Origin: Escherichia coli | GTDB taxonomy: Bacteria > Pseudomonadota > Gammaproteobacteria > Enterobacterales > Enterobacteriaceae | Assembly: GCF_016026235.1 (NCBI RefSeq) | Contig: NZ_CP065613.1 | Reading direction: 5' to 3' (one strand) | Length of the DNA: 64,000 nucleotides | In this document: positions 1-64,000 of the stretch, one piece after another | Numbering within the stretch: position 1 is the first letter of the stretch | How the letters are laid out: each line of letters begins with the position of its first letter | Notes under the pieces: model-generated | Databases searched by the model: none | Seen by the model: only the letters and a program-made list of their open reading frames with translations | What the model was told of the DNA's origin: nothing | Program-made: the position numbers and the translations under genes

Positions 1-1013
1 ACTTTGTCGTTCTCCATCACTTTCATAGAACGGAACTTCCACACTTTGATCGGCTTGCCATCCATGCCGTAGCGAGTCTGGCGGAAAATAACCGGCCCCG
101 GTGAGCTCAGTTTCACCGCCAGCGCAATGCAGCACAGCACCAGGGAGATCAGCAGCAGGATAAGCGTCGCCAGCACAATGTCTTCTGCACGTTTTATCAG
201 GCGGTTAACCCCGGAAAGCGGCGTGTCATACAGCGGCACCACCGGTACGCCATTCATCTCTTCGAGGCGTGAATGGAGAATGTTGAAGGTAAAGACATCG
301 GGGATCAGCAGCACCGAACAGGTGGTGTCCGCCAGTTGATGGACCAGTTTTTTCACTCGCGCGCCGTCGCACATCTGCATCGCGATATAGACGTTATGAA
401 TCTTGCCCGCTTTCGCATCCTCGACCAGTTGTTGCAGATTGCCCGCCCAGTCGTTAGAAACGCCACCCGGTTTCAGGTCGTGGTAAACGCCCACCACTTC
501 AAACCCTAACCACGGCTGATTACGGAAGCTCTCCATCAGCATTTGTCCGGCGGCTAAATCCCCCGCCACCGCGACCATGCGCTTGTTATAGCCATGATTA
601 CGCAGCCAGCCCGCCCCAATGCGAATACACGAACGGCAAACCACCAGTCCGATGCTGGTCAGCCCATACCACGCCAGCCAGATTTTCAGTTGCGTGTCGA
701 AATCATTGTTGAACGCCGCCAGTCCGGCGCTGAAAATCACGCTTATGGTCCAGTTTTGTAGCAACAGGGCAAATTCTGTCGCTGCCCGAACACCGCGCCA
801 TGAGCGATAAAAGTCGGTGATGCCGCCCAGCATCTGGAACACCACCAGCGTAATCAGCGCCACCAACAGGTGCATGTAGAGGAATGACAGTCCGCTCACT
901 TCGCAAACCAGCCATAGTCCGGCAAACATGATGGTGATATCTGAAAAGCGTTGCACCATAGAGATTAACGATGCATTGGTTTTCGCTCGCTCGCGCTTTT
1001 TTAGATTTGTCAT
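1..1013 (-). CDS. wcaJ: Undecaprenyl-phosphate glucose phosphotransferase WcaJ, N-terminal part (C-terminus lies beyond the window start)
   Basis: Minus-strand ATG at 1011-1013; manual translation gives MTNLKKRERAKTNASLISMVQRF... followed by hydrophobic TM segments. Not in the ORF track because it has no in-window stop. Lies immediately downstream of cpsG, as in the K-12 wca operon. Confidence 0.8.
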   Translation of the reverse strand, partial: MTNLKKRERAKTNASLISMVQRFSDITIMFAGLWLVCEVSGLSFLYMHLLVALITLVVFQMLGGITDFYRSWRGVRAATEFALLLQNWTISVIFSAGLAAFNNDFDTQLKIWLAWYGLTSIGLVVCRSCIRIGAGWLRNHGYNKRMVAVAGDLAAGQMLMESFRNQPWLGFEVVGVYHDLKPGGVSNDWAGNLQQLVEDAKAGKIHNVYIAMQMCDGARVKKLVHQLADTTCSVLLIPDVFTFNILHSRLEEMNGVPVVPLYDTPLSGVNRLIKRAEDIVLATLILLLISLVLCCIALAVKLSSPGPVIFRQTRYGMDGKPIKVWKFRSMKVMENDK

Positions 1014-1067
1014 CGTTGTTCCTGTTTTTAGCCCCTTACCCGCAGTGGGGTAAGGGAAGATCCGACA

Positions 1068-2438
1068 TTACTCGTTCAGCAACGTCAGCAGAGTTCGCGT
1101 TCGCGCTTCCATCAGCGGCACATCACCGCGTGATTCCACATTCAGGCGCACCACCGGTTCGGTGTTGGAGGAGCGCAGATTAAAGCGCCAGTCGGCAAAG
1201 GTCATGCTGATGCCATCGGTACGATCCACCGCCAGCGCCTCGCGGCTAAAGTGCTGTTCCACGCGGTTAATCGCCTCAACGGGTTGTGCCAGTTTGCTGT
1301 TGATCTCACCGCTTGCCGGAAACGCTGACATCCGGTCGCACACCAGTTCGCCCAGCGTTTTTCCTTTCAGGCACACCAGTTCGGCGACCAGCAGCCACGG
1401 GATCATGCCGCTGTCGCAGTAAGCGAAATCACGGAAGTAATGGTGGGCGCTCATTTCGCCACCGTAGATAGCGTCTTCCTTGCGCATACGTTCTTTAATA
1501 AAGGCGTGTCCGGTTTTCGACATTACCGGGGTGCCGCCTGCGGCAGTCACCACATCAACGGTGTTCCAGGAGAGACGTGGATCGTGGATGATCTTCGCGC
1601 CGGGATTTTTTTCGAGGAACGCTTCTGCCAGCAGGCCGACAATGTAGTAGCCCTCAATAAACTGCCCTTTTTCGTCAAACAGGAAACAGCGGTCAAAATC
1701 GCCATCAAAGGCAATGCCCATATCCGCGCCGTGTTTAATGACCGCATTGCGGGTATCGTCGCGACATTCCGGCAGCAACGGGTTAGGAATACCGTTGGGG
1801 AAATTGCCGTCCGGCGTGTTATGCACTTTGATCAATTCCACCGGTGCGCCGAGGGCTTTAAAGCGGGCTTCAATGGCGTCCACCACCGGACCCGCCGCGC
1901 CGTTCCCGGAGTTAATCACCAGCTTGAGCGGCGTGAGGTTTTTGACGTTGATATAACCGAACAGGTGATCAACGTATGCATCACGCAGGTTGATTTGCTG
2001 ATAGCAACCGCGTTTGGTTTCATCGACGGGAGGAAAGTCGTTGGCTTCTGCCAGACGCTGGACGTCGCGCAGTCCGGTATCGCCGCTGATCGGGCGAGCC
2101 CCTTCGCGCACCAGTTTCATGCCGTTGTAATCCATCGGGTTATGGCTGGCGGTAACTTCAATGCCGCCATCCACGCCAAGATGGAACGTGGCGAAATAGA
2201 TTTCTTCGGTGCCGGACATACCAATATCCAGCACGTCGACGCCCGCATCCTGTAAACCTTTTGCCAGCGCCAGTTTTAAGGTTTCGCTGGTGAGGCGGAC
2301 ATCACCGCCTAACACAATGGTTTTCGGTTTGAGAAATTCGCCATAAGCGCGACCAATGCGCCAGGCAATATCTTCATTCAGTTCTTCGCCTAATTTCCCG
2401 CGAATATCATAGGCTTTAAAGCAGGTTAATTTTTTCAT
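1068..2438 (-). CDS. cpsG: Phosphomannomutase
   Basis: ORF track 1068..2486; start trimmed to [14 protein letters not shown]. Active-site motif TASHNP is present. Confidence 0.92.
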
Positions 2439-2527
2439 ATCGTTACCCTTTTTCAGGCAATAGTTGGCCCTGACCGAAGCGGCCAATTTTATTTTTGTCG
2501 TTATTTACACCGCGGTTTCGCATTCAT

Positions 2528-2628
<101 letters not shown>

Positions 2629-2630
2629 GT

Positions 2631-4067
2631 TTACACCCGTCCGTAGCGATCCGCGAAGCGCACCACATCATCCTCTTCGAGATAAGAGCCGGAGCGCACT
2701 TCAATTAAATCGAGCGGAATTTTCCCCGGGTTTTCCAGGCAGTGCGTCGCCCCCAGCGGAATATAAATCGACTCGTTTTCACCAAGCAGTTTGATATCAC
2801 CATCGATAGTGACTTTTGCCGTTCCCGCGACCACCACCCAGTGTTCCGCGCGGTGATGGTGCATCTGTACCGACAAGCCTTCGCCCGGTTTCACGGTGAT
2901 GCGTTTCACCTGGTAGCGGTCGCCCGCGTCGATAGAGTCATATTTGCCCCACGGACGATACACTTCGCGATGCACCCGATGCTCATGGCGACCATCGGCT
3001 TTGATCTGCTCGACCACTTTTTTCACATCCTGCACCGCGTTACGGTCGGCAATCAGCACCGCATCTTTGGTCTGCACTACCACCAAATCTTTCACCCCGA
3101 CGGTGGTGACCAGGCCAGATTCGGCATACACATAGCTGTTTTCGGTTTTGTGATTAATCACATCGCCGTGGCAAACGTTGCCCTCGGCGGTGTGGGCGCT
3201 GATTTCCCATAAAGAGGACCAGGAGCCAACATCGCTCCAGCCCGCATCCATCGGCACCACAACAGCATCTGCCGTACGTTCCATGACCGCGTAATCCACC
3301 GACTCTTCCGGGCAGGCCAGAAACGCTTCTTCATCCACGCGAATAAAATCGAGATCCGGATCGACGGCGCTCATCGCTTGTTCACAGGCGTCGAGAATAT
3401 CCGGGCGATATTTTTTCAGTTCTTCGAGATAGCGTCCGGCGCGGAACAGGAACATGCCGCTGTTCCAGTAATATTCGCCGCTTGCCACATAGGCCTGGGC
3501 GGTTTCCAGATTCGGTTTTTCGACAAACTGCGCCACTTCAAAGGCCACCGTATCCTGCTCACCCGCCGACACTTCACCGCGACGAATATAGCCATATCCG
3601 GTTTCAGGTAGATCCGGCACAATGCCGAAGATCACCAGCTTGCCCGCTTCGGCATACGGCATGGCATTACGCACGGCGGCACGGAACGCGTCTTCATCGG
3701 CAATCACATGATCCGCCGCCAGCACCAGCATTAACGGGTCGCTCTCCGGGCTATGACGTTTTGCCGCCAGCGCCGCCAGTGCAATGGCAGGTGCAGTGTT
3801 ACGCCCTGCCGGTTCGAGAATAATGTTCTCGGTGAGTTTGTTCAGTTGACGCAGCTGTTCCGCGACAATAAAGCGGTGCTGCTCATTGCAAATCACCACT
3901 GGGCTTTCGCACTCCACGCCGTTCAGGCGGCAGATGGTGGTTTGCAGCATGGTGAGATCGCCTTTCAGGCATAAAAACTGCTTGGGGTAAAGTACGCGGG
4001 AAAGCGGCCATAAGCGGCTACCGGAGCCACCTGCCATCACAACTGGATAGAGTTTCGACTGCGCCAT
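2631..4067 (-). CDS. cpsB: Mannose-1-phosphate guanylyltransferase
   Basis: 478 aa; N-terminal nucleotidyltransferase motif [16 protein letters not shown] and C-terminal cupin-like region. Confidence 0.92.
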
Positions 4068-4069
4068 AA

Positions 4070-5293
4070 TTATCCCCGAATATCATTTATAAATTGACGT
4101 AACACGTTCTCTTTATCGAGTGTGCGTTCGGCATATTCACGTGCCACCGTGTTGTGTTTGGGCAGCAGGAGCGCCTGACGGATCCCCGCCACCAGCGCCT
4201 CGACCGATTCCGGTTCTACGCAAACCGCAATGCCCGGAAAGGTTTCGCAAAGCTGCCCCAGTTCTGTGTGGGCCTCTGCGGTAATCACCGCGTTACCGCC
4301 TACCGCCAGAATATTGGTCAGTTTCGACGGCAATACGGCATCTGCCGCACCGCGTTTTTGCACCACCAGATGGCAATCGCCCATCTTCAGCAGTGCGGGT
4401 AAAGCGTCATACGATTGCAGCGGGAAAAATTGCATGTTGCGCAGTCCACGCTGCTGCGCCATTTTTTCCAGCCGCGCTTTGCCGCCGCCCTGCCCGACAA
4501 TGGCAAAAATCAGCGGTTCATCGCGCAGACGATCGGCAGCTTCAATAACGTTTTCCAGCCCCTGCTTTTCACCAATATTGCCGGAGTAAAGAATGATTTT
4601 TTTGTTATCCGGCAGGTCAAGCTGGTTACGAAGGGCGTCAACATCGGCATCTGCAACATGCTGAAAACGGGCAATTTCCGACCAGTTGGGGAAGAAGATG
4701 ACGTTTTCCGCCGCCACGCCTTTTTCGATGGCTTTATTCATCATCGAACGCGAAATCGTGGAGACGTTATCGACGTTATGCAGTCCGCTACGTTCGAACG
4801 CCGTTGCCAGCTGTGCCACTTTGCCGCCTTTGCCTTTTCCGGCAAGGCCCAGCCCCAGCATGGCGTCCACTTCGTAATCCTGAATATGCAGCACGGTACG
4901 CGCACCAGAGAGCTTCGCCAGCAGGCGCATTCCCGGCGTGCAAAACAGCGTTGGCACTACGCCGATAATGCGATCCGGCTTCCAGCGACGTTGCGCCATC
5001 AGTGGAAAGAAACTGCTGACGGCAAAACTGCCGAGATGCAACAAGCGTTTCAGGGTGCTCGGCTGTTTTGGCACGTACAGCGGGCAGCGCCACACCGTGG
5101 CGGCCCCCTCTTCTCGTTTGTAGCGCCAGGCGGAATAGTTCTCACCCACCTGCCATTGCGGGTAGTAAGGCGGTGCGGTAATGACCCGCACCTCATGACC
5201 TTGTGCCGCCAGCCATTCCACCATCTCGCCGGTGTATTTGCCGATGCCGGTTAACTCCGGCGAGTAGTTAATGCCGTAGACCAGTATTTTCAT
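4070..5293 (-). CDS. wcaI: Colanic acid glycosyltransferase (GT1/GT4 type)
   Basis: 407 aa; glycosyltransferase-like; 4-nt overlap with gmm; position in wca operon. Confidence 0.85.
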
Positions 5294-5772
5294 AATCCGG
5301 GTACTCCGGCACGCTTCTCAGCGAGAAAATAGGCGCGGCTGTTAGCGTGAACATCGTTACTGGCGAGCAGCGCGTCCGGCGTCAGCCAGCGGTAATCGTC
5401 ATGCTGCTCATCCGGCAGTAACAGCTCTTCTTCCGCTACTCTGAAGCGAAAACCGAGCACCACATAGTGAGTGGTGAAATCCGTGCCGGAGAAGTTATCG
5501 TCATAAAAGTGCTGCCAGACACCGTAAAACTGGCCTGCTGTTATCGGCAGACGCAGCCCCAGTTCCGCCATCGTCAGCCGCTCAAATGCGGCTTCCAGCG
5601 TTTCGTCTTTCTGCACGCGCCCTCCCGGCACAAACCAGTAACCCTGCGCCGGGCGGTTGGTTCTTTTGCCAAGCAGAAACTCGCCGCGACTGTTCTCGAC
5701 AATAAAGTCGAGAGAGACAAGCGGTGTGGAGCGCACTACCGTGGCAAAGTCTTCCTGACGTAAAAACATCAT
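5290..5772 (-). CDS. gmm: GDP-mannose mannosyl hydrolase (Nudix)
   Basis: 160 aa; Nudix-like box [23 protein letters not shown]. Confidence 0.88.
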
Positions 5773-6737
5773 TACCCCCGAAAGCGGTCTTGATTCTCAA
5801 GGAACCACTGGTAAGTGCTGGCAAGCCCCGCTTCCAGTGAGATTTCGTGATACCAGCCAAGCTGATGCAGCCGCGTCACATCCAGCAGTTTGCGCGGCGT
5901 GCCATCCGGTTTGCTGGCATCAAAAACTACCCGACCTTTGTAACCCACCACTTTGGCGATGGTTTGCGCCAGCTCACGGATAGTGCAGTCAACGCCCGTG
6001 CCGACGTTAATGTGCGACAGCATCGGCTGGGTGTTCTCCTGCCAGACTTCGTGCGCCAGCTCCATCACATGAATGCTCGCCGCTGCCATATCATCAACGT
6101 GTAGAAATTCGCGCATCGGCGTACCGCTGCCCCACACCACCACGTCCGGCGCATTCTGTGCCGTCGCCTCATGGAAGCGACGCAGCAATGCTGGGATCAC
6201 ATGCGAATTACTCGGGTGGAAGTTGTCGTGTGGCCCGTACAGGTTGGTTGGCATGACTGAGCGGTAATCCCGTCCGTACTGGCGGTTGTATGATTCACAC
6301 AGTTTGATCCCGGCGATTTTGGCAATGGCATAAGGCTCGTTGGTCGGCTCCAGCGTGCCCTGCAACAACTCGCTTTCTGCCATCGGCTGTTTTGCCAGTT
6401 TCGGGTAGATGCAGGACGATCCGAGAAACAGCAGTTTGTTCACGTCGTTCTGATGCGCGGCGTGAATGATGTTGCTCTCAATCATCATGTTCTGGTAGAT
6501 GAAATCTGCCGGATACGTGTTGTTGGCAACAATGCCGCCCACTTTCGCCGCCGCCAGATAGACCTGGTCAATACGTTCGCTGGCAAAGAAATCATGCACC
6601 GCGCGGCTGTCCAGCAGGCTCAGCTCGTCGCGGGTGCGTAATACCAGTTCCACATCACCGCGCTGTTCGAGCTGTCGCCTGATGGCGGAACCGACCATCC
6701 CGCGATGGCCAGCGATAAAAATGCGTTGTTTACTCAT
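5772..6737 (-). CDS. fcl: GDP-L-fucose synthase
   Basis: 321 aa; N-terminal Rossmann motif [13 protein letters not shown] (SDR/epimerase fold). Confidence 0.92.
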
Positions 6738-6739
6738 GC

Positions 6740-7861
6740 TTATGACTCCAGCGCGATCGCCACGTCGTAGCCGTGAGATTTCAGCAGAGAGTGTTTTTTC
6801 GCCGCTTCGAGGTCATTAGCCACCATTTCAGACACCATCTCTCTGAGGGTGATTTCCGGTTTCCAGCCCAGTTTTTCGTGCGCTTTGGTCGGGTCACCGA
6901 GCAGCGTTTCAACTTCAGCCGGACGGAAGTAGCGCGGGTCAACGGCGATAATCACATCACCCGGTTTAACGCCCGGCGCGTCATGCCCGGTGACGGAAAC
7001 CACAATGCCCTTCTCTTCAACACCCGTGCCTTCAAAGCGCAGTTTGATACTCAGCTGTGCCGCCGCCATTTCCACGAACTGACGCACGGAGTACTGAACG
7101 CCGGTAGCAATAACGAAATCTTCCGGTTGTTCCTGTTGCAGCATCATCCACTGCATTTTTACGTAGTCTTTGGCGTGGCCCCAGTCACGCAGGGAATCCA
7201 TATTGCCGAGATACAGGCACGACTCCAGCCCCTGGGCGATGTTGGCGATTGCGCGGGTGATTTTGCGGGTAACGAAAGTCTCGCCACGGCGCGGGGATTC
7301 ATGGTTGAAGAGAATACCGTTACAGGCGTACATGTCGTAGGATTCGCGGTAGTTAACGGTGATCCAGTAGGCGTACAGTTTGGCGACCGCATACGGAGAG
7401 CGTGGGTAGAACGGCGTGGTCTCTTTCTGCGGAATTTCCTGCACCAGACCGTACAGTTCAGAAGTAGAAGCCTGATAGAAACGGGTTTTCTTTTCCAGAC
7501 CGAGGAAGCGGATCGCCTCGAGCAGGCGCAGCGTACCCATCGCATCGACGTCTGCGGTATATTCCGGTGACTCAAAAGAAACCGCAACGTGGCTCATTGC
7601 GCCCAGGTTGTACACTTCATCCGGCTGCACTTCACGCAAAATGCGCGTCAGGTTGGAGGTATCACTCAGGTCGCCATAATGCAGATGGAATTTCTGGTTG
7701 CAGGTGTGCGGATCCTGATAAATGTGATCCACGCGCTCGGTGTTGAATGACGATGCACGACGCTTAATACCATGCACTTCGTAACCTTTTTCCAGCAGAA
7801 ACTCTGCCAGGTAAGAACCGTCTTGTCCGGTTACACCGGTGATGAGAGCGACTTTTGACAT
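6740..7861 (-). CDS. gmd: GDP-mannose 4,6-dehydratase
   Basis: 373 aa; N-terminal [22 protein letters not shown](P)-binding motif. Confidence 0.93.
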
Positions 7862-7887
7862 GTCTTATTCCTCTGTATTTTTTGAAT

Positions 7888-8436
7888 TTATTCAGTTTCA
7901 ACGCGTTTGCGTATCACCACTGCGGGGTTCCCCCGACAAACCACATTTGCCGGAAGCGATTTAAAAACACTGCTTCGCGCACCCACGACGGTGCCGTCGC
8001 CGATCGTGACGCCAGGGGCAACAAAGACATCGGTTGCCAGCCAGCATTTCTCGCCAATCACAATAGGCGTGGCGTTAATGGTGAAATGTTGACTTGCATG
8101 GTCGTGGCTACCGGTGCATAAATAACTTTTTTGCGATATCACCGAATGTGCGCCAATGGTTATTTCACCGAGGGTATATAAATTGACCTCATCGCCGACC
8201 CACGCGTAATCACCTAAGGTTAATTTCCACGGATAGGTAATTTTTACTGACGGACGAATAACTACGTTTTTACCTATTTTTGCCCCGAATAAACGTAATA
8301 AAAATGCCCGCCAGCGATACAATACTTGTGGCGACCAGGCAAATATTGTTGCCTGTACTGCCCACCACAATTGCACTTTAATAGCGTTGCCACCCCGGAA
8401 CCCTTTCGGCACCGAGAAACCACTTAAATCCTGCAT
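7888..8436 (-). CDS. wcaF: Colanic acid acetyltransferase (hexapeptide-repeat family)
   Basis: 182 aa; left-handed beta-helix hexapeptide repeats (IGDGTVVGARSSV...). Confidence 0.85.
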   Translation of the reverse strand: MQDLSGFSVPKGFRGGNAIKVQLWWAVQATIFAWSPQVLYRWRAFLLRLFGAKIGKNVVIRPSVKITYPWKLTLGDYAWVGDEVNLYTLGEITIGAHSVISQKSYLCTGSHDHASQHFTINATPIVIGEKCWLATDVFVAPGVTIGDGTVVGARSSVFKSLPANVVCRGNPAVVIRKRVETE

Positions 8437-8451
8437 CGTTTTCCCTTATAT

Positions 8452-9198
8452 TCAGATTTTGTTATATAAGGCTTTCGTCTTTGAGGTAGTACGTTGGCGT
8501 AAATGCCAGGATAATTCTGCCCAGAAACCAGGCACATGTAATATCTGCCGTTGGACTTTTTTGGCGTCAGCACATAATTCCATATTATTGGTGGTAGATA
8601 CTCCACCCATAGAAAATTCAGACACCAGGCCATTGAGTTTTCTAAATGCATAACCGGCTTTATACATTTTGGCTGCCAGCGCGTAATCGGAAGAAACTTT
8701 ATATTCCAGGTCATAACGCCATTTTTTCAAGCCGGATACCGGAAAAAATATCGCCTGATGACTGGCGGGCAGGCTGTGATAAATATACCAGCCCGGTTTG
8801 GCGCTACGTTTAATTTTATGCCCGTCGCCAAAATCCAGCAGCGCATCGCCAGTGATCATCACGTTATCTTTTTGTACTTTTAACTTACGGACAAAATTTG
8901 CGGCATCCTGATGAAAAATATCACCTGAGTTGAGAAACAACGCGAACTTGCCTTGTGCCATCGCAATGCCTTTGTTCATGGCGTCGTAGATACCGTTATC
9001 TGGCTCGCTGACAAAACGTAGGTTATAGATACCCTTGAGATTTTCCAGGTACTCACGGGTGCCGTCATTGGAACCGCCATCGACAACAATCCATTCGAAG
9101 CTGATATCGTCCGCCTGCGCCAGATGCGCCAGCGAGGCGTGTGTTTTGACTATCCCTGCGAGGTTACGAAACGCGACAGTGATTATGCTAAGCAACAT
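8452..9198 (-). CDS. wcaE: Colanic acid glycosyltransferase (GT2)
   Basis: 248 aa; GT2-type N-terminus (ITVAFRN...[12 protein letters not shown]). Confidence 0.85.
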
Positions 9199-9208
9199 GT
9201 TCTTATTC

Positions 9209-10426
9209 TTACCTCGTAATATTTAACGCTTTTCGCAAAATAAACGGACAGACGATTAAAAATGCATATTCCGGGCTAAATATCGAACCGGTAAAAAACA
9301 GCGATACCGGAGTAAAAAGATATAATTGCACGCGAAAATTGCGGTTATCACCAAAAGCGTTGATCATCATTTTTATCACTTTCCCCATGTACCACAGCGA
9401 TAAAAACACTGCGAACCAGGAAAAATAAATAATCAGCAGATACAAACCATTGTCTATGGTTTTTCCGACATCCGCACCGTTAAATATTCCGAATGATGCG
9501 ACGTATTCATAAAGTGAGCCAAATCTGACTACACCGTCAATATGGGTCAAAGAATAACCGACCATCACCAGCGGACCGACAATACGATAATACGATGACG
9601 ATCCTTCCGTACCTAAATCGCCCAGACGGGTGGAAATATAAGGAAACGCGATTACCACACCAACCAGGAATACAGCCAGAGAAATCAATGCCAACGGTAA
9701 CTTTTTCTTAATCGCCTCTTTATTCAGATATTGAAATGCCCACTCCAGCAAATAAAACAGGATAAAGGTCATAACCCCTGAAAACGATCCGGATAATATT
9801 ATCCCTGCGAGAATCATAGCATCGGTTTTAGGCGTTTTGATACCAAACTGTTTGATGCTGAGCCAAATTGAGATTAATGCCAGAGCGAAAAATGCCGGTT
9901 CGAAATAAAGTGCTGTCGTGCGCTTGCCGCCGAATTTAATGAAATTCAGTACATAGCTGTTGCTGTAAATCAGATATTTCGAAATCGACTCCATAATACT
10001 GCTGCCACCGGTGAGGATAATTTGCGCCATCTCCACCGCCGCCAGCGCCACCACCAGCCCGACCACCAGATAAAAGAAACGTAATATCTTGCGATGGTTG
10101 TGTGGCGAAATCGTTTTAAAGCGAATACTCCACACCATGCCAATAATGATCACAATATAGACAAACAGCATGGTTGAAGTGACGTATTTACTGGCATCCA
10201 GCGACTGACCAAACAGATAGTTAAACGCCGTGAGTCCCGCACCAATCCCTAAGGCAATCATCAATTTTTTAACGCTGATGCGTTCTAAAAACAGCAGTAA
10301 CAAGACAGGTAAAAAAGTGACGATGGTGATGGGGAAACTTTCGCCAAGCTGGGCGATTTTGACGTTAACCAGCAGGTAGATCAGCGGCAGCAGCAGGTAG
10401 CTACAGATTCTGATAGAAGTTGACAT
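9209..10426 (-). CDS. wcaD: Colanic acid polymerase (Wzy-like multi-pass membrane protein)
   Basis: ORF track 9209..10498; start trimmed to [19 protein letters not shown]. Many TM helices. Overlaps the wcaC 3' end. Confidence 0.8.
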
Positions 10427-11618
10427 ACTCCTCCAGCATCTGTTGTCCACTGTAGGCCGCGCGGCTGCGTTGGCTGAACTCAGCCAGCGTGGTACCAAAT
10501 ATCGCCTGCGCGATTTCCGGTTTGCTTAACTGCACCAGTTGCAGCACGTCTTCTTCGCTGACGGTTTTACCGCCGGATTTTTGCAGCACTTCCCGCGCCG
10601 CGTCGCTATGGGTGGCAATCACCGGCACGCCAATCGATAGCGCCTCACACAAAATCAGCGGGTAGTTATCGACGCGAGAACTGAACACCAGCGCATCCAT
10701 CTGATTGAGCGCGCTCATCAACTTGCGCTTGTCAGTTTCAAAGCAGTGATTAACCACGTTGCCAGCGGTGAACGGCGAGAACTTACCAAAGGTATGCAGT
10801 TCGATTTTGTCGCCCAGCGCCATCATCTCACGCACCAGTTGCTGGTTAGTTTTGCCGTCGTAACGCAGGTCATGCGCCACCACCGCGATTTTCGGCTTAC
10901 CCTGGGTTTCGCGCACCGGGGGCAGATCCGCCAGAATCGCTTCGGTTGCCATATCAATACCATTATTGATAATCCGGCAACGCCCTGGCCCGTACAGACT
11001 ATTGAAAGCGTCAGCCACATGCTGGCTGGGGGAAATAAACTGACAGCCCAGCGCCAGCATCTCGCGGAATAACTGGCGTTTGCCCGCCACCAGCTGGTGC
11101 GCGCGATCAATCTTCACCGGCGGATAGTTATTTAAGGTCGGGCATTTCTGGCAGCCCGTTTTCCAGCCTTCGCAACCGTCGGTAAAGGCGCAGCGTCCGG
11201 TAACGCTCCAGTGGTCGTGTAACGTCCAGACCAGAGTGACGTCCGGTTTATGGTTTTTCACCTTCTCGCAAAAGCGCACCACGCTCTTAAGATTCAACCA
11301 GTAGCTGTGCAGCACATGCAAATGCAGGACCACCGGGCCCGGTGTGCGAGTAATGGTGCGATATAACTCATTGAAATTGCCAAACAGATCGTGATTAAAC
11401 AGACGAAACAGGGCAATATTCGCCATCGCGGTCATCCGCGGCGTATGTTTGATGACCTGCGGATAGTTCTGATGGCTGACGCTCTCTTTGCCGCCTTTGC
11501 CGTAGCCATAGACAAAATGTGACGCCAGCCCCTGTTGCAGCGCACGCTGGTGGAGATCTAACGCCACACCTGCTGCCCCGCCTTCCGCCAGTCGCACATT
11601 AAATTGCAAAATATTCAT
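10401..11618 (-). CDS. wcaC: Colanic acid glycosyltransferase (GT1)
   Basis: 405 aa; GT1-like; position in wca operon. Confidence 0.85.
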   Translation of the reverse strand: MNILQFNVRLAEGGAAGVALDLHQRALQQGLASHFVYGYGKGGKESVSHQNYPQVIKHTPRMTAMANIALFRLFNHDLFGNFNELYRTITRTPGPVVLHLHVLHSYWLNLKSVVRFCEKVKNHKPDVTLVWTLHDHWSVTGRCAFTDGCEGWKTGCQKCPTLNNYPPVKIDRAHQLVAGKRQLFREMLALGCQFISPSQHVADAFNSLYGPGRCRIINNGIDMATEAILADLPPVRETQGKPKIAVVAHDLRYDGKTNQQLVREMMALGDKIELHTFGKFSPFTAGNVVNHCFETDKRKLMSALNQMDALVFSSRVDNYPLILCEALSIGVPVIATHSDAAREVLQKSGGKTVSEEDVLQLVQLSKPEIAQAIFGTTLAEFSQRSRAAYSGQQMLEEYVNFYQNL

Positions 11619-12103
11619 TTAATTACCTTCACTCGCGCTTTTTCTCCCACCACCAGCGCGTTGTCCGAGACAGAGTCGAGCACCACGCTGCCCGCGCCCA
11701 CGGTGACGTTGTTACCAAGCGTGATATCACCAAGAATAATGACGTTGGCACCGAGTTCGACGCCGTTGCCAATGTGTGGACATGCCATGTTATCGGCACC
11801 ACGATTGCCGATAGTGACGCCGTGGCGAATGGTGAAATCATCCCCCGCTACCACGTTTTTATTGATCACTACGGCGTAACCGTGATGGATAGTAAAGCGG
11901 CGGCCAATGGTCGCGGCTGCCTGGATTTCATAACCGAAAAAGCATTCGGTGATAATGCGATACAGCACCAGCAGCGGGGCCGCCCACAGATTGTTGAGGA
12001 CGTTCTTTTTGCGCCACACCGAACAAAAATGAGCGACGCGATAGGCAAGAACCATGCAGCACGGGCGTAAACTCCAGCTGTTGGCGCGTAGATCTTCCAG
12101 CAT
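11615..12103 (-). CDS. wcaB: Colanic acid acetyltransferase (hexapeptide-repeat family)
   Basis: 162 aa; hexapeptide repeats (IGNGVELGANVIILGDITLGNNVTVGAGSVV). Confidence 0.85.
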   Translation of the reverse strand: MLEDLRANSWSLRPCCMVLAYRVAHFCSVWRKKNVLNNLWAAPLLVLYRIITECFFGYEIQAAATIGRRFTIHHGYAVVINKNVVAGDDFTIRHGVTIGNRGADNMACPHIGNGVELGANVIILGDITLGNNVTVGAGSVVLDSVSDNALVVGEKARVKVIK

Positions 12104-12105
12104 CT

Positions 12106-12945
12106 TTAGCGCCCCCGAATACCATCAGCCAGACGTTTGCCGTTACGCACCGACAGCAGCGTCAGCAAAGTGCGCCAGGTCATACGTTTATTGCGGATCT
12201 GGTAGAGGGTAAACAGCTGATATTTTTTACTGGCACGGTCGAATTTGTCTTTGTGCTTGCGGTAAAAGTGGAAGTATCCGGAGAATTTTTTCGGTGACGA
12301 GGTGATCTGCATTTCACCGTGATTGATATGCAGGATCTGCGTCGCCTCTTCCACTTTCCACGGTTCGCCATACTCCACCACCATCCGCAGGAAGATGTCG
12401 TAATCCTGTGCCGCTTTCAGTTCGGTATCGAACAAACACTCTTTGAAACGCCATGCCCAGGTAAAGACCTGATTGCCAATGATATTGCGTTTATAGAACA
12501 GGCGGCGTGAATACGGCGATTTGGGATACAGCGGCAAGCTTGCCGGTTGGGAATAGACTTCGCCCTGGCAAACGTAGTCGTTAGCGTACAAAAAGGCGTG
12601 AGTGACCAGTTGCTGTTTATGGGCGAGGAAGACGCTCAGACGGTTGGGTGTCCATTCATCATCATCATCGATCCCGGTGATGTATTCCCCTTGCGCCAGC
12701 ATAATCGCCTGGTTACGTACCGCGCACGCCCCGCTGTTAATGTCGTTGTGAATGTAAGTGATACGCGGATCGTTGAGGGCGGTGACGTACTGTTGCAGTT
12801 GTTCCCAGGAGGTGGAGCAATCATCCACGATGATCATCTCCCAGTTGCTGTAGTCCTGGCGCAGGACCGATTTTATCGCCCGAATCGCCAGTTGTTGGCG
12901 GTTCCAGGTCGGCATATAGATTGAAATCAGCGGATTGTCTTTCAT
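12106..12945 (-). CDS. wcaA: Colanic acid glycosyltransferase (GT2)
   Basis: 279 aa; GT2 motifs (ISIYMPTWNRQ...IIVDDCS). Confidence 0.85.
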   Translation of the reverse strand: MKDNPLISIYMPTWNRQQLAIRAIKSVLRQDYSNWEMIIVDDCSTSWEQLQQYVTALNDPRITYIHNDINSGACAVRNQAIMLAQGEYITGIDDDDEWTPNRLSVFLAHKQQLVTHAFLYANDYVCQGEVYSQPASLPLYPKSPYSRRLFYKRNIIGNQVFTWAWRFKECLFDTELKAAQDYDIFLRMVVEYGEPWKVEEATQILHINHGEMQITSSPKKFSGYFHFYRKHKDKFDRASKKYQLFTLYQIRNKRMTWRTLLTLLSVRNGKRLADGIRGR

Positions 12946-13007
12946 TGGTTGTTCTCCCGGAGTGTCGAGATGTTCTGCCGGTTTATAAGCTTGTTTACGG
13001 GTTCTGT

Positions 13008-13120
13008 TGCCGGATGCGGCGTGAGCGCCTTATCCGGCCTACGGAGCTGGTTTGCTTGCCGGATGCGGCGTGAAGGTAGGTCGGATAAGATGCGTCAGCA
13101 TCGCATCCGACAGCGGATGT
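13008..13120. repeat. REP/BIME cluster between wcaA and wzc
   Basis: Repeated GCCGGATGCGGCGTGA...CCTTATCCGGCCTAC type units. Confidence 0.8.
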
Positions 13121-13122
13121 CG

Positions 13123-15285
13123 TTATTTCGCATCCGACTTATATTCGTATTCGTAATAGCCATAATCCTGATACGCGCTGGCGCGGCGGAAGATGGAGTT
13201 CAGAATCACCCCTTTCACCGGAATACCGTTTTGCTCAAAGCGGCTCAGACTGGTTTCCACTTCTTTCAAGGTGTTGACCGCATAACGCGCCACCATTAAC
13301 GTGGTTCCGACATGACGACCAACAATTGCGGCATCGGTCACTGCCAGAATCGGCGGCGTATCAATCAACACCAGGTCGTAGTTTTTACTCGCCCAGTTCA
13401 CCAGTTCGGCAAAGCGTTCGCTCATCAACAGTTCAGAAGGATTTGGCGGCACCTGACCGCGCGGGATCAGGTCAAATTTGGCAATAGAGGTCGGTTTAGC
13501 TGCGGTAGTAATATCGCCCTGACCAATCAGAATTTCCGACAGGCCATTGACGTTATTGGTACCCAACAGCTCGTGGGTGTAGCCTTTGCGCATATCGCAG
13601 TCGATCAACAACACCCGTTTATTGGTCTGACTGATCACCGCCGCCAGGTTGGCGCAGACAAAGGTTTTACCAATTGACGGGCTAACCCCGGTCATCATCA
13701 ACACATTGTTCTGCGCCTGCATCATCGCGAAGTGCAGACTGGTACGCAGACTGCGGATGGCTTCAATCGCCAGATCGGTTGGATTCCCCACCGCCAGTAG
13801 CTGGCTCTGTTTATAGCGTTTAATCCCTTTGATGGTTTTGACGCTATCGCGCGCTTTCTGCCATTCCGACAGCGGGATGCTGGCATAGACGCTGATACCA
13901 TGTTCTTCCAGCACCTGCGGGCTTTCGATGCCGCGATTAAACAACGAGCGCAGCAGCACACCCACGATAGAGAGCATCAGGCCAAGGATAATCGCGCCGA
14001 GGATAATCAGTCCTTTCTTCGGTTTCAGCACGCCAGGCTGGGTGATTGCCGGGTCAACAATGCGCACATCGCCGACGGTGCTGGCTTCGGTGATTTTCAG
14101 CTCCTGCTCTTTATTCAGCAGTTGCATATAGACCTGCTGACCAGACTCGACATCGCGGGTCAGGCGCACAATCTCCTGCTGGGTTTTCGGCATCGCCGTT
14201 ACGCGACCGTTAAGTTTGGCTTTCTCTTCTTCCAGCGCCTGACGTTTCTCCAGCAGCGTGCGGTACGCCGGGTGAACTTTGGTGTACAGCTTGGAGATTT
14301 CCGCCTCTTTAAAGGTCAGTTCGTTCAACTGCGCGTCGATGTTCACCATCGAATCGAGCACCGCTTTCGCTTCAAGCGGCAGATCAACAGAATCTTTATC
14401 CTGACGGAAGGCATTCAGTTTGTTTTCGGCAACATCGAGGCGGCTACGTACTTCCGGTAACTGTTGCGCGAGGAAAGCGAGGCTTTTCGACGCTTCCGCC
14501 GATTTGCGCTCAATATTTTGTTCCTGATAGTTACGGGCGATGCTGTTAAGAATGTCGCGGATCTGTTCGCGATCTTCACCGGTATAAGTCAGGCTCAGTA
14601 CGCCTGCGTCTTTGCCGTTCTCCGTTACCGTCAGGCTGTTTTGCAGTTGGTTGATCATCCCCAACGTGGAGTATTTGGTGACGGTAAACTCACTGCCCGG
14701 GCGGGCGTGAATGGCTTCAACCATCAGCGTGACGCCTTCTTTTTTCAGCATCTGGCCCGCTTGCCCACGGGCGCTAAAGCCGCCATCACTGCTCAGGGTG
14801 TAGTTTTTATTGTCCAGCACATTAAGCGTAAACACCTGGTCCGCCATCTCTTTCGGGCGGTTAAAGGTAGTCACTTTCACCGTCTCGTTCTGGCGTCCCA
14901 TCAGTCGATCCCAGCCCGCCCCGAAAATCGGGAACGTGTTTTTGCTCACTGCAATATCGAGGTCGAGATCGTCCACCGTTTTACCAAGCACCAGACGCGA
15001 ACGAATCAACTGGATCTCGGCGTCCGATGCAGGCGGTTTGTTGGCTAATGCCGAACCAATGTCCTGCACTAACGAATTGCCGATGTTTTGCTCGATTTGT
15101 ACCAGTGCGTCGGCACTATAAATCGGCGTGGCGAAGAAGGTGTAAACCACGGCACAGAGGGCAAATACAGCGGTGATGCCAATCACCCACCAGCGCGCTT
15201 CAATGACGGTGCCGACCAGGCGACCAATATCGATTTCATCACTGCCCGTTACCGGAGCGGCATGTTGTTTTACTTTTTCTGTCAT
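13123..15285 (-). CDS. wzc: Tyrosine autokinase / polysaccharide co-polymerase
   Basis: ORF track 13123..15321; start trimmed to MTEKVKQHAAPVTG. Walker A GVSPSIGKT and C-terminal Tyr cluster YQDYGYYEYEYKSD. Confidence 0.93.
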   Translation of the reverse strand: MTEKVKQHAAPVTGSDEIDIGRLVGTVIEARWWVIGITAVFALCAVVYTFFATPIYSADALVQIEQNIGNSLVQDIGSALANKPPASDAEIQLIRSRLVLGKTVDDLDLDIAVSKNTFPIFGAGWDRLMGRQNETVKVTTFNRPKEMADQVFTLNVLDNKNYTLSSDGGFSARGQAGQMLKKEGVTLMVEAIHARPGSEFTVTKYSTLGMINQLQNSLTVTENGKDAGVLSLTYTGEDREQIRDILNSIARNYQEQNIERKSAEASKSLAFLAQQLPEVRSRLDVAENKLNAFRQDKDSVDLPLEAKAVLDSMVNIDAQLNELTFKEAEISKLYTKVHPAYRTLLEKRQALEEEKAKLNGRVTAMPKTQQEIVRLTRDVESGQQVYMQLLNKEQELKITEASTVGDVRIVDPAITQPGVLKPKKGLIILGAIILGLMLSIVGVLLRSLFNRGIESPQVLEEHGISVYASIPLSEWQKARDSVKTIKGIKRYKQSQLLAVGNPTDLAIEAIRSLRTSLHFAMMQAQNNVLMMTGVSPSIGKTFVCANLAAVISQTNKRVLLIDCDMRKGYTHELLGTNNVNGLSEILIGQGDITTAAKPTSIAKFDLIPRGQVPPNPSELLMSERFAELVNWASKNYDLVLIDTPPILAVTDAAIVGRHVGTTLMVARYAVNTLKEVETSLSRFEQNGIPVKGVILNSIFRRASAYQDYGYYEYEYKSDAK

Positions 15286-15287
15286 TC

Positions 15288-15731
15288 TTATACCTGCTCT
15301 GCGTTCAATGCCTGCGCCCACTGGCGGGCAGACCGTTCAAGTAATGTGTACACCGCTGCAAACGTTTCCCGGCTTTTGCGATACGGATCGGGGATTTCAC
15401 ATTCGTTATCCCAGTGACCAAACAGCATCACTTTGCCGCGCATCTCAGGTGCCATCTCGCATAAGCGTTCGATATGGCGCTTTTCCATGGTCAAAATCAG
15501 GTCATAGTTGCGACACAGGCGGCGGCTGATTTGTCGTGCACAGTGGCCTTCCAGAGACAGTTGATGTTCTGCGGCGACGCTGATAGCGGTAGGATCAGCG
15601 CCCTTACCGACCAGCGCGCCGAGTCCAGCGGACTCCACTTTCAGTTCCGGGTGATAACGTTGCAGTAAGCGTTCCGCCGTCGGGGAACGGCAAATATTGC
15701 CGACACAGACAACTAATATGTTGTTAAACAT
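15288..15731 (-). CDS. wzb: Low-molecular-weight protein-tyrosine phosphatase
   Basis: 147 aa; CX5R P-loop motif VCVGNICRSP. Confidence 0.93.
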   Translation of the reverse strand: MFNNILVVCVGNICRSPTAERLLQRYHPELKVESAGLGALVGKGADPTAISVAAEHQLSLEGHCARQISRRLCRNYDLILTMEKRHIERLCEMAPEMRGKVMLFGHWDNECEIPDPYRKSRETFAAVYTLLERSARQWAQALNAEQV

Positions 15732-15736
15732 GACGA

Positions 15737-16876
15737 TTACCAGTTATGAATGTCGCTGGCTGTATCCGTCATGTAACGGACACCGCTAATAGTTGGCAGC
15801 AACTGATTGATCAGACGGTTCCAGCGGGAAACCGGGGCGGTGGTGACATACACCACGTCATAAGGTTGCAGGCGGAATTCTGTCGCCATCACCAGCGACG
15901 TGGCATCGGACATATCCAGCTGGTAGATATTGGCAATCTTGCCATTACGCCCGCCCTCGCCTTTCAGCGGACGAATGACAAAGATGCCGCTGGCGTTGGA
16001 GGTGGTCATGTCGATACCTTCAGCATTGCCCAGAGCTTCAGTCAGGGTCATGCCGCTAAAGTCCATTTTCAGGGTGCTCTGTTTCTTCACTTCACCCATC
16101 ACAAATACTTTCAGATCATCATTACGGGGCACGTAGAGAATATCGCCGGGATAAAGCAGTCGGTTCTGATTGAGGTCGCCGTTTTGCATCAGCGCCTGTA
16201 AAGAAATGCGTTCTTCACGACCATTGTGTGTTAGCACTACGTTGCGCCAGTCAGCGGTGTCGGTCAGGCCACCTGCGGCGTTGATGGCGTCGAGAATAGT
16301 CAGTGGCACGTTGGTGATCGCCTGTTGACCGGATTTATTCACCTGACCGGAGATATAGGCCTTTTGTGAGCGGAAGGCGGCGATATTAACGTCCACCTGC
16401 GGGTCAGCGATGTACGTCGCTAAGCGCCCGGTAATATCACTGCGGATTTCAGCGAGCGTTTTCCCGACTACGTGAACCTTGCCGATATACGGGTAAAACA
16501 TAGTGCCGTCAGGCTGTACCCAGTTGCCGGTGTCGCTGGAGCTGCGGTACTGACCGGCTGGCGTGGTGAGTTCCGGGTGATCCCAGACGGTGACATTAAG
16601 AACGTCCCCCGGCCCGACGCGATACTGGTAATTCGCGATCTCGCTTTCCAGCGTCATATTGGGGCGCGCTACATTCGGGCGTGGGCGTAATTGGTCAATC
16701 AGGCGCGGGGTCAGCGGATAAACATTCACCATTTTGTCGAGATCGAAATCAGCGTCCTGCTGTTTGATGACGTCTTTGCCCATCGTCGACATATTGCTGC
16801 CCGGAAGTACTGTGCAACCGCTTATCAAGGTTACTGACACCAATAATGGCATCAATTTCATTTTGGATTTCATCAT
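15737..16876 (-). CDS. wza: Outer-membrane polysaccharide export lipoprotein
   Basis: 379 aa; lipoprotein signal peptide ...LISGC; first gene of the capsule operon. Confidence 0.93.
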
Positions 16877-17054
16877 TGTTTATTTATCACTTTGGCAGAG
16901 TAATTATCCTGTGCACTATTAATAGCAATGTCGCCATGCACATTTACCTTGCAGTTAATTGAATAAAAATTTAACTGGCATCAGTCCTAAAAAAATTGAT
17001 TTCATCCGCAGGCTATTGACAGAATAATTCAGACTGGTCTTTCAGGCATCCAGA

Positions 17055-17066
17055 CACGCTACCGCC
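17055..17066 (-). promoter_or_regulatory. ops element (RfaH recruitment site) within a JUMPStart-type leader upstream of wza
   Basis: Plus strand reads CACGCTACCGCC, so the minus-strand transcript carries GGCGGTAGCGTG, the ops consensus, about 180 nt upstream of the wza start codon. Confidence 0.7.
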
Positions 17067-17534
17067 CCTGGCTTTTTAGCTACCAATACACTGATTTAGA
17101 TTAATTTTTCAAACCCTCTCTGCATACAATCGTTGATGAGAAAGGGTTATTGCGGAAATTAACTTCCGAATATAAGGTGACATTATGGTAATTGAATATT
17201 GGCTCTCCAATAATGCAGGAGGAAGTGTTACAGCTAACGGAATAGCAGGCAAGGTAACAATTCGGCAATTGGCTATTTTTAAGAATTATATTAAGTGTCA
17301 TTCAATATGGTTTTTAGGAGTTTCTTTAGGTTGACAATATTTAATATTGCGCCTCCACATGCGATATTTCTTAAATAATGTTTTATTATTACCACTTTTA
17401 ATTCAGGGATAATGTGAGGTTATTACCCTCAAATAATATGAGATAAATAGTGCTGCAACATTGCATTTTTTCCCCGATTTATCCATGATCGAATTGTGAC
17501 ATTTGTCATACAACGAATAGGTTTTGTACTTACT

Positions 17535-19118
17535 ATGGAATGGATTGCCGATCCGTCTATCTGGGCCGGGTTAATCACGCTGATTGTGATCGAACTGGTC
17601 CTCGGCATTGATAACCTGGTCTTTATTGCCATCCTCGCCGAAAAACTACCGCCGAAGCAGCGCGACCGCGCACGGGTTACCGGGCTGCTGCTGGCGATGT
17701 TAATGCGCCTGTTACTGCTGGCGTCAATCTCCTGGCTGGTCACCCTGACTCAACCGCTGTTCAGCTTCCGCTCGTTTACCTTTAGCGCCCGCGACTTAAT
17801 CATGCTGTTTGGTGGTTTCTTCCTGTTGTTCAAAGCCACGATGGAGCTGAACGAACGGCTGGAAGGGAAAGACAGCAATAATCCCACACAACGCAAAGGT
17901 GCGAAGTTCTGGGGCGTGGTGACGCAAATTGTGGTACTGGACGCCATCTTCTCACTCGACTCAGTGATTACCGCCGTCGGGATGGTCGACCATTTACTGG
18001 TCATGATGGCCGCCGTGGTTATCGCTATCAGCCTGATGTTGATGGCCAGCAAGCCGTTAACGCAATTTGTTAACAGTCACCCGACGATCGTTATTCTCTG
18101 CTTAAGCTTCCTGTTGATGATTGGCTTTAGCCTGGTGGCAGAAGGTTTCGGCTTCGTCATTCCGAAAGGCTACCTGTACGCTGCCATTGGTTTCTCGGTG
18201 ATGATCGAGGCGCTCAATCAGTTGGCTATCTTTAACCGGCGACGTTTTCTTTCCGCTAACCAGACGCTGCGCCAGCGGACTACCGAAGCGGTAATGCGCC
18301 TGCTTAGCGGGCAAAAAGAAGATGCGGAACTGGACGCCGAAACCGCGTCCATGCTGGTGGATCATGGTAACCAGCAGATCTTTAATCCGCAGGAACGGCG
18401 GATGATTGAGCGGGTACTTAATCTTAACCAGCGTACCGTCAGCAGCATTATGACGTCGCGCCACGATATTGAGCATATCGATCTCAACGCGCCGGAAGAA
18501 GAAATCCGCCAGTTGCTGGAGCGAAATCAGCATACGCGGCTGGTGGTTACCGACGGTGATGACGCAGAAGATTTGCTCGGTGTTGTTCACGTTATCGACC
18601 TGCTACAACAGTCTCTGCGCGGCGAACCGCTCAACCTGCGGGTGTTGATTCGCCAGCCGCTGGTGTTCCCGGAAACCTTGCCGTTGTTACCTGCCCTGGA
18701 GCAGTTCCGTAATGCCCGCACGCACTTTGCTTTTGTGGTGGATGAGTTTGGCTCGGTGGAAGGGATTGTGACATTAAGTGACGTCACTGAAACCATTGCC
18801 GGTAACTTACCGAACGAAGTGGAAGAGATCGACGCCCGCCATGATATTCAGAAGAATGCGGACGGTTCCTGGACGGCGAATGGTCATATGCCGCTGGAAG
18901 ATCTGGTGCAATATGTGCCGCTGCCGCTGGATGAAAAACGTGAATATCACACCATTGCCGGGCTGTTGATGGAATATTTACAGCGTATTCCAAAACCTGG
19001 CGAAGAAGTTCAGGTGGGGGATTATTTGCTTAAAACGTTGCAGGTGGAAAGCCATCGCGTGCAGAAGGTGCAGATTATTCCGCTGCATAAGGATGGCGAG
19101 TTGGAGTACGAGGTGTGA
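17535..19118 (+). CDS. yegH: TerC-family membrane protein with CBS and CorC/HlyC transporter-associated domains
   Basis: ORF track 17496..19118; start trimmed to [14 protein letters not shown]-terminal TM helices, C-terminal CBS pair. Confidence 0.85.
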
Positions 19119-19332
19119 TGGTATCGGTCATTTTACCCGATAGCCGAAAGGAATAAGATGAGGGAACCGCGCCAGCGGCGATTTACCGCCGGGAGCCCGG
19201 GTTGCCAGGGTGGTGGCGATTGAGCCACCCTGGCACGTTCACCGGCTTGAGCGTTCCATAGTAGTGAGGAACATCAAGTGAACGGAACAGCCTTCGATCT
19301 TACATATTCAGAATATAATGGTGCCGCCGCGA

Positions 19333-19375
19333 ACGCCTGATGCGACGCTTTACGCGTCTTATCAGGCCTACAGGA
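19333..19375. repeat. REP element between yegH and asmA
   Basis: GCCTGATGCGACGCTTTACGCGTCTTATCAGGCCTAC. Confidence 0.75.
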
Positions 19376-19391
19376 CAGGTCACCTGGTAAC

Positions 19392-21245
19392 CTACATCTT
19401 CTCCAGCAACTTCTTCACATCCTTGCCATTGCGGGAATCTTTATTCCGCTCGGCCCAGTCATTCAGGCGACGTTTCGCTTCGTCCTGTAGATGTTTGCGC
19501 AGTAACTGATCCACTTGCAGACTGTAATTGAGTTGCTGCCAGTTGCCATAAACCCGCAGCGGTACTGGCGTTTCTTTGAGGAAATCAATCAGTTTGCTTT
19601 CCCCGTTCCAGCCACCCACGACCCGAATATCAAACTGGGTGTCGCAGGTTTGATCTGCCAGATTCAACATGCCTTCCCCTGTCAGCGCCAGCACAGGCGA
19701 TTGACCTTGCATGTCGTTTAACGTCACGACGCCATCCTTCAACGTCAAATCGGTGGTAAAGCGGTCAAGCCGCGTCACGTTATCAAAGTTTTCAGCGGCC
19801 TTCACATCACCGCCATTACGCTCTACCGCTTGCTGAATCATCTGCTGGAAGTTCATCCCTTCCATGCGCGTGTCGGTCATTTCGACATGTGCCTGTCCTT
19901 GCCAGTTGTGGCGGAATGCGTCGGCATCTATGTCAGCACCGGAGAAATCACCAGCCAGTGACATTTTTCCGGTCAACGAAATCGGATAGTTAAACGCCTT
20001 CAGAATGGTACCAATCTCAACGTTTTCCAGCCGTGGCTGGAAGTTTATCCGCGGATTTATTGATGTCGCGTCCAGCGTGCCCGGCAGTGAAACCTGTCCA
20101 CCGTTAAGTTTGCCCTGCAGTTGAGTAATTTCCAGCAAACCCGACTTGTTGGTCATTTGCGTGGCAACATCTGTAAAATTCATTCCGCGCCAGCGCACGT
20201 TACTGGCCTGCAACAAAATATCAGCCGTAAAGCCTTGCAGTCCCTGATAGGCCGGTTCATCAATACGCGAAGAAATGACCGGGCGCGGCAACGTTGATTG
20301 GCTCTGCCCCTGCTGCGCGGCACCGTTTTCACCATTCGCGGTTTCATTAAGCGGGATGAGGTTGTCAAGATTCAGTTGCGGGAATTGCAGTCTCAGCTGC
20401 CATTCCGGTTTCTCTGTCAGCGTGACCTGTGCTTGCCCGCTCAGCGTACTGTCATTGGCGGTCAAGCTGATTTGGTTAAATGAAAGGCGTTTATGTGACT
20501 CCTGCCACTGGGCCTGGAAACTCCCCTGCCCCTGAATACCTTGTTTGGGTAAATCGGCACCCTGCAACTGCCAGTTAATTTGTTCAATAGCCGCCGTTAA
20601 ATCATGCGGATAATCAGAAGCATCTACCGTACCGTTAAGGGATATTGTGAGATCGCGCTGATCGCGATTAACCCGCCCGGAGAACTCAAATGAGCCACGA
20701 TGTTGGGGATCTTGTTCCATTTGCAGGCGGATATTGCGGATTGTCACCTGCTCGTCATCTTCATGCTGGAACACCAGCACGCTGTCCGCCACCTTAAGAC
20801 TGGATATATCAAACGACCATCCGCGATCGTCTGACAGATCCGGCAAGGTATTGTCGCGCGGTGCAACCGGAGCGTCTTCACTGCGCACCGCTTCCGTCTG
20901 CGGCGTCAGTTGGATCACTGCCCCTTTTAGCATCACCTGCTTAACGCTCAGTTGATGACTCAGTAGTGGTAAAAGCGCCACGTCCAGACGCATGTTGTCG
21001 GCGCGAACCAGTGGCTGGCTTGCGCCCTGGGCGGTGAGAGACATTCGCCCAGAGAGGATACTAAGCTGCGGCCAGACGTGCCAACGCAGTGGCCCGTCGA
21101 GCTGCAATTGATAACCGCTACGTGCAGCAACTTGCTTGACCATATAGTCGCGGAAATCATTCGGATTCACCAGCAACACTAACGCAGATAACCCGGCCAC
21201 CAGCACGACCAGGAGTATCATCAGCGTCGTCAGAAATCGTCTCAT
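19392..21245 (-). CDS. asmA: AsmA outer-membrane assembly protein
   Basis: 617 aa; N-terminal signal-anchor MRRFLTTLMILLVVLVAGLSAL; large periplasmic domain. Confidence 0.9.
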   Translation of the reverse strand: MRRFLTTLMILLVVLVAGLSALVLLVNPNDFRDYMVKQVAARSGYQLQLDGPLRWHVWPQLSILSGRMSLTAQGASQPLVRADNMRLDVALLPLLSHQLSVKQVMLKGAVIQLTPQTEAVRSEDAPVAPRDNTLPDLSDDRGWSFDISSLKVADSVLVFQHEDDEQVTIRNIRLQMEQDPQHRGSFEFSGRVNRDQRDLTISLNGTVDASDYPHDLTAAIEQINWQLQGADLPKQGIQGQGSFQAQWQESHKRLSFNQISLTANDSTLSGQAQVTLTEKPEWQLRLQFPQLNLDNLIPLNETANGENGAAQQGQSQSTLPRPVISSRIDEPAYQGLQGFTADILLQASNVRWRGMNFTDVATQMTNKSGLLEITQLQGKLNGGQVSLPGTLDATSINPRINFQPRLENVEIGTILKAFNYPISLTGKMSLAGDFSGADIDADAFRHNWQGQAHVEMTDTRMEGMNFQQMIQQAVERNGGDVKAAENFDNVTRLDRFTTDLTLKDGVVTLNDMQGQSPVLALTGEGMLNLADQTCDTQFDIRVVGGWNGESKLIDFLKETPVPLRVYGNWQQLNYSLQVDQLLRKHLQDEAKRRLNDWAERNKDSRNGKDVKKLLEKM

Positions 21246-21266
21246 GGTATCCTCAATGGGCCTGAA

Positions 21267-21848
21267 TTAGTCTTTATCGATTCGGCTGGCTACCGCGCCC
21301 TGCTGGTTGCGATATTTCGCATCTTCACGGCGGTTGTAAGGTCGCGCCGCCGGGCCGGAAAGCGGCTCAAAGCTCAGCGCACCAATTAACATGCCCGGAC
21401 GCAGCGCCAGCGGCAGCTTACCGGAGTTGTAGAACTCCAGCACAATGCAACCAGACCAGCCCGGATCGATACGGTGCGCGGTGACGTGCACCATCAGCCC
21501 CAGACGCGCCAAAGAGGAACGCCCGTCCAACCAGCCCACCAGATCGGCTGGCAGCGTCACCGACTCCAGCGTCACCGCCAGCGCCAGCTCTCCTGGGTGA
21601 AGATAGAACGCCTCGCCCTCGTCGAGAACGATCTCATCGCTCATCACGCGGTCAAGCGCGGCGCTCACTTCATCTTTGGGACCGCTCAGATCGATAAACG
21701 CTGCCGTGTGACCACGGAAGGTACGAAATTTATTGCCCAAGCGTACATCCACCGTCGCGCCGTTAATACGCTCCACTGGCGGACGTGGGTTGATCGACAA
21801 ACGGCCTTCATCAAGCCAGGCTTCAATATCTCGGTCACACAGACGCAT
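21267..21848 (-). CDS. dcd: dCTP deaminase
   Basis: 193 aa; [19 protein letters not shown]... Confidence 0.92.
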
Positions 21849-21939
21849 GGCATTTTCTCCTTTCGCGCATCACTCCCTTAACGCCAATTACGTCAAGGGC
21901 ATACCAGGTTATCACTGAACGGTACACAATTTATCAAGC

Positions 21940-22581
21940 TTATTCAAAGAACTGACTTATTTTCGCTTTCAATATATCGATCGCGATGCGGTTTTTCCCG
22001 CCGCGCGGCACGATAATGTCCGCATATTGTTTAGAAGGCTCAATGAATTGCAGGAACATCGGGCGCACGGTTTTTTGATATTGCGCCATCACGGAATCCA
22101 TTGAACGCCCACGCTCGTTAACGTCACGCTTGATGCGGCGCATCAGGCAGATATCCAGCGGGGTATCAACGAAAATGGAGAAGTTAAGTTCGTCACGCAA
22201 ACGCGCATCCGTCAGCAACAAAATGCCTTCGAGAATGATGACCTTCTTCGGCTCAACCGTCACCGTTTCTTTCATACGCGTATGTTCAACATAGCTGTAA
22301 ACCGGCAGGTCAATTGCCGAGCCACGTTTCAACGCTTGTAAATGCTCAAGCAACAGGCTGTGATCCATCGCGCTGGGATGGTCGTAGTTGGTCTTAACGC
22401 GTTCTTCCATCGACAGATGGCTTTGATCTTTGTAATAGCAGTCTTCGGGAATTACGCCGATGTGTTCATCACCGACTTGCTCACGTAATTCACGATAAAG
22501 GGTACTGGCAATAAGACTCTTGCCGGAAGCCGATGCGCCAGCGATACCGATAATGACGCACTGATGAGACTGATCAGTCAT
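21940..22581 (-). CDS. udk: Uridine/cytidine kinase
   Basis: ORF track 21940..22644; start trimmed to [22 protein letters not shown] (P-loop). Confidence 0.92.
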
Positions 22582-22898
22582 ATATTTAGCGACCTGATTA
22601 ACCTGGATGTTAGGAAGGGGGCGACGAAGCGCCAAACGCGGCAATTATAGGGATTTCATCCGTCTGATACCAGTCGAATAGCGTTGCCGCGCGCTCAGAG
22701 TTAATTGTTGACAAAGAATTCCCGGTGGCAAATTACGTTGATCAGTTTTATGTAAGGTAAAAAATGTTATACGCAGTTGCGCAAATTATCCGCCTTTACG
22801 TCACTTTATGAGCAATTCGCATATAAAATGTAAAACTTTTGTACTAGCATAAACACAGAAACGAATACTGGCGACCTGGTCTTGCGGATAAAGCGGTA

Positions 22899-25800
22899 AT
22901 GAGCAAACAATCACAGCATGTATTAATTGCCCTGCCCCACCCGCTGCTTCACCTGGTCAGTTTAGGTTTAGTCTCGTTTATCTTTACCCTTTTCTCGCTT
23001 GAGCTTTCGCAGTTTGGCACCCAACTCGCCCCACTGTGGTTCCCGACGTCCATCATGATGGTGGCGTTTTATCGCCATGCCGGGCGCATGTGGCCGGGAA
23101 TTGCGCTGAGCTGTTCGCTGGGAAATATCGCCGCATCCATCCTGCTTTTTTCCACCAGCTCGCTGAACATGACCTGGACGACCATCAATATTGTTGAAGC
23201 CGTGGTCGGGGCAGTGCTGCTACGTAAATTGCTGCCGTGGTATAACCCCTTGCAAAATCTGGCTGACTGGCTGCGTCTGGCACTCGGCAGCGCCATTGTT
23301 CCGCCTCTGTTGGGGGGTGTTCTGGTTGTCCTGCTGACGCCCAGAGACGATCCTCTCAGGGCATTTTTGATATGGGTACTGTCAGAATCCATCGGCGCTC
23401 TGGCACTGGTGCCGCTGGGATTGTTATTTAAACCACACTATCTGCTGCGCCATCGCAACCCACGGTTGCTTTTTGAGTCGCTGCTCACGTTAGCCATCAC
23501 ACTGACGTTAAGCTGGCTTTCGATGCTGTATCTGCCGTGGCCTTTTACTTTCATTATTGTGCTGTTGATGTGGAGCGCCGTGCGCCTGCCACGAATGGAA
23601 GCCTTTTTGATCTTCCTTACCACGGTGATGATGGTGTCGCTGATGATGGCCGCGGATCCCTCCCTGCTTGCTACGCCGCGTACGTACCTGATGAGCCATA
23701 TGCCGTGGCTACCGTTTTTGCTGATCCTGCTGCCCGCCAATATCATGACGATGGTGATGTATGCCTTTCGTACTGAACGAAAGCATATTTCCGAAAGCGA
23801 AACCCGTTTTCGGAACGCCATGGAGTATTCCGCCATCGGCATGGCTCTTGTGGGAACGGAAGGACAATGGCTGCAAGCCAATAAAGCCTTATGTCAGTTT
23901 CTCGGTTACAGTCAGGAAGAGCTGCGCGGACTCACCTTTCAGCAACTGACCTGGCCGGAGGATCTCAATAAAGATCTCCAACAGGTTGAAAAGCTGATAA
24001 GCGGTGAAATAAACACCTATTCAATGGAAAAACGCTACTACAACCGTAATGGCGATGTTGTCTGGGCGTTGCTTGCCGTCTCACTGGTGCGCCACACGGA
24101 TGGCACGCCGCTCTATTTTATCGCTCAGATTGAAGACATTAACGAGCTAAAACGCACCGAACAGGTGAATCAGCAACTGATGGAACGCATCACGCTGGCT
24201 AACGAAGCGGGCGGGATTGGCATCTGGGAGTGGGAGTTGAAGCCGAATATTTTTAGCTGGGATAAGCGGATGTTCGAGCTGTATGAAATTCCTCCACATA
24301 TCAAACCGAACTGGCAGGTGTGGTACGAGTGCGTGCTGCCGGAAGATCGCCAGCATGCCGAAAAAGTGATTCGTGATTCGTTGCAATCACGCTCGCCCTT
24401 TAAACTGGAATTTCGCATTACCGTAAAAGACGGTATTCGCCATATCCGCGCCCTCGCCAACCGGGTACTGAATAAAGAAGGCGAAGTCGAACGCCTGCTC
24501 GGCATTAATATGGATATGACTGAGGTTAAACAGCTTAACGAGGCATTGTTTCAGGAAAAAGAGCGCCTGCACATTACGCTGGACTCCATCGGCGAAGCCG
24601 TGGTCTGTATTGATATGGCAATGAAAATTACCTTTATGAATCCAGTGGCGGAGAAGATGAGAGGCTGGACGCAGGAAGAAGCATTAGGTGTTCCGCTCCT
24701 GACGGTGTTGCATATTACCTTTGGCGACAATGGTCCCCTGATGGAGAACATTTACAGTGCCGACACCTCACGTTCCGCGATTGAACAAGATGTGGTGTTG
24801 CACTGCCGGAGCGGCGGCAGCTACGACGTGCATTACAGTATTACGCCGTTAAGTACTCTGGACGGCAGCAATATTGGTTCGGTTCTGGTGATTCAGGACG
24901 TTACCGAATCACGCAAAATGCTGCGCCAGCTGAGCTACAGCGCCTCCCATGATGCACTGACGCATCTCGCCAATCGCGCCAGTTTTGAGAAACAACTGCG
25001 TATCCTGCTGCAAACGGTAAACAGTACACATCAGCGACATGCCCTGGTGTTTATCGATCTTGATCGCTTTAAAGCGGTGAATGACAGCGCCGGGCATGCG
25101 GCGGGTGACGCTTTGCTGCGCGAACTGGCGTCGTTAATGCTGAGTATGCTGCGTTCCAGCGACGTGCTGGCGCGACTCGGTGGGGATGAATTTGGTCTGC
25201 TGCTACCAGACTGTAATGTTGAAAGCGCGCGTTTTATCGCTACACGCATTATCAGTGCCGTGAATGACTATCACTTTATCTGGGAAGGACGTGTACATCG
25301 GGTAGGTGCCAGTGCCGGGATTACCTTGATTGATGACAACAATCATCAGGCGGCTGAAGTGATGTCGCAGGCTGATATCGCCTGTTATGCCTCCAAAAAT
25401 GGTGGCCGGGGCCGGGTGACGATTTACGAACCGCAGCAAGCTGCCGCACATAGCGAGCGGGCAGCGATGTCGCTTGATGAACAGTGGCGGATGATTAAAG
25501 AGAATCAGTTGATGATGATCGCCCACGGTGTCGCTTCGCCACGGATCCCGGAAGCACGTAATTTGTGGCTGATTTCACTTAAGCTCTGGAATTGCGAAGG
25601 CGAGATTATTGATGAACAAACATTTCGTCGTAGCTTCAGCGATCCGGCACTTAGCCATGCTCTTGACCGACGGGTATTCCACGATTTTTTCCAGCAGGCC
25701 GCCAAAGCGGTTGCCAGTAAAGGCATAAGCATCGCCCTCCCTCTTTCCGTTGCCGGTTTGAGTAGCGCCACGCTGGTGAATGATCTGCTTGAGCAGCTGG

Positions 25801-26216
25801 AAAATAGCCCTCTACCACCACGGTTATTACATCTGATTATTCCGGCTGAAGCGATTTTAGATCACGCAGTAAGCGTGCAAAAACTGCGGCTGGCGGGATG
25901 TCGGATAGTGCTCAGCCAGGTGGGCCGCGATCTGCAAATCTTCAACTCGCTGAAAGCGAATATGGCAGATTACCTGCTACTTGATGGTGAGTTATGCGCC
26001 AACGTGCAGGGTAATTTGATGGATGAGATGCTGATTACGATTATTCAGGGGCACGCTCAGCGACTCGGGATGAAAACCATCGCCGGGCCAGTCGTTTTAC
26101 CCTTAGTGATGGATACGCTTTCTGGCATCGGCGTCGATCTGATTTATGGTGATGTGATTGCCGATGCCCAACCGCTGGATTTGCTGGTGAATAGCAGTTA
26201 TTTCGCGATTAACTGA
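22899..26216 (+). CDS. dgcE: Diguanylate cyclase DgcE (N-terminal membrane domain, PAS domains, GGDEF, degenerate EAL-like C-terminus)
   Basis: 1105 aa; multi-TM N-terminus; GGDEF motif in RLGGDEFGLLLPD; C-terminal region lacks an obvious E-A-L catalytic motif. Confidence 0.9.
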   Translation: MSKQSQHVLIALPHPLLHLVSLGLVSFIFTLFSLELSQFGTQLAPLWFPTSIMMVAFYRHAGRMWPGIALSCSLGNIAASILLFSTSSLNMTWTTINIVEAVVGAVLLRKLLPWYNPLQNLADWLRLALGSAIVPPLLGGVLVVLLTPRDDPLRAFLIWVLSESIGALALVPLGLLFKPHYLLRHRNPRLLFESLLTLAITLTLSWLSMLYLPWPFTFIIVLLMWSAVRLPRMEAFLIFLTTVMMVSLMMAADPSLLATPRTYLMSHMPWLPFLLILLPANIMTMVMYAFRTERKHISESETRFRNAMEYSAIGMALVGTEGQWLQANKALCQFLGYSQEELRGLTFQQLTWPEDLNKDLQQVEKLISGEINTYSMEKRYYNRNGDVVWALLAVSLVRHTDGTPLYFIAQIEDINELKRTEQVNQQLMERITLANEAGGIGIWEWELKPNIFSWDKRMFELYEIPPHIKPNWQVWYECVLPEDRQHAEKVIRDSLQSRSPFKLEFRITVKDGIRHIRALANRVLNKEGEVERLLGINMDMTEVKQLNEALFQEKERLHITLDSIGEAVVCIDMAMKITFMNPVAEKMRGWTQEEALGVPLLTVLHITFGDNGPLMENIYSADTSRSAIEQDVVLHCRSGGSYDVHYSITPLSTLDGSNIGSVLVIQDVTESRKMLRQLSYSASHDALTHLANRASFEKQLRILLQTVNSTHQRHALVFIDLDRFKAVNDSAGHAAGDALLRELASLMLSMLRSSDVLARLGGDEFGLLLPDCNVESARFIATRIISAVNDYHFIWEGRVHRVGASAGITLIDDNNHQAAEVMSQADIACYASKNGGRGRVTIYEPQQAAAHSERAAMSLDEQWRMIKENQLMMIAHGVASPRIPEARNLWLISLKLWNCEGEIIDEQTFRRSFSDPALSHALDRRVFHDFFQQAAKAVASKGISIALPLSVAGLSSATLVNDLLEQLENSPLPPRLLHLIIPAEAILDHAVSVQKLRLAGCRIVLSQVGRDLQIFNSLKANMADYLLLDGELCANVQGNLMDEMLITIIQGHAQRLGMKTIAGPVVLPLVMDTLSGIGVDLIYGDVIADAQPLDLLVNSSYFAIN

Positions 26217-26225
26217 GGGAGCGTT

Positions 26226-26262
26226 TGCCCATTGCCTGATGCGACATATCAGGCCTACAATT
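26226..26262. repeat. REP-like element between dgcE and alkA
   Basis: GCCTGATGCGACATATCAGGCCTAC (short variant). Confidence 0.6.
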
Positions 26263-27112
26263 CGTCCGTTCCGTCTGGTTGCCAGCCTTCCGTATACCAG
26301 ATATGCAACAGCGCATAAGAACGCCAGGGCTTCCAGCGCTCGGCATAACGGCGGATTTGTGCCGGTGTCATCCCCGGAAATCGCTGTTTAATCAGATAAT
26401 CATCCGGCAGAAAAACATCTTTCGCCTGCCAGCCACGCAAAGCGAAATAATTCGCCGTCCAGCGCCCAATACCCGGAAAAGTTTGCAGCGTTTTCATCGC
26501 CTGCTCCACATCGCCCGGAATTGTCATTGGTAAGCTGCCCTCCAGCGCCGCATTTGCCAGATGAATCAGTGCCTCTGCCCGTTTCAACGGCATGCCTAAC
26601 GCTTTTAATGCCTGCGGGTCGGCTGCTGCCAGCCGCTGAGGCGTGGGGAAGCAGATATACTCCGGAAAATCATCCAGCCGTTCGCCATAAAGCTGTACAA
26701 CTTTGGCAGTCAATTTTGCCGCCATCGCCACGCTCACCAGTTGGCCTAAAATCGCCCGCACACCCTGCTCAAAAGCATCAATACAGCCGGGTAAACGCAA
26801 TCCGGGCCGCGCCGCGCCTAACTTGCCCAACGCACCGTTAACAATCTGCGGGTTACATTGCAGATCAAACAGGCGGCTCATTTTCGCCAGACACTCAGCG
26901 GCAACGGGTTCTAAACCTGCACTTAAATTTATGTGCAGAGTATGGCGGGCTATATCCGGAATAGCAGTCACCACGCCGCGATATTCGCCCACCGCCAGAC
27001 TACGGGCATAATAATCCTCAGCGACCGTTTCCACACCACTCACTGCACGGGCGGCGAGAAATCCCAACATCCACGACCAGTCATACGGCGGCTGCCAGTT
27101 CAGGGTATACAT
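26255..27112 (-). CDS. alkA: DNA-3-methyladenine glycosylase II
   Basis: 285 aa; MYTLNWQPPYDWSWMLGFLAARAV...; HhH-GPD fold. Confidence 0.9.
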   Translation of the reverse strand: MYTLNWQPPYDWSWMLGFLAARAVSGVETVAEDYYARSLAVGEYRGVVTAIPDIARHTLHINLSAGLEPVAAECLAKMSRLFDLQCNPQIVNGALGKLGAARPGLRLPGCIDAFEQGVRAILGQLVSVAMAAKLTAKVVQLYGERLDDFPEYICFPTPQRLAAADPQALKALGMPLKRAEALIHLANAALEGSLPMTIPGDVEQAMKTLQTFPGIGRWTANYFALRGWQAKDVFLPDDYLIKQRFPGMTPAQIRRYAERWKPWRSYALLHIWYTEGWQPDGTDEL

Positions 27113-27245
27113 CGCATCTCCTTATTCATCCGCTTTCAGCATAAACGTTATTCAGACGCTACGCTTTGCTTTCATATTCCGGTTGTCGCGACGGCAACAT
27201 TTCGCTAAAGTCACGCCCCTTCTTCACCGGCATGGGGATTAATTC

Positions 27246-28586
27246 GTGTTTATTGGTTTTGATTACGGTACAGCAAACTGTTCAGTGGCGGTCATGCGTG
27301 ACGGTAAACCGCAATTACTGAAAATGGAAAACGACAGCACGCTGCTGCCTTCAATGCTTTGCGCGCCAACGCGTGAAGCAGTAAGTGAATGGCTGTACCG
27401 CCATCATGATGTTCCGGCAGACGACGATGAAACGCAGGCGCTGTTACGTCGGGCGATTCGTTATAACCGCGAAGAAGATATCGATGTTACGGCGAAAAGC
27501 GTGCAGTTCGGTCTTTCCTCACTGGCACAGTACATTGATGATCCAGAAGAAGTGTGGCTTGTGAAATCACCAAAATCGTTCCTCGGTGCCAGCGGCTTAA
27601 AACCGCAGCAGGTAGCGCTGTTTGAGGATCTGGTCTGCGCAATGATGTTGCACATTCGCCAGCAGGCGCAGGCGCAGCTGCCAGAAGCGATTACTCAGGC
27701 GGTGATTGGTCGCCCGATCAACTTCCAGGGGCTGGGCGGCGATGAAGCAAACGCCCAGGCGCAAGGGATTCTGGAACGCGCGGCGAAGCGTGCCGGATTC
27801 AGGGACGTGGTATTCCAGTACGAGCCGGTCGCGGCTGGGCTGGATTACGAGGAAGAAAAACGGGTGCTGGTGGTGGATATCGGCGGTGGTACGACTGACT
27901 GTTCATTGCTGCTGATGGGACCGCAGTGGCGTTCGCGTCTCGATCGTGAAGCCAGCCTGCTGGGTCACAGTGGTTGTCGTATTGGCGGTAACGATCTGGA
28001 TATCGCCCTGGCGTTTAAAAACCTGATGCCACTGCTGGGTATGGGTGGCGAAACCGAAAAAGGCATCGCCCTGCCGATCCTGCCGTGGTGGAATGCGGTT
28101 GCCATCAACGACGTACCTGCGCAGAGTGATTTCTACAGTAGTACCAACGGTCGTCTGCTTAACGATCTGGTACGCGATGCCCGCGAACCGGAAAAAGTGG
28201 CCCTGTTACAGAAAGTCTGGCGTCAGCGTTTAAGCTATCGCCTAGTGCGTAGCGCAGAAGAGTGCAAAATTGCTCTTTCAAGCGTAGCGGAAACCCGCGC
28301 CTCACTGCCGTTTATCAGCAATGAACTGGCTACGCTGATTAGCCAGCGAGGGCTGGAAAGCGCCCTCAGCCAGCCACTGGCGCGGATTCTGGAACAGGTG
28401 CAACTGGCCCTGGATAACGCCCAGGAAAAACCGGACGTTATCTACCTGACCGGCGGTAGCGCCCGTTCTCCGCTGATTAAAAAAGCGCTGGCAGAACAGT
28501 TGCCGGGCATTCCGATTGCAGGCGGCGATGACTTTGGCTCCGTCACCGCCGGGCTGGCACGCTGGGCGGAAGTGGTGTTTCGTTAA
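27246..28586 (+). CDS. yegD: Hsp70-family (actin-fold ATPase) protein YegD
   Basis: 446 aa; N-terminal phosphate-1 motif IGFDYGTANCSVAV and later DIGGGTTDCSL. Confidence 0.88.
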   Translation: MFIGFDYGTANCSVAVMRDGKPQLLKMENDSTLLPSMLCAPTREAVSEWLYRHHDVPADDDETQALLRRAIRYNREEDIDVTAKSVQFGLSSLAQYIDDPEEVWLVKSPKSFLGASGLKPQQVALFEDLVCAMMLHIRQQAQAQLPEAITQAVIGRPINFQGLGGDEANAQAQGILERAAKRAGFRDVVFQYEPVAAGLDYEEEKRVLVVDIGGGTTDCSLLLMGPQWRSRLDREASLLGHSGCRIGGNDLDIALAFKNLMPLLGMGGETEKGIALPILPWWNAVAINDVPAQSDFYSSTNGRLLNDLVRDAREPEKVALLQKVWRQRLSYRLVRSAEECKIALSSVAETRASLPFISNELATLISQRGLESALSQPLARILEQVQLALDNAQEKPDVIYLTGGSARSPLIKKALAEQLPGIPIAGGDDFGSVTAGLARWAEVVFR

Positions 28587-28598
28587 TTGAAAAATGGC

Positions 28599-30548
28599 TC
28601 AGCAGCGGCTTAAATCTGCCTGCGCCTGAGCCAGTTTTTCTGCTGCCTGACGTAACGGTTCCATCAACGGCATGGTCCGTGCTGGAGCATGAAGGCGGAA
28701 TCGCTGCAACTCTGTCGCGCCGACTGTCAACGCCGATTCCAGCCGATGTCGTTTGGCGGTCATTTTCGCCATTACCGCTTGTCTGTCTGCTGGCGTTATC
28801 GCTTCATTCGGCCTGAACACAAAACGGCGTTCACAGCTCGCTTTCCAGTCGATAACCGCCTGGGTCAGATGGTCGCCAAACCCTTTCACTTGCTTAACAC
28901 CACGACGGGTAACATCTGCCGCTGTTTCAATACCAAAGGACCGTAACGCCGCTTTACGCGCAGGGCCAACGCCGGGAATAGAGGCAACATCAATAAAAAA
29001 TCCCTCCAGAAACTTCTGCTTCTGCCGTTCCCTTGCGGTGTCGTGAAGTGCTGCCAGAGCGCGTTTCTCTTCTTCCGGTAACCCGAGAATTTCGTCTTTC
29101 ATTTTTTCGAGCATCGCCCGTTTGGCGATAAAACCTTCCAGCCCGCCCAACTGTTGGATCTGGTTGACTAAATGGTCATAGTCCATTTTCGCGCGATTAA
29201 ATGCCTCACGGCGTTGCTGGATTTCTGCTTTATAAGCTTTGCTTGTCAGACTGCCAATAATCCAGATAGCCGCCAGCACAGGAACCAAAATAATATAACG
29301 CGGTTCTGCCTGAAGGCCGCAAAGCAACAGCGATAACGCTGACAGTGCGATCTCAATCAGAATGATGTATTCGCGCCGTAACAGGCCTAAAGGAAGCGGC
29401 CGGCCAGTCGGTTGGAAATGATCGGGTAATGGCAATTGCAATGCTGGCGGTGCTACTGACGCCATCACCATCGCCCAGACTTTCGCCAGCACAAAATCAC
29501 CGCTGGTGGTAATGACCTCTTCGCCGAGATCAATAAAATAGATAACGCCTTGATTATCCAGCGCACACCACGGGCAGTCAGTCAAATGAGCGGGGTAAAC
29601 ATGCATTGCTGAAACGGTACATTTCTTTAAATGTTGGCGTAGAGAGTCCAGTGCCGCTACCCACGCTTTAGCCGTCGGACGCCCGGTTGCCACGCCACTT
29701 TCCGTGAATGCCTGCTGAAACATGGCTTCAACATCACTCGGTAACATCGACAGCGGAATCGATCGTGGCGGCGGTTTTAAACCACGCCGCTGATTATCTG
29801 ACGCGTAGGCATAACGGAAATGGGCAATATCCGTCTCCAGCGCATTCCCCGCATCAGAGATAAGCGGCACACCGGAATAAGGATGCCGGCCACCAAACAA
29901 GACGTGAAAAATCAGCAAGGCAAGGCCAAAATTATCGTGATTTTCTGTGCGTTCAAAGCCGACAAATGACGACAAGGTTTGTAGCTCTGGCGGCGTAAAA
30001 TGCGACACGCCGACTTCGCATAAATGCAGTGTGCCATTGGCGTTAATCTGAAAGGAGTCGCTATCAATCAACACCACTTTGCTGTCGCGACCTACCATAA
30101 AGCTGTTCTGGTTTACGTCACCCACGACGTGCCCGTGCTCGTGAACCGTAGCAAAAGATAAAGCAATATTGCGCGCAACATAGAGTAGAAAATCCCACGC
30201 ATAATGAGGGTAACTCTGGCGACGATGTGCCGGGCTATAGATCATATGAATCGGTTCTTTACCAGAAACTTTTGGCATCATAAAACCGATAACTTTTCCG
30301 CCTCGTCCACCGTGAAGCGTTGCCTGCGGCCAGGCGACATAATTCAACAACTGCGCGTCAGCTGTCGCAGCCATAAAGGCAAGTTTGTCCTGTTTTAAGG
30401 CGGGTGGCGGCGTGTGATAAATCTTGGCGACGCTATCGACAAACTCATTGATATCATAAACCGCGCCTTCACCGCCTTTGCCCAGTTCACGGCCTGGCGT
30501 AACGCACTCACCAGTAGCAGTATATAAAGTGGGTTTCATGGTAACCAC
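28599..30548 (-). CDS. yegI: Eukaryotic-like Ser/Thr protein kinase-like membrane protein YegI
   Basis: 649 aa; N-terminal kinase-like domain, central hydrophobic helices, C-terminal helix-hairpin-helix-like motifs (IPGVGPARKAALRSFG, VKGFG). Confidence 0.85.
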   Translation of the reverse strand: MVTMKPTLYTATGECVTPGRELGKGGEGAVYDINEFVDSVAKIYHTPPPALKQDKLAFMAATADAQLLNYVAWPQATLHGGRGGKVIGFMMPKVSGKEPIHMIYSPAHRRQSYPHYAWDFLLYVARNIALSFATVHEHGHVVGDVNQNSFMVGRDSKVVLIDSDSFQINANGTLHLCEVGVSHFTPPELQTLSSFVGFERTENHDNFGLALLIFHVLFGGRHPYSGVPLISDAGNALETDIAHFRYAYASDNQRRGLKPPPRSIPLSMLPSDVEAMFQQAFTESGVATGRPTAKAWVAALDSLRQHLKKCTVSAMHVYPAHLTDCPWCALDNQGVIYFIDLGEEVITTSGDFVLAKVWAMVMASVAPPALQLPLPDHFQPTGRPLPLGLLRREYIILIEIALSALSLLLCGLQAEPRYIILVPVLAAIWIIGSLTSKAYKAEIQQRREAFNRAKMDYDHLVNQIQQLGGLEGFIAKRAMLEKMKDEILGLPEEEKRALAALHDTARERQKQKFLEGFFIDVASIPGVGPARKAALRSFGIETAADVTRRGVKQVKGFGDHLTQAVIDWKASCERRFVFRPNEAITPADRQAVMAKMTAKRHRLESALTVGATELQRFRLHAPARTMPLMEPLRQAAEKLAQAQADLSRC

Positions 30549-31297
30549 AGCGCCAGTGCCAACGTTTTATCATCATCCGTACGCTCGTTTACCGCCGGGC
30601 TGGACAAAAACTGCTTTAACAATTCAGGTAATAAATCGAGTTGTTCCTGCGTTGCTGACGCCAGTCCATTGAAAAACGGGGTAAAGAAAGGCACATGCGG
30701 AGAATTATCCAACATATTTAACGCCAGTCGCTGGATACCATCCGTAAATGCTGCAACTTTATGCACACGCTCAGTGCTGGTGAAAGTTTCCAGTCTGGAA
30801 ACGGCATCTTCATCGGTAATGAAGTGCGTCATATTGGCATATTCACCCACCATCGGCGTAAGCGGCAATTGCAGACCGTGACCAAAATCCACCACCACGC
30901 CGCCATCGCCAATCTGCATAATCAAGGTGCCATTAGCCGATGAAATCAATCCCAGAAACGTGCAGGCAAAATCGCGAACTGCTAATTCTTTGGCTTCCGC
31001 CTCGGCAAAAAGTCGCTGACGAACGGTCAGCACAATATCCGTGGCGAGGATATCATTAAGCCCCAATTCCCCACCCTGCACTTTTTGCGACATATAAGCC
31101 ATCGCTTCATTGACGGCGAGCGTCGCGCCTTCTCCTCCCTGCGAAACGCTACCTGCGCCATCAGCAAGGAACATCACCAGTAATGGCTGCTGGTCATTTA
31201 GCCAGGCAACCTGCATCTGGCAGGCATCCTGGCAAGGCAAGTCCGCGCTGATGTGCGACGTTCCAACAGCGGATGCATAAACCAGACGCCAGCTCAC
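30536..31297 (-). CDS. pphC: PP2C-family Ser/Thr protein phosphatase
   Basis: 253 aa; PP2C-like aspartate motifs ([18 protein letters not shown]); overlaps yegI by 13 nt. Confidence 0.85.
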
Positions 31298-31953
31298 ACT
31301 GACGTCCAGCCTTTTGGCGCTTCCAGCACAACTTCCGTTCCCGGCGTGGAGCGGGAAACCGAACGCAGCGAACTGGATAACCAGCTAAACAGTTCACGGA
31401 ATTGTAATCCTTGCAGAGGCAAAGGCTGACGAACGCTGATTTGTGCCAGAGTCTTCATATCCGCCCCCTGAACACCGATGGAAAAGAAAGCAAACCTTTT
31501 ATCTTCTTCCCCCCGAAACACTTTGTTGGCTGCAGCCTGCCACTCATCGGTTGGTGCACCATCGGTAATCAGGAAAATCCACGGGCGATAATACGAAATA
31601 CCATTTGCACGATACTCACGTTTCCGCTCCTCTACCATATCCAGGGCTTTGGTAATGGCCGCACCCATTGGTGTATCGCCCTGGGCAAACAGGATGGGCG
31701 GAAAAAAATTAGCGGCGCTGGTAAAGGGTTGTTCCACATGCACCGGGCCGAACGTCACAATGCCGAGTTCCACTCTTTTTAAAGCCAGCGAATCGGCAAG
31801 CAGCTCATCGCGAAAGGTAACCAATCCGGTGTTAAGTTCATTAATAGGTCTGCCACTCATCGAGCCAGAAACATCCAGCAGCAGAATGCAGGGGCAACGT
31901 GGTTCCGGGTTACTGGCAAAATCGCTGGTGGCAAACGTGATTTGTTCGCTCAT
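31294..31953 (-). CDS. yegL: von Willebrand factor A (vWA) domain protein
   Basis: 219 aa; MIDAS motif [10 protein letters not shown]; overlaps pphC by 4 nt. Confidence 0.85.
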
Positions 31954-32134
31954 AAGAAATCCTTTCTTAGAGAATTATTGAGGTCCGGTATCATACCGAC
32001 TGCAATAATGAAATAAGAGCAAACGAAGAAACTTTCAGAATTAGTCCCGGCGGCGCAGAAAATTTTGCTATTCGCCTCGCAAGAACGGAGAGCCGTCGAT
32101 TGACACTAAGGGCGGAGTGACATAATTTCAGGAG

Positions 32135-32278
32135 TGAGGGTTAGGGAGAGGTTTCCCCCTCCCCCTGGTGTTCTTAGTAAGCCTGGAAGCTAATCACTAA
32201 GAGTATCACCAGTATGATGACGTGCTTCATCATAACCCTTTCCTTATTAAAAGCCCTCTTCTCCGGGAGAGGCTTTCC
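32135..32278 (+). ncRNA. sibA: SibA antisense sRNA (type I antitoxin); coordinates approximate
   Basis: Sigma70-like promoter TTGACA(32100-32105)-17-TAATTT(32123-32128); transcript region fully antisense to the ibsA ORF; imperfect hairpin plus T-rich tail near 32251-32278. Confidence 0.6.
32174..32233 (-). CDS. ibsA: Ibs-family type I toxin peptide (19 aa)
   Basis: Minus-strand ORF ATGATGAAGCACGTC... translates to MMKHVIILVILLVISFQAY; too short for the ORF track. Confidence 0.65.
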   Translation of the reverse strand: MMKHVIILVILLVISFQAY

Positions 32279-32492
32279 CGTTTCAGCGTCCCGCTGAAAT
32301 CATCGGCTTACCTCCTTTCGCCCTGAATGCAGTCTATCGCTAACGCGTGAATAAAATAGTTTCCTCTGTGATTATTGCGTAACGACTCGCAAAGAATATT
32401 TGCTGGCAGGATCGCAGACTACAAAGCCTACGGATTGACAATCTTATCGTGAAGGCATACTTTCAGGAGTGAGGGTAGAGCGGGGTTTCCCC

Positions 32493-33786
32493 CTGAGGAA
32501 TCCCCAGAAAACAAGACAGGCATAGTGAGATGTGATCTAATTGATTGTGCTAACAATTTCAAGGAGATCACCACTATGCCTGCACGTTCATTATGCCAAA
32601 ATTTCCTTAACAACATACTGGCCCCTTTGCATCTTTACCGTCAAAAATCACTGATTGACGCAACTAATGCTGTAATAAATGGCGCTTCCCTCACACTTAC
32701 CAGTATCGGGCGTCATTTAACCGGTACGGCATCAGTTAAAAACAAAATAAAGCGGGTGGATCGACTGTTGGGGAATCGACATTTGCAAAATGAGGTTTCC
32801 ACCATTTTTCAGCGAATTACCCAAAAGATTACGCGGGGAATGTCTCGTGTTGTGATACTCATTGACTGGAGTGCTTATCATGCCTCTCGTTTTCAGCTTT
32901 TGCGGGCAAGCCTGGCATGTGACGGGCGTTCTTTACCGTTGATGAGTTGTGTCGTTCCATCATCACAGACAGCGAATGCAGATGTACATGAGCGTTTTCT
33001 GGAATCGCTTGCTGAGTGCTTTTCCCCCGGGACTGATGTCATTGTTATTACAGATGCCGGTTTTCAGGGGCGATGGTTCCAACAGCTCCGCTCCCGTGGC
33101 TGGACCTATATTTGCCGGGTACTGGGCAATCATTATTACAATGTTGGTAATGGCTGGGAAAAGGTGTCGGACTCAGGCACAAAAGCATCAACGACAGCAA
33201 TTTATTTAGGTGAAGGCCTGCTGGGTCGAGATAAAAATGCACAACATGAAGGGCATTTTTATCTTTATAAAAGTAAGCCTAAAGGTCGTAGATTTAAACG
33301 CTCGAAGGAAAGAGCAACCAGACCATCGGTGACGGCTAAAGCTCGTACTGCCGGGAAATCACCATGGTTTATTTTCACAAACAGTACTGAGTTCTCGCCA
33401 AAACAGGTAATGAAATTATACAGCCGTAGAATGCAAATTGAGCAAAATTTCAGGGATGAAAAAAATCCTCGCTGGGGATTTGGACTACGGTTTGGTGCCA
33501 GTCATTCATCCGGGCGGGTCACGGTATTGAGTCTGATCGCAACATTAGCCAGTATCATTATGTGGTTAAGCGGTTTCAGTCTGGAAAACAAAGGGATACA
33601 TCATAAATATCAGGCAAATACAGTGAAGCACAGGCGAGTCATCTCGTTATTAAAACTGGCGGAGAATGTGATTCGACATTCTCCACTCATACTAAACACA
33701 CTGTCACTTGACGCAGGGCTGAAAGTTCTACAGCAACGGTATACCAATATGATAATGGTTTACTAAATTTTCTGGGGATCCCTCAG
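32493..33786 (+). mobile_element. IS10-like insertion sequence (IS4 family), copy 1, 1294 bp
   Basis: Imperfect terminal inverted repeats CTGAGGAATCCCCAGAAAAC / CTGAGGGATCCCCAGAAAAT; flanking direct repeat GGGTTTCCCC (32483-32492 and 33787-33796; 10-12 bp depending on end assignment); encodes an IS10-like DDE transposase. Confidence 0.9.
32525..33766 (+). CDS. IS4-family (IS10-like) DDE transposase
   Basis: 413 aa; recognisable similarity to the IS10 transposase (KRVDRLLGNRHL, YSRRMQIEQNFRDEKN, HKYQANTVKHR); alternative start at MPARSL (32576). Confidence 0.9.
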   Translation: MRCDLIDCANNFKEITTMPARSLCQNFLNNILAPLHLYRQKSLIDATNAVINGASLTLTSIGRHLTGTASVKNKIKRVDRLLGNRHLQNEVSTIFQRITQKITRGMSRVVILIDWSAYHASRFQLLRASLACDGRSLPLMSCVVPSSQTANADVHERFLESLAECFSPGTDVIVITDAGFQGRWFQQLRSRGWTYICRVLGNHYYNVGNGWEKVSDSGTKASTTAIYLGEGLLGRDKNAQHEGHFYLYKSKPKGRRFKRSKERATRPSVTAKARTAGKSPWFIFTNSTEFSPKQVMKLYSRRMQIEQNFRDEKNPRWGFGLRFGASHSSGRVTVLSLIATLASIIMWLSGFSLENKGIHHKYQANTVKHRRVISLLKLAENVIRHSPLILNTLSLDAGLKVLQQRYTNMIMVY

Positions 33787-33912
33787 GGGTTTCCCCCGCC
33801 CTGGTAGCCTTAGTAAGCTGGCCAGCTAATGACTAAGAGCACCACGATGATGAGTAGCTTCATCATGACCCTTTCCTTATTTATGGCCCCTTCCTCGGGA
33901 GGGGCTTTCCCG
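33787..33912 (+). ncRNA. sibB: SibB antisense sRNA, 3' portion; promoter and first ~25 nt are separated by the IS (5' fragment about 32465-32492)
   Basis: Second copy of the Sib repeat unit: promoter TTGACA(32435-32440)-17-TACTTT(32458-32463), then the IS, then the remainder antisense to ibsB, ending in a hairpin plus T tail near 33885-33912. Confidence 0.55.
33810..33866 (-). CDS. ibsB: Ibs-family type I toxin peptide (18 aa)
   Basis: Minus-strand ORF translates to MMKLLIIVVLLVISWPAY. Confidence 0.65.
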   Translation of the reverse strand: MMKLLIIVVLLVISWPAY

Positions 33913-34144
33913 TTTCAGCGTCCCGCTGAAATCGGCGGCTTACCTCCTTTCGCCATGCAAGCAGTCTATCGCTAACGCGTAGATAAAATAGTTTCCTGTG
34001 TTATTACTGGATGCGTGCTCGCAAATGTGCCCGTCATTCAGACGATTCCCGACAGTGTTTCATAATTCCTCCATTTTTCTCCCTTATTGGCTGGCTACAC
34101 TAGTATCATTCCGCGAAACGTTTCAGGAAGAGAAACTCTTAACG

Positions 34145-35392
34145 ATGAAAGGCAGTTATAAATCCCGTTGGGTAATCGTAATCGTGGTGGTTATCGCCGC
34201 CATCGCCGCATTCTGGTTCTGGCAAGGCCGCAATGACTCCCAGAGTGCAGCCCCAGGGGCGACGAAACAAGCGCAGCAATCGCCAGCGGGTGGTCGCCGT
34301 GGTATGCGTTCCGGCCCATTAGCCCCGGTTCAGGCGGCGACCGCCGTAGAACAGGCAGTTCCGCGTTACCTCACCGGGCTTGGCACCATTATCGCCGCTA
34401 ATACTGTTACGGTGCGCAGCCGCGTGGACGGTCAACTGATGGCGTTACATTTCCAGGAAGGCCAGCAGGTCAAAGCAGGCGATTTACTGGCAGAAATTGA
34501 CCCCAGCCAGTTCAAAGTTGCATTAGCACAAACCCAGGGCCAACTGGCAAAAGATAAAGCCACGCTTGCTAACGCCCGCCGTGATCTGGCGCGTTATCAG
34601 CAACTGGCAAAAACCAATCTCGTCTCCCGTCAGGAGCTGGATGCCCAACAGGCGCTGGTCAGTGAAACCGAAGGCACCATTAAGGCTGATGAAGCAAGCG
34701 TCGCCAGCGCGCAGTTGCAACTCGACTGGAGCCGCATCACCGCACCAGTCGATGGTCGCGTTGGTCTCAAGCAGGTTGATGTTGGTAACCAAATCTCCAG
34801 TGGTGATACCACCGGAATTGTGGTGATCACCCAGACGCATCCTATCGATTTAGTCTTTACCCTGCCGGAAAGCGATATCGCTACTGTAGTGCAGGCGCAA
34901 AAAGCCGGAAAACCGCTGGTGGTAGAAGCCTGGGATCGCACCAATTCGAAGAAATTAAGTGAAGGCACGCTGTTAAGCCTCGATAACCAAATCGATGCCA
35001 CAACCGGTACGATTAAAGTGAAAGCACGCTTTAATAATCAGGATGATGCGCTGTTTCCCAATCAGTTTGTTAACGCGCGCATGTTAGTCGACACCGAACA
35101 AAACGCCGTAGTGATCCCAACAGCCGCCCTGCAAATGGGCAATGAAGGCCATTTTGTCTGGGTGCTGAATAGCGAAAACAAGGTCAGCAAACATCTGGTG
35201 ACGCCGGGCATTCAGGACAGTCAGAAAGTGGTGATCCGTGCAGGTATTTCTGCGGGCGATCGCGTGGTGACAGACGGCATTGATCGCCTGACCGAAGGGG
35301 CGAAAGTGGAAGTGGTGGAAGCCCAGAGCGCCACCACTCCGGAAGAGAAAGCCACCAGCCGCGAATACGCGAAAAAAGGAGCACGCTCCTGA
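34145..35392 (+). CDS. mdtA: RND efflux membrane fusion protein
   Basis: ORF track 33998..35392; start trimmed to [16 protein letters not shown] (signal-anchor); periplasmic adaptor family. Confidence 0.9.
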
Positions 35393-38300
35393 TGCAGGTG
35401 TTACCCCCGAGCAGCACAGGCGGCCCGTCGCGCCTGTTTATTATGCGTCCTGTCGCCACCACGCTGCTGATGGTGGCGATCTTACTCGCCGGGATTATCG
35501 GTTATCGCGCCCTGCCCGTTTCGGCGCTGCCGGAAGTGGACTATCCGACCATTCAGGTGGTCACGCTCTACCCAGGTGCCAGCCCGGATGTCATGACCTC
35601 TGCCGTTACCGCGCCGCTCGAACGCCAGTTCGGGCAGATGTCTGGCCTGAAACAGATGTCGTCGCAAAGTTCCGGCGGTGCGTCAGTTATCACTTTGCAG
35701 TTCCAGCTAACATTACCGCTCGATGTCGCCGAGCAGGAAGTGCAGGCCGCGATTAACGCTGCGACCAACTTGTTGCCGAGCGATCTGCCTAACCCGCCGG
35801 TTTACAGCAAAGTGAACCCGGCAGATCCGCCGATCATGACGCTCGCCGTCACCTCAACCGCCATGCCGATGACGCAAGTGGAAGATATGGTGGAAACCCG
35901 CGTCGCGCAGAAAATCTCGCAGATTTCCGGCGTCGGCCTGGTGACGCTTTCCGGCGGTCAGCGTCCGGCTGTTCGCGTCAAACTTAACGCTCAGGCGATT
36001 GCCGCCCTCGGCCTGACCAGCGAAACCGTGCGCACCGCCATTACCGGCGCTAACGTTAACTCGGCAAAAGGTAGCCTCGACGGCCCTTCCCGTGCGGTCA
36101 CGCTTTCCGCGAACGACCAGATGCAATCCGCCGAAGAGTATCGCCAGCTAATCATCGCCTACCAGAACGGCGCGCCAATTCGTCTGGGCGATGTCGCAAC
36201 TGTAGAGCAAGGTGCAGAAAACAGCTGGCTCGGCGCGTGGGCGAACAAAGAACAGGCCATTGTGATGAATGTTCAGCGCCAGCCCGGTGCTAACATTATC
36301 TCCACCGCCGACAGCATTCGGCAGATGCAGCCACAGCTCACTGAGAGTCTGCCGAAATCGGTGAAGGTGACAGTGCTTTCCGATCGCACCACCAATATCC
36401 GCGCATCCGTCGATGATACTCAGTTTGAATTGATGATGGCTATCGCGCTGGTAGTCATGATTATCTACCTGTTTTTGCGCAATATTCCGGCGACCATCAT
36501 TCCCGGTGTTGCTGTACCGCTGTCGTTAATCGGCACTTTCGCGGTTATGGTGTTTCTCGATTTTTCAATCAATAACCTGACACTGATGGCGTTAACTATC
36601 GCCACCGGATTCGTGGTCGATGACGCCATCGTGGTGATCGAAAACATTTCCCGCTATATCGAAAAAGGCGAAAAACCGTTGGCGGCGGCGCTCAAGGGCG
36701 CAGGTGAAATCGGCTTTACCATTATCTCGCTGACCTTCTCACTGATTGCGGTGTTGATCCCACTGCTGTTTATGGGCGATATCGTCGGGCGACTGTTCCG
36801 CGAATTTGCTATTACCCTGGCGGTAGCGATTTTGATCTCAGCGGTGGTGTCGCTGACCCTGACACCGATGATGTGCGCGCGGATGCTCAGCCAGGAGTCG
36901 TTGCGTAAACAGAACCGCTTCTCCCGTGCCTCGGAAAAAATGTTCGACAGGATAATCGCCGCCTATGGTCGTGGACTGGCGAAAGTGCTGAATCATCCGT
37001 GGCTGACCTTAAGCGTGGCACTCAGCACGCTGCTGCTTAGCGTGCTGCTGTGGGTGTTCATTCCGAAAGGTTTCTTCCCGGTACAGGACAATGGCATTAT
37101 TCAGGGCACTTTGCAGGCACCGCAATCCAGCTCCTTTGCCAATATGGCCCAGCGACAACGCCAGGTCGCGGACGTGATTTTGCAGGATCCGGCAGTGCAA
37201 AGCCTGACCTCATTTGTTGGCGTTGATGGCACTAACCCGTCGCTGAATAGTGCACGTTTACAAATCAACCTCAAACCGTTGGATGAACGTGATGATCGGG
37301 TGCAAAAAGTCATCGCCCGTCTGCAAACGGCGGTAGATAAAGTGCCGGGCGTCGATCTCTTCCTGCAACCAACGCAGGATCTGACTATTGATACTCAGGT
37401 CAGCCGCACCCAGTACCAGTTTACCTTGCAGGCCACCTCACTGGATGCGCTCAGTACCTGGGTGCCACAGTTGATGGAAAAACTCCAGCAACTGCCACAG
37501 CTTTCTGATGTCTCCAGCGACTGGCAGGACAAAGGGCTGGTGGCGTATGTCAATGTTGATCGCGACAGCGCCAGCCGTCTGGGGATCAGCATGGCGGATG
37601 TCGATAACGCCCTGTACAACGCGTTTGGTCAGCGACTGATTTCCACTATTTATACTCAGGCTAACCAGTATCGCGTGGTGCTGGAGCACAACACCGAAAT
37701 TACCCCGGGCCTCGCGGCGCTGGATACCATTCGCCTGACCAGTAGCGACGGCGGCGTGGTGCAGTTAAGCTCAATTGCCAAAGTTGAACAGCGTTTTGCG
37801 CCGCTTTCCATCAACCATCTGGATCAGTTCCCGGTAACGACCATCTCCTTTAACGTGCCGGATAACTATTCGCTGGGCGATGCGGTGCAGGCGATTATGG
37901 ACACCGAAAAGACGCTGAATCTGCCGGTGGATATCACCACGCAGTTCCAGGGCAGCACCCTCGCCTTCCAGTCGGCGCTGGGCAGCACTGTCTGGCTGAT
38001 TGTCGCGGCGGTGGTGGCGATGTATATCGTGCTCGGCATTCTGTACGAGAGCTTTATTCACCCGATCACCATTCTCTCGACGCTACCCACCGCAGGAGTC
38101 GGCGCACTGCTGGCGTTAATGATTGCCGGTAGCGAACTGGATGTGATTGCGATTATCGGCATTATTTTGCTGATCGGTATCGTGAAGAAGAACGCCATCA
38201 TGATGATCGACTTCGCGCTGGCTGCTGAGCGCGAGCAAGGCATGTCGCCGCGCGATGCCATCTACCAGGCTTGTCTGTTGCGTTTTCGTCCGATCCTGAT

Positions 38301-38514
38301 GACCACTCTGGCGGCTCTGCTTGGCGCGCTGCCGCTGATGTTGAGTACCGGGGTCGGCGCGGAACTGCGTCGTCCGTTAGGTATCGGCATGGTCGGCGGC
38401 CTGATTGTCAGCCAGGTGCTGACGCTGTTTACCACGCCGGTGATTTATCTGCTGTTCGACCGCCTGGCATTGTGGACCAAAAGTCGCTTTGCTCGCCATG
38501 AAGAGGAGGCGTAA
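35392..38514 (+). CDS. mdtB: RND multidrug efflux transporter subunit
   Basis: 1040 aa; 12-TM RND permease; start overlaps the mdtA stop (TGATG). Confidence 0.93.
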
Positions 38515-41500
38515 GTGAAGTTTTTTGCCCTCTTCATTTACCGTCCGGTGGCGACGATTTTACTGTCGGTTGCCATTACCCTGTGCGGCATACTGGGCTT
38601 CCGTATGCTGCCGGTCGCCCCGCTGCCGCAGGTCGATTTTCCGGTGATTATGGTCAGCGCCTCGCTGCCCGGTGCGTCACCAGAAACAATGGCGTCTTCC
38701 GTTGCCACGCCGCTGGAGCGCTCACTTGGGCGCATTGCCGGAGTCAGTGAAATGACCTCCAGCAGTTCGCTCGGCAGCACGCGTATTATTTTGCAGTTTG
38801 ATTTTGACCGGGATATCAACGGCGCGGCGCGCGATGTGCAGGCGGCGATCAACGCTGCACAAAGTTTGCTGCCCAGCGGGATGCCCAGCCGTCCGACCTA
38901 TCGCAAAGCTAACCCGTCGGATGCGCCAATTATGATCCTCACGCTGACATCCGATACTTATTCGCAGGGTGAACTGTACGATTTCGCCTCGACGCAGCTG
39001 GCTCCGACGATTTCGCAAATCGACGGTGTTGGTGATGTCGATGTCGGCGGCAGCTCACTGCCCGCCGTACGCGTCGGGCTGAATCCGCAGGCGCTGTTTA
39101 ATCAGGGCGTCTCGCTGGACGACGTACGCACTGCCATCAGCAATGCCAACGTGCGTAAACCGCAGGGGGCGCTGGAAGATGGCACTCACCGCTGGCAGAT
39201 CCAGACCAATGATGAGCTAAAAACCGCCGCCGAATATCAGCCGCTGATTATTCATTACAACAACGGCGGCGCGGTTCGTCTGGGCGATGTGGCGACAGTG
39301 ACCGACTCTGTACAGGATGTACGTAACGCCGGGATGACCAATGCCAAACCGGCTATTTTGCTGATGATCCGCAAGCTGCCGGAAGCCAATATTATCCAGA
39401 CGGTTGACAGCATCCGGGCAAAATTACCGGAGTTGCAGGAAACCATTCCGGCGGCGATTGATCTGCAAATTGCCCAGGATCGCTCCCCCACCATTCGCGC
39501 CTCGCTGGAAGAAGTCGAGCAAACGCTGATTATCTCGGTGGCGCTGGTGATTCTGGTGGTGTTTTTATTCCTGCGCTCGGGTCGCGCCACTATTATTCCC
39601 GCCGTTTCGGTGCCGGTTTCGCTGATTGGTACGTTTGCGGCGATGTACCTGTGCGGATTCAGTCTCAATAACCTTTCGTTAATGGCGCTCACCATCGCTA
39701 CTGGTTTCGTGGTGGATGACGCCATCGTGGTGCTGGAAAACATTGCCCGTCATCTGGAAGCGGGAATGAAACCGTTGCAAGCCGCACTGCAAGGTACTCG
39801 CGAAGTCGGTTTTACGGTGCTGTCGATGAGTCTGTCACTGGTGGCGGTGTTCCTGCCGCTGCTGTTGATGGGCGGATTGCCGGGCCGACTGTTACGCGAG
39901 TTTGCCGTGACGCTTTCTGTCGCCATTGGTATTTCGTTGCTGGTTTCCCTGACGCTAACGCCAATGATGTGCGGCTGGATGCTAAAAGCCAGCAAGCCGC
40001 GTGAGCAAAAGCGACTGCGTGGTTTTGGTCGCATGTTGGTTGCCCTGCAACAAGGCTACGGCAAGTCACTGAAATGGGTGCTCAATCATACCCGTCTGGT
40101 GGGCGTAGTGCTGCTTGGCACCATTGCGCTGAATATCTGGCTATATATCTCGATCCCGAAAACCTTCTTCCCGGAGCAGGACACTGGCGTGTTGATGGGC
40201 GGGATTCAGGCGGATCAGAGTATTTCGTTTCAGGCGATGCGCGGTAAGTTGCAGGATTTCATGAAAATTATCCGTGACGATCCGGCAGTGGATAATGTCA
40301 CCGGCTTTACAGGCGGTTCGCGAGTGAACAGCGGGATGATGTTTATCACCCTCAAGCCACGCGACGAACGCAGCGAAACGGCGCAGCAAATTATCGACCG
40401 TCTGCGCGTAAAACTGGCGAAAGAACCGGGGGCGAATCTGTTCCTGATGGCGGTACAGGATATTCGCGTTGGTGGGCGTCAGTCGAACGCCAGCTACCAG
40501 TACACGTTGTTATCCGACGACCTGGCGGCACTGCGAGAATGGGAGCCGAAAATCCGCAAAAAACTGGCGACGTTGCCGGAACTGGCGGACGTGAACTCCG
40601 ATCAGCAGGATAACGGCGCGGAGATGAATCTGGTTTACGACCGCGACACCATGGCACGGCTGGGAATCGACGTACAAGCCGCCAACAGTCTGTTAAATAA
40701 CGCCTTCGGTCAGCGGCAAATCTCGACCATTTACCAGCCGATGAACCAGTATAAAGTGGTGATGGAAGTGGATCCGCGCTATACCCAGGACATCAGTGCG
40801 CTGGAAAAAATGTTCGTTATCAATAACGAAGGCAAAGCGATCCCGCTGTCGTATTTCGCTAAATGGCAACCGGCGAATGCCCCACTATCGGTGAATCATC
40901 AGGGATTATCGGCGGCCTCGACCATTTCGTTTAACCTGCCGACCGGAAAATCGCTCTCGGACGCCAGTGCGGCGATCGATCGCGCAATGACCCAGCTTGG
41001 GGTGCCTTCGACGGTGCGCGGCAGTTTTGCCGGCACGGCGCAGGTGTTCCAGGAGACGATGAACTCGCAGGTGATCCTGATTATCGCCGCCATCGCCACG
41101 GTGTATATCGTGCTGGGTATCCTTTACGAGAGTTACGTACATCCGCTGACGATTCTCTCCACCCTGCCCTCGGCGGGCGTTGGAGCGCTGTTGGCGCTGG
41201 AGCTGTTCAATGCCCCGTTCAGCCTAATCGCCCTGATAGGGATCATGCTATTAATCGGCATCGTGAAGAAAAACGCCATTATGATGGTCGATTTTGCGCT
41301 TGAAGCCCAACGGCACGGTAACCTGACGCCGCAGGAAGCTATTTTCCAGGCCTGTCTGCTGCGTTTTCGCCCGATTATGATGACCACCCTGGCGGCGCTG
41401 TTTGGTGCGCTGCCGCTGGTATTGTCGGGCGGCGACGGCTCGGAGCTGCGGCAACCCCTGGGGATCACCATTGTCGGCGGACTGGTAATGAGCCAGCTCC

Positions 41501-41592
41501 TTACGCTGTATACCACGCCGGTGGTGTATCTCTTTTTCGACCGTCTGCGGCTGCGTTTTTCGCGTAAACCTAAACAAACGGTAACCGAGTAA
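38515..41592 (+). CDS. mdtC: RND multidrug efflux transporter subunit
   Basis: 1025 aa; paralogous to mdtB; GTG start immediately after the mdtB stop. Confidence 0.93.
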
Positions 41593-43008
41593 ATGACAGA
41601 TCTTCCCGACAGCACCCGTTGGCAATTGTGGATTGTGGCTTTCGGCTTCTTTATGCAGTCGCTGGACACCACCATCGTAAACACCGCCCTTCCCTCAATG
41701 GCGCAAAGCCTCGGGGAAAGTCCGTTGCATATGCACATGGTCATTGTCTCTTATGTGCTGACCGTGGCGGTGATGCTGCCCGCCAGCGGCTGGCTGGCGG
41801 ACAAAGTCGGCGTGCGCAATATTTTCTTTACCGCCATCGTGCTGTTTACTCTCGGTTCACTGTTTTGCGCGCTTTCCGGCACGCTGAACGAACTGTTGCT
41901 GGCACGCGCGTTACAGGGCGTTGGCGGCGCGATGATGGTGCCGGTCGGCAGATTGACGGTGATGAAAATCGTACCGCGCGAGCAATATATGGCGGCGATG
42001 ACCTTTGTCACGTTACCCGGTCAGGTCGGTCCGCTGCTCGGTCCGGCGCTCGGCGGTCTGCTGGTGGAGTACGCGTCGTGGCACTGGATCTTTTTGATCA
42101 ACATTCCGGTGGGGATTATCGGTGCGATCGCCACATTGCTGTTAATGCCGAACTACACCATGCAGACGCGGCGCTTTGATCTCTCCGGATTTTTATTGCT
42201 GGCGGTTGGCATGGCGGTATTAACCCTGGCGCTGGACGGCAGTAAAGGTACAGGTTTATCGCCGCTGACGATTGCAGGCCTGGTCGCAGTTGGCGTGGTG
42301 GCACTGGTGCTTTATCTGCTGCACGCCAGAAATAACCACCGCGCTCTTTTCAGTCTGAAACTGTTCCGCACTCGTACCTTTTCGCTGGGCCTGGCGGGGA
42401 GCTTTGCCGGACGTATTGGCAGTGGCATGTTGCCCTTTATGACACCGGTTTTCCTGCAAATTGGCCTCGGTTTCTCGCCTTTTCATGCCGGACTGATGAT
42501 GATCCCGATGGTGCTCGGCAGCATGGGGATGAAGCGAATTGTGGTACAGGTGGTGAATCGCTTTGGCTATCGTCGGGTACTGGTGGCAACCACGCTTGGC
42601 CTGTCGCTGGTCACCCTGTTGTTTATGACTACCGCCCTGCTGGGCTGGTACTACGTTTTGCCGTTCGTCCTGTTTTTACAAGGGATGGTCAACTCGACGC
42701 GTTTCTCCTCCATGAACACCCTGACGCTGAAAGATCTCCCGGACAATCTGGCGAGCAGCGGCAACAGCCTACTGTCGATGATTATGCAATTGTCGATGAG
42801 TATCGGCGTCACTATCGCCGGGCTGTTGCTGGGACTTTTTGGTTCACAGCATGTCAGCGTCGACAGCGGCACCACACAAACCGTCTTTATGTACACCTGG
42901 CTTAGCATGGCGTTGATCATCGCCCTTCCGGCGTTCATCTTTGCCAGAGTGCCGAACGATACGCATCAAAATGTAGCTATTTCGCGGCGAAAAAGGAGCG
43001 CGCAATGA
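41593..43008 (+). CDS. mdtD: MFS transporter
   Basis: 471 aa; 14-TM MFS-like protein. Confidence 0.9.
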
Positions 43009-44408
43009 AGTTCTGGCGACCCGGTATTACCGGCAAACTGTTTCTGGCGATTTTCGCCACCTGCATTGTCTTGCTGATCAGTATGCACTGGGCGGTGCGT
43101 ATCAGTTTTGAGCGTGGCTTTATTGATTACATCAAGCATGGTAATGAACAGCGATTACAACTGTTAAGTGATGCGCTTGGCGAGCAGTATGCGCAGCATG
43201 GCAACTGGCGCTTCCTGCGCAACAATGATCGCTTTGTCTTTCAGATCCTGCGTTCATTTGAACACGATAATTCGGAAGATAAACCCGGCCCGGGTATGCC
43301 ACCGCACGGCTGGCGTACCCAGTTCTGGGTGGTTGATCAAAACAACAAAGTGCTGGTTGGTCCGCGAGCGCCGATTCCACCTGACGGTACACGGCGACCC
43401 ATTCTGGTCAACGGTGCGGAAGTTGGCGCGGTGATCGCCTCCCCCGTTGAGCGGTTAACGCGCAATACTGATATCAATTTCGATAAACAACAGCGGCAAA
43501 CCAGCTGGTTGATTGTCGCCCTGGCAACGTTACTCGCGGCACTTGCCACTTTTCTGCTGGCGCGCGGTTTACTGGCACCGGTAAAACGACTTGTCGATGG
43601 CACGCACAAACTGGCGGCGGGCGATTTCACTACCCGCGTAACGCCCACCAGTGAAGATGAACTGGGCAAACTGGCGCAAGACTTCAACCAGCTTGCCAGC
43701 ACACTGGAGAAAAACCAGCAAATGCGGCGCGATTTTATGGCCGATATTTCTCACGAACTGCGTACGCCATTAGCGGTGCTGCGCGGTGAACTGGAAGCCA
43801 TTCAGGATGGCGTGCGTAAATTCACGCCGGAGACGGTGGCGTCTTTACAGGCGGAGGTCGGTACACTGACCAAACTGGTTGACGATCTCCATCAGTTGTC
43901 GATGTCTGATGAAGGCGCTCTCGCCTATCAAAAAGCACCGGTAGATTTGATCCCACTGCTGGAAGTGGCGGGCGGCGCATTTCGCGAACGATTCGCCAGT
44001 CGTGGCCTGAAACTGCAATTTTCCCTGCCAGACAGTATTACCGTATTTGGCGATCGCGACCGTTTAATGCAGTTATTCAATAACTTACTTGAAAACAGCC
44101 TGCGCTATACTGACAGCGGCGGCAGCCTGCAAATCTCTGCCGGGCAGCGCGACAAAACGGTGCGCCTGACCTTTGCCGACAGTGCGCCAGGTGTCAGTGA
44201 CGATCAGCTACAAAAATTGTTTGAACGTTTTTATCGCACCGAAGGTTCCCGCAACCGTGCCAGCGGCGGTTCCGGGCTGGGGCTGGCGATTTGCCTGAAC
44301 ATTGTTGAAGCACATAATGGTCGCATTATTGCTGCCCATTCGCCTTTTGGCGGGGTAAGCATTACAGTAGAGTTACCGCTGGAACGGGATTTACAGAGAG
44401 AAGTATGA
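43005..44408 (+). CDS. baeS: Envelope-stress sensor histidine kinase
   Basis: 467 aa; two TM segments, HAMP, H-box [12 protein letters not shown], ATPase G-box GGSGLGLAI. Confidence 0.93.
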
Positions 44409-45127
44409 CCGAGTTACCAATCGACGAAAACACACCGCGTATTTTGATCGTGGAAGATGAACCGAAGCTGGGGCAGTTGCTCATTGATTATCTGCGTGCT
44501 GCGAGCTATGCGCCGACGCTTATCAGCCACGGCGATCAGGTACTGCCGTATGTGCGCCAGACACCACCGGATCTGATCCTGTTAGATCTGATGCTCCCTG
44601 GCACCGATGGCCTGACGCTGTGCCGGGAAATTCGTCGTTTTTCTGACATTCCGATCGTGATGGTGACGGCAAAAATCGAAGAGATCGATCGCCTGCTGGG
44701 GCTGGAGATTGGCGCAGATGACTACATCTGCAAGCCGTACAGCCCACGGGAAGTGGTAGCGCGCGTCAAAACCATTTTGCGCCGTTGCAAACCGCAGCGC
44801 GAGTTGCAGCAACAGGATGCTGAAAGCCCGTTGATTATCGACGAAGGTCGTTTTCAGGCTTCATGGCGCGGTAAAATGCTTGACCTGACGCCTGCGGAAT
44901 TTCGTCTGCTGAAAACGCTCTCTCATGAACCAGGAAAAGTGTTCTCCCGCGAGCATTTGCTCAATCATCTTTATGACGACTACCGCGTAGTAACCGACCG
45001 CACCATCGACAGCCACATTAAAAACCTGCGCCGCAAGCTGGAATCTCTCGACGCCGAACAGTCATTTATCCGCGCCGTTTACGGCGTCGGTTACCGCTGG
45101 GAAGCCGACGCCTGCCGCATCGTTTAG
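44405..45127 (+). CDS. baeR: OmpR-family response regulator
   Basis: 240 aa; receiver motif [11 protein letters not shown] and winged-helix C-terminus. Confidence 0.93.
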
Positions 45128-45281
45128 TTTTAGCGACATTATTTTGTTAGCCGGAGATGGCGTTCAGACCCGATCCGGCCACATTATCCCACGCATGGTC
45201 AGCAAACTGACATTATCTCTCCGCCCTGGCAGGCATCAGAAAATCGCTCATACTTTAATCGGTAAACAGCACCTTTAGATG

Positions 45282-46707
45282 TAATGCCAGTCAGTTAAGC
45301 AACTGACTGGCTCTTTTTCGGGGCTGTGGGGTATTTCCAGGGCCTCTCCTTTACCACTCTCGGGAAGGCCCTTCCCCTTCTCGTCGGTAATTTCACAAGT
45401 TGTCCCATACTTGCAAGATCGCGCATCAGCTCCGGTATACGTCCCGGTGAAGCGCCCTGCAATGTCATCAGCATTCTCATCACCATTCCGCATGATTCTG
45501 AGAAACTCAGTTGATTCGGCCAGTAACCTTTCAGATGTTCCGCCATTTTAATCATCTGATATCTCACCAGATTATAAGCCAGTAAGACACCCCACAGCTC
45601 TTGCTCCACAAGCTCCGGCTTTTTACTTCTCAGCGTCAGCCTGCTCAGTTGCATCGTCTGTTTTATCTCCCTGTATCCCAGTTCGATTTCCCAGCGATGA
45701 CTGTACAGATCCGCCATTTCTCCTCCGGGGAAGCGCATGGCGTCCGTCATCGACGTCAGCAGATGGCAGACTTTTCCTTTGCGCGTCACGGTCAGCAGGC
45801 GGGCTGTCACTTCATTTCCCAGTCCCGGCCACTTTTTTCGTGCCTGCGGGCTGGTTTTCAGCTTCACCAGATGATCGCCTTTACCCAGTTTTCTGAGCTC
45901 TTCATATTGCGCTCCCTTTCTGAGAGGTATCATCCAGTGGCGGTGTTCTCCCGCCAGGCTCCAGGCATTTAACAGTCCCAGTGAGTAATAACCTTTATCC
46001 ATTAACGTCAGAGTGTTATCGCCGGTTTGTTCTATAAGTTGCTCAGCAAGCTCATTTTCGCTGTTCTTCATCGTGCCGAAGGCTGCAGCCGTCAGCAGAT
46101 GGCTGGTCAGTTCCATCTGGCAGACCATTTTGACCTGCGGGTAGAGCGCCGGGTTCCCGGCATGTGTCTGGCGGGGGAAGGCTGCATCGTTCTCTGGTGT
46201 ATCCGGTGTGCGCCAGAACACACCATCGATGGCCAGCAGGGTCAGGCCGCACCAGTGCGGATGCGGCGTGGCGTTATGCCAGAGCTGCGCTGTTTTCGTG
46301 AACACGCGGCGGACAGCCTCACTTCCCAGGCGCTGGCGGGCCTGAATAACGGCACTGGGGGCAACGAAGGGGCGATTGCCCGGCAGCATGATGTCCAGGC
46401 GATTCACAATCTGGTGAAGAGGTTCTTTACGCTCAAGCGCCATGCCAACAATACACCAGACCATCATTTCGAGGGGAAGACGGCGCTTGCGTAGCGTTAC
46501 AGTACCTGATTCGGCAAGGCAACGAGAGATGAGTTCGGGGTCGAGGTAATCCCCCAGAGAAGTCAGTGGGTTACGCAGAGAATCGTAACGGGATACCAGA
46601 TCAAGAGCCTGTCCAATGTGCATAAAAAAATCCGGAAACAAGTGAGCGTTTCCGGATTCTTACACAGCCACTGGATCGGTCAACTGATCCTTAACTGATC
46701 GGCATTA
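45282..46707 (-). mobile_element. IS4 insertion sequence, 1426 bp
   Basis: 18-bp imperfect terminal inverted repeats TAATGCCAGTCAGTTAAG / TAATGCCGATCAGTTAAG; 12-bp target-site duplication CACCTTTAGATG at 45270-45281 and 46708-46719; length matches IS4. Confidence 0.93.
45295..46641 (-). CDS. insG: IS4 DDE transposase
   Basis: 448-aa ORF (likely start at [13 protein letters not shown]); DDE motifs [30 protein letters not shown]. Confidence 0.92.
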
Positions 46708-46755
46708 CACCTTTAGATGCTGTTTTCGATACACAATTTCAATCAAGGAGTCATT

Positions 46756-47088
46756 ATGGCTGGTTGGTTTGAACTCAGTAAGAGCAGTGATAATCAGTTC
46801 CGGTTTGTGCTAAAAGCGGGCAATGGTGAGACTATCCTCACCAGCGAGCTGTATACCTCAAAAGCCTCTGCGGAAAAGGGCATCGCGTCGGTGCGTAGCA
46901 ACAGCCCGCAAGAAGAACGCTATGAGAAAAAAACGGCAAGTAACGGCAAATTCTATTTCAATCTGAAAGCCGCTAATCATCAAATTATCGGCTCCAGCCA
47001 GATGTACGCCACCGCGCAATCTCGTGAAACCGGAATTGCCTCCGTTAAAGCCAATGGCACAAGCCAGACGGTGAAAGACAATACGTAA
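46756..47088 (+). CDS. yegP: YegP (UPF0339/DUF1508 tandem-repeat protein)
   Basis: ORF track 46717..47088; start trimmed to MAGWFEL with SD AAGGAG at 46745-46750; two DUF1508-like repeats. Confidence 0.85.
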   Translation: MAGWFELSKSSDNQFRFVLKAGNGETILTSELYTSKASAEKGIASVRSNSPQEERYEKKTASNGKFYFNLKAANHQIIGSSQMYATAQSRETGIASVKANGTSQTVKDNT

Positions 47089-47240
47089 TTACGATGCCGG
47101 GCGTGGGTTGTTGGCGTCCGGCTTTATATCCAAATAACGCTTAGTTATTAATAATTAAGAGTAACCGCCGCCATTAAAATAGTGGGCACTGACGAGCACT
47201 CGTTGTGCTTTCTTTGTTTACCATCCCATACTTATCCTCC

Positions 47241-47252
47241 TGAACATGTTCA
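47241..47252. promoter_or_regulatory. Perfect 12-bp palindrome TGAACATGTTCA, candidate operator upstream of parDE
   Basis: Palindrome sits about 90 bp upstream of the parD start, within a likely promoter region. Confidence 0.35.
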
Positions 47253-47341
47253 TGTGCCAAAATATCTTCTAATACTTTCGTGACGCTATCCGGTTTATGA
47301 CATACACTGATGTAAGATTTTTACTTACAGGCGGGCGTAAA

Positions 47342-47593
47342 ATGGCCAGAACGATGACGGTTGATCTCGGCGATGAGTTGCGTGAATTTATCGAGTCCTT
47401 AATTGAATCCGGCGACTATCGCACCCAAAGCGAAGTGATCCGTGAGTCACTGCGATTACTTCGAGAAAAGCAAGCAGAGTCTCGCCTGCAAGCGTTACGT
47501 GACATGCTCGCAGAAGGGTTGAGTAGTGGTGAAGCTCAGCCGTGGGAAAAGGACGCGTTCTTACGGAAGGTGAAAGCAGGGATAAGGAAATAA
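47342..47593 (+). CDS. parD: ParD-family antitoxin (ribbon-helix-helix)
   Basis: ORF track 47297..47593; likely start at MARTMTV; resembles ParD/COG3609 antitoxins (TQSEVIRESLRLLREKQ); immediately upstream of a ParE-like ORF. Confidence 0.8.
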   Translation: MARTMTVDLGDELREFIESLIESGDYRTQSEVIRESLRLLREKQAESRLQALRDMLAEGLSSGEAQPWEKDAFLRKVKAGIRK

Positions 47594-47594
47594 T

Positions 47595-47891
47595 GTGCGT
47601 ATTATTAAACTCATGCCAAAAGCCAATGAGGATTTAGAAGGCATCTGGTATTACAGCTATCACCATTTCGGCGAACCACAAGCCGACAGATATGTGGAAC
47701 ATCTTTCAGACGTTCTCCAGATTCTGAGTAACAATAATATAGGTACGCCCAGACCTGAATTAGGCGAAGGTATTTTTGTTCTTCCTTTTGAACGCCACGT
47801 CATTTATTTCCTGCAATCACCAGGGGAAATTATCGTCATTCGTATCCTTAACCAAAACCAGAACGCCACCAGACATTTACACTGGAGCTAA
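47595..47891 (+). CDS. parE: ParE-family toxin (RelE/ParE superfamily)
   Basis: 98 aa; GTG start 1 nt after the parD stop, preceded by SD AAGGA; N-terminal EDLEGIWYYS and C-terminal IIVIRILNQNQNATRHL resemble ParE toxins. Confidence 0.8.
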   Translation: MRIIKLMPKANEDLEGIWYYSYHHFGEPQADRYVEHLSDVLQILSNNNIGTPRPELGEGIFVLPFERHVIYFLQSPGEIIVIRILNQNQNATRHLHWS

Positions 47892-47993
47892 ACCCGCCGA
47901 TTGCGCTACAATGCCCGCCCTTAAAGTGGGGGCACTCCCCTAACCGCTTCATCAGGTGAAGCGGATCTGACCTGTCATCAGAACGAGAGAATT

Positions 47994-49355
47994 ATGTTTA
48001 AACCGGAACTCCTTTCCCCGGCGGGAACGCTGAAAAATATGCGTTACGCTTTCGCTTATGGCGCAGATGCTGTTTATGCGGGCCAGCCGCGTTATTCCCT
48101 GCGTGTGCGCAACAACGAATTCAACCACGAAAATCTTCAGCTCGGCATCAATGAAGCCCACGCGCTGGGGAAAAAGTTTTATGTCGTGGTCAACATTGCA
48201 CCGCACAACGCCAAGCTGAAAACCTTTATCCGTGACCTGAAACCGGTGGTGGAAATGGGGCCGGATGCGCTGATTATGTCCGATCCAGGGCTGATTATGC
48301 TGGTGCGTGAGCACTTCCCTGAAATGCCGATCCACCTTTCGGTGCAGGCTAACGCCGTGAACTGGGCGACGGTGAAATTCTGGCAGCAAATGGGCCTGAC
48401 CCGCGTGATCCTCTCTCGCGAGCTGTCGCTGGAAGAGATTGAAGAGATCCGCAATCAGGTGCCGGATATGGAGATCGAGATCTTCGTTCACGGCGCGCTG
48501 TGCATGGCCTACTCCGGTCGCTGCCTGCTCTCTGGCTATATCAACAAGCGCGACCCGAACCAGGGCACCTGCACCAACGCCTGCCGCTGGGAGTACAACG
48601 TCCAGGAAGGGAAAGAAGATGATGTTGGCAACATCGTACACAAGTACGAGCCGATTCCGGTGCAAAATGTTGAGCCGACGCTGGGTATCGGCGCACCAAC
48701 CGACAAAGTGTTTATGATCGAAGAGGCCCAGCGTCCGGGCGAGTATATGACCGCGTTTGAAGATGAGCACGGCACTTACATCATGAACTCGAAAGATCTG
48801 CGCGCCATCGCCCATGTAGAACGCCTGACCAAAATGGGCGTGCATTCGCTGAAAATCGAAGGTCGTACCAAATCTTTCTACTATTGTGCACGCACCGCAC
48901 AGGTTTACCGCAAAGCTATCGATGACGCCGCTGCGGGAAAACCGTTCGATACCAGCCTGCTGGAAACTCTGGAAGGTCTGGCGCATCGTGGCTATACCGA
49001 AGGTTTCCTGCGTCGTCATACTCACGACGATTATCAGAACTACGAATACGGTTATTCAGTTTCTGACCGCCAGCAGTTTGTTGGTGAGTTTACCGGTGAG
49101 CGCAAGGGGGACCTCGCGGCGGTAGCGGTGAAAAATAAATTCTCCGTTGGCGACAGCCTTGAGCTGATGACGCCGCAAGGCAACATTAATTTTACCCTTG
49201 AGCACATGGAAAACGCCAAAGGCGAAGCTATGCCGATAGCACCAGGCGATGGTTATACTGTGTGGCTCCCGGTCCCGCAGGATCTTGAGCTCAATTACGC
49301 GCTGCTGATGCGTAATTTCTCCGGGGAAACCACGCGTAATCCCCACGGTAAGTGA
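47994..49355 (+). CDS. trhP: Peptidase U32-family protein YegQ/TrhP (tRNA hydroxylation)
   Basis: 453 aa; MFKPELLSPAGTLKNMRYAFAYGADAVY...; U32 family, with a Cys-rich segment. Confidence 0.9.
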   Translation: MFKPELLSPAGTLKNMRYAFAYGADAVYAGQPRYSLRVRNNEFNHENLQLGINEAHALGKKFYVVVNIAPHNAKLKTFIRDLKPVVEMGPDALIMSDPGLIMLVREHFPEMPIHLSVQANAVNWATVKFWQQMGLTRVILSRELSLEEIEEIRNQVPDMEIEIFVHGALCMAYSGRCLLSGYINKRDPNQGTCTNACRWEYNVQEGKEDDVGNIVHKYEPIPVQNVEPTLGIGAPTDKVFMIEEAQRPGEYMTAFEDEHGTYIMNSKDLRAIAHVERLTKMGVHSLKIEGRTKSFYYCARTAQVYRKAIDDAAAGKPFDTSLLETLEGLAHRGYTEGFLRRHTHDDYQNYEYGYSVSDRQQFVGEFTGERKGDLAAVAVKNKFSVGDSLELMTPQGNINFTLEHMENAKGEAMPIAPGDGYTVWLPVPQDLELNYALLMRNFSGETTRNPHGK

Positions 49356-49385
49356 TTAATTTCGATTATTTTTCCCGGATGGAAA

Positions 49386-49407
49386 ATTCTTAGAAACCGA
49401 TCACATA
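49386..49407 (+). promoter_or_regulatory. Candidate CRP binding site in the cyaR promoter
   Basis: AATTCTTAGAAACCGATCACAT contains the TCACA half-site centred about 43 nt upstream of the cyaR 5' end; -10 TATCAT at 49428-49433. Confidence 0.4.
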
Positions 49408-49439
49408 CAGCTGCATTTATTAAGGTTATCATCCGTTTC

Positions 49440-49526
49440 GCTGAAAAACATAACCCATAAAATGCTAGCTGTACCAGGAACCACCTCCTTAGCCTGTGTA
49501 ATCTCCCTTACACGGGCTTATTTTTT
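49440..49526 (+). ncRNA. cyaR: CyaR (RyeE) sRNA
   Basis: Sequence GCTGAAAAACATAACCCATAAAATGCTAGCTGTACCAGGAACCACCTCCTTAGCCTGTGTAATCTCCCTTACACGGGCTTATTTTTT matches CyaR as recalled; terminal hairpin plus T6. Confidence 0.9.
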
Positions 49527-49684
49527 ATGCATAAGCCCTATCCCTGGTCACCGTCTTCCATTGACCACATCGATAGAATCTCCCTTCATAGCACGATGCC
49601 TTTCACGTAACGGCATCGTGCTCGCACAGGTTCCGGCTAAGCACAACCAGAACGCGCATGTTTGACGCTTACCAAAAAATATTC

Positions 49685-50002
49685 TCACTCTCCACATTTG
49701 AATGTCAGACGAGCGACGCCATGTAATCCTGCACCTTCTGTCTTCAGGTCAACTATCTGCATTTTTTTGCCCTGAGTAACACAGAAATGGGCTGCATCAT
49801 TTTTTACTATATTTTCTGCACCAGATATTCTGCCCCTGGCTAAAGAAGCTTCGGCTTCGGTGTAGTATTGGTTATCGAGTTTACGCTGAATATTACTTTT
49901 ATATGCAAGACCAAATTTACCGATACTTGTCTCATCATTATGCACAGCACAACCAGACATAATAAAAATACTAATTAATGATATAGCAGCTATCTTTTTC
50001 AT
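49685..50002 (-). CDS. yegR: Small lipoprotein YegR
   Basis: ORF track 49685..50062; start trimmed to MKKIAAISLISIFIMSGC (lipobox). Confidence 0.8.
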   Translation of the reverse strand: MKKIAAISLISIFIMSGCAVHNDETSIGKFGLAYKSNIQRKLDNQYYTEAEASLARGRISGAENIVKNDAAHFCVTQGKKMQIVDLKTEGAGLHGVARLTFKCGE

Positions 50003-50407
50003 CTCACCTTCCCCCATTAAATACCAACGACACTCTCTAGTGTTTAAATATAATAATGGCATGATTATTATAATTGAATAGGATTATAATAAATGTTCTG
50101 TACAACATTTCCTACATAAGTAGGAATTACGGACATTGAGGCCCTTCAGGGTAACTCCATGGGGGCTTTAATATATTATATTGAAGATGCCACTGTTTAG
50201 TTGAATATTAGGTATATGCTCTTTTTTGAAATTTATCGGTGGCAGCCGTTAGTATTCGCTGTCCCCATTGCAAGCTCCTGGTGGTAACCACTGAATCCTC
50301 CATACTTGAACTGACTTTTTATCCTCCGACTTTCATCCTGTTCTGACTCCACCTTTTGTTTTCTGCTCTACACTATCTACAGACCAATCATAAAGGCACA
50401 TACGATC

Positions 50408-51307
50408 ATGGCAGAATTTCCCGCCAGCTTACTGATTCTTAATGGCAAAAGTACTGACAATCTACCCTTGCGCGAAGCAATTATGCTGTTGCGTGAGGAA
50501 GGAATGACGATCCATGTGCGGGTCACCTGGGAGAAAGGCGATGCCGCACGATATGTAGAGGAGGCCCGGAAGTTGGGCGTCGCAACGGTGATTGCCGGTG
50601 GTGGCGATGGCACCATTAATGAAGTTTCTACGGCGTTGATTCAGTGTGAGGGGGATGACATACCCGCGCTGGGAATTTTGCCATTAGGAACCGCCAATGA
50701 TTTTGCCACCAGTGTAGGGATTCCTGAGGCACTGGATAAGGCGCTGAAACTGGCAATTGCCGGTAATGCCATTGCGATAGATATGGCGCAGGTCAACAAA
50801 CAAACCTGTTTTATTAATATGGCGACAGGCGGGTTTGGGACGCGTATTACCACAGAAACGCCGGAAAAATTAAAAGCCGCGCTGGGTGGCGTCTCATACA
50901 TCATTCATGGCTTAATGCGTATGGATACTCTGCAACCGGACCGTTGTGAAATCCGCGGTGAAAACTTTCACTGGCAAGGTGACGCCCTGGTCATTGGTAT
51001 TGGTAACGGGCGTCAGGCCGGTGGCGGTCAACAATTGTGCCCGAACGCGTTAATTAACGATGGCTTGCTGCAACTGCGCATTTTTACCGGCGATGAAATT
51101 CTTCCGGCTCTCGTATCAACCTTAAAATCTGACGAAGATAACCCGAATATTATCGAAGGCGCTTCGTCGTGGTTTGATATACAAGCCCCACACGAAATCA
51201 CTTTTAATCTTGATGGCGAACCGTTGAGTGGACAAAACTTTCATATTGAAATACTTCCGGCGGCGTTGCGTTGTCGATTACCACCAGATTGTCCATTATT
51301 GCGTTAA
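50408..51307 (+). CDS. yegS: Lipid kinase YegS (diacylglycerol-kinase catalytic family)
   Basis: 299 aa; GGDGT motif in [13 protein letters not shown]. Confidence 0.9.
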
Positions 51308-51344
51308 TCAAACTATTCTCTCTTGAACCAGGGAGAATCCGTAA

Positions 51345-51378
51345 TGCCGGATGCGGTGTAAATACCTTATCCGGCATA
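51345..51378. repeat. REP element between yegS and gatR
   Basis: GCCGGATGCGGTGTAAATACCTTATCCGGCATAC. Confidence 0.75.
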
Positions 51379-51388
51379 CAGAACAATA

Positions 51389-52168
51389 CTACACCGTAAT
51401 TAATTTCACCCGTGTCTTCTGCAATGCCAGTTTATCCACCTCAGACACAGCATCATCGGTAATAATAATGTCAATTTTTTCGATTGGCAGTACCTGATTA
51501 AAACCGCGACGGTTAAATTTCGATGAATCGAGAACGGCAATCACTTTATTAGCGGCTGTGACCATCGCACCGCTAACGGAATAACCCTCATTAAAGGTCG
51601 TAATACCATTAACCGCATCAATACCATCAGCACCGACAAACATTAAATCGGCATTAATATCCTGCAGGGAACGTTCAGCAATAGATCCATGCATAGATCG
51701 CGTTTTATGGCGGACCGTGCCACCGCAGACGACCAGAGTAATGTCTTTATTTTCGGAAAGGGCAAACGCAGCCGGGAGACTGTTGGTAATCACCGTGATA
51801 TTTTTGGCGGTCATTAATCCTTCGGCGATAAGCATTGTGGTACTTCCGCTGTCGAGAATAACGGTCATCCCTTCATGGATCATTTTGACTGCCGCCTGCG
51901 CTATTCTGTTTTTCGGCGCGCTGGCGAGCTGAAATCGCTCTTTAAACCCGACTTCCTGGGTCTCGGTTTCACTATTACCGGACATTATTTTCGCCGCACC
52001 GCCATGAAAGCGCGTAACCACGCCTTTTTGTTCGAGAAAGCGCAAATCGGCACGGATTGTCGCTTCCGAGGCAGCAAATACTCCCGCCAGATCCTGAACA
52101 AGCACGGTTCCCTGTTCATTCACTAATTGGATGATCTTATTCCTTCGCTCGAATGAATTCATCGTCAT
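51389..52168 (-). CDS. gatR: DeoR-family repressor of the galactitol operon (intact)
   Basis: 259 aa; N-terminal HTH and C-terminal DeoR sugar-binding domain; uninterrupted here. Confidence 0.88.
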   Translation of the reverse strand: MTMNSFERRNKIIQLVNEQGTVLVQDLAGVFAASEATIRADLRFLEQKGVVTRFHGGAAKIMSGNSETETQEVGFKERFQLASAPKNRIAQAAVKMIHEGMTVILDSGSTTMLIAEGLMTAKNITVITNSLPAAFALSENKDITLVVCGGTVRHKTRSMHGSIAERSLQDINADLMFVGADGIDAVNGITTFNEGYSVSGAMVTAANKVIAVLDSSKFNRRGFNQVLPIEKIDIIITDDAVSEVDKLALQKTRVKLITV

Positions 52169-52267
52169 TTACCCATATTCAATTGTGGCTAGTGTAAACG
52201 AAGGGGGACCATTGGTGAATGATCTGTTTTGCACAATACCGGGCCAGCATCACGCTGGCCCGCGGTT

Positions 52268-53308
52268 TCAGGGAATGAGCAACACTTTGCCCGGCATGGC
52301 ATTACGAGCGATGTCACGCACCGCCTGGGCGAAGCTTTCAAAGCTTCCACGGTGAGCGATTAATGGCTCCAGGCTTAACTTACGTTCTGTCAGCAACCGG
52401 CTCGCCGTTTCCCACTCCTGCCCCGGCCAAGGGCTGGAGTAGTTCATCCAACTGCCGATAACCGTCAGCTCTTTACGCAATATTTTGCCAAACGTTGCCG
52501 ATGTTAAATGCAGATCCTGATGCAACGTGCCCACCAGCGCCAGTTGGGCATGAGGACCGGCAATCTCTACCGCCAGTTCGACAGTTTGCGGTACGCCAGC
52601 CGTCTCGAGGATAAGCTGATTAAAGCGCAGTTCGCGTAAAACGCTCTGCATTTGCGGCGCGCTCATTTCGCTACTGTTAAATGTTTGCATCGCACCGAAA
52701 GATTTTGCCAGTGCCAGTTTTTCTGAGCTAATGTCGATAGCCGTCACACTCTTTGCTCCCAGCGCGACAGCGCACTGAATAGCCAGCAGGCCAATGGTTC
52801 CGGCACCAATAATAATAACGTTTTTATTCTCACAACCTTGCGCTAAATGAAAAGCATGCAGTCCAACGGTAATCGGCTCAATAAAAGCCCCATCCTCAAT
52901 AGGCATATCCGTGGGTAGAGCAAAGACATTTTTTCGCTTAACGACAATATATTCAGCAAATCCACCATCACGCCGCGAGCCAATAAAATCATATTTTGCG
53001 CACTGGGAATAAAACCCTTTCAAACACTCTGGACAAGTAAAACAGGGTAATAACGGCACACAGGCAACCGCATCGCCAAGGTGTAAATCATCAACACCGG
53101 ATCCCACCGCATCAATATAGCCGCTAAATTCATGGCCTAACGTTATTGGATAATAATGTGCACCATTTTTAAATATCCTGGGTAAATCGGAACCACATAA
53201 GCCCGAGCTGGCAATTTTTACCCGTACCTCATCCTGATGTTTAATTTCAGGAATGACGCTTTCTGCAACGCGCACGATACCATCAGTATCATTCACCACT
53301 GATTTCAT
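52268..53308 (-). CDS. gatD: Galactitol-1-phosphate 5-dehydrogenase (Zn-dependent)
   Basis: 346 aa; Zn-ADH motifs GHEFSG and GAGTIGL. Confidence 0.92.
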   Translation of the reverse strand: MKSVVNDTDGIVRVAESVIPEIKHQDEVRVKIASSGLCGSDLPRIFKNGAHYYPITLGHEFSGYIDAVGSGVDDLHLGDAVACVPLLPCFTCPECLKGFYSQCAKYDFIGSRRDGGFAEYIVVKRKNVFALPTDMPIEDGAFIEPITVGLHAFHLAQGCENKNVIIIGAGTIGLLAIQCAVALGAKSVTAIDISSEKLALAKSFGAMQTFNSSEMSAPQMQSVLRELRFNQLILETAGVPQTVELAVEIAGPHAQLALVGTLHQDLHLTSATFGKILRKELTVIGSWMNYSSPWPGQEWETASRLLTERKLSLEPLIAHRGSFESFAQAVRDIARNAMPGKVLLIP

Positions 53309-53340
53309 AAAAACTCCTGATTGTTAAGGGGGATAAACTC

Positions 53341-54634
53341 CTGAGGAATCCCCAGAAAACAAGACAGGCATAGTGAGATGTGATCTAATTGATTGTGCTA
53401 ACAATTTCAAGGAGATCACCACTATGCCTGCACGTTCATTATGCCAAAATTTCCTTAACAATATACTGGCCCCTTTGCATCTTTACCGTCAAAAATCACT
53501 GATTGACGCAACTAATGCTGTAATAAATGGCGCTTCCCTCACACTTACCAGTATCGGGCGTCATTTAACCGGTACGGCATCAGTTAAAAACAAAATAAAG
53601 CGGGTGGATCGACTGTTGGGGAATCGACATTTGCAAAATGAGGTTTCCACCATTTTTCAGCGAATTACCCAAAAGATTACGCGGGGAATGTCTCGTGTTG
53701 TGATACTCATTGACTGGAGTGCTTATCATGCCTCTCGTTTTCAGCTTTTGCGGGCAAGCCTGGCATGTGACGGGCGTTCTTTACCGTTGATGAGTTGTGT
53801 CGTTCCATCATCACAGACAGCGAATGCAGATGTACATGAGCGTTTTCTGGAATCGCTTGCTGAGTGCTTTTCCCCCGGGACTGATGTCATTGTTATTACA
53901 GATGCCGGTTTTCAGGGGCGATGGTTCCAACAGCTCCGCTCCCGTGGCTGGACCTATATTTGCCGGGTACTGGGCAATCATTATTACAATGTTGGTAATG
54001 GCTGGGAAAAGGTGTCGGACTCAGGCACAAAAGCATCAACGACAGCAATTTATTTAGGTGAAGGCCTGCTGGGTCGAGATAAAAATGCACAACATGAAGG
54101 GCATTTTTATCTTTATAAAAGTAAGCCTAAAGGTCGTAGATTTAAACGCTCGAAGGAAAGAGCAACCAGACCATCGGTGACGGCTAAAGCTCGTACTGCC
54201 GGGAAATCACCATGGTTTATTTTCACAAACAGTACTGAGTTCTCGCCAAAACAGGTAATGAAATTATACAGCCGTAGAATGCAAATTGAGCAAAATTTCA
54301 GGGATGAAAAAAATCCTCGCTGGGGATTTGGACTACGGTTTGGTGCCAGTCATTCATCCGGGCGGGTCACGGTATTGAGTCTGATCGCAACATTAGCCAG
54401 TATCATTATGTGGTTAAGCGGTTTCAGCCTGGAAAACAAAGGGATACATCATAAATATCAGGCAAATACAGTGAAGCACAGGCGAGTCATCTCGTTATTA
54501 AAACTGGCGGAGAATGTGATTCGACATTCTCCACTCATACTAAACACACTGTCACTTGACGCAGGGCTGAAAGTTCTACAGCAACGGTATACCAATATGA
54601 TAATGGTTTACTAAATTTTCTGGGGATCCCTCAG
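53341..54634 (+). mobile_element. IS10-like insertion sequence (IS4 family), copy 2, 1294 bp
   Basis: Same element as copy 1, with at least two single-base differences (offsets 121 and 1087); flanking direct repeat GGATAAACTC (53331-53340 and 54635-54644). Confidence 0.9.
53373..54614 (+). CDS. IS4-family (IS10-like) DDE transposase
   Basis: 413 aa, protein identical to the copy-1 transposase. Confidence 0.9.
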   Translation: MRCDLIDCANNFKEITTMPARSLCQNFLNNILAPLHLYRQKSLIDATNAVINGASLTLTSIGRHLTGTASVKNKIKRVDRLLGNRHLQNEVSTIFQRITQKITRGMSRVVILIDWSAYHASRFQLLRASLACDGRSLPLMSCVVPSSQTANADVHERFLESLAECFSPGTDVIVITDAGFQGRWFQQLRSRGWTYICRVLGNHYYNVGNGWEKVSDSGTKASTTAIYLGEGLLGRDKNAQHEGHFYLYKSKPKGRRFKRSKERATRPSVTAKARTAGKSPWFIFTNSTEFSPKQVMKLYSRRMQIEQNFRDEKNPRWGFGLRFGASHSSGRVTVLSLIATLASIIMWLSGFSLENKGIHHKYQANTVKHRRVISLLKLAENVIRHSPLILNTLSLDAGLKVLQQRYTNMIMVY

Positions 54635-54659
54635 GGATAAACTCCCCCTCAGTTAAAAA

Positions 54660-56015
54660 TTATTCTGCGAGAACGGCTTTCTCTTGTTTAATAAAACCAC
54701 GCGCTCTACGCCAGGTAATGAAAATACCGGTCAGATAAATTGCGCCGATAATAATGAAACCGGGAATATTTTGCGGGGAGAAAACCTGAATCAGTAACCA
54801 GGTAATGGGAGAACCGCCCTGATCCATTGAAGCCACCATACCCCCGGCTTTTAACGCCCCAGCATTAGCCGCCAGTTGGGTGTGCAAACCAATAGTTTGC
54901 GTCGCGATCCACAGAGTGATGCTCATGATGATGACACCCGAGATTAAGGTGCGGAACAGATTTCCACGATGCACGGCGACTGCCATCGCCACAAAGAAGC
55001 CGATGGTGGCAAGATCGCCAAACGGCAGCACCTGATTACCCGGAACACAAACAGCAATTAAAATGGTGAGCGGGATAAAAATCAGGCTTGCCGATACCAC
55101 CGCCGTATGCCCCAGCAGTAATGCGGGATCCAGGCCAATCAGGAACTCCTGACCGCCGAACTTCGCCTGTAAACGACTACGGGCCTGCTTAGCGATGGGC
55201 GTTAAACCATCCATGATGGGTTTAATCACCCGTGGCATTAGCAGCATCACTGCCGCCGTTTTTACCGCCAGCTGCAATACACCTTTGACATCGTAACCCG
55301 CGAGGATGCCGATAATCAGCCCCATCACAAAACCCACGGTGACAGGCTCGCCAAATGGACCAAATTTGCGCTGAATATCGTCGGCGCTAAATTTAATTCG
55401 GTTAACGCCTGGGATTTTCTCGATGATAGCATCGACCAGCACCGCAATCGGCCCCATATACGCCGACGTACCGTGCGGAATAGCAATACCTTCCAGCTCA
55501 AAGAAATTTCGGGTATCGCGGGCAAACCAGTCGCCGAGCTTATAAACAAACGCCGCGTGAATTACCACACCTGCCATCCCTATCATCCATGAACCGGTTG
55601 CCAGATGCAGCAACGCGCCGGTGAAGGTCATATGCCAGATATTCCAGATATCAACATTTACCACCCGCGTCATACGGGTCAGTAACATCGCCACGTTAAC
55701 CAGAATCGCAATCGGAATCGCCACCAGCGCAATTTGCGACGCCCAGGTCATTGGTGAAGAGCCCGGCCAGCCGACATCGACCACATGCAGATTCAGGTCG
55801 AAATTTTCCGCCATCGCTTTCGCCGCCGGACCAATGGAATCCAGCATTAAGCCAATCACAAGGCCAATGCCAACAAAGCCAATCCCGATATGCAGACCCG
55901 CTTTAAAGCAATCGCCTGCCTTCATGCCTAATATTTTAGAAAAAATAATGATGACAATCGGAAGCATCACCGTAGGGCCGAGGTCGAGAATATAACGCAT
56001 GACTTCTGAAAACAT
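54660..56015 (-). CDS. gatC: PTS galactitol-specific EIIC
   Basis: 451 aa; polytopic membrane protein. Confidence 0.92.
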   Translation of the reverse strand: MFSEVMRYILDLGPTVMLPIVIIIFSKILGMKAGDCFKAGLHIGIGFVGIGLVIGLMLDSIGPAAKAMAENFDLNLHVVDVGWPGSSPMTWASQIALVAIPIAILVNVAMLLTRMTRVVNVDIWNIWHMTFTGALLHLATGSWMIGMAGVVIHAAFVYKLGDWFARDTRNFFELEGIAIPHGTSAYMGPIAVLVDAIIEKIPGVNRIKFSADDIQRKFGPFGEPVTVGFVMGLIIGILAGYDVKGVLQLAVKTAAVMLLMPRVIKPIMDGLTPIAKQARSRLQAKFGGQEFLIGLDPALLLGHTAVVSASLIFIPLTILIAVCVPGNQVLPFGDLATIGFFVAMAVAVHRGNLFRTLISGVIIMSITLWIATQTIGLHTQLAANAGALKAGGMVASMDQGGSPITWLLIQVFSPQNIPGFIIIGAIYLTGIFITWRRARGFIKQEKAVLAE

Positions 56016-56018
56016 AGG

Positions 56019-56303
56019 TCACCCCTGTAAGATAGTCAGAATTTTATTTTGTAATGCTTCGATACCGACACCAGAAATAAAAGGCATGCCGTGAACTAAC
56101 GGAATATCGCCAAAACTACGATCCACTTTGGCAGTGGTGCATATCAAATGCACACCATCCATATAGGTTTCTATTTCATTAACCCGACACTGGATTAATT
56201 CAACAGGAATATTATGATTCTGACACAACTCTTTAATTTCTTCTGCCGCCATCGTAGAGGTCGCAACCGCGCCTCCGCAAGCGACAATAATCTTGCGTTT
56301 CAT
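56019..56303 (-). CDS. gatB: PTS galactitol-specific EIIB
   Basis: 94 aa; [16 protein letters not shown] with phospho-Cys. Confidence 0.92.
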
Positions 56304-56333
56304 AAATAGTCCTTTTTATTGTTACAGAGGGAT

Positions 56334-56786
56334 TTATTCGTCTGAATCTAAAACATACTTTGTGAAGTATTCCTTTAACTGGGTTTCAGGAAGAGTGATT
56401 AGTGTCTCGACGATATCGGGCTGTTGTAACTTGCCAAATAAACAGCGTAAAAGTTTCAATTGCTGCTGCGGATTTTCCACAATCAACGCAATAACCAACG
56501 ATACCTCCACGTCGTTATCATCATCCGCTTGCTGAAAATGAACTTTATTTGTTGGCCTTAACAGATAAATGGCTGACGACTTAGCATGAATCGCCTCACA
56601 ATGCGGTATTGCAATGGCGTGCTGCTCAAGCATTATCCCGGTAGGGAATTCTGCTTCTCTGGCAATTAATGCCTGTGGCCAGGTATCATGAACCACACCT
56701 TTGGCGAGCATCTCATTACCGATATGGGTTAAAACTTCGCTACGATCGACAAAAGAAATTCCGCTACGAACAAACAGGTTAGTCAT
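56334..56786 (-). CDS. gatA: PTS galactitol-specific EIIA
   Basis: 150 aa; EIIA (mannitol/fructose type). Confidence 0.92.
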   Translation of the reverse strand: MTNLFVRSGISFVDRSEVLTHIGNEMLAKGVVHDTWPQALIAREAEFPTGIMLEQHAIAIPHCEAIHAKSSAIYLLRPTNKVHFQQADDDNDVEVSLVIALIVENPQQQLKLLRCLFGKLQQPDIVETLITLPETQLKEYFTKYVLDSDE

Positions 56787-56795
56787 ATACCGTCC

Positions 56796-58995
<2,200 letters not shown>

Positions 58996-59108
58996 TTAAA
59001 TATCGAGATAACGATCACAAAAACGACAATATGAAAATTGTTCGAGGAGTGAAAGGCAAAAAAACGGCCTCCCGATAGGGAAGCCGTAGCAAAGTGCGCG
59101 TGTTTTTA

Positions 59109-59222
59109 TGCCGGATGCGGTGTAAACATACGTGGCAGTGCTATGTAGGCATGATAAGACGCTTCCGCGTCGCATCAGGCATAGGTTGCCGGATGCAGTG
59201 TAAACGCCTTATCCGTCCTACG
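59109..59222. repeat. REP/BIME cluster between gatY and fbaB
   Basis: Three REP-like units (GCCGGATGCGGTGTAAAC..., CGCATCAGGCATAGG..., GCCGGATGCAGTGTAAACGCCTTATCCG). Confidence 0.8.
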
Positions 59223-59248
59223 GGGTGGTGTTGTTCGTATAAGGCGTA

Positions 59249-60301
59249 TCAGGCAATAGTAATTTTGCTATCGAGATAAACGTCCTGCACGGCGTTAATC
59301 AGTTTCACGCCGTCAGCCATCGATTTCTTGAACGCCTTACGTCCAAGAATCAGCCCCATTCCGCCAGCGCGTTTGTTGATAACCGCAGTACGCACTGCAT
59401 CACTGAGGTCAGTTTCACCGCCTGCAGCACCGCCGGAGTTTATCAACCCAGCCCGGCCCATATAGCAGTTAGCTAACTGATAACGCACCAGATCAATCGG
59501 GTTTTCGCTGGTTAACTTGCTGTACACGCGATCGTCGGTATAACCGTAATTAATCGCTTTATAGCCGCCGTTATTTTCCGCCATTTTTTGTTTGACGATA
59601 TCTGCGCCGATGGTTGCCGCCAGATGGTTTGCCTGACCGGTCAGGTCGGCGGAAACATGGTAATCAACGCCATCTTTCTTAAAGGCGGAGTTACGCAAAT
59701 AGGCCCACAGCACGGTCACCATGCCCAGCTCATGCGCACGTTCAAAAGCCGCAGAAATTTCTTCAATCTGGCGACGTGACTCTTCCGAGCCAAAATAGAT
59801 AGTCGCACCAACCGCCACCGCGCCCATGTTGAAAGCCTGCTCCACGCTGGCATACAGCGTTTGATCGTAGGTATTCGGGTAACTTAGCGTCTCGTTGTGA
59901 TTAAGTTTGACGAGAAATGGAATGCGATGCGCATAGCGCCGCGATACCGACGCCAACACGCCGTAAGTTGATGCCACACAGTTACAGCCCGCTTCGATCG
60001 CCAGTTCAACAATGTTTTTCGGGTCAAAGTAGAGCGGGTTAGCAGCAAATGAAGCTCCGGCAGAGTGCTCAACGCCCTGGTCAACCGGCAGAATAGAAAG
60101 ATATCCTGTGCCAGCCAGACGCCCGGTGTTGTACAACGTCTGCATATTACGTAACACCGCTGGCGGGCGATTATTGTCAATCATTACGCGGTCTACGTAG
60201 TCATGTCCGGGGAGATAAAGCTGGTCAGAAGGAATTGTCATACAACGGTGCTGTAAAAGGTTGTCGGCGTCTTTGCCAAGCAACTGCGCAATATCTGTCA
60301 T
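59249..60301 (-). CDS. fbaB: Fructose-bisphosphate aldolase class I
   Basis: ORF track 59249..60373; start trimmed to [16 protein letters not shown]. Confidence 0.9.
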
Positions 60302-60557
60302 TACTATGCTCCCGTAAATTCCGATTGGATATCGGCTATGGATTGTCCTGGCCCGCCTTTTGCGGGCAATCATAATCCTGGTCGTTACGGGCGAGTTTTT
60401 CCATCTTTTGGATGTTTTTTCAGCGTTTTCTGTTGGCTCGATTCATCAGAAAAAATGTTAGCGCGGTCAAGTTTTCACCGTAAAGGCATTTAAAAGGTAT
60501 TATTAAGTGGTATTGTCATCGCGTACCTTACATTACCTGTCATGAAGGAATTAAAAG

Positions 60558-61835
60558 ATGAAAACAACAGCAAAGCTGTCGTTCATGATGTTTGTTGAAT
60601 GGTTTATCTGGGGCGCGTGGTTTGTGCCATTGTGGTTGTGGTTAAGTAAAAGCGGTTTTAGTGCCGGAGAAATTGGCTGGTCGTATGCCTGTACCGCCAT
60701 TGCGGCGATCCTGTCGCCAATTCTGGTTGGCTCCATCACTGACCGCTTTTTCTCGGCGCAAAAAGTGCTGGCGGTATTGATGTTCGCAGGCGCGCTGCTG
60801 ATGTATTTCGCTGCGCAACAGACCACTTTTGCCGGGTTCTTTCCGTTACTGCTGGCTTACTCTCTAACCTATATGCCGACCATTGCGCTGACTAACAGCA
60901 TCGCTTTTGCCAACGTGCCGGATGTGGAGCGTGATTTCCCGCGCATTCGTGTGATGGGCACTATCGGCTGGATTGCCTCCGGTCTGGCATGTGGTTTCTT
61001 GCCGCAAATACTGGGGTATGCCGATATCTCACCGACTAACATCCCGCTGCTGATTACCGCCGGAAGTTCTGCTCTGCTCGGTGTGTTTGCGTTTTTCCTG
61101 CCCGACACGCCACCAAAAAGCACCGGCAAAATGGATATTAAAGTCATGCTCGGCCTGGATGCGCTGATCCTGCTGCGCGATAAAAACTTCCTCGTCTTTT
61201 TCTTCTGTTCATTCCTGTTTGCGATGCCACTGGCGTTCTATTACATCTTTGCCAACGGTTATCTGACCGAAGTCGGCATGAAAAATGCCACCGGCTGGAT
61301 GACGCTCGGCCAGTTCTCTGAAATATTCTTTATGCTGGCATTACCGTTTTTCACTAAACGCTTTGGTATCAAAAAGGTATTATTTCTTGGTCTGGTCACC
61401 GCTGCGATCCGCTATGGCTTCTTTATTTACGGTAGTGCGGATGAATATTTCACCTACGCGTTACTGTTCCTCGGTATTTTGCTTCACGGCGTAAGTTACG
61501 ATTTTTACTACGTTACCGCTTACATCTATGTCGATAAAAAAGCCCCCGTGCATATGCGTACCGCCGCGCAGGGGCTGATCACGCTCTGCTGCCAGGGCTT
61601 CGGCAGTTTGCTCGGCTATCGTCTTGGCGGTGTGATGATGGAAAAGATGTTCGCTTATCAGGAACCGGTAAACGGACTGACTTTCAACTGGTCCGGGATG
61701 TGGACTTTTGGCGCGGTGATGATTGCCATTATCGCCGTGCTGTTCATGATTTTTTTCCGCGAATCCGACAACGAAATTACGGCTATCAAGGTCGATGATC
61801 GCGATATTGCGTTGACACAAGGGGAAGTTAAATGA
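60558..61835 (+). CDS. yegT: MFS nucleoside transporter family protein
   Basis: 425 aa; 12-TM MFS. Confidence 0.88.
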   Translation: MKTTAKLSFMMFVEWFIWGAWFVPLWLWLSKSGFSAGEIGWSYACTAIAAILSPILVGSITDRFFSAQKVLAVLMFAGALLMYFAAQQTTFAGFFPLLLAYSLTYMPTIALTNSIAFANVPDVERDFPRIRVMGTIGWIASGLACGFLPQILGYADISPTNIPLLITAGSSALLGVFAFFLPDTPPKSTGKMDIKVMLGLDALILLRDKNFLVFFFCSFLFAMPLAFYYIFANGYLTEVGMKNATGWMTLGQFSEIFFMLALPFFTKRFGIKKVLFLGLVTAAIRYGFFIYGSADEYFTYALLFLGILLHGVSYDFYYVTAYIYVDKKAPVHMRTAAQGLITLCCQGFGSLLGYRLGGVMMEKMFAYQEPVNGLTFNWSGMWTFGAVMIAIIAVLFMIFFRESDNEITAIKVDDRDIALTQGEVK

Positions 61836-62836
61836 AAACAGAACGTATTCTCGGTGCTCTTTATGGGCAGGCGTTAGGGGATGCGATGGGGATGCCCTCC
61901 GAGCTTTGGCCACGCAGCCGCGTTAAAGCACACTTTGGCTGGATTGACCGTTTTCTGCCTGGACCAAAGGAGAATAACGCGGCCTGTTATTTTAACCGCG
62001 CCGAATTCACCGACGATACCTCGATGGCGCTGTGTCTGGCGGATGCGTTGCTGGAACGTAAAGGCAAGATCGATCCGGATCTGATTGGGCGTAATATCCT
62101 CGACTGGGCGCTGCGTTTCGACGCCTTCAACAAAAACGTGCTAGGTCCGACCTCGAAGATTGCGCTTAACGCCATTCGCGACGGTAAACCCGTTGCTGAA
62201 CTGGAAAACAACGGCGTAACCAACGGCGCAGCGATGCGCGTCTCGCCATTAGGTTGTTTGCTTCCGGCGCGCGATGTTGATTCCTTTATTGATGATGTGG
62301 CGCTGGCGTCGAGCCCGACCCATAAATCCGATCTGGCAGTTGCAGGTGCGGTAGTCATCGTATGGGCGATTTCTCGTGCTATTGACGGAGAAAGCTGGTC
62401 AGCGATTGTTGATTCACTGCCTTCAATTGCGCGACATGCCCAGCAAAAACGCACCACCACGTTCAGCGCCTCACTGGCGGCGCGGCTGGAGATTGCGCTG
62501 AAAATTGTGCGCAATGCCGACGGCACCGAATCCGCCAGCGAACAGCTTTACCAGGTCGTTGGCGCAGGTACCAGCACTATTGAGTCCGTTCCGTGCGCCA
62601 TTGCGCTGGTTGAACTGGCACAAACCGACCCGAACCGTTGCGCCGTCCTCTGCGCTAACCTTGGCGGCGATACAGACACCATCGGTGCTATGGCGACGGC
62701 AATCTGCGGCGCGTTGCATGGCATTAACGCTATCGATCCTGCGTTAAAGGCGGAGCTGGATGCGGTAAATCAGCTTGATTTCAACCGCTATGCCACAGCG
62801 CTGGCGAAATATCGTCAACAACGGGAGGCGGTATGA
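61832..62836 (+). CDS. yegU: ADP-ribosylglycohydrolase-family protein
   Basis: 334 aa; N-terminal GQALGDAMGMPSE typical of the ADP-ribosylglycohydrolase fold. Confidence 0.85.
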   Translation: MKTERILGALYGQALGDAMGMPSELWPRSRVKAHFGWIDRFLPGPKENNAACYFNRAEFTDDTSMALCLADALLERKGKIDPDLIGRNILDWALRFDAFNKNVLGPTSKIALNAIRDGKPVAELENNGVTNGAAMRVSPLGCLLPARDVDSFIDDVALASSPTHKSDLAVAGAVVIVWAISRAIDGESWSAIVDSLPSIARHAQQKRTTTFSASLAARLEIALKIVRNADGTESASEQLYQVVGAGTSTIESVPCAIALVELAQTDPNRCAVLCANLGGDTDTIGAMATAICGALHGINAIDPALKAELDAVNQLDFNRYATALAKYRQQREAV

Positions 62837-63798
62837 GCGGCGCTCGATTACACACGCTGCTGCCTGAATTAACCACGCGTCAGTCGGTGATGGTCGTCGG
62901 CGCGGCGGTCATTGACGTGATCGCCGACGCTTATGCCCTCCCCTGGCGTGGGTGCGATATCGAACTGAAACAGCAGAGCGTTAACGTTGGCGGCTGCGCA
63001 CTGAATATTGCCGTGGCGTTAAAGCGCCTCGGCATCGAAGCGGGTAATGCCTTGCCGCTCGGTCAGGGGGTATGGGCGGAGATTATTCGCAACCGGATGG
63101 CGAAAGAGGGGTTAATCAGCCTGATCGATAACGCCGAAGGCGATAACGGCTGGTGTCTGGCGCTGGTTGAGCCGGATGGCGAACGTACTTTTATGTCATT
63201 CAGCGGTGTGGAAAATCAGTGGAATCGCCAGTGGCTGGCGCGATTAACCGTTGCGCCTGGCAACCTGCTCTATTTTTCCGGTTATCAACTGGCCTCGCCC
63301 TGCGGCGAATTGTTAGTGGAATGGCTGGAAGAGCTGCAAGACGTGACGCCGTTTATCGATTTTGGCCCACGTATTGGCGATATCCCGGACGCATTACTGG
63401 CGCGGATCATGGCCTGTCGACCTTTAGTGTCACTCAATCGTCAAGAGGCTGAGATTGCCGCCGAACGTTTTGCTTTATCCGCAGAGATAACAACACTTGG
63501 CAAGCAATGGCAGGAGAAATTTGCCGCGCCGTTGATCGTTCGTCTCGATAAAGAAGGCGCATGGTATTTCAGCAACGACGCTTCTGGCTGCATTCCGGCA
63601 TTTCCAACGCAAGTTGTCGACACCATTGGGGCGGGCGACAGTCATGCCGGTGGCGTACTTGCCGGGCTGGCCTCTGGTCTGCCACTGGCGGATGCCGTAT
63701 TACTGGGCAATGCAGTGGCGTCGTGGGTTGTCGGGCATCGGGGCGGTGATTGTGCGCCAACGCGCGAGGAACTACTCCTCGCACACAAAAACGTATAG
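62833..63798 (+). CDS. yegV: PfkB-family sugar/nucleoside kinase
   Basis: 321 aa; C-terminal PfkB motif DTIGAGDSHAGG. Confidence 0.85.
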   Translation: MSGARLHTLLPELTTRQSVMVVGAAVIDVIADAYALPWRGCDIELKQQSVNVGGCALNIAVALKRLGIEAGNALPLGQGVWAEIIRNRMAKEGLISLIDNAEGDNGWCLALVEPDGERTFMSFSGVENQWNRQWLARLTVAPGNLLYFSGYQLASPCGELLVEWLEELQDVTPFIDFGPRIGDIPDALLARIMACRPLVSLNRQEAEIAAERFALSAEITTLGKQWQEKFAAPLIVRLDKEGAWYFSNDASGCIPAFPTQVVDTIGAGDSHAGGVLAGLASGLPLADAVLLGNAVASWVVGHRGGDCAPTREELLLAHKNV

Positions 63799-64000
63799 AT
63801 CGCTGCGACAGTGGCTAATGCTGTACTCAATAGGCCGTTGCTGTTGGTCAAGCGCCACTTGCTTGATCACCAGCACCGGTATTTTGCTATCTAACTGAAT
63901 ATGTGACTGAAACTCGGCATCCGGCATCCGGGCGCTAACGCGGGAACGCGTACGTTGTGGGTAAATGTGCTGGCTGCGGAAATAGTCATAAAGTGAAATC
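63772..64000 (-). CDS. yegW: GntR/HutC-family transcriptional regulator, C-terminal part (N-terminus beyond window end)
   Basis: Minus-strand frame ends ...YSISHCRSDLYVFVCEE with stop at 63772-63774; overlaps the yegV 3' end by 27 nt. Not in the ORF track because the start is outside the window. Confidence 0.65.
   Translation of the reverse strand, partial: ISLYDYFRSQHIYPQRTRSRVSARMPDAEFQSHIQLDSKIPVLVIKQVALDQQQRPIEYSISHCRSDLYVFVCEE

Follow-up and report, generated by a model that had tools for sequence, protein, structure and literature searches.

A REP cluster with the organization of an atypical BIME between wzc and wcaA in the colanic-acid operon of Escherichia coli

Three REP units lie between the export and biosynthetic genes of the operon

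The window analyzed here is a stretch of 64,000 nt from one strand of an E. coli genome (contig NZ_CP065613.1, assembly GCF_016026235.1). It contains the export genes wza, wzb, and wzc and the glycosyltransferase gene wcaA of the colanic-acid (cps/wca) operon, all encoded on the minus strand (Table 1). The wzc-wcaA spacer (12946-13122) is 177 nt long and is part of the minus-strand transcript. A motif scan returned a single match to the ops element, compared to 0.07 expected, and this match is exact and lies upstream of wza. This element is where RfaH would be expected to load in a JUMPStart region, and its presence upstream of wza implies that the cps operon is of the RfaH-controlled type. 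Plus-strand ORFs across the wzc-wcaA spacer are annotated in none of the matching genomes.

The first-pass annotation of this DNA had proposed a REP/BIME cluster at 13008-13120 and had placed it between the export and biosynthetic genes of the capsule operon. Both proposals were borne out. Three REP units are present at 13009-13111, and they are extragenic, being bounded by the wzc stop codon (13123-13125) and the wcaA start (12945). The proposed end at 13120 is a few bases beyond the last REP (13111), inside a short arm whose pairing partner is the 3' end of wzc. A second BIME implied for the same operon is likewise real and lies at 2529-2609, between cpsB and cpsG.

In transcript sense, the order of the units is Z2-like, truncated Y, and full Y. 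The Z2-like unit begins 10-11 nt past the wzc stop codon and is in forward orientation on the transcribed strand. It differs by 3 mismatches from a Z2 variant with CGGA stems and by 7 mismatches from canonical Z2, resembles Z2 most closely in its center, and has near-identical copies at other E. coli loci. The Z2 consensus used for typing of the units has a 0-mismatch copy in another spacer of the operon, wzxC-wcaK of strain H15, which implies that this consensus describes a real family. In the transcript, a single C separates the tail of the Z2-like REP from the truncated Y unit, which forms a direct repeat (88%, spacing 49) with 13000-13024. The full Y unit is 1 mismatch from the Y consensus, where 100 shuffles gave 0 matches. 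A CCTAC end (the GTAG/CTAC tetranucleotide) is present on both full REP units and absent from the truncated Y.

The orientation of the units alternates in the manner of a BIME, with the Z2-like unit on the minus strand facing the Y units on the plus strand. Canonical BIME-1 has the layout Y-L/IHF-Z1, and BIME-2 consists of regularly alternating Y and Z2 units joined by defined linker motifs. Here, the truncated Y sits between the Z2-like and full Y units, and Z1 is absent. The wzc-wcaA cluster is best called an atypical BIME. Single REP units from the spacer also match other loci, and the 92-nt spacer of K-12 with its Y unit matched a median of at least 39 places per genome and is therefore dispersed and multi-copy. 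Searches of Rfam gave only sub-threshold matches, to naRNA4, a REP325-derived family. The RefSeq annotation of MG1655 contains no repeat features, even at REP325, and absence of REP annotation is thus uninformative.

Base composition is skewed throughout the region. C accounts for 36-40% and G for 22-26% of bases across the REP cluster, and the 62 nt at 12946-13007 contain 19 C and 11 G.

Table 1. Positions of genes, REP units, and related features in the window
Feature	Positions	Strand	Sequence or remarks
ops element	17055-17066	-	GGCGGTAGCGTG; exact match, ~180 nt upstream of wza
wza	15737-16876	-	
wzb	15288-15731	-	
wzc	13123-15321	-	tyrosine kinase; gene upstream of the REP cluster; stop TAA 13123-13125
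Small hairpin around wzc stop codon	13112-13138	-	predicted, -9.8 kcal/mol
Z2-like long-loop REP, 36 nt	13076-13111	-	GTCGGATGCGATGCTGACGCATCTTATCCGACCTAC
Truncated Y REP, 5' half only	13058-13074	+	GCCGGATGCGGCGTGAA; core GGATGCGGCG at 13061
Linker between the two Y units	13043-13057		transcript sense GCAAACCAGCTCC
Full Y REP	13009-13042	+	GCCGGATGCGGCGTGAGCGCCTTATCCGGCCTAC; inverted relative to transcript and to Z2-like unit
Post-REP spacer	12946-13008	-	more C than G, mostly unstructured; ends in wcaA ribosome-binding site GGGAG
wcaA	12106-12945	-	glycosyltransferase; first biosynthetic gene past the REP cluster; start at 12945
cpsB-cpsG BIME	2529-2609		inverted pair in 192-nt spacer: Z2 2529-2564 (+), Y-like 2576-2609 (-)

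REP pairs recur in the long spacers of the operon

In the annotation of strain H15, only four junctions of the operon exceed 25 nt: wzc-wcaA (177 nt), cpsB-cpsG (192 nt), cpsG-wcaJ (54 nt), and wzxC-wcaK (179 nt). A Y-like/Z2 REP pair is present in each of the three long spacers (wzc-wcaA, cpsB-cpsG, and wzxC-wcaK), which would be expected if REPs merely fill any gap that is tolerated. The wcaD-wcaE, wcaE-wcaF, wcaF-gmd, and wcaL-wcaM spacers of the E. coli operon (10-25 nt) are empty.

The wzc-wcaA spacer is polymorphic within E. coli

Junction-specific queries were run against 5,426 complete E. coli genomes and distinguished three common alleles. The 177-nt form of the window, with Z2-like, half Y, and full Y units, was present in 1,136 genomes and is also the form of O157:H7 strain TR01. 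A 128-nt form, in which the Z2-like REP is fused directly to the half Y, was present in 997 genomes, and a 92-nt K-12-type form was present in at least 2,694. The locus is thus polymorphic, and the allele carried by the window is in the minority. Every E. coli allele retains at least one intact REP hairpin.

The window and K-12 alleles are alike in locus, flanking genes, the Y-type REP and its orientation, and the linker GCAAACCAGCTC; in the alignment, the sequence at 13043-13057 also follows the single REP of the K-12 allele. They differ in that the K-12 allele contains one REP, which lies 24 nt past the stop codon, whereas the window allele contains a Z2-like REP at 10-11 nt, an extra half Y, and ~45 nt of additional C-rich post-REP spacer that is missing from the K-12 allele. 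Judged from its sequence, the 128-nt form would be the product expected if the 177-nt form underwent a deletion between its two 20-nt direct repeats of half-Y sequence. BIMEs are known to be polymorphic in this way.

The REP units are predicted to form stable RNA hairpins

The predicted fold of the RNA at 12940-13145 had an energy of -72.5 kcal/mol, compared to -48.7 ± 4.4 kcal/mol for shuffles (z -5.4). Considered singly, the Z2-like and full Y units were predicted to form hairpins of -19.4 and -19.5 kcal/mol, respectively. In an alternative predicted fold, the Z2-like unit anneals to the Y unit, and the two make up a single extended hairpin of 107 nt (-53.7 kcal/mol). The head of the Z2-like REP (13101-13111) repeats exactly the sequence of the last wzc codons, GTCGGATGCGA (13128-13138, ...SDAK), from which it lies 27 nt downstream. 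All alleles carry this wzc-end sequence, even those that lack the Z2-like unit. The identity could be a coincidence, or it could have served as a homology anchor for REP rearrangement.

Unrelated palindromes occupy the same junction in other genera

A WcaA scan with one genome per species yielded 80 loci, and both gene ends were present in 79 of them. The end of Wzc (...YEYEY.SD.K, followed by the stop codon) is at the same place in 79/79 species, and the N-terminal region of WcaA (...PLISIYMPTW) is conserved across the 79 species. The wzc-wcaA spacer of these enterobacterial species varies from 10 to 347 nt (median 103). It is at least 56 nt long in 68/79 species, and stable palindromes fill nearly all of these longer spacers; the exceptions are a few Citrobacter with degenerate REPs, whose fold was no better than that of shuffles. 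The spacer is only 10-28 nt long and hairpin-free in 11/79 species (Leclercia, Silvania, Cedecea, Pluralibacter, Pseudescherichia vulneris, and relatives), which implies that the hairpin is dispensable for a working operon.

REP-type palindromes are found at the junction in Escherichia, Salmonella, and many Citrobacter. A family of the form CCCTCACCC...GGGAGAGGG...GGGTGAGGG, which we take to be boxC-like, is found in Enterobacter, Lelliottia, Kluyvera, Phytobacter, and others, at times as tandem arrays. In E. coli, this family is likewise scattered over intergenic regions, at a median of 4 places per genome. ERIC-like elements are present at three loci, and other hairpins occur in Kosakonia, Franconibacter, and Kluyvera ascorbata. 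The counts for repeat families are approximate, since they depend on a motif-based classifier. A motif proximal to the Shine-Dalgarno sequence, GCCATTCGGGGAA, is common to short and long spacers, which suggests an ancestral spacer of ~20 nt that was invaded several times independently.

The hairpin lies at most 15 nt from the wzc stop codon in 56/68 species, with a median distance of 7.5 nt. We considered this proximity as a sign of selection and discarded the argument, since the same pattern results when elements insert into an ancestral spacer of ~20 nt.

Tandem boxC-like arrays were seen at spacers of ~300-350 nt in Pseudenterobacter timonensis, Enterobacteriaceae isolate RIT714, and Superficieibacter electus (loci L029, L036, and L066, positions ~1140-1490); their predicted folding energies range from -176 to -204 kcal/mol. 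Loci L050, L077, and L081 (two Citrobacter and one Raoultella-labeled MAG) contain a short element, …CGAGTTGCAGG…GAAGTATGAC…, upstream of wcaA. This element resembles ERIC/IRU, and a REP remnant lies beside it in at least L050.

Comparison with stem-loops and REPs of known effect

A stem-loop transcriptional attenuator directly after wzc in the cps operon is described in a passage of PMC2516531, and similar post-wzc stem-loops in Klebsiella cps loci are described in a passage of PMC3438125. A passage of PMC3673037, citing Rahn and Whitfield (2003), states that the genes downstream of wzc need RfaH. The wzc-wcaA region resembles the group 1 capsule attenuator (E. coli K30 and Klebsiella cps) in having a hairpin between wzc and the first serotype or biosynthetic gene and JUMPStart/ops with RfaH upstream, and its hairpin, like that of the K30 type, is directly 3' of wzc in an ops-bearing operon. 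In contrast, the K30/Klebsiella stem-loops have been described as small and terminator-like (~-8.5 kcal/mol in Kp13), whereas the REPs at wzc-wcaA are predicted at ~-19 kcal/mol each and are not followed by a U-tract. Our literature searches returned nothing on a wzc-wcaA stem-loop in the colanic-acid context, and searches for REP together with wzc returned unrelated uses only. The wzc-wcaA cluster is a REP/BIME of the ordinary kind, and a stem-loop attenuator had been described before at this position; the only mildly new point is the recurrence of unrelated palindromic repeats at wzc-wcaA across genera.

Two intra-operon REP systems bear on what such a cluster may do. REP325 stabilizes yjdM mRNA and cuts yjdN transcription about ten-fold, in part by a Rho-dependent route (bioRxiv 10.64898/2026.03.23.713779). 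Like the wzc-wcaA cluster, REP325 is a multi-unit REP cluster between co-transcribed genes (yjdM and yjdN); unlike it, REP325 has another locus and unit number, and RfaH control of the cps operon should blunt Rho-dependent loss. At malE-malF (Newbury et al., 1987, as cited in a passage of PMC6061677), REPs shield the upstream segment from 3' exonucleases and thereby lead to differential expression. The malE-malF and wzc-wcaA REPs are alike as intra-operon hairpins and differ in unit composition, and protection was established experimentally at malE-malF, whereas we infer it here.

A possible RNA-level role of the REP hairpins

We favor an RNA-level role in which the REP hairpins act both as a barrier to 3' exonucleases and as a partial Rho-dependent attenuator, and we give this reading about even odds (a probability of roughly 0.5). 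The attenuation or stabilization role proposed by the first-pass annotation is plausible and agrees with the published descriptions of this position and of REPs inside other operons. The identity of the units and their predicted fold were observed here, and for the effect on the transcript we argue by analogy with homologous positions and with REPs inside other operons. The cluster is carried in a long minus-strand mRNA that starts upstream of wza and contains ops for RfaH. Its units could fold in two ways, either as separate hairpins of ~-19 kcal/mol or as one Z2/Y hairpin of ~100 nt, with no U-tract following. The hairpins would stop 3'-to-5' exonucleases, such that the wza-wzb-wzc segment outlives the distal mRNA. 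In combination with the C-rich spacer, which is untranslated and compatible in sequence with Rho loading, they may also cause a partial, Rho-dependent loss of transcription ahead of wcaA, and RfaH-modified polymerase would mostly override this loss. As a net outcome, the export machinery would exceed the biosynthetic enzymes in amount.

In support of this reading, we counted the identity of the REPs, their stable predicted fold, their position between conserved gene ends, the ops element, the C-rich post-REP spacer, the intact REP hairpin in all E. coli alleles, and the spacers of at least 56 nt in 68/79 species. Counted against it were the allele polymorphism, the 11/79 hairpin-free species, the REPs in all three long spacers, the lack of an intrinsic terminator on the sense strand, and the K-12 microarray values given below.

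Published expression data show no clear step at the junction. In a K-12 colicin M microarray (PMC3599342), log2 values were 6.72 for wzc, 5.7 for wcaA, and ~7.2 for wcaD-F; induction of wcaA was thus ~1 log2 unit below that of wzc and recovered in later genes, without a clear sustained step. An O157:H7 RNA-seq table likewise shows no clear step from wzc to wcaA; both datasets report only fold changes. We found no published 3'-end data for wzc-wcaA, and the supplements of Adams et al. (2021) do not include wzc, wcaA, or wza.

A broader form of this reading is that selection has kept a hairpin at the junction across the Enterobacteriaceae, recruiting any resident repeat family, and that the E. 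coli alleles set the export:synthesis ratio and capsule output. We put this forward tentatively and regard it as doubtful. If hairpins do set the ratio of Wza-Wzb-Wzc to biosynthetic enzymes, then the three alleles would constitute a natural, promoter-independent dial on colanic acid and mucoidy, and the repeated occupation by unrelated repeats would, if the reading is true, be a clear case of mobile palindromes co-opted as operon punctuation.

Alternative explanations

The main rival, and a serious one, is that the junction is a neutral insertion hot spot: mobile palindromes (REPs mobilized by RAYT transposases, boxC-like elements, and ERIC-like elements) would have been inserted and reshuffled repeatedly at one of the few uncoupled spacers, with no selected function and with any transcript effects being incidental. 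We consider such neutral or selfish occupancy possible rather than probable. It would account for the three common E. coli alleles, of which the 128-nt form is explicable by half-Y repeat deletion, for the unrelated repeat families of different genera and the 11 species that have none, and for the REP pairs in the other long spacers of the operon. The conserved GCCATTCGGGGAA beside the insertions points in the same direction, as it suggests repeated invasion of an ancestral ~20-nt spacer, into which insertion would automatically place hairpins close to the stop codon (median 7.5 nt). On the other hand, for a single junction, occupation in 68/79 species is high, all the more so with four or more types of element involved; nothing occupies the remaining 10-25 nt spacers of the operon in E. 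coli, and the literature credits a stem-loop at this position with attenuation.

A second alternative is translational down-regulation of Wzc, in which a terminating ribosome melts the base of the hairpin and stalls, leading to mRNA cleavage, trans-translation, and less Wzc. Liang et al. (2015), as summarized in PMC12306157, reported this mechanism for REPs located within 15 nt past a stop codon. The Z2-like REP of the window allele is within this distance, and an additional small hairpin encloses the wzc stop codon. The REP of the K-12 allele, at 24 nt, is beyond it, and the effect would therefore be allele-specific; moreover, this 92-nt allele is the commonest, and a species-wide role of the site in limiting Wzc is therefore excluded. 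We regard translational down-regulation as improbable, and it can coexist with the exonuclease-barrier and attenuator reading that we favor.

A role at the DNA level is very improbable. The inverted Y/Z2 pair could be a BIME-2-type gyrase site that eases supercoiling ahead of polymerase in a strongly inducible operon of 20 kb; DNA gyrase is known to bind BIME-2, and inverted Y and Z2-like pairs are present here and in two other long spacers of the operon. However, the truncated Y interrupts the pair such that the canonical Y-Z2 spacing is lost, the commonest allele contains a single Y REP, and other genera have non-REP palindromes or nothing at this position. Finally, division of the operon into two transcription units by an intrinsic terminator or an internal wcaA promoter is scarcely credible and was already disfavored, since, although the GC-rich hairpins are very stable, we found neither a hairpin with a U-tract on the minus (sense) strand, where terminator-like matches were antisense only, nor a sigma-70-like promoter in 12500-13600.

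Additional repeats and genes in the window

Besides the wzc-wcaA cluster, the window contains four REP sites. The cpsB-cpsG BIME is listed in Table 1; an inverted Z2/Y REP pair lies at 59145-59221 and a lone Y-like REP at 51346-51379, and yegH and asmA flank a REP tail, CTTATCAGGCCTAC, at ~19358. The third REP pair of the operon, in the wzxC-wcaK spacer of strain H15, is outside the window. The 54-nt cpsG-wcaJ spacer (window ~1015-1068) contains a non-REP hairpin, CCCTTACCCC...GGGGTAAGGG. Between yegL and mdtA, at window positions ~32187-32900, there are three tandem type I toxin genes of the Ibs family (ibsA with two paralogues), as placed from the annotation of the near-identical strain H15 (L006 39388-40104).

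Follow-up and report, generated by a model that had tools for sequence, protein, structure and literature searches.

A JUMPStart/ops element in the wza leader as the probable RfaH loading site of the Escherichia coli colanic acid operon

The leader of wza in the colanic acid (cps/wca) operon of Escherichia coli carries an exact ops sequence at the 3' end of a complete JUMPStart, and this JUMPStart/ops element is very probably the site at which RfaH, a paralogue of NusG, is loaded onto RNA polymerase. The element in the wza leader is already known, having been published as a textbook site of RfaH anti-termination, and the value of a genome scan lies here in the correct annotation of a known regulatory element and not in a discovery. 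All coordinates given below without another source refer to the window, i.e., the whole stretch of 64,000 nucleotides of E. coli DNA that was analyzed, with (+) and (-) denoting its strands.

Genomic context of the wza leader

The annotated gene order of this region runs from mdtABC … asmA and yegH to the divergent wza-wzb-wzc-wcaA-…-wcaJ-wzxC-wcaK, and the window, which begins inside wcaJ, is collinear with the annotated strain VL40 at 97-99.8% identity (100% over the 1-kb stretch around ops). The first gene of the operon, wza (15737..16876 (-)), encodes an outer membrane polysaccharide export protein and was identified by a match to NCBIfam PRK15078 (729 bits) and by its RefSeq annotation as wza. 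It is followed by an open reading frame at 15288..15731 (-) that lies between wza and wzc in the order wza-wzb-wzc (NCBIfam equivalog NF007520, 329 bits) and then by wzc itself, the gene of a tyrosine autokinase, at 13123..15285 (-) (NCBIfam equivalog NF008568, 1516 bits, with the match beginning at residue 13 of the open reading frame). Based on the collinearity with VL40, the distal colanic acid genes from wcaA to part of wcaJ occupy positions 1..12945 (-), and the operon extends past the start of the window. The genes from wcaA to wcaJ are those expected to depend most on RfaH. In K92, RfaH is said to promote cps expression, a result attributed to Navasa in 2014.

Several RNA motifs were matched by Rfam models elsewhere in the window. 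The algC RNA motif (RF02929, 76.6 bits) is found at 2443..2492 (-) inside the colanic acid operon, in the gap upstream of the phosphomannomutase gene cpsG, while two Sib antitoxin RNAs (RF00113) at 32100..32248 and 33749..33881 (both (+), with 149.5 and 72.3 bits, respectively) lie opposite ibs type I toxin genes and the small RNA CyaR (RF00112, 100.7 bits) is found at 49438..49523 (+).

An exact ops sequence at the end of a full JUMPStart

The 12-mer GGCGGTAGCGTG is present at 17055..17066 (-) as the sole exact copy in the 64 kb when both strands are searched. Its letters are those of the ops motif of Hustmyer et al. 2022 (PMC9765446), and it matches the 12-nt ops consensus GGCGGTAGnnTG with its T11-G12 pause dinucleotide (the minus-strand sequence around it reads …CAGTGTATTGGTAGCTAAAAAGCCAGGGGCGGTAGCGTGTCTGG…). 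The element acts as non-template-strand DNA, and the strand on which it is found is indeed the coding (non-template) strand of wza, wzb, and wzc. The 3' G of ops lies 179 nt 5' of the wza ATG at 16876, with 178 bases in between, so that both the location of ops on the wza-coding strand and its distance of about 180 nt to the start of wza, as given in the initial annotation, were borne out.

This ops sequence forms the 3' end of a full 39-nt JUMPStart, CAGTGTATTGGTAGCTAAAAAGCCAGGGGCGGTAGCGTG (17093..17055 (-)), which joins an upstream hairpin half to ops. Alignment to the JUMPStart consensus, the check that had been suggested for the initial annotation, gave a match to Rfam model RF01707 (JUMPstart) at 17055..17093 (-) that covers model positions 1-38 of 38 and scores 57.3 bits compared to a gathering score of 35 (E = 1.6e-10 window-wide in a whole-window Rfam scan).

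Previous work on strain CFT073 described its wza ops as GGCGGTAGCGTG at 2424955-2424966 (-), located in the UTR on the non-template strand and upstream of wza by 190 nt (5' end) and 179 nt (3' end) (Hustmyer et al. 2022, PMC9765446), and this geometry is that of the window. The wza ops of CFT073 belongs to a set of only eight leader-region ops sites at which RfaH gave a ChIP signal, and this signal is absent in a ΔrfaH mutant (PMC9765446). Both this RfaH signal and an upstream sigma-70 peak are seen only in Δhns ΔstpA because H-NS silences initiation in rich medium, and wild-type CFT073 in rich medium shows neither RNA polymerase nor RfaH at wza, making the site "cryptic" under standard conditions (PMC9765446). 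JUMPStart-RfaH antitermination for wca/cps is stated in other papers that cite Stout 1996 and Hobbs & Reeves 1994, and the genes downstream of wzc are stated in published papers to need RfaH. The initial annotation had read the element as evidence for RfaH-dependent antitermination of the capsule operon, and this reading is supported by the Rfam match, the strand, the published CFT073 ChIP, and the JUMPStart-RfaH statements, with the dependence of distal genes being drawn from the literature.

Short strings resembling ops are not rare in this DNA. Nine copies of the 8-nt ops core GGCGGTAG are present in the window (at 4300, 17059, 17646, 28452, 36819, 37329, 42629, 49118, and 52567) compared to 1.46 copies expected from dinucleotide shuffles, and the core ranks only 760th among the 8-mers of the window. 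The eight cores other than the one at wza all lack T11-G12 as well as the hairpin and, where they could be placed, lie inside genes; we rejected them as ops sites, and the excess of the core most likely reflects codon usage (GGC-GGT, ACC-GCC).

Given that codon usage can generate such mostly intragenic strings, the match in the wza leader might itself be a chance or vestigial 12-mer without function, a reading to which we assign next to no probability. The exact 12-mer appeared in none of 100 dinucleotide-preserving shuffles of the window (the chance expectation is 0.46 when one mismatch is allowed, but the wza-leader match is exact), and it is embedded in a full JUMPStart with the T11-G12 dinucleotide and the hairpin that set it apart from the other eight cores.

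Conservation across genera

The conservation of the locus also speaks against a chance match. Of 5426 complete E. coli genomes, about 4830 have the wza-yegH intergenic region at an identity of at least 95%. JUMPStart-like places number 2 (median) and at most 5 per E. coli genome. Because an identity of at least 95% almost everywhere makes conservation within E. coli uninformative as a footprint, we compared the element across genera by scanning representative genomes for CCANGGGCGGTAGCGTG, which gave at least 120 loci. A Wza homologue is encoded downstream on the ops strand in at least 28 of the at least 120 listed loci, and in 15 Enterobacteriaceae genera among the matches listed (Wza at least 85% identical), the last base of ops is separated from the wza ATG by 176-187 nt. 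The genera in this comparison include Citrobacter, Enterobacter, Lelliottia, Kluyvera, Siccibacter, Superficieibacter, Pseudocitrobacter, and Mangrovibacter. While the presence of ops in the compared loci follows from the search pattern, neither the fixed spacing nor the conservation of the upstream half of the JUMPStart (22 nt) does, and this half is conserved in the 15 genera. Together with the published ChIP data, the conservation of the element at a fixed distance from wza refutes a chance origin for practical purposes.

Other arrangements were observed in more distant relatives. In six loci of Serratia, Brenneria, Erwinia, Pantoea, and Tatumella, the JUMPStart lies 1.3-3.8 kb 5' of wza, so that the first gene after ops is one other than wza (amsG/wceG-type arrangement), and in Aliidiomarina and Idiomarina, with a Wza that is only about 47-54% identical, ops is found ~95-520 nt upstream of wza.

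Outside the taxa listed by Rfam for the JUMPStart, we observed the exact ops 12-mer after CCA[AC]G and a lineage-specific hairpin in the leaders of polysaccharide genes of Akkermansiaceae (L004 at 724..735 (+), L083, L095, and L061), of Burkholderiales and relatives (L062/L063, L109, and L103), and of Legionella (L018 and L106), as well as in L043. In three of the Akkermansiaceae, the gene that follows ops at a distance of ~28 nt encodes a UDP-galactopyranose mutase (Pfam GLF, 6e-66), and ops of the beta-proteobacterial and Legionella loci lies 5' of genes for nucleotide-sugar enzymes, among them UDP-sugar dehydrogenases (confirmed by Pfam for L103). The Rfam JUMPStart model scored below threshold on these Akkermansiaceae, Burkholderiales, and Legionella loci, and no link of RfaH, ops, and Verrucomicrobia was found in the literature searched. 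Chance alone would account for single ops hits in unrelated phyla, with ~140 chance matches expected database-wide for a 16-base pattern.

The JUMPStart hairpin

The upstream half of the wza JUMPStart contains a hairpin at 17068..17086 (-) that follows the Rfam consensus structure, with a 5' arm UUGGU (17086..17082), a 9-nt loop, and a 3' arm GCCAG (17072..17068). Across 93 distinct gamma-proteobacterial JUMPStarts, which were picked by taxonomy and not by structure, 82.8% of the cells of the 5-bp stem are paired, and the innermost pair is UG in 43 elements, AU in 19, GC in 10, CG in 5, and GU in 2. The covariation score of the stem is 0.246 compared to 0.106 in shuffles (0 of 500 reach 0.246) and no more than 0.114 for slid partners, with only two stem pairs being informative because the search pattern fixed three of the five 3' positions. 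The hairpin ends, with its 3' base at 17068, 12 nt before the predicted U11 pause position (17056). The his pause hairpin has the same 12-nt spacing to its pause, a resemblance that we regard as a lead and not as a result.

Covariation of this kind might suggest that the element acts mainly as an RNA motif, i.e., that the nascent hairpin serves RNA stability, RNA processing, or the binding of another factor independently of RfaH. The pair seen most often at the innermost position, a G-U wobble, is specific to one strand and RNA-like, and Rfam files the JUMPStart as an RNA motif whose stem-loop conservation had already been reported by Weinberg et al. 2010. We nevertheless consider such a role highly improbable, given that the invariant part of the element is the ops 12-mer, that its recognition by RfaH as non-template DNA is established structurally and genetically, and that RfaH occupies the wza ops site of CFT073 (Hustmyer et al. 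2022, PMC9765446). The hairpin possibly complements ops and does not compete with it as an explanation: with this mode of ops recognition, an RNA-only role is not needed, and the hairpin may simply assist an element that is read by RfaH as DNA.

Location of the candidate promoter relative to ops

At 34.7% GC compared to 51.8% for the window, the composition of the wza-yegH intergenic region fits the reported binding of H-NS. The alignment of orthologous leaders, read from 5' to 3', shows a conserved stretch at 17337..17312, an RcsAB-box-like stretch at 17296..17278, a block at 17254..17222, an unalignable part (~17210-17100), the JUMPStart, and finally several conserved blocks down to the start of wza. 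We scored sigma-70-like sites in each orthologous leader and required them to fall into the same alignment column. The only promoter-like site that is conserved by column, TTGCCT-17-TGnAACA(A/C)T, is present in 14 of 14 genera having the region and lies ~150 nt 5' of ops. In the window, it corresponds to a candidate Rcs-activated sigma-70 promoter at 17224..17252 (-) composed of a -35 element TTGCCT (17252..17247), a 17-nt spacer, and an extended -10 element TGtAACACT (17232..17224). As judged from the sequence, transcription from this promoter would start at about 17217 and thereby place ops at about +152 within a 5' UTR of about 341 nt.

Transcripts that start 3' of ops, either from a sigma-E promoter or from another site in the leader, would bypass ops and RfaH and maybe serve only wza-wzb-wzc. 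Such a bypass is very unlikely to account for the relevant transcripts, even though there are observations that it would accommodate. Two promoters have been reported for the operon, since RegulonDB is reported to list a second, sigma-E (RpoE)-dependent promoter besides the RpoD-dependent one, which may lie on either side of ops. In addition, the leader contains strongly conserved and unexplained blocks downstream of ops, and weak promoter-like hits 3' of ops are found in 4-5 of the 15 genera. However, none of the promoter-like sites downstream of ops in the orthologous leaders shows a cross-genus conservation comparable to that of the upstream site, and the conserved spacing between ops and wza argues for the use of ops. 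A downstream promoter would furthermore add to the ops-containing transcript and not replace it. The initial annotation had named a transcription start downstream of 17055 as the observation that would exclude ops from the transcript; instead, the conserved promoter-like site lies upstream, and recruitment of RfaH to ops in vivo, as seen by ChIP, requires transcription through ops. We thus retain the reading that ops is probably part of the transcript.

A generic promoter scan had returned TGGAGA-16-CATAAT at 17209..17182, which we rejected as the main promoter because the stretch of ~17210..17100 is unalignable between genera. This site is also located upstream of ops and leaves the conclusion on ops unchanged.

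Upstream of the candidate promoter, the RcsAB-box-like 14-mer TAAGAATTATATTA (as read on the + strand) at 17280..17293 belongs to a block shared by all genera, with its center at about -70 from the inferred start. It agrees with the RcsAB consensus TAAGAATATTCCTA at 10 of 14 positions in the window and at 11 of 14 in most other genera. When up to 3 mismatches were allowed, the RcsAB box (TaAGaatatTCctA) had no match in the leader, and we assign TAAGAATTATATTA as an RcsAB box only tentatively. The conserved upstream block TTGTCAAcCTAAAGAAAcTCCTAAAA of the cross-genus alignment (17312..17337 (-)) may be a site for an activator or a silencer. This strongly conserved block, which reads TTGTCAAyMTAAAGAAAmTCCTAAAA and lies 5' of the RcsAB-like box, resembles CTGTCAATAG found 3' of ops at ~17023..17014.

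RefSeq/PGAP annotates a 49-aa "hypothetical protein" (WP_162829205.1) at 17185..17334 (+), antisense to the wza promoter region, and does so in many E. coli genomes. As a gene it is probably spurious, since it overlaps the promoter region and spans sequence that contains indels and differs from genus to genus.

The leader downstream of ops

The 178 nt of leader between ops and wza (16877..17054 (-)) comprise several strongly conserved blocks and end in a start region without a Shine-Dalgarno (SD) sequence. In the 22 nt before the wza ATG, the best anti-SD duplex has only -1.6 kcal/mol compared to a random median of -2.5, unlike those of wzc (-6.4 kcal/mol) and wcaA (-7.4 kcal/mol), which both have a Shine-Dalgarno sequence. 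The SD-less start of wza matches what is typical of RfaH targets, i.e., first genes without a ribosome-binding site.

We also observed a mini-ORF of eight codons, ATG CCA GTT AAA TTT TTA TTC AAT TAA (MPVKFLFN*), at 16955..16981 (-), which begins 74 nt downstream of ops and is preceded by a conserved TTTTTTAGGACTG, and an SD-like AGGA is found at 16988..16985. Frame, length, and stop of this mini-ORF are retained in 11 of 15 enterobacterial genera; its middle codons vary freely, and in its first four codons conservation extends to the third positions. It could function as a translated uORF, or its sequence might just be a nucleic acid binding site. Two further conserved sequences of the leader, GAUUAUUCUG (~17021..17030) and CAGGAUAAUU (~16902..16911), both (-), might pair in a 10-bp long-range helix or constitute a DNA inverted repeat that brackets most of the leader. 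The 10-bp helix between ops and wza proposed by RNAalifold was not accepted, as it shows no compensatory changes and the single-sequence fold does not exceed shuffles in stability (z = -0.19). In addition, the leader has three conserved GGA motifs that recall CsrA sites.

It is conceivable, though we hold it to be rather doubtful, that the wza leader is more than a promoter followed by ops and forms a pause-hairpin and/or ribosome-acquisition module. The covarying hairpin with its 5 bp, 9-nt loop, and his-type exit-channel geometry could lengthen or register the pause at ops for the loading of RfaH. The post-ops module, consisting of the SD-like AGGA, the mini-ORF (16981..16955), and a 45-nt invariant block that abuts the SD-less wza start, could be the site where the RfaH-bound polymerase first gains a ribosome and thus shields the 178-nt leader from Rho.

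Proposed mechanism and related systems

In the mechanism that we propose for the JUMPStart/ops element as RfaH loading site, transcription would start near 17217 at an Rcs-activated, H-NS-silenced promoter located ~150 nt 5' of ops. RNA polymerase would then pause at U11 of ops (17056), where the bases, as we read them, agree with the consensus for pausing (G-10, Y-1, G+1). Within the transcription bubble, the exposed non-template GGCGGTAGCGTG would form a small hairpin via C3:G8 and offer G5 and T6 to RfaH. Based on the work of Zuber et al. 2018, the ops bases that matter are the C3:G8 pair of the non-template hairpin, the G4-A7 loop with T6 being captured by RfaH, and T11-G12, and every base found to be important in that study is present in the wza ops. 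Bound to the polymerase clamp, RfaH would shut out NusG together with NusG-assisted Rho termination and suppress pausing, while its refolded C-terminal domain would bring a ribosome via S10 to the SD-less wza. The modified complex would be able to read the ~20-kb operon through the REP-rich gap between wzc and wcaA and through H-NS-coated DNA, resulting in expression of the distal wca genes. Within this scheme, we infer where exactly transcription starts, that the polymerase pauses, and how strongly RfaH affects the distal genes, and we take RfaH occupancy of the site from published work.

The JUMPStart/ops elements of the E. coli O-antigen (rfb/wzx) and LPS-core (waaQ/rfaQ) operons have the same 12-mer GGCGGTAGCGTG on the non-template strand of the leader, belong with that of wza to the same 39-nt JUMPStart family, recruit RfaH, and likewise precede a first gene with a poor ribosome-binding site or none. 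They differ in that ops of wza lies 179-190 nt from the first gene compared to 61-71 nt for rfaQ and wzx in CFT073. Unlike in the rfb and waaQ systems, activity of the wza promoter requires induction of Rcs or removal of H-NS, and the wza leader has extra conserved blocks past ops.

Group 1 capsule loci such as E. coli K30 and Klebsiella cps resemble the colanic acid locus in having a JUMPStart leader in front of a wza-wzb-wzc-type operon. An RcsAB box lies upstream in group 1 loci, to which the tentative box of the colanic acid locus would correspond. Unlike the colanic acid locus, they begin with wzi, adjoin galF, and are reported to be constitutive. Group 1 loci also carry a hairpin or attenuator after wzc that is overcome with RfaH, whereas the post-wzc gap of the colanic acid operon has REP-type palindromes and not a single annotated attenuator. 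This 177-nt gap (12946..13122 (-)) contains REP/BIME-like sequences, seen as repeated palindromes of the GCCGCATCCGGCA / GCCGGATAAGGCG type and as hairpin hits. By analogy with the post-wzc attenuator of group 1 capsule loci, the gap is likely an internal point of polarity or termination that RfaH-modified polymerase would have to pass. The REP/BIME sequences could also be seen as a possible internal attenuator or mRNA-stabilizing element.

Other bacteria have systems of a comparable kind. Like ops, the EAR/epsC RNA of Bacillales and the NusG paralogues UpxY and LoaP couple a cis element in the leader to a termination-resistant polymerase on a long exopolysaccharide operon. The EAR, a large and structured RNA, has a direct action on the elongation complex, whereas ops is single-stranded non-template DNA that is read by a NusG paralogue, and the two have no sequence relationship.

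For colanic acid overproduction, the presence of the element is a design constraint, i.e., the JUMPStart should be kept when promoters are swapped. For the biology of E. coli, RfaH acting at this ops site would explain how a 20-kb, H-NS-coated, and horizontally acquired-looking polysaccharide operon can be transcribed in full once Rcs fires.

Follow-up and report, generated by a model that had tools for sequence, protein, structure and literature searches.

The stretch of Escherichia coli DNA analysed here (64,000 nt, referred to as the window) carries two divergent genes, wza (15737-16876, minus strand, start at 16876) and yegH (17535-19118, plus strand, start at 17535), as annotated in RefSeq for the identical strain and for MG1655. 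The DNA between their starts is the interval considered below:

16877-17534, no strand assigned: wza-yegH divergent intergenic region, 658 nt, GC 34.7%.

The interval is 100% identical to that of strain VL40 and 98% identical to that of K-12 (13 substitutions), and at least 80% of it is covered in 4818 of the 5426 complete E. coli genomes. It is the E. coli cps (wza, colanic acid) control region together with a putative small yegH promoter, and it is already well studied. The MG1655 RefSeq record shows no regulatory features in the interval; its coordinates (NC_000913.3) are obtained by adding 2120367 to those of the window.

Composition and conservation of the interval

The GC content is 0.347 across 16877-17534, 0.332 across 17100-17500 and 0.284 across 17250-17450, versus 0.518 for the whole window. 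Only 0.09% of the 658-nt windows of the 64 kb have a GC content as low as that of the interval, which is the lowest-GC stretch of its size. A preliminary description of this DNA had reported an AT-rich gap between wza and yegH, most strongly so from about 17100 to 17500; its bounds match the RefSeq starts and both statements agree with the values above. The many A/T tracts that it mentioned are found in the form of mixed W-runs of at least 6 nt, which are enriched (26 vs. 17.7 ± 2.8 in shuffles), and not as homopolymer A/T runs of at least 4 nt, whose number is that given by composition (10 vs. 10.2 ± 2.8). Composition was observed directly in this analysis, as were JUMPstart, the conserved blocks, their spacing and the promoter-likeness described below.

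For comparison, yegH loci were taken from 80 Enterobacteriaceae species. In about 68 of the 80, wza lies divergently upstream of yegH, with a gap of 650-700 nt and a GC content of 0.35-0.41. Of these gaps, 59 were aligned with MAFFT, and the alignment displayed near-invariant blocks set in unconserved spacer DNA. In the wza sense, the order is box 1, block B, block C, block D, JUMPstart, two leader blocks and the translation-initiation region, which in the present sequence are located as follows, with the variable part of the leader added:

17360-17373, minus strand: box 1, TAAGAAATATCGCA, an RcsAB/RcsB-type box centred at about -150 from the predicted wza start, with moderate conservation (about 70%).
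17311-17336, minus strand: block B, TGTCAA..TAAAGAAACTCCTAAAAA, near-invariant in the alignment.
17276-17295, minus strand: block C, CTTAATATAATTCTTAAAAA, near-invariant in the alignment.
About 17254-17220, minus strand: block D, CCTTGCCTGCTATT...TTAGCTGyAACAaTTC, near-invariant.
17100-17210, minus strand: variable part of the wza leader, conserved in neither sequence nor length, with indels.
17055-17093, minus strand: JUMPstart, Rfam RF01707, 57.3 bits (gathering threshold 35), E 6e-12, model positions 1-38 of 38.
16968-17028, minus strand: conserved leader blocks GATTATTCTGTCAATAGCCTGCGGATGAA (17028-16999) and TTTTTAGGACTGATGCCAGTTA (16993-16968), defined by the alignment.
16877-16915, minus strand: wza translation-initiation region, GCACAGGATAATTACTCTGCCAAAGTGATAAATAAACA, near-invariant across genera.

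In almost all species, blocks B and C are spaced by 34-36 nt, and block C and the -35 block by 30-31 nt. The distance from the promoter -10 to ops, the RfaH loading site within JUMPstart, varies from 154 to 191 nt. Box B, box C, the -35 and -10 hexamers and JUMPstart are free of K-12 substitutions; six of the 13 are within 17100-17152 and a seventh is at 17205. The K-12 cps (wza) promoter, Pcps, is the same locus and differs in nothing substantive, apart from a 49-codon frame that is open here and stopped in K-12.

The preliminary description considered the interval a likely dense regulatory hub, which is borne out by about seven fixed-spacing conserved blocks in the 59 species and by the published PhoB and CRP sites. 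The AT-richness might instead be that of neutrally evolving intergenic DNA, or of DNA acquired horizontally, without any special density of regulation. Further low-GC stretches do occur in the window and the homopolymer tracts are not above expectation, as such a reading would have it; against this, seven fixed-spacing blocks persist across genera despite fully diverged flanking spacer DNA, and the interval has published protein occupancy. We regard the chance that composition is the whole explanation as next to negligible.

Some genomes depart from the common layout. In Pseudescherichia vulneris and its relatives (three loci), the gap is only about 475 nt long and lacks an exact GGCGGTAG, the form of ops described below; block C is present. 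In E. coli KE51 (NZ_CP141080.1, 3288-4071), an IS1 lies 70 nt upstream of yegH, and wza has been deleted along with most of the colanic acid cluster. An IS1 insertion between JUMPstart and wza has also been described in a lab-evolved strain (PMC8117528), and IS1 seems to target this AT-rich DNA.

An annotated open reading frame overlies the conserved blocks:

17185-17334, plus strand: 49-aa ORF, 'hypothetical protein' WP_162829205.1, called by PGAP in many RefSeq E. coli genomes, extending across blocks B to D.

The conserved blocks could accordingly be those of a small protein gene on the plus strand. Its annotation in many RefSeq genomes and the presence in many species of an open frame of 40-60 codons over block C are in favor of such a gene. 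However, the ORF is left without annotation in K-12, where it has an in-frame stop (Q28*), as it does in another E. coli, and the frame is not maintained across genera, with at most 25 open codons in at least 10 genera that keep the DNA blocks. Indels of 1-2 nt separate the blocks, conservation takes the form of solid runs of 14-20 nt with no third-position pattern, and a Pfam search of the 49-aa product gave no match. On these grounds the ORF was rejected as a gene, and a coding origin of the blocks is highly improbable. Because of the premature stop in K-12 and the unconserved frame, WP_162829205.1, a RefSeq 'hypothetical protein' that lies across the wza promoter, is probably an annotation artefact, and a widely propagated one.

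Rcs-type boxes and the predicted core promoter of wza

The Rcs-activated capsule promoter proposed in the preliminary description is in line with earlier work: the RcsAB dependence of the wza promoter is already established (Stout 1996; Wehland & Bernhard 2000, both as cited in later papers), and the latter study reportedly found binding of RcsA and RcsB at the wza promoter and the loss of induction upon mutation. A consensus scan for RcsAB, which the preliminary description had suggested, found nothing: with the strict consensus TAAGAATATTCCTA and up to three mismatches, there was no match in 16877-17534. The partial match that it had noted by eye, TAAGAATTATATTA, does exist at 17280-17293 (plus strand) and agrees at 10 of the 14 positions, but had been read from the wrong strand; in the direction of wza it is TAATATAATTCTTA and coincides with one of two 14-mers within the near-invariant blocks:

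17315-17328, minus strand: box B, TAAAGAAACTCCTA, centred at about -105 from the predicted start.
17280-17293, minus strand: box C, TAATATAATTCTTA, the reverse complement of TAAGAATTATATTA, centred at about -70.

Compared with the RcsAB consensus TaAGaatatTCctA, boxes 1, B and C each agree at 9-10 of the 14 positions and have a weighted score of 15/20, and the three best weighted scores in the interval are exactly these three boxes. For a single site a weighted score of 15/20 is not significant, being attained by 49% of shuffles. Conservation adds to it: at the aligned position, a score of at least 14/20 is attained by box C in all 59 species and by box B in 53 of them. Both are located upstream of an Rcs-dependent promoter, are conserved in the orthologous promoters and keep a fixed spacing to the core promoter. 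The right half of box C, AATTCTTA in the wza sense, includes TTCTTA, a good half-site for RcsB oriented toward the promoter, and matches wwTTCykA, the right half (tatTCctA) that Salscheider et al. assigned to the RcsB subunit (PMC3950696). The right half of box B with its A-tail, TCCTAAAAA, matches the tail of the rcsA box. Three copies of TCYKAAAAA are present in the 64 kb, all of them inside the interval (P = 0.001 vs. dinucleotide shuffles of the interval). A full-text literature search for the candidate box sequences returned no relevant paper.

The rcsA promoter offers a direct comparison. Its box is TAAGGATTATCCGA in E. coli and TAAGGTTTATCCGA in Salmonella, and the E. coli box with its tail, as read from the genome of the K-12-like strain 4FA, is TAAGGATTATCCGAAAAA. 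Box 1 is identical to TAAGGATTATCCGA at 10 of the 14 positions and shares with the rcsA boxes the left half TAAG.A and the T-C...A frame, and boxes B and C share their right half and A-tail, TC(C/T)(G/T)AAAAA. The rcsA box joins the two halves better than any single wza box, whereas wza has three boxes in tandem. A second comparison is provided by the galF (K-antigen cps) promoter of Klebsiella and Raoultella, which sits upstream of yegH in the slot that wza takes in E. coli. The five galF loci carry an RcsAB-type box, TAAGATTATTCTCA or TAAGAATTTTCTTA, about 580-800 nt upstream of yegH; in the K. oxytoca group and Raoultella, a TTCTTAAA/TTCTCT half-site follows a few tens of nucleotides downstream, a tandem layout that is the same as that of wza boxes B and C. 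The galF promoters differ in that the first gene is galF and in that they have no TTGCCT...AACAAT block, and no ops was found within 1.2 kb in these loci.

From these comparisons we infer that boxes B, C and 1 would form an RcsB-family array. It is unlikely that box 1 alone is the RcsAB operator, with B and C bound by another regulator, by the alpha-CTD in the manner of an UP element, or by an architectural protein (H-NS/IHF). Of all sites in the interval, box 1 alone fits the invariant core T-AG-----TC--A, with all six invariant positions, including the G at position 4 that is conserved in the consensus and lacking in boxes B and C. In many genera it varies at the N positions alone and fits TNRGAN4TC.NA, to be compared with the published RcsB box, TN(G/A)GAN4TC(T/C)NA. 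Nevertheless, box 1 is missing from Kluyvera, Siccibacter, Superficieibacter, Pseudocitrobacter and several other genera in which B, C and the promoter are retained, boxes B and C carry the RcsB half-site and A-tail found at rcsA, and the Klebsiella/Raoultella galF promoters repeat the layout of a full box followed by the TTCTTAAA half-site. The array of three boxes remains our preferred reading, and it yields a testable suggestion, namely that more than one RcsB-type site is under selection, at fixed phasing.

Downstream of the boxes, block D contains a candidate core promoter:

17224-17252, minus strand: predicted sigma70 promoter P1, with -35 TTGCCT (17252-17247), a 17-nt spacer, the extended -10 TGt (17232-17230) and -10 AACACT (17229-17224).

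The -10 is AACACT here and AACAAT in most genera. Sigma70 elements, for which the preliminary description had also suggested a scan, were sought in two ways. The consensus scan gave a single site, TGGAGA/CATAAT at 17209-17182, where 3.1 are expected by chance; it was rejected because it is below chance expectation and not conserved, lying in unconserved DNA. P1 was given by our own matrix combined with conservation; the matrix is composition-corrected and approximate. No site on the wza strand of E. coli is more sigma70-like by this matrix than P1, which also ranks in the top three, at the matching alignment position, in all 59 species; other aligned positions recur among the top-three sites in at most 11 species. 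The spacing between the -35 and -10 hexamers is identical in 53 of the 56 species. The stricter consensus scan omitted P1. The predicted wza start would be at about 17214-17217 (MG1655 2137581-2137584) and would give a leader of about 340 nt. The published RcsAB box reportedly lies at about -112 to -99, and the leader is reportedly about 340 nt in length; these values would agree with box B and P1, but they carry no weight as evidence here. In the CFT073 dataset the wza start site is listed as NA (PMC9765446).

Block C also contains a TATAAT (17290-17285), which is a perfect -10 in E. coli. Were this the true wza promoter, the start would be at about 17278, box B would be at about -43 in a class II-type position and block D would belong to the leader, an arrangement that recalls RcsB-only promoters, in which the box adjoins the -35 (review PMC5651002). 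It is very unlikely, given that the site has no -35, that other genera have TATTAA or TATTAT in place of this hexamer, and that the site is not among the top sigma70-like ones in E. coli. Position 17290 does not recur as a -10 among the top-three sites of the other species, the nearest one tallied being 17287, in 3 of the 59, and the invariant 17-nt spacing of TTGCCT-TGnAACAAT would be left unexplained.

The wza leader

JUMPstart, together with ops, is the clearest element of the interval and was overlooked in the preliminary description. A search of the interval against Rfam at a permissive E-value retrieved JUMPstart alone. The following elements are located in this part of the leader:

17066-17055, wza sense: ops, GGCGGTAGCGTG, the RfaH loading site, 190 nt before the wza ATG.
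16985-16993, plus strand: inverted TCCTAAAAA, an RcsB-type half-site with its A-tail, the third copy, within the leader block 16968-16993.

The ops sequence GGCGGTAG is on the non-template (sense) strand, between the predicted promoter and the first gene; it is conserved in about 65 species and in nearly all of them is about 190 nt before the wza ATG. CFT073 carries an identical ops GGCGGTAGCGTG at -190 from wza and displays an RfaH ChIP signal in the hns stpA background (PMC9765446). The RfaH-dependent JUMPstart/ops leaders of RF01707 (rfa, rfb, hly, kps and tra) have the same features, that is, a full-length model match and a long leader bearing ops on its sense strand, and no difference from them was found. 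The distance from ops to the inverted TCCTAAAAA is fixed at 73-75 nt in nearly all genera.

The leader of E. coli folds with z = -1.9, and RNAalifold found the JUMPstart hairpin as the only conserved RNA structure in the leader. The blocks downstream of ops, 16999-17028 (GATTATTCTGTCAATAGCCTGCGGATGAA) and 16877-16915 (GCACAGGATAATTACTCTGCCAAAGTGATAAATAA), are strongly conserved without conserved RNA structure.

The yegH side, protein occupancy and regulation

The approximately 95 nt adjoining yegH contain, in the alignment, the invariant blocks ATTGCATTTT, CCATGATC, TGTGACAATTGTCA and AGGT. Three elements have been placed here, one predicted and two published:

17461-17489, plus strand: candidate yegH promoter, with -35 TTGCAT (17461-17466), a 17-nt spacer and -10 CATGAT (17484-17489); predicted start at about 17496.
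17484-17501, minus strand: PhoB ChIP-seq site, TGTCACAATTCGATCATG (PMC10294691 Table 1, MG1655 2137862), conserved in sequence.
17495-17510, no strand assigned: CRP site, TGTGA-N6-TCATA, from in vitro Footprint-seq as tgTATGAcaaatgTCACAatt (MG1655 2137873; PMC12871828).

In 33 of the 59 species, the candidate promoter, equally far from the ATG each time, ranks among the three most promoter-like sites, and both of its hexamers fall in invariant blocks, which suggests that yegH may have a proximal promoter of its own at TTGCAT/CATGAT. Most genera retain the CRP site, as TGTGACAATTGTCAT. The sites for PhoB and CRP (17484-17510) overlap with the -10 and +1 predicted for yegH, and both are kept from genus to genus; no PhoB-dependent change was seen in wza or yegH RNA (PMC10294691). 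An in-frame GTG at 17496 would lengthen yegH by 13 codons, to 540 aa vs. the annotated 527 aa. The annotated start at 17535 is favored because of the conserved AGGT 12 nt before the ATG.

With a GC content of 0.347 vs. 0.518 for the window, and of 0.28 in its core, the interval has the AT-richness of an H-NS-silenced promoter. Matches to the high-affinity H-NS motif TCGATAAATT, reportedly described by Lang and colleagues in 2007, were found in the interval only as sites with two mismatches (3 vs. about 0.85 expected), and are not clearly enriched. Occupancy by H-NS, RfaH, PhoB and CRP is taken here from the literature, as is the Rcs dependence. In MG1655, the wza/yegH site is marked as bound by H-NS in Table 1 of the PhoB study (PMC10294691), which cites Kahramanoglou 2011, and in CFT073 H-NS covers the wza promoter, where only the hns stpA mutant shows a sigma70 peak upstream of wza and the RfaH signal (PMC9765446). 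This published occupancy includes the H-NS enrichment expected of the H-NS-silenced capsule promoter of the preliminary description, and that interpretation therefore stands. In K-12, RNA levels are about 10 for wza and about 2,300 for yegH (PMC10294691), and colanic acid production is turned on by deletion of hns or lon, or by overexpression of rcsA (PMC9143390).

Very probably, then, this is a divergent control region in two parts, an Rcs/H-NS/RfaH-controlled wza promoter with its leader and a separate yegH promoter. The wza side would comprise about 560 nt (16877 to about 17440, with recognizable elements up to 17373) and act as the cps promoter and leader. Transcription would begin near 17216 at a weak sigma70 promoter in need of an activator (TTGCCT, 17 nt, TGt-AACACT), to which RNA polymerase would be recruited, or at which it would be activated, by phosphorylated RcsB and RcsA bound to the rigidly spaced RcsB-family boxes C (about -70), B (about -105) and 1 (about -150). 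H-NS (and StpA) may coat the surrounding DNA of 27-35% GC, so that no initiation would take place unless Rcs signaling is on. Once transcribed, the 340-nt leader would expose ops on the non-template strand, where RfaH would load, and RNA polymerase would therefore read through the approximately 20-kb H-NS-bound operon. The approximately 95 nt beside yegH would serve as a small promoter of its own, overlapped by PhoB and CRP sites without demonstrated effect.

The region is thus real yet ordinary, and the preliminary description was essentially right in substance. As a discovery it is minor, this being a textbook colanic acid promoter controlled by Rcs, H-NS and RfaH; the gains are a coordinate-level map of the boxes, core promoter, JUMPstart and leader blocks, which had been left unplaced, the evidence against the annotated 49-aa ORF, and the suggestion of selection on several RcsB-type sites. 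A more elaborate arrangement, which we consider unlikely, would have wza controlled through a rigidly phased array of RcsB-type half-sites, in which B and C, about 35 bp apart, and the inverted TCCTAAAAA of the leader cooperate, by oligomerization or looping, to displace H-NS from both promoter and leader. If this were true, the tandem layout, also present at the galF promoters of Klebsiella and Raoultella, would be a general design of Rcs-dependent capsule promoters.

Follow-up and report, generated by a model that had tools for sequence, protein, structure and literature searches.

TRIP1 repeats were first noted by Rudd in 1999 and have been surveyed in 6,725 genomes by Li et al. 2024, who list five loci (aqpZ-ybjE/lysO, putP-ycdN, yohI/dusC-yohG, alx-sstT and copA-ybaP) with flanking genes that are mostly transporters (PMC10888264). 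The RRS ("replication risk sequence") elements of Pham, Cox, Goodman and colleagues are 222-bp GC-rich sequences flanking the Ter macrodomain (PMC10287960, PMC11194060). [quoted passage not shown] The published terms for the structure are 'double-Y' (Li 2024) and 'extensive secondary structure' (Pham 2024). The copies in the lysO-aqpZ and yohP-dusC intergenic regions are RRS-lysO and RRS-dusC (PMC11194060; PMC10287960); Li et al. 2024 (PMC10888264) call the same two regions TRIP1a and TRIP1c, and alx-sstT TRIP1d, and we speak below of the TRIP1/RRS family.

The DNA analysed here (the window) is a 64,000-nt stretch of an Escherichia coli chromosome in which the yegH ORF ends at 19118 and the convergent asmA, on the minus strand, at 19392, leaving 273 nt between them. 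A first-pass annotation, made from the letters alone, had pointed to a perfect 10-bp stem-loop in this region. The stem-loop is real and the inverted-repeat search lengthens its stem to 11 bp: arms TGCCAGGGTGG (19203-19213) and CCACCCTGGCA (19225-19235) form 11 perfect pairs with 11 nt between them, the whole reading TGCCAGGGTGG-TGGCGATTGAG-CCACCCTGGCA, and in the computed fold a T19214·G19224 wobble (U·G in RNA) can extend it to 12 pairs with a loop of 9 nt. Its distance of 86 nt from the yegH stop, counted between the start originally given (19204) and the ORF end, holds. So does the earlier view that this is not a standard intrinsic terminator: the sequence 3' of the hairpin, CGTTCACC, has no T-run, the stem is followed by CGUUCACC on the plus strand and ACCCGGGC on the minus strand with a U-tract on neither, and a promoter/terminator scan found zero terminator patterns at the hairpin. 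The REP said to follow is also present, and its palindrome can be placed exactly (Table 1).

Our reading, to which we assign a probability of roughly three in four, is that the yegH-asmA hairpin is a conserved helix of a decayed TRIP1/RRS member and most likely has a role at the RNA level that is incidental to its origin. Judged by homology and shared structure, the hairpin is part of a new, decayed and previously unlisted member of this known family: homology and fold fit TRIP1/RRS, but full length, G4 motif and orientation do not. Because the hairpin is one helix of a 5'-truncated repeat, its sequence and its conservation would stem from the family and not from the regulation of yegH or asmA.

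Table 1. Features of the yegH-asmA intergenic region, in window coordinates.
Feature	Position	Strand	Remarks
5'-truncated copy of the TRIP1/RRS family, divergent subfamily 'A'	19134..19308	+	3' ~175 nt of an element of roughly 285 nt
Deletion junction	19134..19138		From alignment of the window with strains AZ159, GZEC065 and E15
GGCGATTTACCGCC	19177..19190	+	In full-length copies GGCGAUUU, the 3' strand of long-range helix P1
Counterpart of the G4 20-mer, GGGTTGCCAGGGTGGTGGCG	19199..19218	+	Aligns with RRS GGGGGTGCAGGGGGCGGCGG (PMC11194060); G-runs shortened
Hairpin downstream of yegH	19203..19235	+	Stem of 11 perfect pairs and a U·G, loop GGCGATTGA; in the family fold, helices 10-11
Last hairpin of the element	19236..19284	+	CGTTCAC (19236-19242) pairs with GTGAACG (19278-19284)
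REP palindrome	19335..19367		Adjoins the element and is separate from it; also present in strains that lack the element
Equivalent of MG1655 3' end 2139607 (+)	19240	+	yegH-strand transcripts, 5 nt past the stem
Equivalent of MG1655 3' end 2139566 (-)	19199	-	asmA-strand transcripts, 4 nt past the stem
Equivalent of MG1655 Rho region peak 2139476 (-)	19109	-	90 nt further along the asmA-strand transcript

By blastn the window copy matches K-12 TRIP1a/RRS-lysO at 78% over 100 nt (E = 1e-11), and a full-length allele of the same locus from other E. coli strains matches TRIP1a at 85.7% over 189 nt (E = 3e-52). Per E. coli genome, a sensitive search with this long allele returned 3 places at the median and 10 at the most; the paralogs lie between lysO and aqpZ, between yohP and dusC and between alx and sstT, and also downstream of proX. 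When the window's own intergenic region was the query, the additional E. coli places mapped to the REP (query positions 217-256), and the hairpin itself gave no multi-copy matches of REP type and bears no similarity to the REP consensus palindrome. K-12 MG1655 holds full copies at lysO-aqpZ and dusC-yohP, and none of its copies is annotated. Neither yegH-asmA nor proX is among the five TRIP1 loci, and yegH-asmA is not one of the two published RRS. Homology to both TRIP1a (RRS-lysO) and TRIP1c (RRS-dusC) runs throughout the element, the multi-helix fold is shared helix by helix, and in position the hairpin corresponds to the RRS G4/hairpin. As in described members, the copy is GC-rich and intergenic, lies past a gene of membrane-transporter type, and varies between strains in presence and deletions. 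It differs in that identity between the yegH-asmA subfamily and TRIP1a is 78-86% over part of the length alone, and in that the window copy is without the 5' 178 bp, its G4 motif is degraded and its G-rich strand lies on the leading-strand template. At about 175 nt it falls short of the family's full length of 222-273 bp, which the long allele at the locus does reach.

The family extends well beyond E. coli. A pattern scan of one genome per bacterial species gave 35 loci; the hosts are Escherichia species, Pseudescherichia vulneris, Silvania, Lelliottia and Leclercia, plus three contigs labelled Bacillus, Chryseobacterium and Proteobacteria MAG, and by BLAST the element also occurs in Klebsiella, at up to 13 places in one chromosome. 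From sequence comparison, the window copy belongs to a divergent subfamily shared with the proX copy and with copies from the other genera (Leclercia, Lelliottia, Silvania and Pseudescherichia), which are its nearest kin; the subfamily is marked by the loop-proximal arm CCAGGGTGG and by the last hairpin CGTTCAC/GTGAACG. Several other origins were considered and set aside. The overlapping ORFs are short and unconserved and the covariation pattern is that of paired strands, not of coding sequence; as for a mobile element (MITE, IS end, phage or satellite immunity RNA), filled and empty alleles show neither terminal inverted repeats nor target duplications, the element has no phage match, and the apparent 'plasmid' matches are mislabelled chromosome fragments with housekeeping genes. 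The 'RSA' repeat of Blattner 1997 found no support and was dropped once TRIP1 had been identified.

Individual copies show further peculiarities. The yegH-asmA and alx-sstT (L009) copies both lie directly downstream of genes for TerC-family membrane proteins (yegH and alx), a placement that may be coincidence. The dusC-yohP copy (TRIP1c/RRS-dusC) stands in opposite orientations with different flanks in K-12 (L049:1603-1889) and in MS10711 (L008:2477-2763), in agreement with the forward/reverse counts of Li et al. 2024; in strains with this copy reversed, the lagging-strand template would not hold the G-rich strand. In strain CFIAFB20120266 an IS110-family transposase gene lies between yohP and an intact TRIP1c copy (L010:1200-2267). 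Five Lelliottia/Leclercia loci (L022, L023, L024, L035 and L042) have a diverged inverted copy about 330 nt upstream, forming head-to-head dimers and thus a palindrome of roughly 600 bp. Three loci (L013, L029 and L034) contain an insertion of about 90 nt that follows the ATAAG..GAGG segment, with extra hairpins, one of them with another AGGGAU loop (CCCCAGGGATGGGG).

At the yegH-asmA locus itself the region is single-copy and of several lengths across 5,426 complete E. coli genomes. The longest of four aligned alleles is a 451-bp form with the full element (strain AZ159, NZ_CP019008), and the window is that form minus 178 bp, lost between two TACCC repeats; the remaining copy is 99.4% identical by blastn to positions 112-286 of the full-length allele. 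A different deletion gives a third allele (strain GZEC065), and in a fourth (strain E15) the intergenic region is 67 bp and keeps the REP alone. By counts that are approximate, the junction-specific one included, since the search joins split matches, the full-length allele is found in about 1,425 genomes (about a quarter), the window-type truncation in roughly 2,400, and other deletion variants or no element at all in roughly a quarter, so nothing at this locus appears to be indispensable. K-12 MG1655 has the same truncated copy as the window; the two relics are 98.3% identical, with an identical stem and one differing loop base. The missing 178 bp held the 5' strand of the long-range helix P1 (consensus helix 1, columns 24-31 paired with 159-166) and both A(Y/R)GGAY hairpins described below, and the window retains helices 8-12 only. 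Having lost its long-range partner, GGCGATTT (19177-19184) takes part instead in a local GGCG/CGCC pairing in the predicted fold of the intergenic region. Just past the yegH stop, at 19120-19146, a small hairpin pairs TATCGG (19122-19127) with CCGATA (19137-19142), and it exists only because the deletion fused TACCC to GATAGCC. The peak of a minus-strand Rho-dependent region, at 19109, sits just beyond it.

We aligned 32 full-length copies from six genera, including Escherichia, Pseudescherichia, Silvania, Lelliottia and Leclercia. The consensus has 64 pairs in 12 helices, with 98.1% of cells paired across the 32 copies. Compensatory changes occur at 25 of these pairs, against 2-5 when the partners are slid by 1-3 columns, and no shuffle reached the observed covariation score. 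A long-range helix of AAAAUCGCC with GGCGAUUUU, together with inner helices, encloses two hairpins with A(Y/R)GGAY loops, and the 3' part of the fold consists of three hairpins, the middle one being the hairpin downstream of yegH. Six of the 11 modelled pairs of the latter show compensatory changes, as do 3 of the 7 pairs in helix 12, the last hairpin (CGUUCAC/GUGAACG versus CGCUCC/GGAGCG). The yegH-downstream hairpin exists in 17 distinct variants of 10-14 pairs each, among them CCAGGGTGG/CCACCCTGG, CAGGGGGCGGC/GCCGCCCCCTG and TTAAGGGGGC/GCCCCCTTAA. Eight of its stem positions show two to four types of pair, and the loop (GGCGAUUG or GGCGGCGA) is nearly constant. Because G·U cells far outnumber A·C cells in the alignment (116 versus 11), the strand that folds is the G-rich (yegH) strand.

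These comparative data also settle the matter of chance. Perfect 11-bp hairpins with loops of 3-20 nt arise at a mean of 0.26 per mononucleotide shuffle of the window, compared with six distinct ones in the real sequence, and a single such hairpin is only mildly improbable by chance; chance is ruled out for this one because it is conserved with compensatory substitutions in 17 distinct variants at other loci and in other genera. The five other perfect hairpins of the window with arms of at least 11 bp and loops of 3-20 nt (33229-33264, 45286-45311, 46629-46658, 49590-49622 and 54077-54112) are probably terminators or REPs. The first-pass annotation had offered two readings, processing or stabilisation of RNA and binding of a protein, and had proposed conservation as a check. 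Conservation was found, the hairpin being kept with compensatory changes across the family copies. The first suggestion is partly supported, in that the hairpin is an RNA 3'-end element; its repeat origin had been missed. A palindromic site bound by a protein on double-stranded DNA would account for the perfect dyad symmetry, and yet the arms change freely between copies while pairing is kept, unlike those of a sequence-specific dimer site, G·U is tolerated far above A·C as in a folded single strand, and our search found no binding data, which leaves this explanation with very little probability.

It is conceivable that selection has acted on the fold as such, with the TRIP1/RRS family being a strand-specific element whose 12-helix structure is maintained, possibly as RNA plus single-stranded DNA, beyond serving as a carrier of a G-quadruplex. 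This wider proposal, which we put forward tentatively and hold to be rather unlikely, is based on compensatory changes in every variable helix, on the tolerance of G·U but not A·C, and on the depth of the two subfamilies (at least six genera). The RRS G4 20-mer aligns with the upstream G-run plus the 5' arm of the homologous hairpin. As this G4-overlapping hairpin itself covaries, the question arises whether the polymerase block under selection is the hairpin, in place of the G4 or jointly with it.

In full-length copies the 5' domain is similar to a described RNA motif, TwoAYGGAY (Rfam RF01731; Weinberg et al. 2010, PMC2864571), in that a long helix closes around a pair of hairpins whose loops are A(Y/R)GGAY. 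The full-length yegH and proX copies score 31.5 and 28.2 bits, respectively, against a gathering threshold of 43. The Rfam scan gave no TwoAYGGAY match for a Leclercia copy, and a scan of five paralog loci together gave nothing, probably because filters are stricter on 26 kb. With the narrower scans below threshold and none in Leclercia, we do not file the family under TwoAYGGAY; since the corresponding part is deleted from the window, the resemblance is in any case uninformative on the hairpin itself. The 5' hairpin loops of full-length copies (L004:309-452 at yegH-asmA; L007:2477-2640 at TRIP1a) are ACAUGGAUGU and UACAGGGAUGU; both match RUACARGGAUGU, the CsrA SELEX consensus (PMC2896534, PMC4347634), the second at 11 of its 12 positions. 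We found neither a CsrA nor a TwoAYGGAY link in the RRS/TRIP1 papers. Scanning the window region against Rfam produced no family for the hairpin, only noise and a sub-threshold match between naRNA4 (nucleoid-associated RNA 4) and the REP at 19296-19368 (33 bits; threshold 59.5). The neighbouring REP is an ordinary single REP and not a BIME.

Does the relic still act as an RRS? It lacks the intact G4 motif GGGGGTGCAGGGGGCGGCGG, and its 20-mer has a G4Hunter-type score of 1.15 compared with 2.3 for TRIP1a. The G-rich strand of the yegH copy is the plus strand at K-12 2.1396 Mb, and that of RRS-dusC, 90 kb away on the same replichore, is the minus strand; with the replichore assigned from the dif position implied by PMC11194060, and with a negative GC skew on the window's plus strand, as expected there, the G-rich strand of the relic falls on the leading-strand template and not, as in RRS, on the lagging-strand template. 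Given this orientation, the truncation and the degraded G4, RRS activity of the yegH-asmA relic would seem unlikely. Some residual effect at the DNA level is possible, since an in vitro study of 2026 found that a lagging-strand template with the C-rich RRS strand kept a weaker ability to block, stopping synthesis in about 66% of encounters. The relic could accordingly be imagined as a weak RRS that folds on the single-stranded template and occasionally stalls lagging-strand synthesis, and the strength of the folding would agree with that: both strands of the hairpin fold as DNA (-14.4 and -13.8 kcal/mol, z about -3), and for either strand of the entire 273-nt intergenic region the fold is far better than that of shuffles (z = -4.6 and -5.5). 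We nonetheless consider such an obstacle improbable. More than one third of the element is missing, long-range helix included, and the G4 20-mer is degraded; inverted RRS gives no RecA/SSB peak in vivo, as published; for MG1655, which carries this relic, two prominent RecA/SSB peaks alone have been reported, at lysO and dusC (PMC10287960); and the G4 sequence search by the RRS authors yielded no additional K-12 site (PMC11194060).

At the RNA level there are direct measurements. The curated Term-seq table of Adams et al. 2021 for E. coli MG1655 (PMC7815308, supp. file 1) contains an 'orphan' 3' end at 2139607 (+), with average reads of 2,740 (LB OD 0.4), 2,875 (LB OD 2.0) and 4,207 (M63), and another at 2139566 (-), with 42,363 and 31,838 in two conditions; a Rho-dependent termination region peaks at 2139476 (-) with a Rho score of 7.7 and a significance of 1e-18 (PMC7815308, supp. 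file 2). As the hairpin maps to MG1655 2139570-2139602, these ends lie 5 nt (+) and 4 nt (-) past the stem, and the Term-seq check suggested with the original observation is positive on both strands. The plus-strand end is weak, with about 3,000 reads versus about 40,000 on the minus strand. The tables hold no 3' end at the neighbouring REP, and none at K-12 TRIP1a or TRIP1c, so an RNA-end role cannot be generalised to the family. The data come from MG1655 and not from the window strain, and Term-seq does not separate termination from processing.

The hairpin most likely works as a 3'-end barrier in both directions, for the messages of the convergent yegH and asmA. In this scheme transcripts of yegH (+) and asmA (-) would both run into the hairpin; polymerase would pass it, there being no U-tract, and Rho would end transcription further on, as shown for the minus strand in MG1655; 3'-to-5' exonucleases would then trim back to the stable 11-12-bp GC-rich stem, leaving ends 4-5 nt past it on both strands. 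Published measurements cover the 3' ends and the Rho region; the trimming step and any fitness value are our inference. REP and BIME elements are mRNA 3'-end stabilisers in E. coli. The yegH-asmA hairpin is comparable to them as a repeat-derived GC-rich stem-loop without a U-tract, in a convergent intergenic region and with RNA 3' ends at the base of the stem; it differs in having no sequence similarity to REP, and in MG1655 the ends are at the hairpin and not at the REP 100 nt away.

With intrinsic terminators the hairpin shares a stable GC-rich stem-loop past a gene and RNA 3' ends just after it, and a bidirectional factor-independent terminator, in which no U-tract is needed and RNA polymerase is halted on both strands by the GC-rich stem itself, would place ends at 4-5 nt past the stem, within the distances of hairpin-dependent termination. 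It is an unlikely solution in view of the negative terminator scan and the lack of a U-run on either side, and the Rho-dependent region 90 nt downstream on the minus strand implies that polymerase passes the hairpin. More serious is the possibility that the element is inert, a leftover of a dead repeat, its 3' ends arising without selection as they would at any stable stem in a region of read-through. The copy is truncated, there are at least four allelic states in E. coli, complete absence included, and in one Escherichia lineage (L016) the stem is weakened by substitutions. In keeping with this, we found no annotation or reported phenotype for the element, and a gene-name literature search on yegH and asmA gave nothing relevant. 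Against it, the 3' ends are measured, and of the 'orphan' ends listed nearby the one on the minus strand is among the stronger. We would put the odds of inertness at about even; it differs from the 3'-end barrier solely in whether the effect on 3' ends matters to the cell. For the element as a transcription unit we make no claim, since the upstream flanks we inspected have no conserved sigma-70 or sigma-54 promoter and a promoter scan gave none that was convincing.

In summary, the unexplained hairpin in the window can be identified as the relic of a repeat, and it marks the 3' ends of the transcripts of yegH and asmA. K-12 carries here a third remnant related to RRS, which lies 90 kb from RRS-dusC towards the terminus, is oriented the opposite way and is unlisted in the RRS papers and in the 6,725-genome TRIP1 survey. 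If the fold is indeed selected, yegH-asmA and proX would be two further, unlisted E. coli loci of the family. The TRIP1/RRS family as a whole splits into two old subfamilies, and the comparative data give evolutionary, and not merely thermodynamic, support to its fold, and this extends to the hairpin, a competitor of the proposed G-quadruplex. Naturally truncated, G4-poor variants such as this one offer ready-made controls for finding which part of an RRS triggers gaps.

Follow-up and report, generated by a model that had tools for sequence, protein, structure and literature searches.

What does the C-terminal region of a membrane-anchored GGDEF protein do when it resembles an EAL domain without carrying the motif for which that domain is named? 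This question is raised by a gene in a 64,000-nucleotide stretch of the Escherichia coli contig NZ_CP065613.1 (RefSeq assembly GCF_016026235.1; hereinafter the window). A preliminary description, made from the sequence alone, had named the gene product DgcE and had read in it an intact GGDEF domain followed by a degenerate, probably regulatory, EAL domain. We examined the fold, the catalytic positions and the conservation of this domain (henceforth EALdeg) and related the results to what has been published for the K-12 protein.

The dgcE gene and the fold of its C-terminal domain

The gene matches the NCBIfam equivalog NF007298, which represents the DgcE/YegE orthologue group, over its full length (residues 1-1105 against profile positions 1-1111) with 2063.7 bits against a curated cut-off of 1135. 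This match, the dgcE annotation carried by the closest genomes and the udk-dgcE-alkA synteny bear out the name given earlier, the gene order asmA-dcd-udk, dgcE, alkA-yegD-yegI being identical in the window, K-12, ATCC 8739 and VL40. Of 5426 complete E. coli genomes, 5416 carry the gene; the allele in the window is rare, with two of these 5416 genomes at least 99% identical to it over the gene. K-12 DgcE (YegE, b2067) is the same gene, encoding a protein of the same 1105 aa, with 97.8% nucleotide identity and 12 amino-acid differences; its domain order, the flanking udk and alkA and all the degenerate positions described below are identical. Within EALdeg the differences between K-12 and this allele are L874I, S898N, E929D, S946A, E991V and E1085D, which are conservative or of the surface type.

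The Pfam matches give the domain order MASE1, three PAS, GGDEF and EAL (Table 1), with the PAS region resolved into three stretches by the Pfam models and also into three by TIGR00229. The GGDEF catalytic motif is retained, as had been stated: the string quoted in support of it, RLGGDEFGLLLPD, is present, with the GGDEF residues at aa 761-765. A scan of positions 22500-26500 for promoters and terminators returned nothing exceeding the shuffled expectation. Two open reading frames on the opposite strand (25203..25526 and 25505..25771, minus strand) were rejected as mechanical, lying as they do inside the conserved coding sequence and without support.

Table 1. Features of dgcE, with positions numbered from the first nucleotide of the window
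Feature	Residues (aa)	Positions	Strand	Basis or remark
dgcE (yegE) coding sequence, with TGA stop	1-1105	22899..26216	+	ORF list, NF007298
MASE1 membrane domain	19-295	22953..23783	+	Pfam PF05231, E = 1.2e-36
Three PAS domains	303-672	23805..24914	+	Pfam PAS, PAS_3, PAS_4, PAS_9; TIGR00229
GGDEF domain	682-838	24942..25412	+	Pfam PF00990, E = 1.1e-45
RSSD I-site, intact		25152..25163	+	five residues upstream of the GGDEF motif
GGDEF motif, intact	761-765	25179..25193	+	
EALdeg, complete EAL-type barrel	859-1098	25473..26192	+	AF2, Foldseek
Strand LWLISLKLW at the E-A-L-x-R site	889-897	25563..25589	+	AF2 strand, domain residues 39-47
LISLK, EALxR equivalent	891-895	25569..25583	+	FimX pairwise alignment (EVLLR with LISLK)
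Pfam EAL match within EALdeg	898-1088	25590..26162	+	74.9 bits
P948 at the metal-ligand Asn	948	25740..25742	+	four methods; Pro in 20/23 homologues
I980-I-P-A983 at ExxE	980-983	25836..25847	+	MAFFT, custom HMM, hhalign
SQVGRDLQIF at DDFGTGYSSL (loop 6)		25914..25943	+	four methods
L1027 at the catalytic Lys (KxD)	1027	25977..25979	+	four methods
G1063-P-V-V1066 at EGVE (general-base Glu)	1063-1066	26085..26096	+	four methods; Gly in 22/22 homologues
Y1083-G1084 at QG	1083-1084	26145..26150	+	MAFFT, hhalign, phmmer pairwise; Tyr or Phe in 21/21 homologues

The Pfam EAL model (PF00563) matches the C-terminal region at 74.9 bits in the context of the whole protein (E = 8e-21) and at 79.6 bits when the isolated 255 aa are searched (E = 3e-22), against a cut-off of 31.3 bits. 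An AlphaFold2 (AF2) model of EALdeg was obtained with a pLDDT of 90.6 and a pTM of 0.88. Comparison of this model with the PDB using Foldseek recovered about 50 solved EAL domains at TM 0.74-0.83, including those of FimX, RbdA, LapD, TBD1265, RocR, MorA and PA3825, with E-values down to 4e-15 over about 250 columns. The EAL resemblance of the DgcE C-terminus is no chance match. A degenerate EAL domain of about 250 aa, as had been described, is therefore present in both respects, the Pfam match being real and the catalytic residues all replaced (see below); the start assigned to it, 25450, misses the reading frame by one base, codon 851 beginning at 25449. A joint AF2 model running from the linker helix through GGDEF to the end of EALdeg (aa 655-1105; pTM 0.56) was discarded, the pLDDT of its GGDEF half lying below 50 because few of the aligned homologues span GGDEF.

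Replacement of the catalytic positions

The check suggested in the preliminary description, a profile alignment with inspection of the catalytic residues, was run in four ways: a MAFFT alignment with five active K-12 EAL domains (PdeL, PdeH, PdeR, DosP and PdeG), a custom hidden Markov model of those five, profile-profile alignment with hhalign, and pairwise phmmer alignments to the EAL domains of RbdA and FimX, both of solved structure. None of these procedures revealed a conserved catalytic signature, the finding that would have refuted the preliminary description, anywhere along the domain, and all four concur that none of the 10 canonical catalytic, metal-binding and substrate-binding positions is kept in DgcE. 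The degeneracy hence extends far past the missing triplet that had first been noted. The absence of E-A-L or E-V-L from its expected place is itself confirmed: between residue 841 and the C-terminus, E-x-L triplets occur just twice, as EQL at 965 and as EML at 1043, both away from the motif position.

The strand at the E-A-L-x-R site is devoid of acidic residues, the closest Glu residues being E885 and E900. Support for its register comes from MAFFT, which puts S893 in the Glu column of the motif, from the pairwise alignment to FimX and from the strand assigned by AF2. None of the sequence profiles (Pfam, custom HMM, hhalign) aligns this strand or the first 50 residues of the domain: the Pfam match sets in at position 38-39 of the 236-position profile, and the custom HMM and hhalign alignments begin at aa 922 and aa 907, respectively, both downstream of the motif. 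For this reason it is uncertain whether L891 or S893 faces the old Glu position. Two candidates for a displaced motif were rejected, P-E-A-R (884-887) as part of a loop six residues ahead of the motif site, and A-E-A-I-L (983-987) as sitting at the ExxE rather than the EAL position.

Further along the barrel, S1006 and Q1007 occupy the positions of the two metal-ligand Asp residues, with Ser or Thr at 1006 in all 23 homologues, and the loop 6 signature DFG(T/A)GYSS reads Q-V-G-R-D-L-Q-I (aa 1007-1014) in DgcE, retaining G1009 only. The Gln of the YQP motif is replaced by S880. At ExxE, E984 stands one residue past the second Glu; the RbdA pairwise alignment shifts the register here by one residue, and in both registers Glu is found at neither position. 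DgcE retains just five of the 26 columns that are invariant in the five active EAL domains, all five being Pro, Gly, Leu or Val. It is far more degenerate in this regard than CsrD (11/26) and BluF (YcgF; 16/26), E. coli proteins with EAL folds that have lost hydrolytic residues and act by macromolecular interactions. The same ordering is seen with the active-EAL HMM, which scores DgcE at 11.6 bits, CsrD at 54.6 and BluF at 88.7. Judged by its sequence, EALdeg lacks the catalytic features that mark active EAL phosphodiesterases. Given the loss of the metal, catalytic-water and phosphate-binding residues, it is predicted to be unable to hydrolyze c-di-GMP, and canonical binding of c-di-GMP is very probably absent as well. 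Pfiffer et al. 2019 (PMC6510439) likewise found the K-12 domain to be without all key residues, including those that bind c-di-GMP, and argued the loss of binding from the sequence.

Conservation and selection

The replacements at the mouth of the barrel (L894, P948, S/T1006, G1063 and Y/F1083) recur in 22 homologues of 48-98% identity and are conserved across genera at least as well as the domain average; L894 is invariant, and the neighboring position 895, a Lys in E. coli, is occupied by Arg in 16 of 23 homologues. The degenerate state thus appears to be old and conserved across enterobacterial homologues. The homologue search yielded fragments of at most 446 aa and zero full-length orthologues, and the cross-genus comparison of domains comes from one sequence, P0015, the sole one to cover all of GGDEF; it is 63% identical in EALdeg versus 84% in GGDEF. 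The best-conserved blocks of EALdeg are aa 1046-1060 (identity 0.80), which from its place in the fold we would assign to helix alpha6, and the last 15 residues (0.79); the loop 6 block, aa 1001-1015, has an identity of 0.71.

Relative to K-12, dN/dS was estimated from three alleles at 0.22 for EALdeg and 0.045 for the rest of the gene (Fisher p = 0.02 on small counts). A value of about 0.2 suggests that EALdeg, degenerate as it is, is maintained by selection and is not decaying.

A probable inhibitory EAL domain and the alternatives to it

We regard it as highly probable that the DgcE C-terminus is an EAL barrel that lacks the catalytic set and acts as a brake on the cyclase. The fold, the catalytic loss, the cross-genus conservation and the purifying selection were obtained in this analysis, and the inhibitory phenotype, the dimerization and the effect on oligomers come from the work of others on the K-12 protein. 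In the latter, deletion of the EAL domain hyperactivates DgcE and raises CsgD and matrix output, SDS-resistant DgcE oligomers build up without the domain, and isolated EALdeg gives a dimerization signal in a two-hybrid assay; the effect of EALdeg is independent of RdcA/RdcB (PMC6510439). The earlier surmise that the domain is probably regulatory agrees with these genetics. Mechanistically, the MASE1/RdcAB system and the PAS3 region would promote DgcE oligomerization, which would unite two GGDEF domains, and self-association of EALdeg would hinder the formation of productive oligomers; as a secondary effect, monomeric DgcE would be more exposed to proteolysis. This steric model is a hypothesis of the original authors, put forward without a solved structure (PMC6510439). 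For the allele studied here, with its six differences in the domain, we infer the same braking function along with the steric details.

Among solved structures, FimX is the best match by sequence and fold, and FimX and LapD are the top neighbors of EALdeg on both measures, raising the question of whether EALdeg is a catalytically dead c-di-GMP receptor of their type that would exert product feedback on the adjacent cyclase. The EAL domain of P. fluorescens LapD (3pjt, 3pjw; TMq 0.80, 20% identity) is, like that of DgcE, degenerate, C-terminal in a membrane-anchored GGDEF-EAL protein, autoinhibitory and dimerizing; it autoinhibits by clamping the pre-GGDEF helix with helix alpha6 and loop 6 (PMC3032553). 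The catalytically inactive FimX domain (P. aeruginosa and Xanthomonas; 3hv8, 4j40, 7lkq), whose solved structures include c-di-GMP complexes (3hv8, 4fok, 4fou), likewise has S-Q at the DD position in P. aeruginosa, and the Lys at 895, Arg in most homologues, matches an Arg that is central in the ligand site of LapD (PMC3032553). However, FimX retains E-V-L-L-R and the Lys of the catalytic position where DgcE has L-I-S-L-K and Leu, and LapD retains Val-Leu and Arg450 of its K-V-L-x-R, binds c-di-GMP and has a dead GGDEF domain, whereas DgcE has an active GGDEF domain and its EAL domain appears to have lost the ligand contacts. DgcE is without the Glu, the YQP Gln (S880), the Asn, both Asp, the EGVE Glu and the QG Gln, the binding residues are also absent according to PMC6510439, and the intact RSSD I-site already supplies feedback inhibition; a receptor role is accordingly highly improbable. 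The chance that EALdeg functions as a phosphodiesterase through some unconventional active site is virtually nil: it does retain the complete barrel and has E984 (Asp in most homologues) one residue off the second ExxE Glu, but in place of every metal ligand, the catalytic Lys and the general-base Glu it carries Pro, Ile, Ala, Ser, Gln, Leu, Gly or Tyr, and the inhibitory effect has been ascribed to a non-hydrolytic cause (PMC6510439). RbdA (PA0861; 5xgb, 8pps) shares the PAS-GGDEF-EAL order with DgcE and is the best phmmer match (1.2e-07; TMq 0.81), but the aligned part of its EAL domain keeps the N, ExxE, DD, K, first EGVE Glu and Q, and it is described as a phosphodiesterase (PMC6510439).

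That EALdeg might instead be a neutral, functionless relic, kept through its fusion to an essential part of the protein, would fit its faster evolution relative to the other domains, seen both in dN/dS and in the cross-genus sequence, but dN/dS is far under 1, the fold is predicted with confidence, the reading frame is uninterrupted and homologues as distant as 48% identity share the specific replacement residues; as the relic view is also contradicted by the gain of activity upon deletion (PMC6510439), it is exceedingly unlikely. A less improbable, if still unlikely, alternative is that EALdeg serves other members of the c-di-GMP supermodule, for instance PdeR or DgcM, as a docking surface, instead of or besides being a self-associating brake. 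BluF and RflP/YdiV act via binding of partner proteins, and the C-terminal half and the tail are the most conserved parts of EALdeg. In the two-hybrid maps of PMC5635695, which also lists BluF and CsrD, two proteins with degenerate EAL domains, as non-enzymatic regulators, the cytoplasmic part of DgcE interacts with PdeR and several phosphodiesterases; in the text consulted, the interaction is not mapped to EALdeg. Moreover, when the EAL domain is deleted the pathway is activated and DgcE is not uncoupled from PdeR, upstream of which it still acts (PMC6510439). As for the braking domain itself, it is very unlikely that the old active-site pocket has been remodeled and is not just dead, although the conservation of the replacements at the barrel mouth would fit a pocket that has come to bind another small ligand or some stretch of peptide, perhaps the PAS3-GGDEF linker helix, which would tune the brake.

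The role of EALdeg as an inhibitory regulatory domain is already published (PMC6510439). What is added here is the residue table in window coordinates, the measure of degeneracy relative to CsrD and BluF, the cross-genus conservation and a confident model of the fold, which leave the accepted picture of DgcE unaltered. In E. coli biofilms DgcE is the top-level cyclase by which CsgD, curli and cellulose are switched on, and its output can be read correctly only if its EAL domain is understood to act as a brake rather than as an enzyme.

The dgcE gene and its surroundings

The 1105-codon ORF at 22899..26216 (+) encodes the diguanylate cyclase DgcE (YegE), in agreement with the preliminary description: the NCBIfam equivalog NF007298 spans the whole protein (2063.7 bits vs a cut-off of 1135), of 5426 complete E. 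coli genomes, Megablast matches the gene, annotated as dgcE, in 5416, and the flanking genes, asmA-dcd-udk upstream and alkA-yegD-yegI downstream, are the same in strains K-12, ATCC 8739 and VL40. The region of interest comprises the last 255 codons, whose start had been placed at 25450; this is off the reading frame by one base, as codon 851 starts at 25449. The string quoted earlier for an intact catalytic GGDEF motif is found as well, with GGDEF at aa 761-765 and an RSSD I-site five residues upstream.

Against K-12, dS is 0.18 in the PAS-coding part of dgcE vs 0.03-0.05 in the MASE1, GGDEF and EAL parts, which suggests that the former is a recombinant segment and the allele a mosaic; only 2 of the 5416 genomes show at least 99% identity over the entire gene. 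The closest relative of the window across 11.3 kb is VL40, with 12 SNPs. Nine SNPs in this 11.3-kb stretch set the window apart from VL40 and ATCC 8739 alike, eight of them G to A on the + strand; the one at 23343 produces DgcE G149R in MASE1. Because this one-strand G:C to A:T bias over 11.3 kb resembles the outcome of alkylating-agent mutagenesis or cytosine deamination, the source lineage may have been mutagenised or be otherwise unusual.

The spacer between the convergent dgcE and alkA genes (26217-26254; 38 bp) contains a REP-like hairpin (GCCTGATGCGACATATCAGGC) and is identical in ATCC 8739 and VL40; in K-12 it measures 108 bp. Further downstream, yegD (27246..28586 +), coding for an Hsp70-family protein, carries an in-frame 12-nt deletion at 27849/27850 that takes out A-T-L-Q from between LDYE and EEKRVLVVDIGGGTTD, shortly before the DIGGGTTD segment. 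This deletion is not present in K-12, ATCC 8739 or VL40, and among the 5408 complete E. coli genomes that match, none aligns gap-free (best 97.1%, 401/413). Elsewhere, an ISEc20 (IS110-family) insertion splits dgcE itself in several E. coli genomes of human, cattle and bovine-faeces origin, and in Shigella sonnei an annotated 296-aa fragment corresponds to the C-terminal domain alone; interrupted Shigella dgcE is reported to add c-di-GMP nonetheless (PMC11327459).

Domains of DgcE, residues at the canonical EAL positions, and SNPs private to the window
Feature	DgcE residues	Window position	Basis
MASE1	19-295		Pfam
Three PAS domains (PAS-coding part)		23805-24914	Pfam
GGDEF domain	682-838		Pfam, E = 1.1e-45
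EAL domain	898-1088		Pfam, 74.9 bits vs cut-off 31.3
E-A-L-x-R	L891-I892-S893-L894-K895	25569-25583	MAFFT, S893 in Glu column
Metal-ligand Asn	P948	25740-25742	
ExxE	I980 and A983	25836-25847	
Asp-Asp of DDFG	S1006-Q1007	25914-25919	
Catalytic Lys	L1027	25977-25979	
EGVE	G1063 and V1066	26085-26096	
Gln of QG	Y1083	26145-26147	
Private SNPs		21051, 21530, 21740, 22324, 23343, 26246, 26468, 28244 (and 27558)	

Catalytic positions of the C-terminal domain

The degenerate EAL domain (EALdeg) was aligned using MAFFT with the active K-12 EAL domains of PdeL, PdeH, PdeR, DosP and PdeG and the degenerate ones of CsrD and BluF, all comparators being taken from NC_000913.3. Profile alignment and inspection of the catalytic residues found the canonical residues replaced throughout. 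Downstream of the motif, the assignments agree across three other methods, namely an HMM trained on the five active domains, profile-profile comparison with hhalign, and phmmer pairwise alignments with the solved RbdA and FimX domains; the ExxE register is off by one residue in the RbdA alignment, with Glu in neither register. One position past the lost second Glu of ExxE is an acidic residue, E984 (25848-25850), Asp in the majority consensus of homologues, possibly a remnant of the Glu responsible for positioning loop 6 in active EAL domains.

The signature itself lies in a strand that could not be aligned by any sequence profile tried: the matches start at profile position 38-39 of 236 (Pfam), aa 922 (custom HMM) and aa 907 (hhalign). 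Only two E-x-L triplets occur between residue 841 and the C-terminus (EQL at 965, EML at 1043), neither of them at the signature position, which bears out the earlier claim that E-A-L and E-V-L are missing there. In the AF2 model, aa 889-897 (LWLISLKLW) form a beta-strand that has no acidic residue, and the phmmer alignment sets FimX EVLLR opposite DgcE LISLK; the signature Glu is therefore missing whatever the register.

Of 26 columns invariant among the five active domains, DgcE retains five, all structural (P881, G1009, L1018, V1065 and G1084), vs 11 in CsrD and 16 in BluF; the active-EAL HMM scores are 11.6, 54.6 and 88.7 bits, respectively. The domain is thus degenerate, as first described, and judged by its residues it cannot act as a phosphodiesterase of any known type; an unconventional hydrolase is very unlikely.

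Fold, conservation and probable regulatory role

EALdeg is predicted to keep the EAL fold: the AF2 model (pLDDT 90.6, pTM 0.88; alignment of 23 sequences) has the strand-helix alternation typical of the barrel, and its top Foldseek matches in the PDB are EAL domains only (FimX, RbdA, LapD, TBD1265 (2r6o), RocR (3sy8), MorA and PA3825; TM 0.74-0.83 and 10-22% identity across ~250 columns). Its proximity to FimX and LapD, together with an Arg/Lys at position 895, would fit a c-di-GMP receptor, a reading weakened by the loss of the remaining pocket residues and by the normal I-site already there for feedback.

A database search with the domain recovered 62 relatives, some labelled Salmonella and Leclercia, with a lowest identity of 48%. 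Replacement residues, counted using 22 of these relatives, are conserved (L894 23/23, P948 20/23, S/T1006 23/23, G1063 22/22, Y/F1083 21/21), with Arg at position 895 in 16/23. EALdeg changes faster than GGDEF (63% vs 84% identity in one homologue), and its dN/dS against K-12 is 0.22 vs 0.045 for the remaining gene (Fisher p = 0.02, small counts), far below the neutral value. Conservation peaks at 0.80 (aa 1046-1060) and 0.79 (the C-terminal tail), with 0.71 in the loop-6 block (1001-1015). These comparisons indicate an old degeneracy that has been maintained. The conservation contradicts a relic without function, as does the published deletion phenotype: K-12 DgcE without its EAL domain gives increased CsgD, csgB::lacZ and matrix output (PMC6510439).

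In the same study, isolated EALdeg gave a dimerisation signal, SDS-resistant DgcE oligomers built up when it was missing, and its effect was independent of the RdcA/RdcB GTPase system, which activates DgcE through MASE1 (PMC6510439). The authors proposed that EALdeg dimers would sterically hinder productive PAS3/GGDEF oligomerisation. We infer the same behaviour for the window allele, which differs from K-12 within the domain by L874I, S898N, E929D, S946A, E991V and E1085D. The degenerate EAL domain of LapD uses alpha6 and loop 6 to clamp the helix before GGDEF (PMC3032553), and by analogy DgcE may adopt a similar geometry. A partner-docking surface, compatible with other readings, is possible given the position of DgcE as an interaction hub (PMC5635695); no mapping of its interactions to EALdeg was found in the literature consulted.

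The domain is the already known EALdeg of DgcE, a description repeated in PMC11327459, and the preliminary finding is correct and ordinary; added here are a coordinate-level residue table, a degeneracy comparison, cross-genus conservation and a fold model.

Follow-up and report, generated by a model that had tools for sequence, protein, structure and literature searches.

The locus between yegL and mdtA raises the question of whether two toxin peptides that seemed to depart from their reference sequences near the C-terminus represent new toxin variants. Ibs proteins are hydrophobic membrane toxins of 18–19 amino acids, and ibs is repressed by antisense Sib RNA. In the window, i.e., the entire 64,000-nt stretch of Escherichia coli DNA that was analyzed, this locus consists of two tandem ibs/sib type I toxin-antitoxin modules, in the same place as ibsA/sibA and ibsB/sibB of strain K-12. 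In each module, the Ibs toxin lies on the minus strand and is fully overlapped by an antisense Sib RNA on the plus strand. The reading favored here, with a probability of roughly 0.8, is that the first module is K-12-like, that the second encodes a natural Ibs allele whose W residue was driven by RNA-level divergence, that the insertion sequence ISEc60 occupies the sibB hairpin, and that the antitoxin has likely been kept. This leaves no new toxin variant, since the first peptide matches the reference and the second is an already catalogued allele, present in about one tenth of complete E. coli genomes. More notable than either peptide is the mobile element inside the RNA-antidote gene of the second module. 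The features involved are as follows.

32136–32279, plus strand: sibA antitoxin sRNA gene, intact; maps onto K-12 sibA (b4436); Rfam RF00113
32174–32233, minus strand: ibsA toxin CDS, 19 aa, MMKHVIILVILLVISFQAY; DNA and protein as in K-12 b4667; Pfam PF13956
32435–32463, plus strand: sibB-type promoter with putative hexamers (-35 TTGACA at 32435–32440, 17-nt spacer, -10 TACTTT at 32458–32463)
32471–32492, plus strand: sibB 5' stub, nt +1 to +22; carries the 5' arm of P1 plus one half of the P2 hairpin, severed from the remainder of the gene
32483–32492: target-site duplication GGGTTTCCCC, left copy; single copy in K-12
32493–33786, plus strand: ISEc60 (IS4 family), 1,294 bp, delimited by comparison with the K-12 empty site
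32516–32586, plus strand: predicted hairpin over the transposase Shine-Dalgarno (SD) sequence and AUG (MFE fold of 32471–32620)
32576–33766, plus strand: ISEc60 transposase CDS, 396 aa, codirectional with sib; NCBIfam NF033591, Pfam DDE_Tnp_1
33727–33756, plus strand: weak promoter-like site at the IS right end (TCTACA, 18-nt spacer, GATAAT; 9/12 consensus)
33787–33796: target-site duplication GGGTTTCCCC, right copy; single copy in K-12
33787–33910, plus strand: W-type body of the split sib gene, from nt +13 through the 3' end; Rfam RF00113
33810–33866, minus strand: second ibs toxin CDS, 18 aa, MMKLLIIVVLLVISWPAY; identical to RefSeq WP_100249772.1; Pfam PF13956 label in L028
33816–33838, plus strand: equivalent of SibC TRD1 (+46 to +68), P5 hairpin, from alignment to SibC and folding
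33866–33884, plus strand: equivalent of SibC TRD2 (+99 to +115), identical to K-12 SibB
33885–33914, plus strand: intrinsic terminator of Sib, with a GC-rich stem of 9 bp, a CTCG loop, and a T-rich tail

Identity of the two modules

Rfam SIB_RNA (RF00113), with a gathering score of 56, matched the window at 32100–32248 (149.5 bits) and at 33749–33881 (72.3 bits), and both ibs CDSs are covered by these matches on the opposite strand. The sibB 5' stub alone yielded a partial match of 27.8 bits at 32435, under the gathering score. IbsA scored 88.7 bits against Pfam PF13956 (Ibs_toxin; cutoff 27) when two concatenated copies were used as the query, the PF13956 label is carried by the identical 18-aa product in L028, a locus 100% identical to the window, and PGAP names the identical W-allele CDS ‘type I toxin-antitoxin system Ibs family toxin’. 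Because they are antisense to RF00113 matches and bear the Pfam label, the ibs reading frames are genes rather than chance ORFs. Residues K3 and L11 are present in both peptides.

The sibA gene is a single contiguous unit of the ~136–145-nt type, with its own promoter and a closing P1. The second module does not have such a contiguous gene: the promoter, which was placed relative to the annotated 5' end of K-12 sibB (position 1347 of reference locus L001, corresponding to 32471 in the window), and nt +1 to +22 (together 32435–32492) are parted from 33787–33910 by 1,294 bp. TRD1, TRD2, and the terminator are all present in its sib body.

A reference peptide and a catalogued allele

The translations given for the two genes in the earlier note were borne out, with 32174–32233 and 33810–33866 on the minus strand encoding MMKHVIILVILLVISFQAY and MMKLLIIVVLLVISWPAY, respectively, each followed by a stop codon. 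Its suggestion that both peptides differ from their K-12 references holds for only one of them. K-12 IbsA is MMKHVIILVILLVISFQAY, to which the window gene is identical in both DNA and protein, so Q17 is the reference residue and not, as had been supposed, a substitution in a peptide ending in ISFPAY. The identity extends beyond the CDS, with zero differences from K-12 across 32046–32429, and module 1 (ibsA/sibA) is the same as that of K-12. The second peptide does differ, as had been proposed: K-12 IbsB is MMKLLIIVVLLVISFPAY and ends in SFPAY, while the window peptide ends in SWPAY owing to F15W (TTC to TGG); codons 13 and 16 differ as well, but silently. For IbsB of K-12, the annotation goes no further than ‘putative toxic peptide’.

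The W-type CDS is annotated, in identical form, as WP_100249772.1 in strains SF-468, LD27-1, and KTa005. Using 37-nt allele-specific probes with a 28-nt seed, which forces an exact match over codons 14–18 in every hit, the W allele was found in 523 of 5,426 complete E. coli genomes (~10%) and the K-12 allele in 2,982. In strains with three or four copies, the W copy sits beside a K-12-type F copy, often as an extra tandem copy next to K-12-type ibsB. W15 is thus not a new or private substitution, and, given its place beside an F copy, the window gene is more aptly regarded as a separate paralogue or allele within the array than as an ibsB that has mutated. Among Ibs alleles, residue 15 is F, W, or Y, and thus always aromatic. 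Over 33786–34126, the window matches the third tandem unit of LD27-1, a strain in which the array is uninterrupted, at 100% identity, and neither the ibs(W) CDS nor its downstream flank shows decay.

Residue 15 and antisense RNA recognition

In the SibC recognition model (Han et al., 2010, PMC2943612), the P5 loop carries TRD1 and J1/7 carries TRD2; both elements are located in variable regions, and cognate specificity is determined by them. The window TRD1 is antisense to ibs codons 10–17, W15 included. Five positions differ from K-12, and four of them (33819, 33822, 33823, and 33828) fall within TRD1 at 33816–33838. Folding indicates that the P5 hairpin is kept in both alleles, with an apical loop of GGGGAA in K-12 and GGCC in the window. 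Across 15 distinct B-type units, 11 columns of the CDS vary, seven of them in TRD1 and four in or next to the P6 apical loop.

F15W thus falls in the P5 apical loop of Sib, i.e., in TRD1, the element that lets each Sib recognize only its own ibs mRNA. The pattern of variation among alleles of the array could account for the F/W/Y polymorphism, which may be a by-product of RNA-level divergence in specificity between tandem copies, subject to the constraint that residue 15 must stay aromatic. We infer that F15W is best explained by such divergence and not by a change in toxin function, a reading that rests on where the variation lies. Because Ibs polymorphisms map onto the loops through which antisense RNA is recognized, differences between the proteins should not by default be ascribed to adaptation of the protein, and the same caution should apply to overlapping toxin/antisense pairs in general.

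ISEc60 within sibB

The element that splits sibB 22 nt past its transcription start occupies 1,294 bp (32493–33786) of the span reported in the earlier note, which was silent on it. It has 19-bp terminal inverted repeats with one mismatch (CTGAGGRATCCCCAGAAAA) and is flanked by a 10-bp duplication, GGGTTTCCCC, a single copy of which is carried by the K-12 empty site, GAGCGGGGTTTCCCCCGCC. A 9-bp duplication, typical of IS10, was ruled out, as the empty-site comparison requires at least 10 bp. The single DDE transposase ORF scored 360.5 bits against NF033591 (IS4 family; cutoff 152) and 74 bits against PF01609 (DDE_Tnp_1), and PGAP labels the equivalent CDS of RMDEC332 an ‘IS4-like element ISEc60 family transposase’. 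The copy in sibB is 1 nt away from those in EIEC-like strains and 2 nt away from a second copy in the window.

Transcripts entering from outside the IS are predicted to fold into the hairpin at 32516–32586, which would sequester the transposase SD sequence and AUG. An Rfam E-value scan of the region returned no match to RNA-OUT. At the other end of the element, the promoter-like site at 33727–33756 is a candidate from which outward transcription could begin ~25 nt short of the IS end; a promoter scan of the region found six such sites against 3.3 expected by chance, and a 9/12 match is therefore not evidence of function.

Insertion sites were gathered from E. coli genomes and by exact lookup of the transposase protein, which is present in roughly 500 public assemblies; when the ISEc60 left end was sought among GTDB representative genomes, there were zero matches. 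The 11 independent sites share a GG-N8-CC target, which the P2 hairpin of sibB fits, and they include homologous plasmid hairpins struck in both orientations. The entry of ISEc60 into sibB is thus explained by the match of the P2 hairpin to this preference, and the rule should be useful in annotation. The target has an AT-rich center and is often a hairpin with a GC stem. ISEc60 copies are also found next to hok genes. IS231A has the target specificity GGG(N)5CCC, which the ISEc60 target resembles, and a preference for GG-N8-CC with an AT-rich center differs from the IS10 hotspot.

History of the interrupted array

ISEc60 is bordered on its left by a sibB promoter of the K-12 type and on its right by the body of the third, W-type copy, a combination that points to a three-copy ancestor carrying ibsA, ibsB-F, and ibs-W. 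From these flanks we infer a deletion route in which two neighboring sib genes would each have received an IS copy, with later recombination between these copies removing ibsB-F. Intermediates of this route are seen directly in VL46, CFSAN029787, and RMDEC364.

The insertion is fixed in the window lineage. L028 is identical to the window over 21,318 bp, an exact match exists in GCA_014155105.1, and ~20 further assemblies have the same gene neighborhood; the IS boundary is where one draft contig (L029) terminates. Among complete E. coli genomes, the closest reach only 98.9–99.4% identity over 34000–53300. A Shigella or EIEC-like label for the window lineage would be a guess. ISEc60 also occurs at the same sib position in four complete E. 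coli genomes from human stool isolates and in L025 (CP065624.1), which differs from the window at 130 of 8,248 positions. The IS-bearing sib sites are followed by at least three different downstream ibs alleles, and the orientation of ISEc60 is always the same, which could reflect shared descent or gene conversion instead of independent hits.

Fate of the antitoxin after the insertion

The sib(W) body starts just past the transposase stop codon, and a sequence scan detected no strong plus-strand terminator within the IS. By folding, the RNA downstream of the IS keeps the TRD1 hairpin, P6, and the terminator, while P1 and P2 are absent; any RNA initiated within the IS lacks P1. The 5' end of SibC is dispensable, in that SibC(30–141) retains full activity and TRD1 (+46 to +68) suffices; TRD2 function needs P1 (PMC2943612). 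Since TRD1 alone suffices, the toxin would stay repressed if the sib body were transcribed. The body may be made as the 3' end of transcripts that read through the IS from the sibB promoter or from the IS's own promoter, or alternatively it may come from an outward promoter internal to the IS. Judging from the arrangement of these elements, the antitoxin is probably still transcribed, most likely by read-through. On read-through transcripts, the fold-back hairpin would block translation of the transposase, leaving 1.2 kb of untranslated RNA on which Rho could end transcription before the sib body is reached. With an IS between the Sib promoter and the functional domains and an intact ibs gene opposite, the locus constitutes a natural test of whether Sib is essential.

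Weighing the alternatives

A tandem repeat combined with a multicopy IS, at which draft assemblies break, is a setting in which the variant residues might be suspected of being sequencing or assembly errors. This has practically no probability: error as the source of W is refuted by the base-for-base identity of the W-allele CDS across many independent complete genomes and by L028, which is identical to the window over the whole locus. It is also improbable that F15W, together with Q17 of IbsA, represents meaningful C-terminal substitutions under protein-level selection for altered toxicity or target. The aromatic residue always found at position 15 does imply some constraint on the peptide there, and the portion of a review concerned with IbsC mutagenesis includes C-terminal residues in the minimal toxic sequence, residues 6–19 (the content of Fozo, 2008, PMC2597788, and Mok, 2010, PMC3009890, doi 10.1074/jbc.M110.149179, is given here as cited in PMC2943612 and PMC8309996). 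Against such selection, Q17 is the K-12 residue, and W15 is a conservative aromatic swap carried by ~10% of complete genomes that travels with synonymous changes in flanking codons, all of them in the loop and stem of Sib TRD1. In an alanine scan of Salmonella IbsA, moreover, toxicity was lost only in H3A and L11A, which leaves positions 3 and 11 as the only essential ones (bioRxiv 10.1101/2025.05.26.656083); in both window peptides these are occupied by a basic residue, K3, and by L11.

The retention of the antitoxin has a more serious competitor, namely that the IS abolishes the Sib of this module and that the loss is tolerated, either because ibs(W) mRNA from the chromosome has low expression or little toxicity or because another Sib cross-represses it; we regard this as possible, at somewhat worse than even odds. 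SibA, acting through shared TRD2-like sequence, is an example of the proposed cross-repressor. The bare annotation of K-12 IbsB as putatively toxic is compatible with tolerance, as are the viability of SibA-deficient cells, for which cross-recognition was suggested (PMC2943612), the viability of a Salmonella sibA promoter mutant (bioRxiv 10.1101/2025.05.26.656083), the fact that IS elements commonly inactivate hok loci on the chromosome (Pedersen and Gerdes, 1999, as cited in PMC6733600), and the plausibility of Rho termination on untranslated read-through RNA. Tolerance is harder to reconcile with the death of cells lacking Sibs other than SibA when the cognate ibs is expressed (Fozo, 2008, as cited in PMC2943612), and the contiguous TRD2 stretch common to Sib(W) and SibA is just ~14 nt long, compared with the 22–25-bp helices shown to work (PMC2943612). 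The lack of a detected plus-strand terminator in the IS and the undecayed state of the ibs CDS and flank likewise argue for retention. A further proposal, which we consider unlikely, is that ISEc60 has changed the wiring of the module, with antitoxin now arising solely as the 3' end of IS-traversing transcripts and with either IS ‘addiction’ or partial derepression of Ibs(W) as the outcome. If so, antitoxin supply would be coupled to transcription of the transposase gene, and partial derepression might benefit an invasive E. coli or Shigella-like lineage, as reported for the Salmonella sibA promoter mutant. Selection for antitoxin disruption, e.g., for higher Ibs levels in such lineages, has also been considered as the reason for repeated ISEc60 insertion at sib, and its likelihood is low. 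The window lineage, the four stool genomes, and L025 carry the insertion with several downstream ibs alleles, the orientation is constant, and the Salmonella mutant spread more between macrophages (bioRxiv 10.1101/2025.05.26.656083), but the sib site fits the target consensus of 11 unrelated sites, plasmid hairpins hit in both orientations included, and the variety of downstream alleles is explained by recombination between IS copies or repeats, with observed intermediates. Insertion through target preference, followed by continued antitoxin synthesis, is the reading preferred here.

Comparison with known systems

With respect to K-12, the window IbsA/SibA pair is 100% identical to b4667/b4436. 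The second module shares with K-12 ibsB/sibB (b4668/b4437) its position, gene order, strands, promoter, terminator, and TRD2, and its left flank up to sibB +22 is 99.4% identical. It differs in that the gene is split by ISEc60 at +22 and that the body is W-type, with five nucleotide differences at 33808–33828; unlike K-12 ibsB, this body corresponds to the third copy of three-copy strains. The window RNA folds with the same P5, P6, and terminator architecture as in the SibC/ibsC model (PMC2943612), and allelic variation in its family is concentrated in TRD1 and the P6 loop, as it is across the five K-12 paralogues. Those paralogues were the subject of the earlier comparison, whereas here the same pattern is found, from sequence alone, among population alleles of one array.

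Members of the IS10 subgroup are 1200–1350 bp long, have ends beginning with CT, and generate 9-bp direct repeats (PMC2266710, Table 1). ISEc60, at 1,294 bp, shares the size range, the CT ends, the single DDE ORF, and a target duplication of ~10 bp; the duplication is not, however, the 9 bp of the subgroup, since it measures 10 bp at 10 of the sites and 11 bp at the remaining one. The predicted hairpin that would sequester the transposase start codon resembles IS10 fold-back inhibition. IS-disrupted hok/sok of E. coli K-12, as described in PMC6733600, offers a parallel at the level of the toxin-antitoxin locus, in that the IS adjoins a type I toxin ORF but lies outside it, as is also the case here. 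In contrast to hok/sok, ISEc60 lies inside the antitoxin RNA gene, codirectional with it and between its promoter and recognition domains, and it leaves intact both the toxin gene and the region upstream of that gene.

Identity of the ibs Genes and Their Peptides

Two short open reading frames lie between yegL and mdtA, the place of ibsA/sibA and ibsB/sibB in K-12 MG1655:

31294-31953, yegL
32174-32233, minus strand, ibsA, translated as MMKHVIILVILLVISFQAY and a stop
33810-33866, minus strand, second ibs coding sequence (18 aa), translated as MMKLLIIVVLLVISWPAY and a stop
34145-35392, mdtA

Both are genes rather than chance open reading frames, because each is antisense to a match to the Rfam family SIB_RNA (RF00113; 149.5 bits opposite ibsA and 72.3 bits opposite the second, gathering score 56 bits) and PF13956 is found on both products, by a Pfam match for IbsA and, for the 18-aa product, as the label in L028 (GCA_014155105.1), a public locus 100% identical to the window. 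Minus-strand translation returned both peptides, MMKHVIILVILLVISFQAY and MMKLLIIVVLLVISWPAY, as the earlier note gave them. That note had suspected Q and W near their C-termini of being substitutions. For IbsA the suspicion was unfounded, since K-12 ibsA (b4667) has the same DNA and the same translation, MMKHVIILVILLVISFQAY, and Q17 is therefore the reference residue. For the second peptide it was correct: relative to K-12 IbsB (b4668, translated as MMKLLIIVVLLVISFPAY), F15W is real (TTC to TGG), a conservative aromatic swap. Two synonymous changes (codon 13, ATA to ATT; codon 16, CCC to CCA) and one further difference two bases beyond the stop codon bring the total to five within 33808-33828.

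In strains SF-468, LD27-1, and KTa005 the identical W-peptide coding sequence carries the annotation WP_100249772.1. A 37-nt probe centered on the variant cluster matched 523 of 5,426 complete E. coli genomes, and its K-12 version matched 2,982; because megablast requires an exact seed of 28 nt, 33809-33827 (codons 14-18) is exact in any match. The W peptide is thus a common natural allele, and what the earlier note had found is ordinary, i.e., one reference peptide and one catalogued allele.

Between yegL and mdtA, strains carry a variable number of tandem ibs/sib units, from two to four, whose peptides include ...ISFPAY, ...ISWPAY, ...ISYPAY, ...VSYPAY, ...VSWPAY, and MMKWIII...ISFPAY; strain KTa005 has an IbsA variant starting MRK. 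The full range of array sizes occurs even among strains with identical MdtA (loci L003, L004, L006, and L016-L025), IS-free genomes with identical MdtA carry three or four ibs copies, and the units occur in shuffled order, W being the second unit in certain strains but the third elsewhere, an indication of frequent unequal recombination. In LD27-1 and locus L023 the order is ibsA, ibsB-F (Phe at residue 15), ibs-W. Window positions 33786-34126 are 100% identical to the third unit of LD27-1 and its mdtA-proximal flank, and the W gene of the window is therefore a distinct array member rather than a mutated K-12 ibsB.

Variable Codons and Antisense Recognition

In the work of Han et al. (2010, PMC2943612), SibC was found to recognize ibsC mRNA by two independent target-recognition domains: TRD1 (+46 to +68, the P5 loop) is directed at the ORF, and TRD2 (+99 to +115) at the region of translation initiation. 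The two domains fall in the stretches that vary most across the Sib family, and exchanging them makes SibC act on ibsD. Alignment to SibC places their equivalents here:

33816-33838, TRD1 equivalent, antisense to ibs codons 10-17
33866-33884, TRD2 equivalent, unchanged relative to K-12

Of the five positions that differ from K-12, four lie in the TRD1 equivalent. The P5 hairpin is predicted to fold alike for both alleles, with the apical loop GGGGAA in K-12, opposite TTC-CCC (Phe-Pro), and GGCC within UGGCCA in the W allele, opposite TGG-CCA (Trp-Pro). Across 15 distinct B-type (ibsB-like) units, 11 coding columns vary, seven in TRD1 and four in or adjacent to the P6 apical loop, which faces codons 4-5; all remaining coding columns are invariant. 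Alanine scanning of Salmonella IbsA identified H3 and L11 as the only essential residues (bioRxiv 10.1101/2025.05.26.656083), and K3 and L11 are kept in both window peptides. One reservation is that, according to a review's summary of IbsC mutagenesis, C-terminal residues fall within the minimal toxic sequence. We infer that the F/W/Y polymorphism is for the most part a side effect of divergence in the antisense specificity loop, with an aromatic residue kept as a constraint. This mapping of a peptide polymorphism onto antisense-RNA recognition loops is of secondary interest.

The W-allele TRD1 core, AGCTGGCCAGCT (33817-33828), is a perfect 12-nt palindrome, so that Sib(W) and ibs(W) mRNA share a hairpin with a self-complementary GGCC loop. 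Judged from the sequence, kissing dimers between two Sib RNAs or two mRNAs are conceivable for the W allele and not for the K-12 allele.

Insertion of ISEc60 in sibB and the Fate of the Antitoxin

The earlier note overlooked an insertion sequence within sibB:

32435-32463, sibB promoter (putative hexamers TTGACA and TACTTT, 17-nt spacer)
32493-33786, ISEc60, IS4 family, 1,294 bp, with 19-bp terminal inverted repeats (one mismatch)
32576-33766, plus strand, ISEc60 transposase, 396 aa (NF033591, 360.5 bits; Pfam DDE_Tnp_1)

A 10-bp duplication, GGGTTTCCCC, borders the element on both sides, and the empty site in K-12 reads GAGCGGGGTTTCCCCCGCC. Because the annotated 5' end of K-12 SibB maps to 32471, the insertion follows nucleotide +22. 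The promoter and first 22 nt now lie 1.3 kb from the remainder of the gene (33787-33910), and in Rfam the split gene gives a stub of 27.8 bits and a body of 72.3 bits. Lineage-specific SNPs relative to K-12 and EIEC-like strains occur in the yegL-sibB interval at 31979, 32045, and 32430, the last (A in the window, G in the others) 5 nt upstream of the sibB -35 hexamer.

The most likely reading, to which we assign a probability of about 0.5, is that an anti-ibs RNA would still be made and the antitoxin retained. Nucleotides +1 to +29 of SibC are dispensable and TRD1 suffices for repression (Han et al., PMC2943612), and, from 21 nt past the transposase stop, the sequence beyond the element preserves TRD1, TRD2, the P6 hairpin, and the terminator. 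In the predicted fold of an RNA spanning 33767-33910, P1 and P2 are the only parts lost; the TRD1 hairpin, P6, and the terminator remain. Such an RNA could form the 3' portion of a transcript that starts at the sibB promoter or at a promoter of the IS and continues across the element, no convincing plus-strand terminator having been found within the IS, or could start at a promoter-like site at 33727-33756; the weak match of this candidate outward promoter counts against retention. Cells that lack a Sib other than SibA reportedly die when the cognate ibs mRNA is expressed (Fozo, 2008, as cited in PMC2943612), and the ibs coding sequence and flank are free of decay.

The lack of decay and the absence of a convincing plus-strand terminator within the IS speak against a second possibility, regarded as plausible though somewhat doubtful, that the antitoxin has been lost and its loss tolerated. 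The K-12 hok loci inactivated by insertion sequences offer a precedent (Pedersen and Gerdes, 1999, as cited in PMC6733600), and sibA-deficient strains are viable (PMC2943612; bioRxiv 10.1101/2025.05.26.656083). Loss would also be favored by a long hairpin predicted at 32516-32586, in which CAGGCAUAGUG...GUGAUCU pairs with AGAUCAC...CACUAUGCCUG, hiding the transposase SD and AUG; with its start codon so sequestered, read-through RNA may stay untranslated and be Rho-terminated. The predicted hairpin resembles the fold-back inhibition of externally initiated transcripts in IS10; an E-value scan of 31900-34200 gave no match to Rfam RNA-OUT.

Origin and Spread of the Arrangement

ISEc60 occupies the yegL-mdtA ibs/sib locus in only 4 of 5,426 complete E. 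coli genomes. In strain VL46 the order is ibsA, IS, ibsB-F, third copy, mdtA; in CFSAN029787 the second and third sib genes each carry ISEc60 at the equivalent position; and in RMDEC364 the third-copy body comes immediately after a single IS, as expected if two IS copies had recombined. The window shares this final structure, with a left flank (ibsA-ibsB spacer and sibB promoter) 99.4% identical to K-12 and, on the right, a W-type third-copy body 100% identical to LD27-1. While the intermediates in VL46, CFSAN029787, and RMDEC364 are observed, the route that we infer from them is that two sib-borne copies recombined to leave one IS and the third-copy body. The window ISEc60 differs by one base from the copies in these strains, against 12-15 differences over 340 positions of the right flanks, which indicates that ISEc60 is recent and resides in different sib haplotypes by lineage. 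L028 is identical to the window across 21,318 bp, IS included, and about 20 more assemblies share the gene neighborhood; the insertion is lineage-fixed, not a one-off. The draft contig of locus L029 stops at window position 32487, just short of the IS.

Target Preference and Relation to Known Systems

Further elements and RNA features of the window are:

2443-2492, algC RNA motif (Rfam, 76.6 bits)
17055-17093, JUMPstart element, upstream of colanic acid genes (Rfam, 57.3 bits)
45282-46707, IS4-type element, 1,426 bp, between baeR and trhP (yegQ); transposase ORF 45295-46641, minus strand
49438-49523, CyaR sRNA (Rfam, 100.7 bits)
51389-52168, gatR
52268-53308, minus strand, gatD
53341-54634, second ISEc60 copy, with duplications GGATAAACTC at 53331-53340 and 54635-54644
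54660-56015, minus strand, gatC

The second ISEc60 copy, 2 nt different from the first, sits in the short gatC/gatD gap; a polar effect on gatD is probable, and galactitol use may be altered. Here gatR is an uninterrupted ORF of 259 aa, and in K-12 it is presumably interrupted by an IS. The 1,426-bp element has inverted repeats TAATGCC(A/G)(G/A)TCAGTTAAG and a 12-bp duplication, CACCTTTAGATG. Three IS elements in the window suggest an IS-rich genome, possibly Shigella- or EIEC-like.

Eleven independent ISEc60 insertion sites comprise sib, the gatC-gatD copy, an mscL disruption, several plasmid and chromosomal hairpins, and two hok-adjacent sites. All 11 fit G|G-N8-C|C with an A/T-rich center, and the duplication is 10 bp in all except one (11 bp). 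Many are GC-stem hairpins, e.g., terminators, and the sibB P2 hairpin, GCGGGGTTTCCCCCGC, is a typical target. In L032 and L040 (public loci), ISEc60 lies in GC-stem hairpins directly beside hok-family (PF01848) type I toxin genes, and hairpin preference may steer it repeatedly to type I toxin-antitoxin loci. Two copies stand head to tail with only the 10-bp GGGATTTACC between them in L015 (pCFSAN029787_01) and L032/L033 (GCA_031665585.1), which are unrelated replicons, the outer flanks of L032/L033 carrying GGGATTTTCC; such tandem dimers may be transposition intermediates or insertions into a duplicated target.

The target preference of ISEc60 is similar to that of IS231A, GGG(N)5CCC. In size and CT ends the element fits the IS10 subgroup, although its duplication is longer than the 9 bp of that subgroup (PMC2266710). 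The parting of a type I antitoxin from its promoter by a lineage-fixed, hotspot-driven IS is of secondary interest, and neither this insertion nor the recognition-loop mapping falls outside known kinds of systems.
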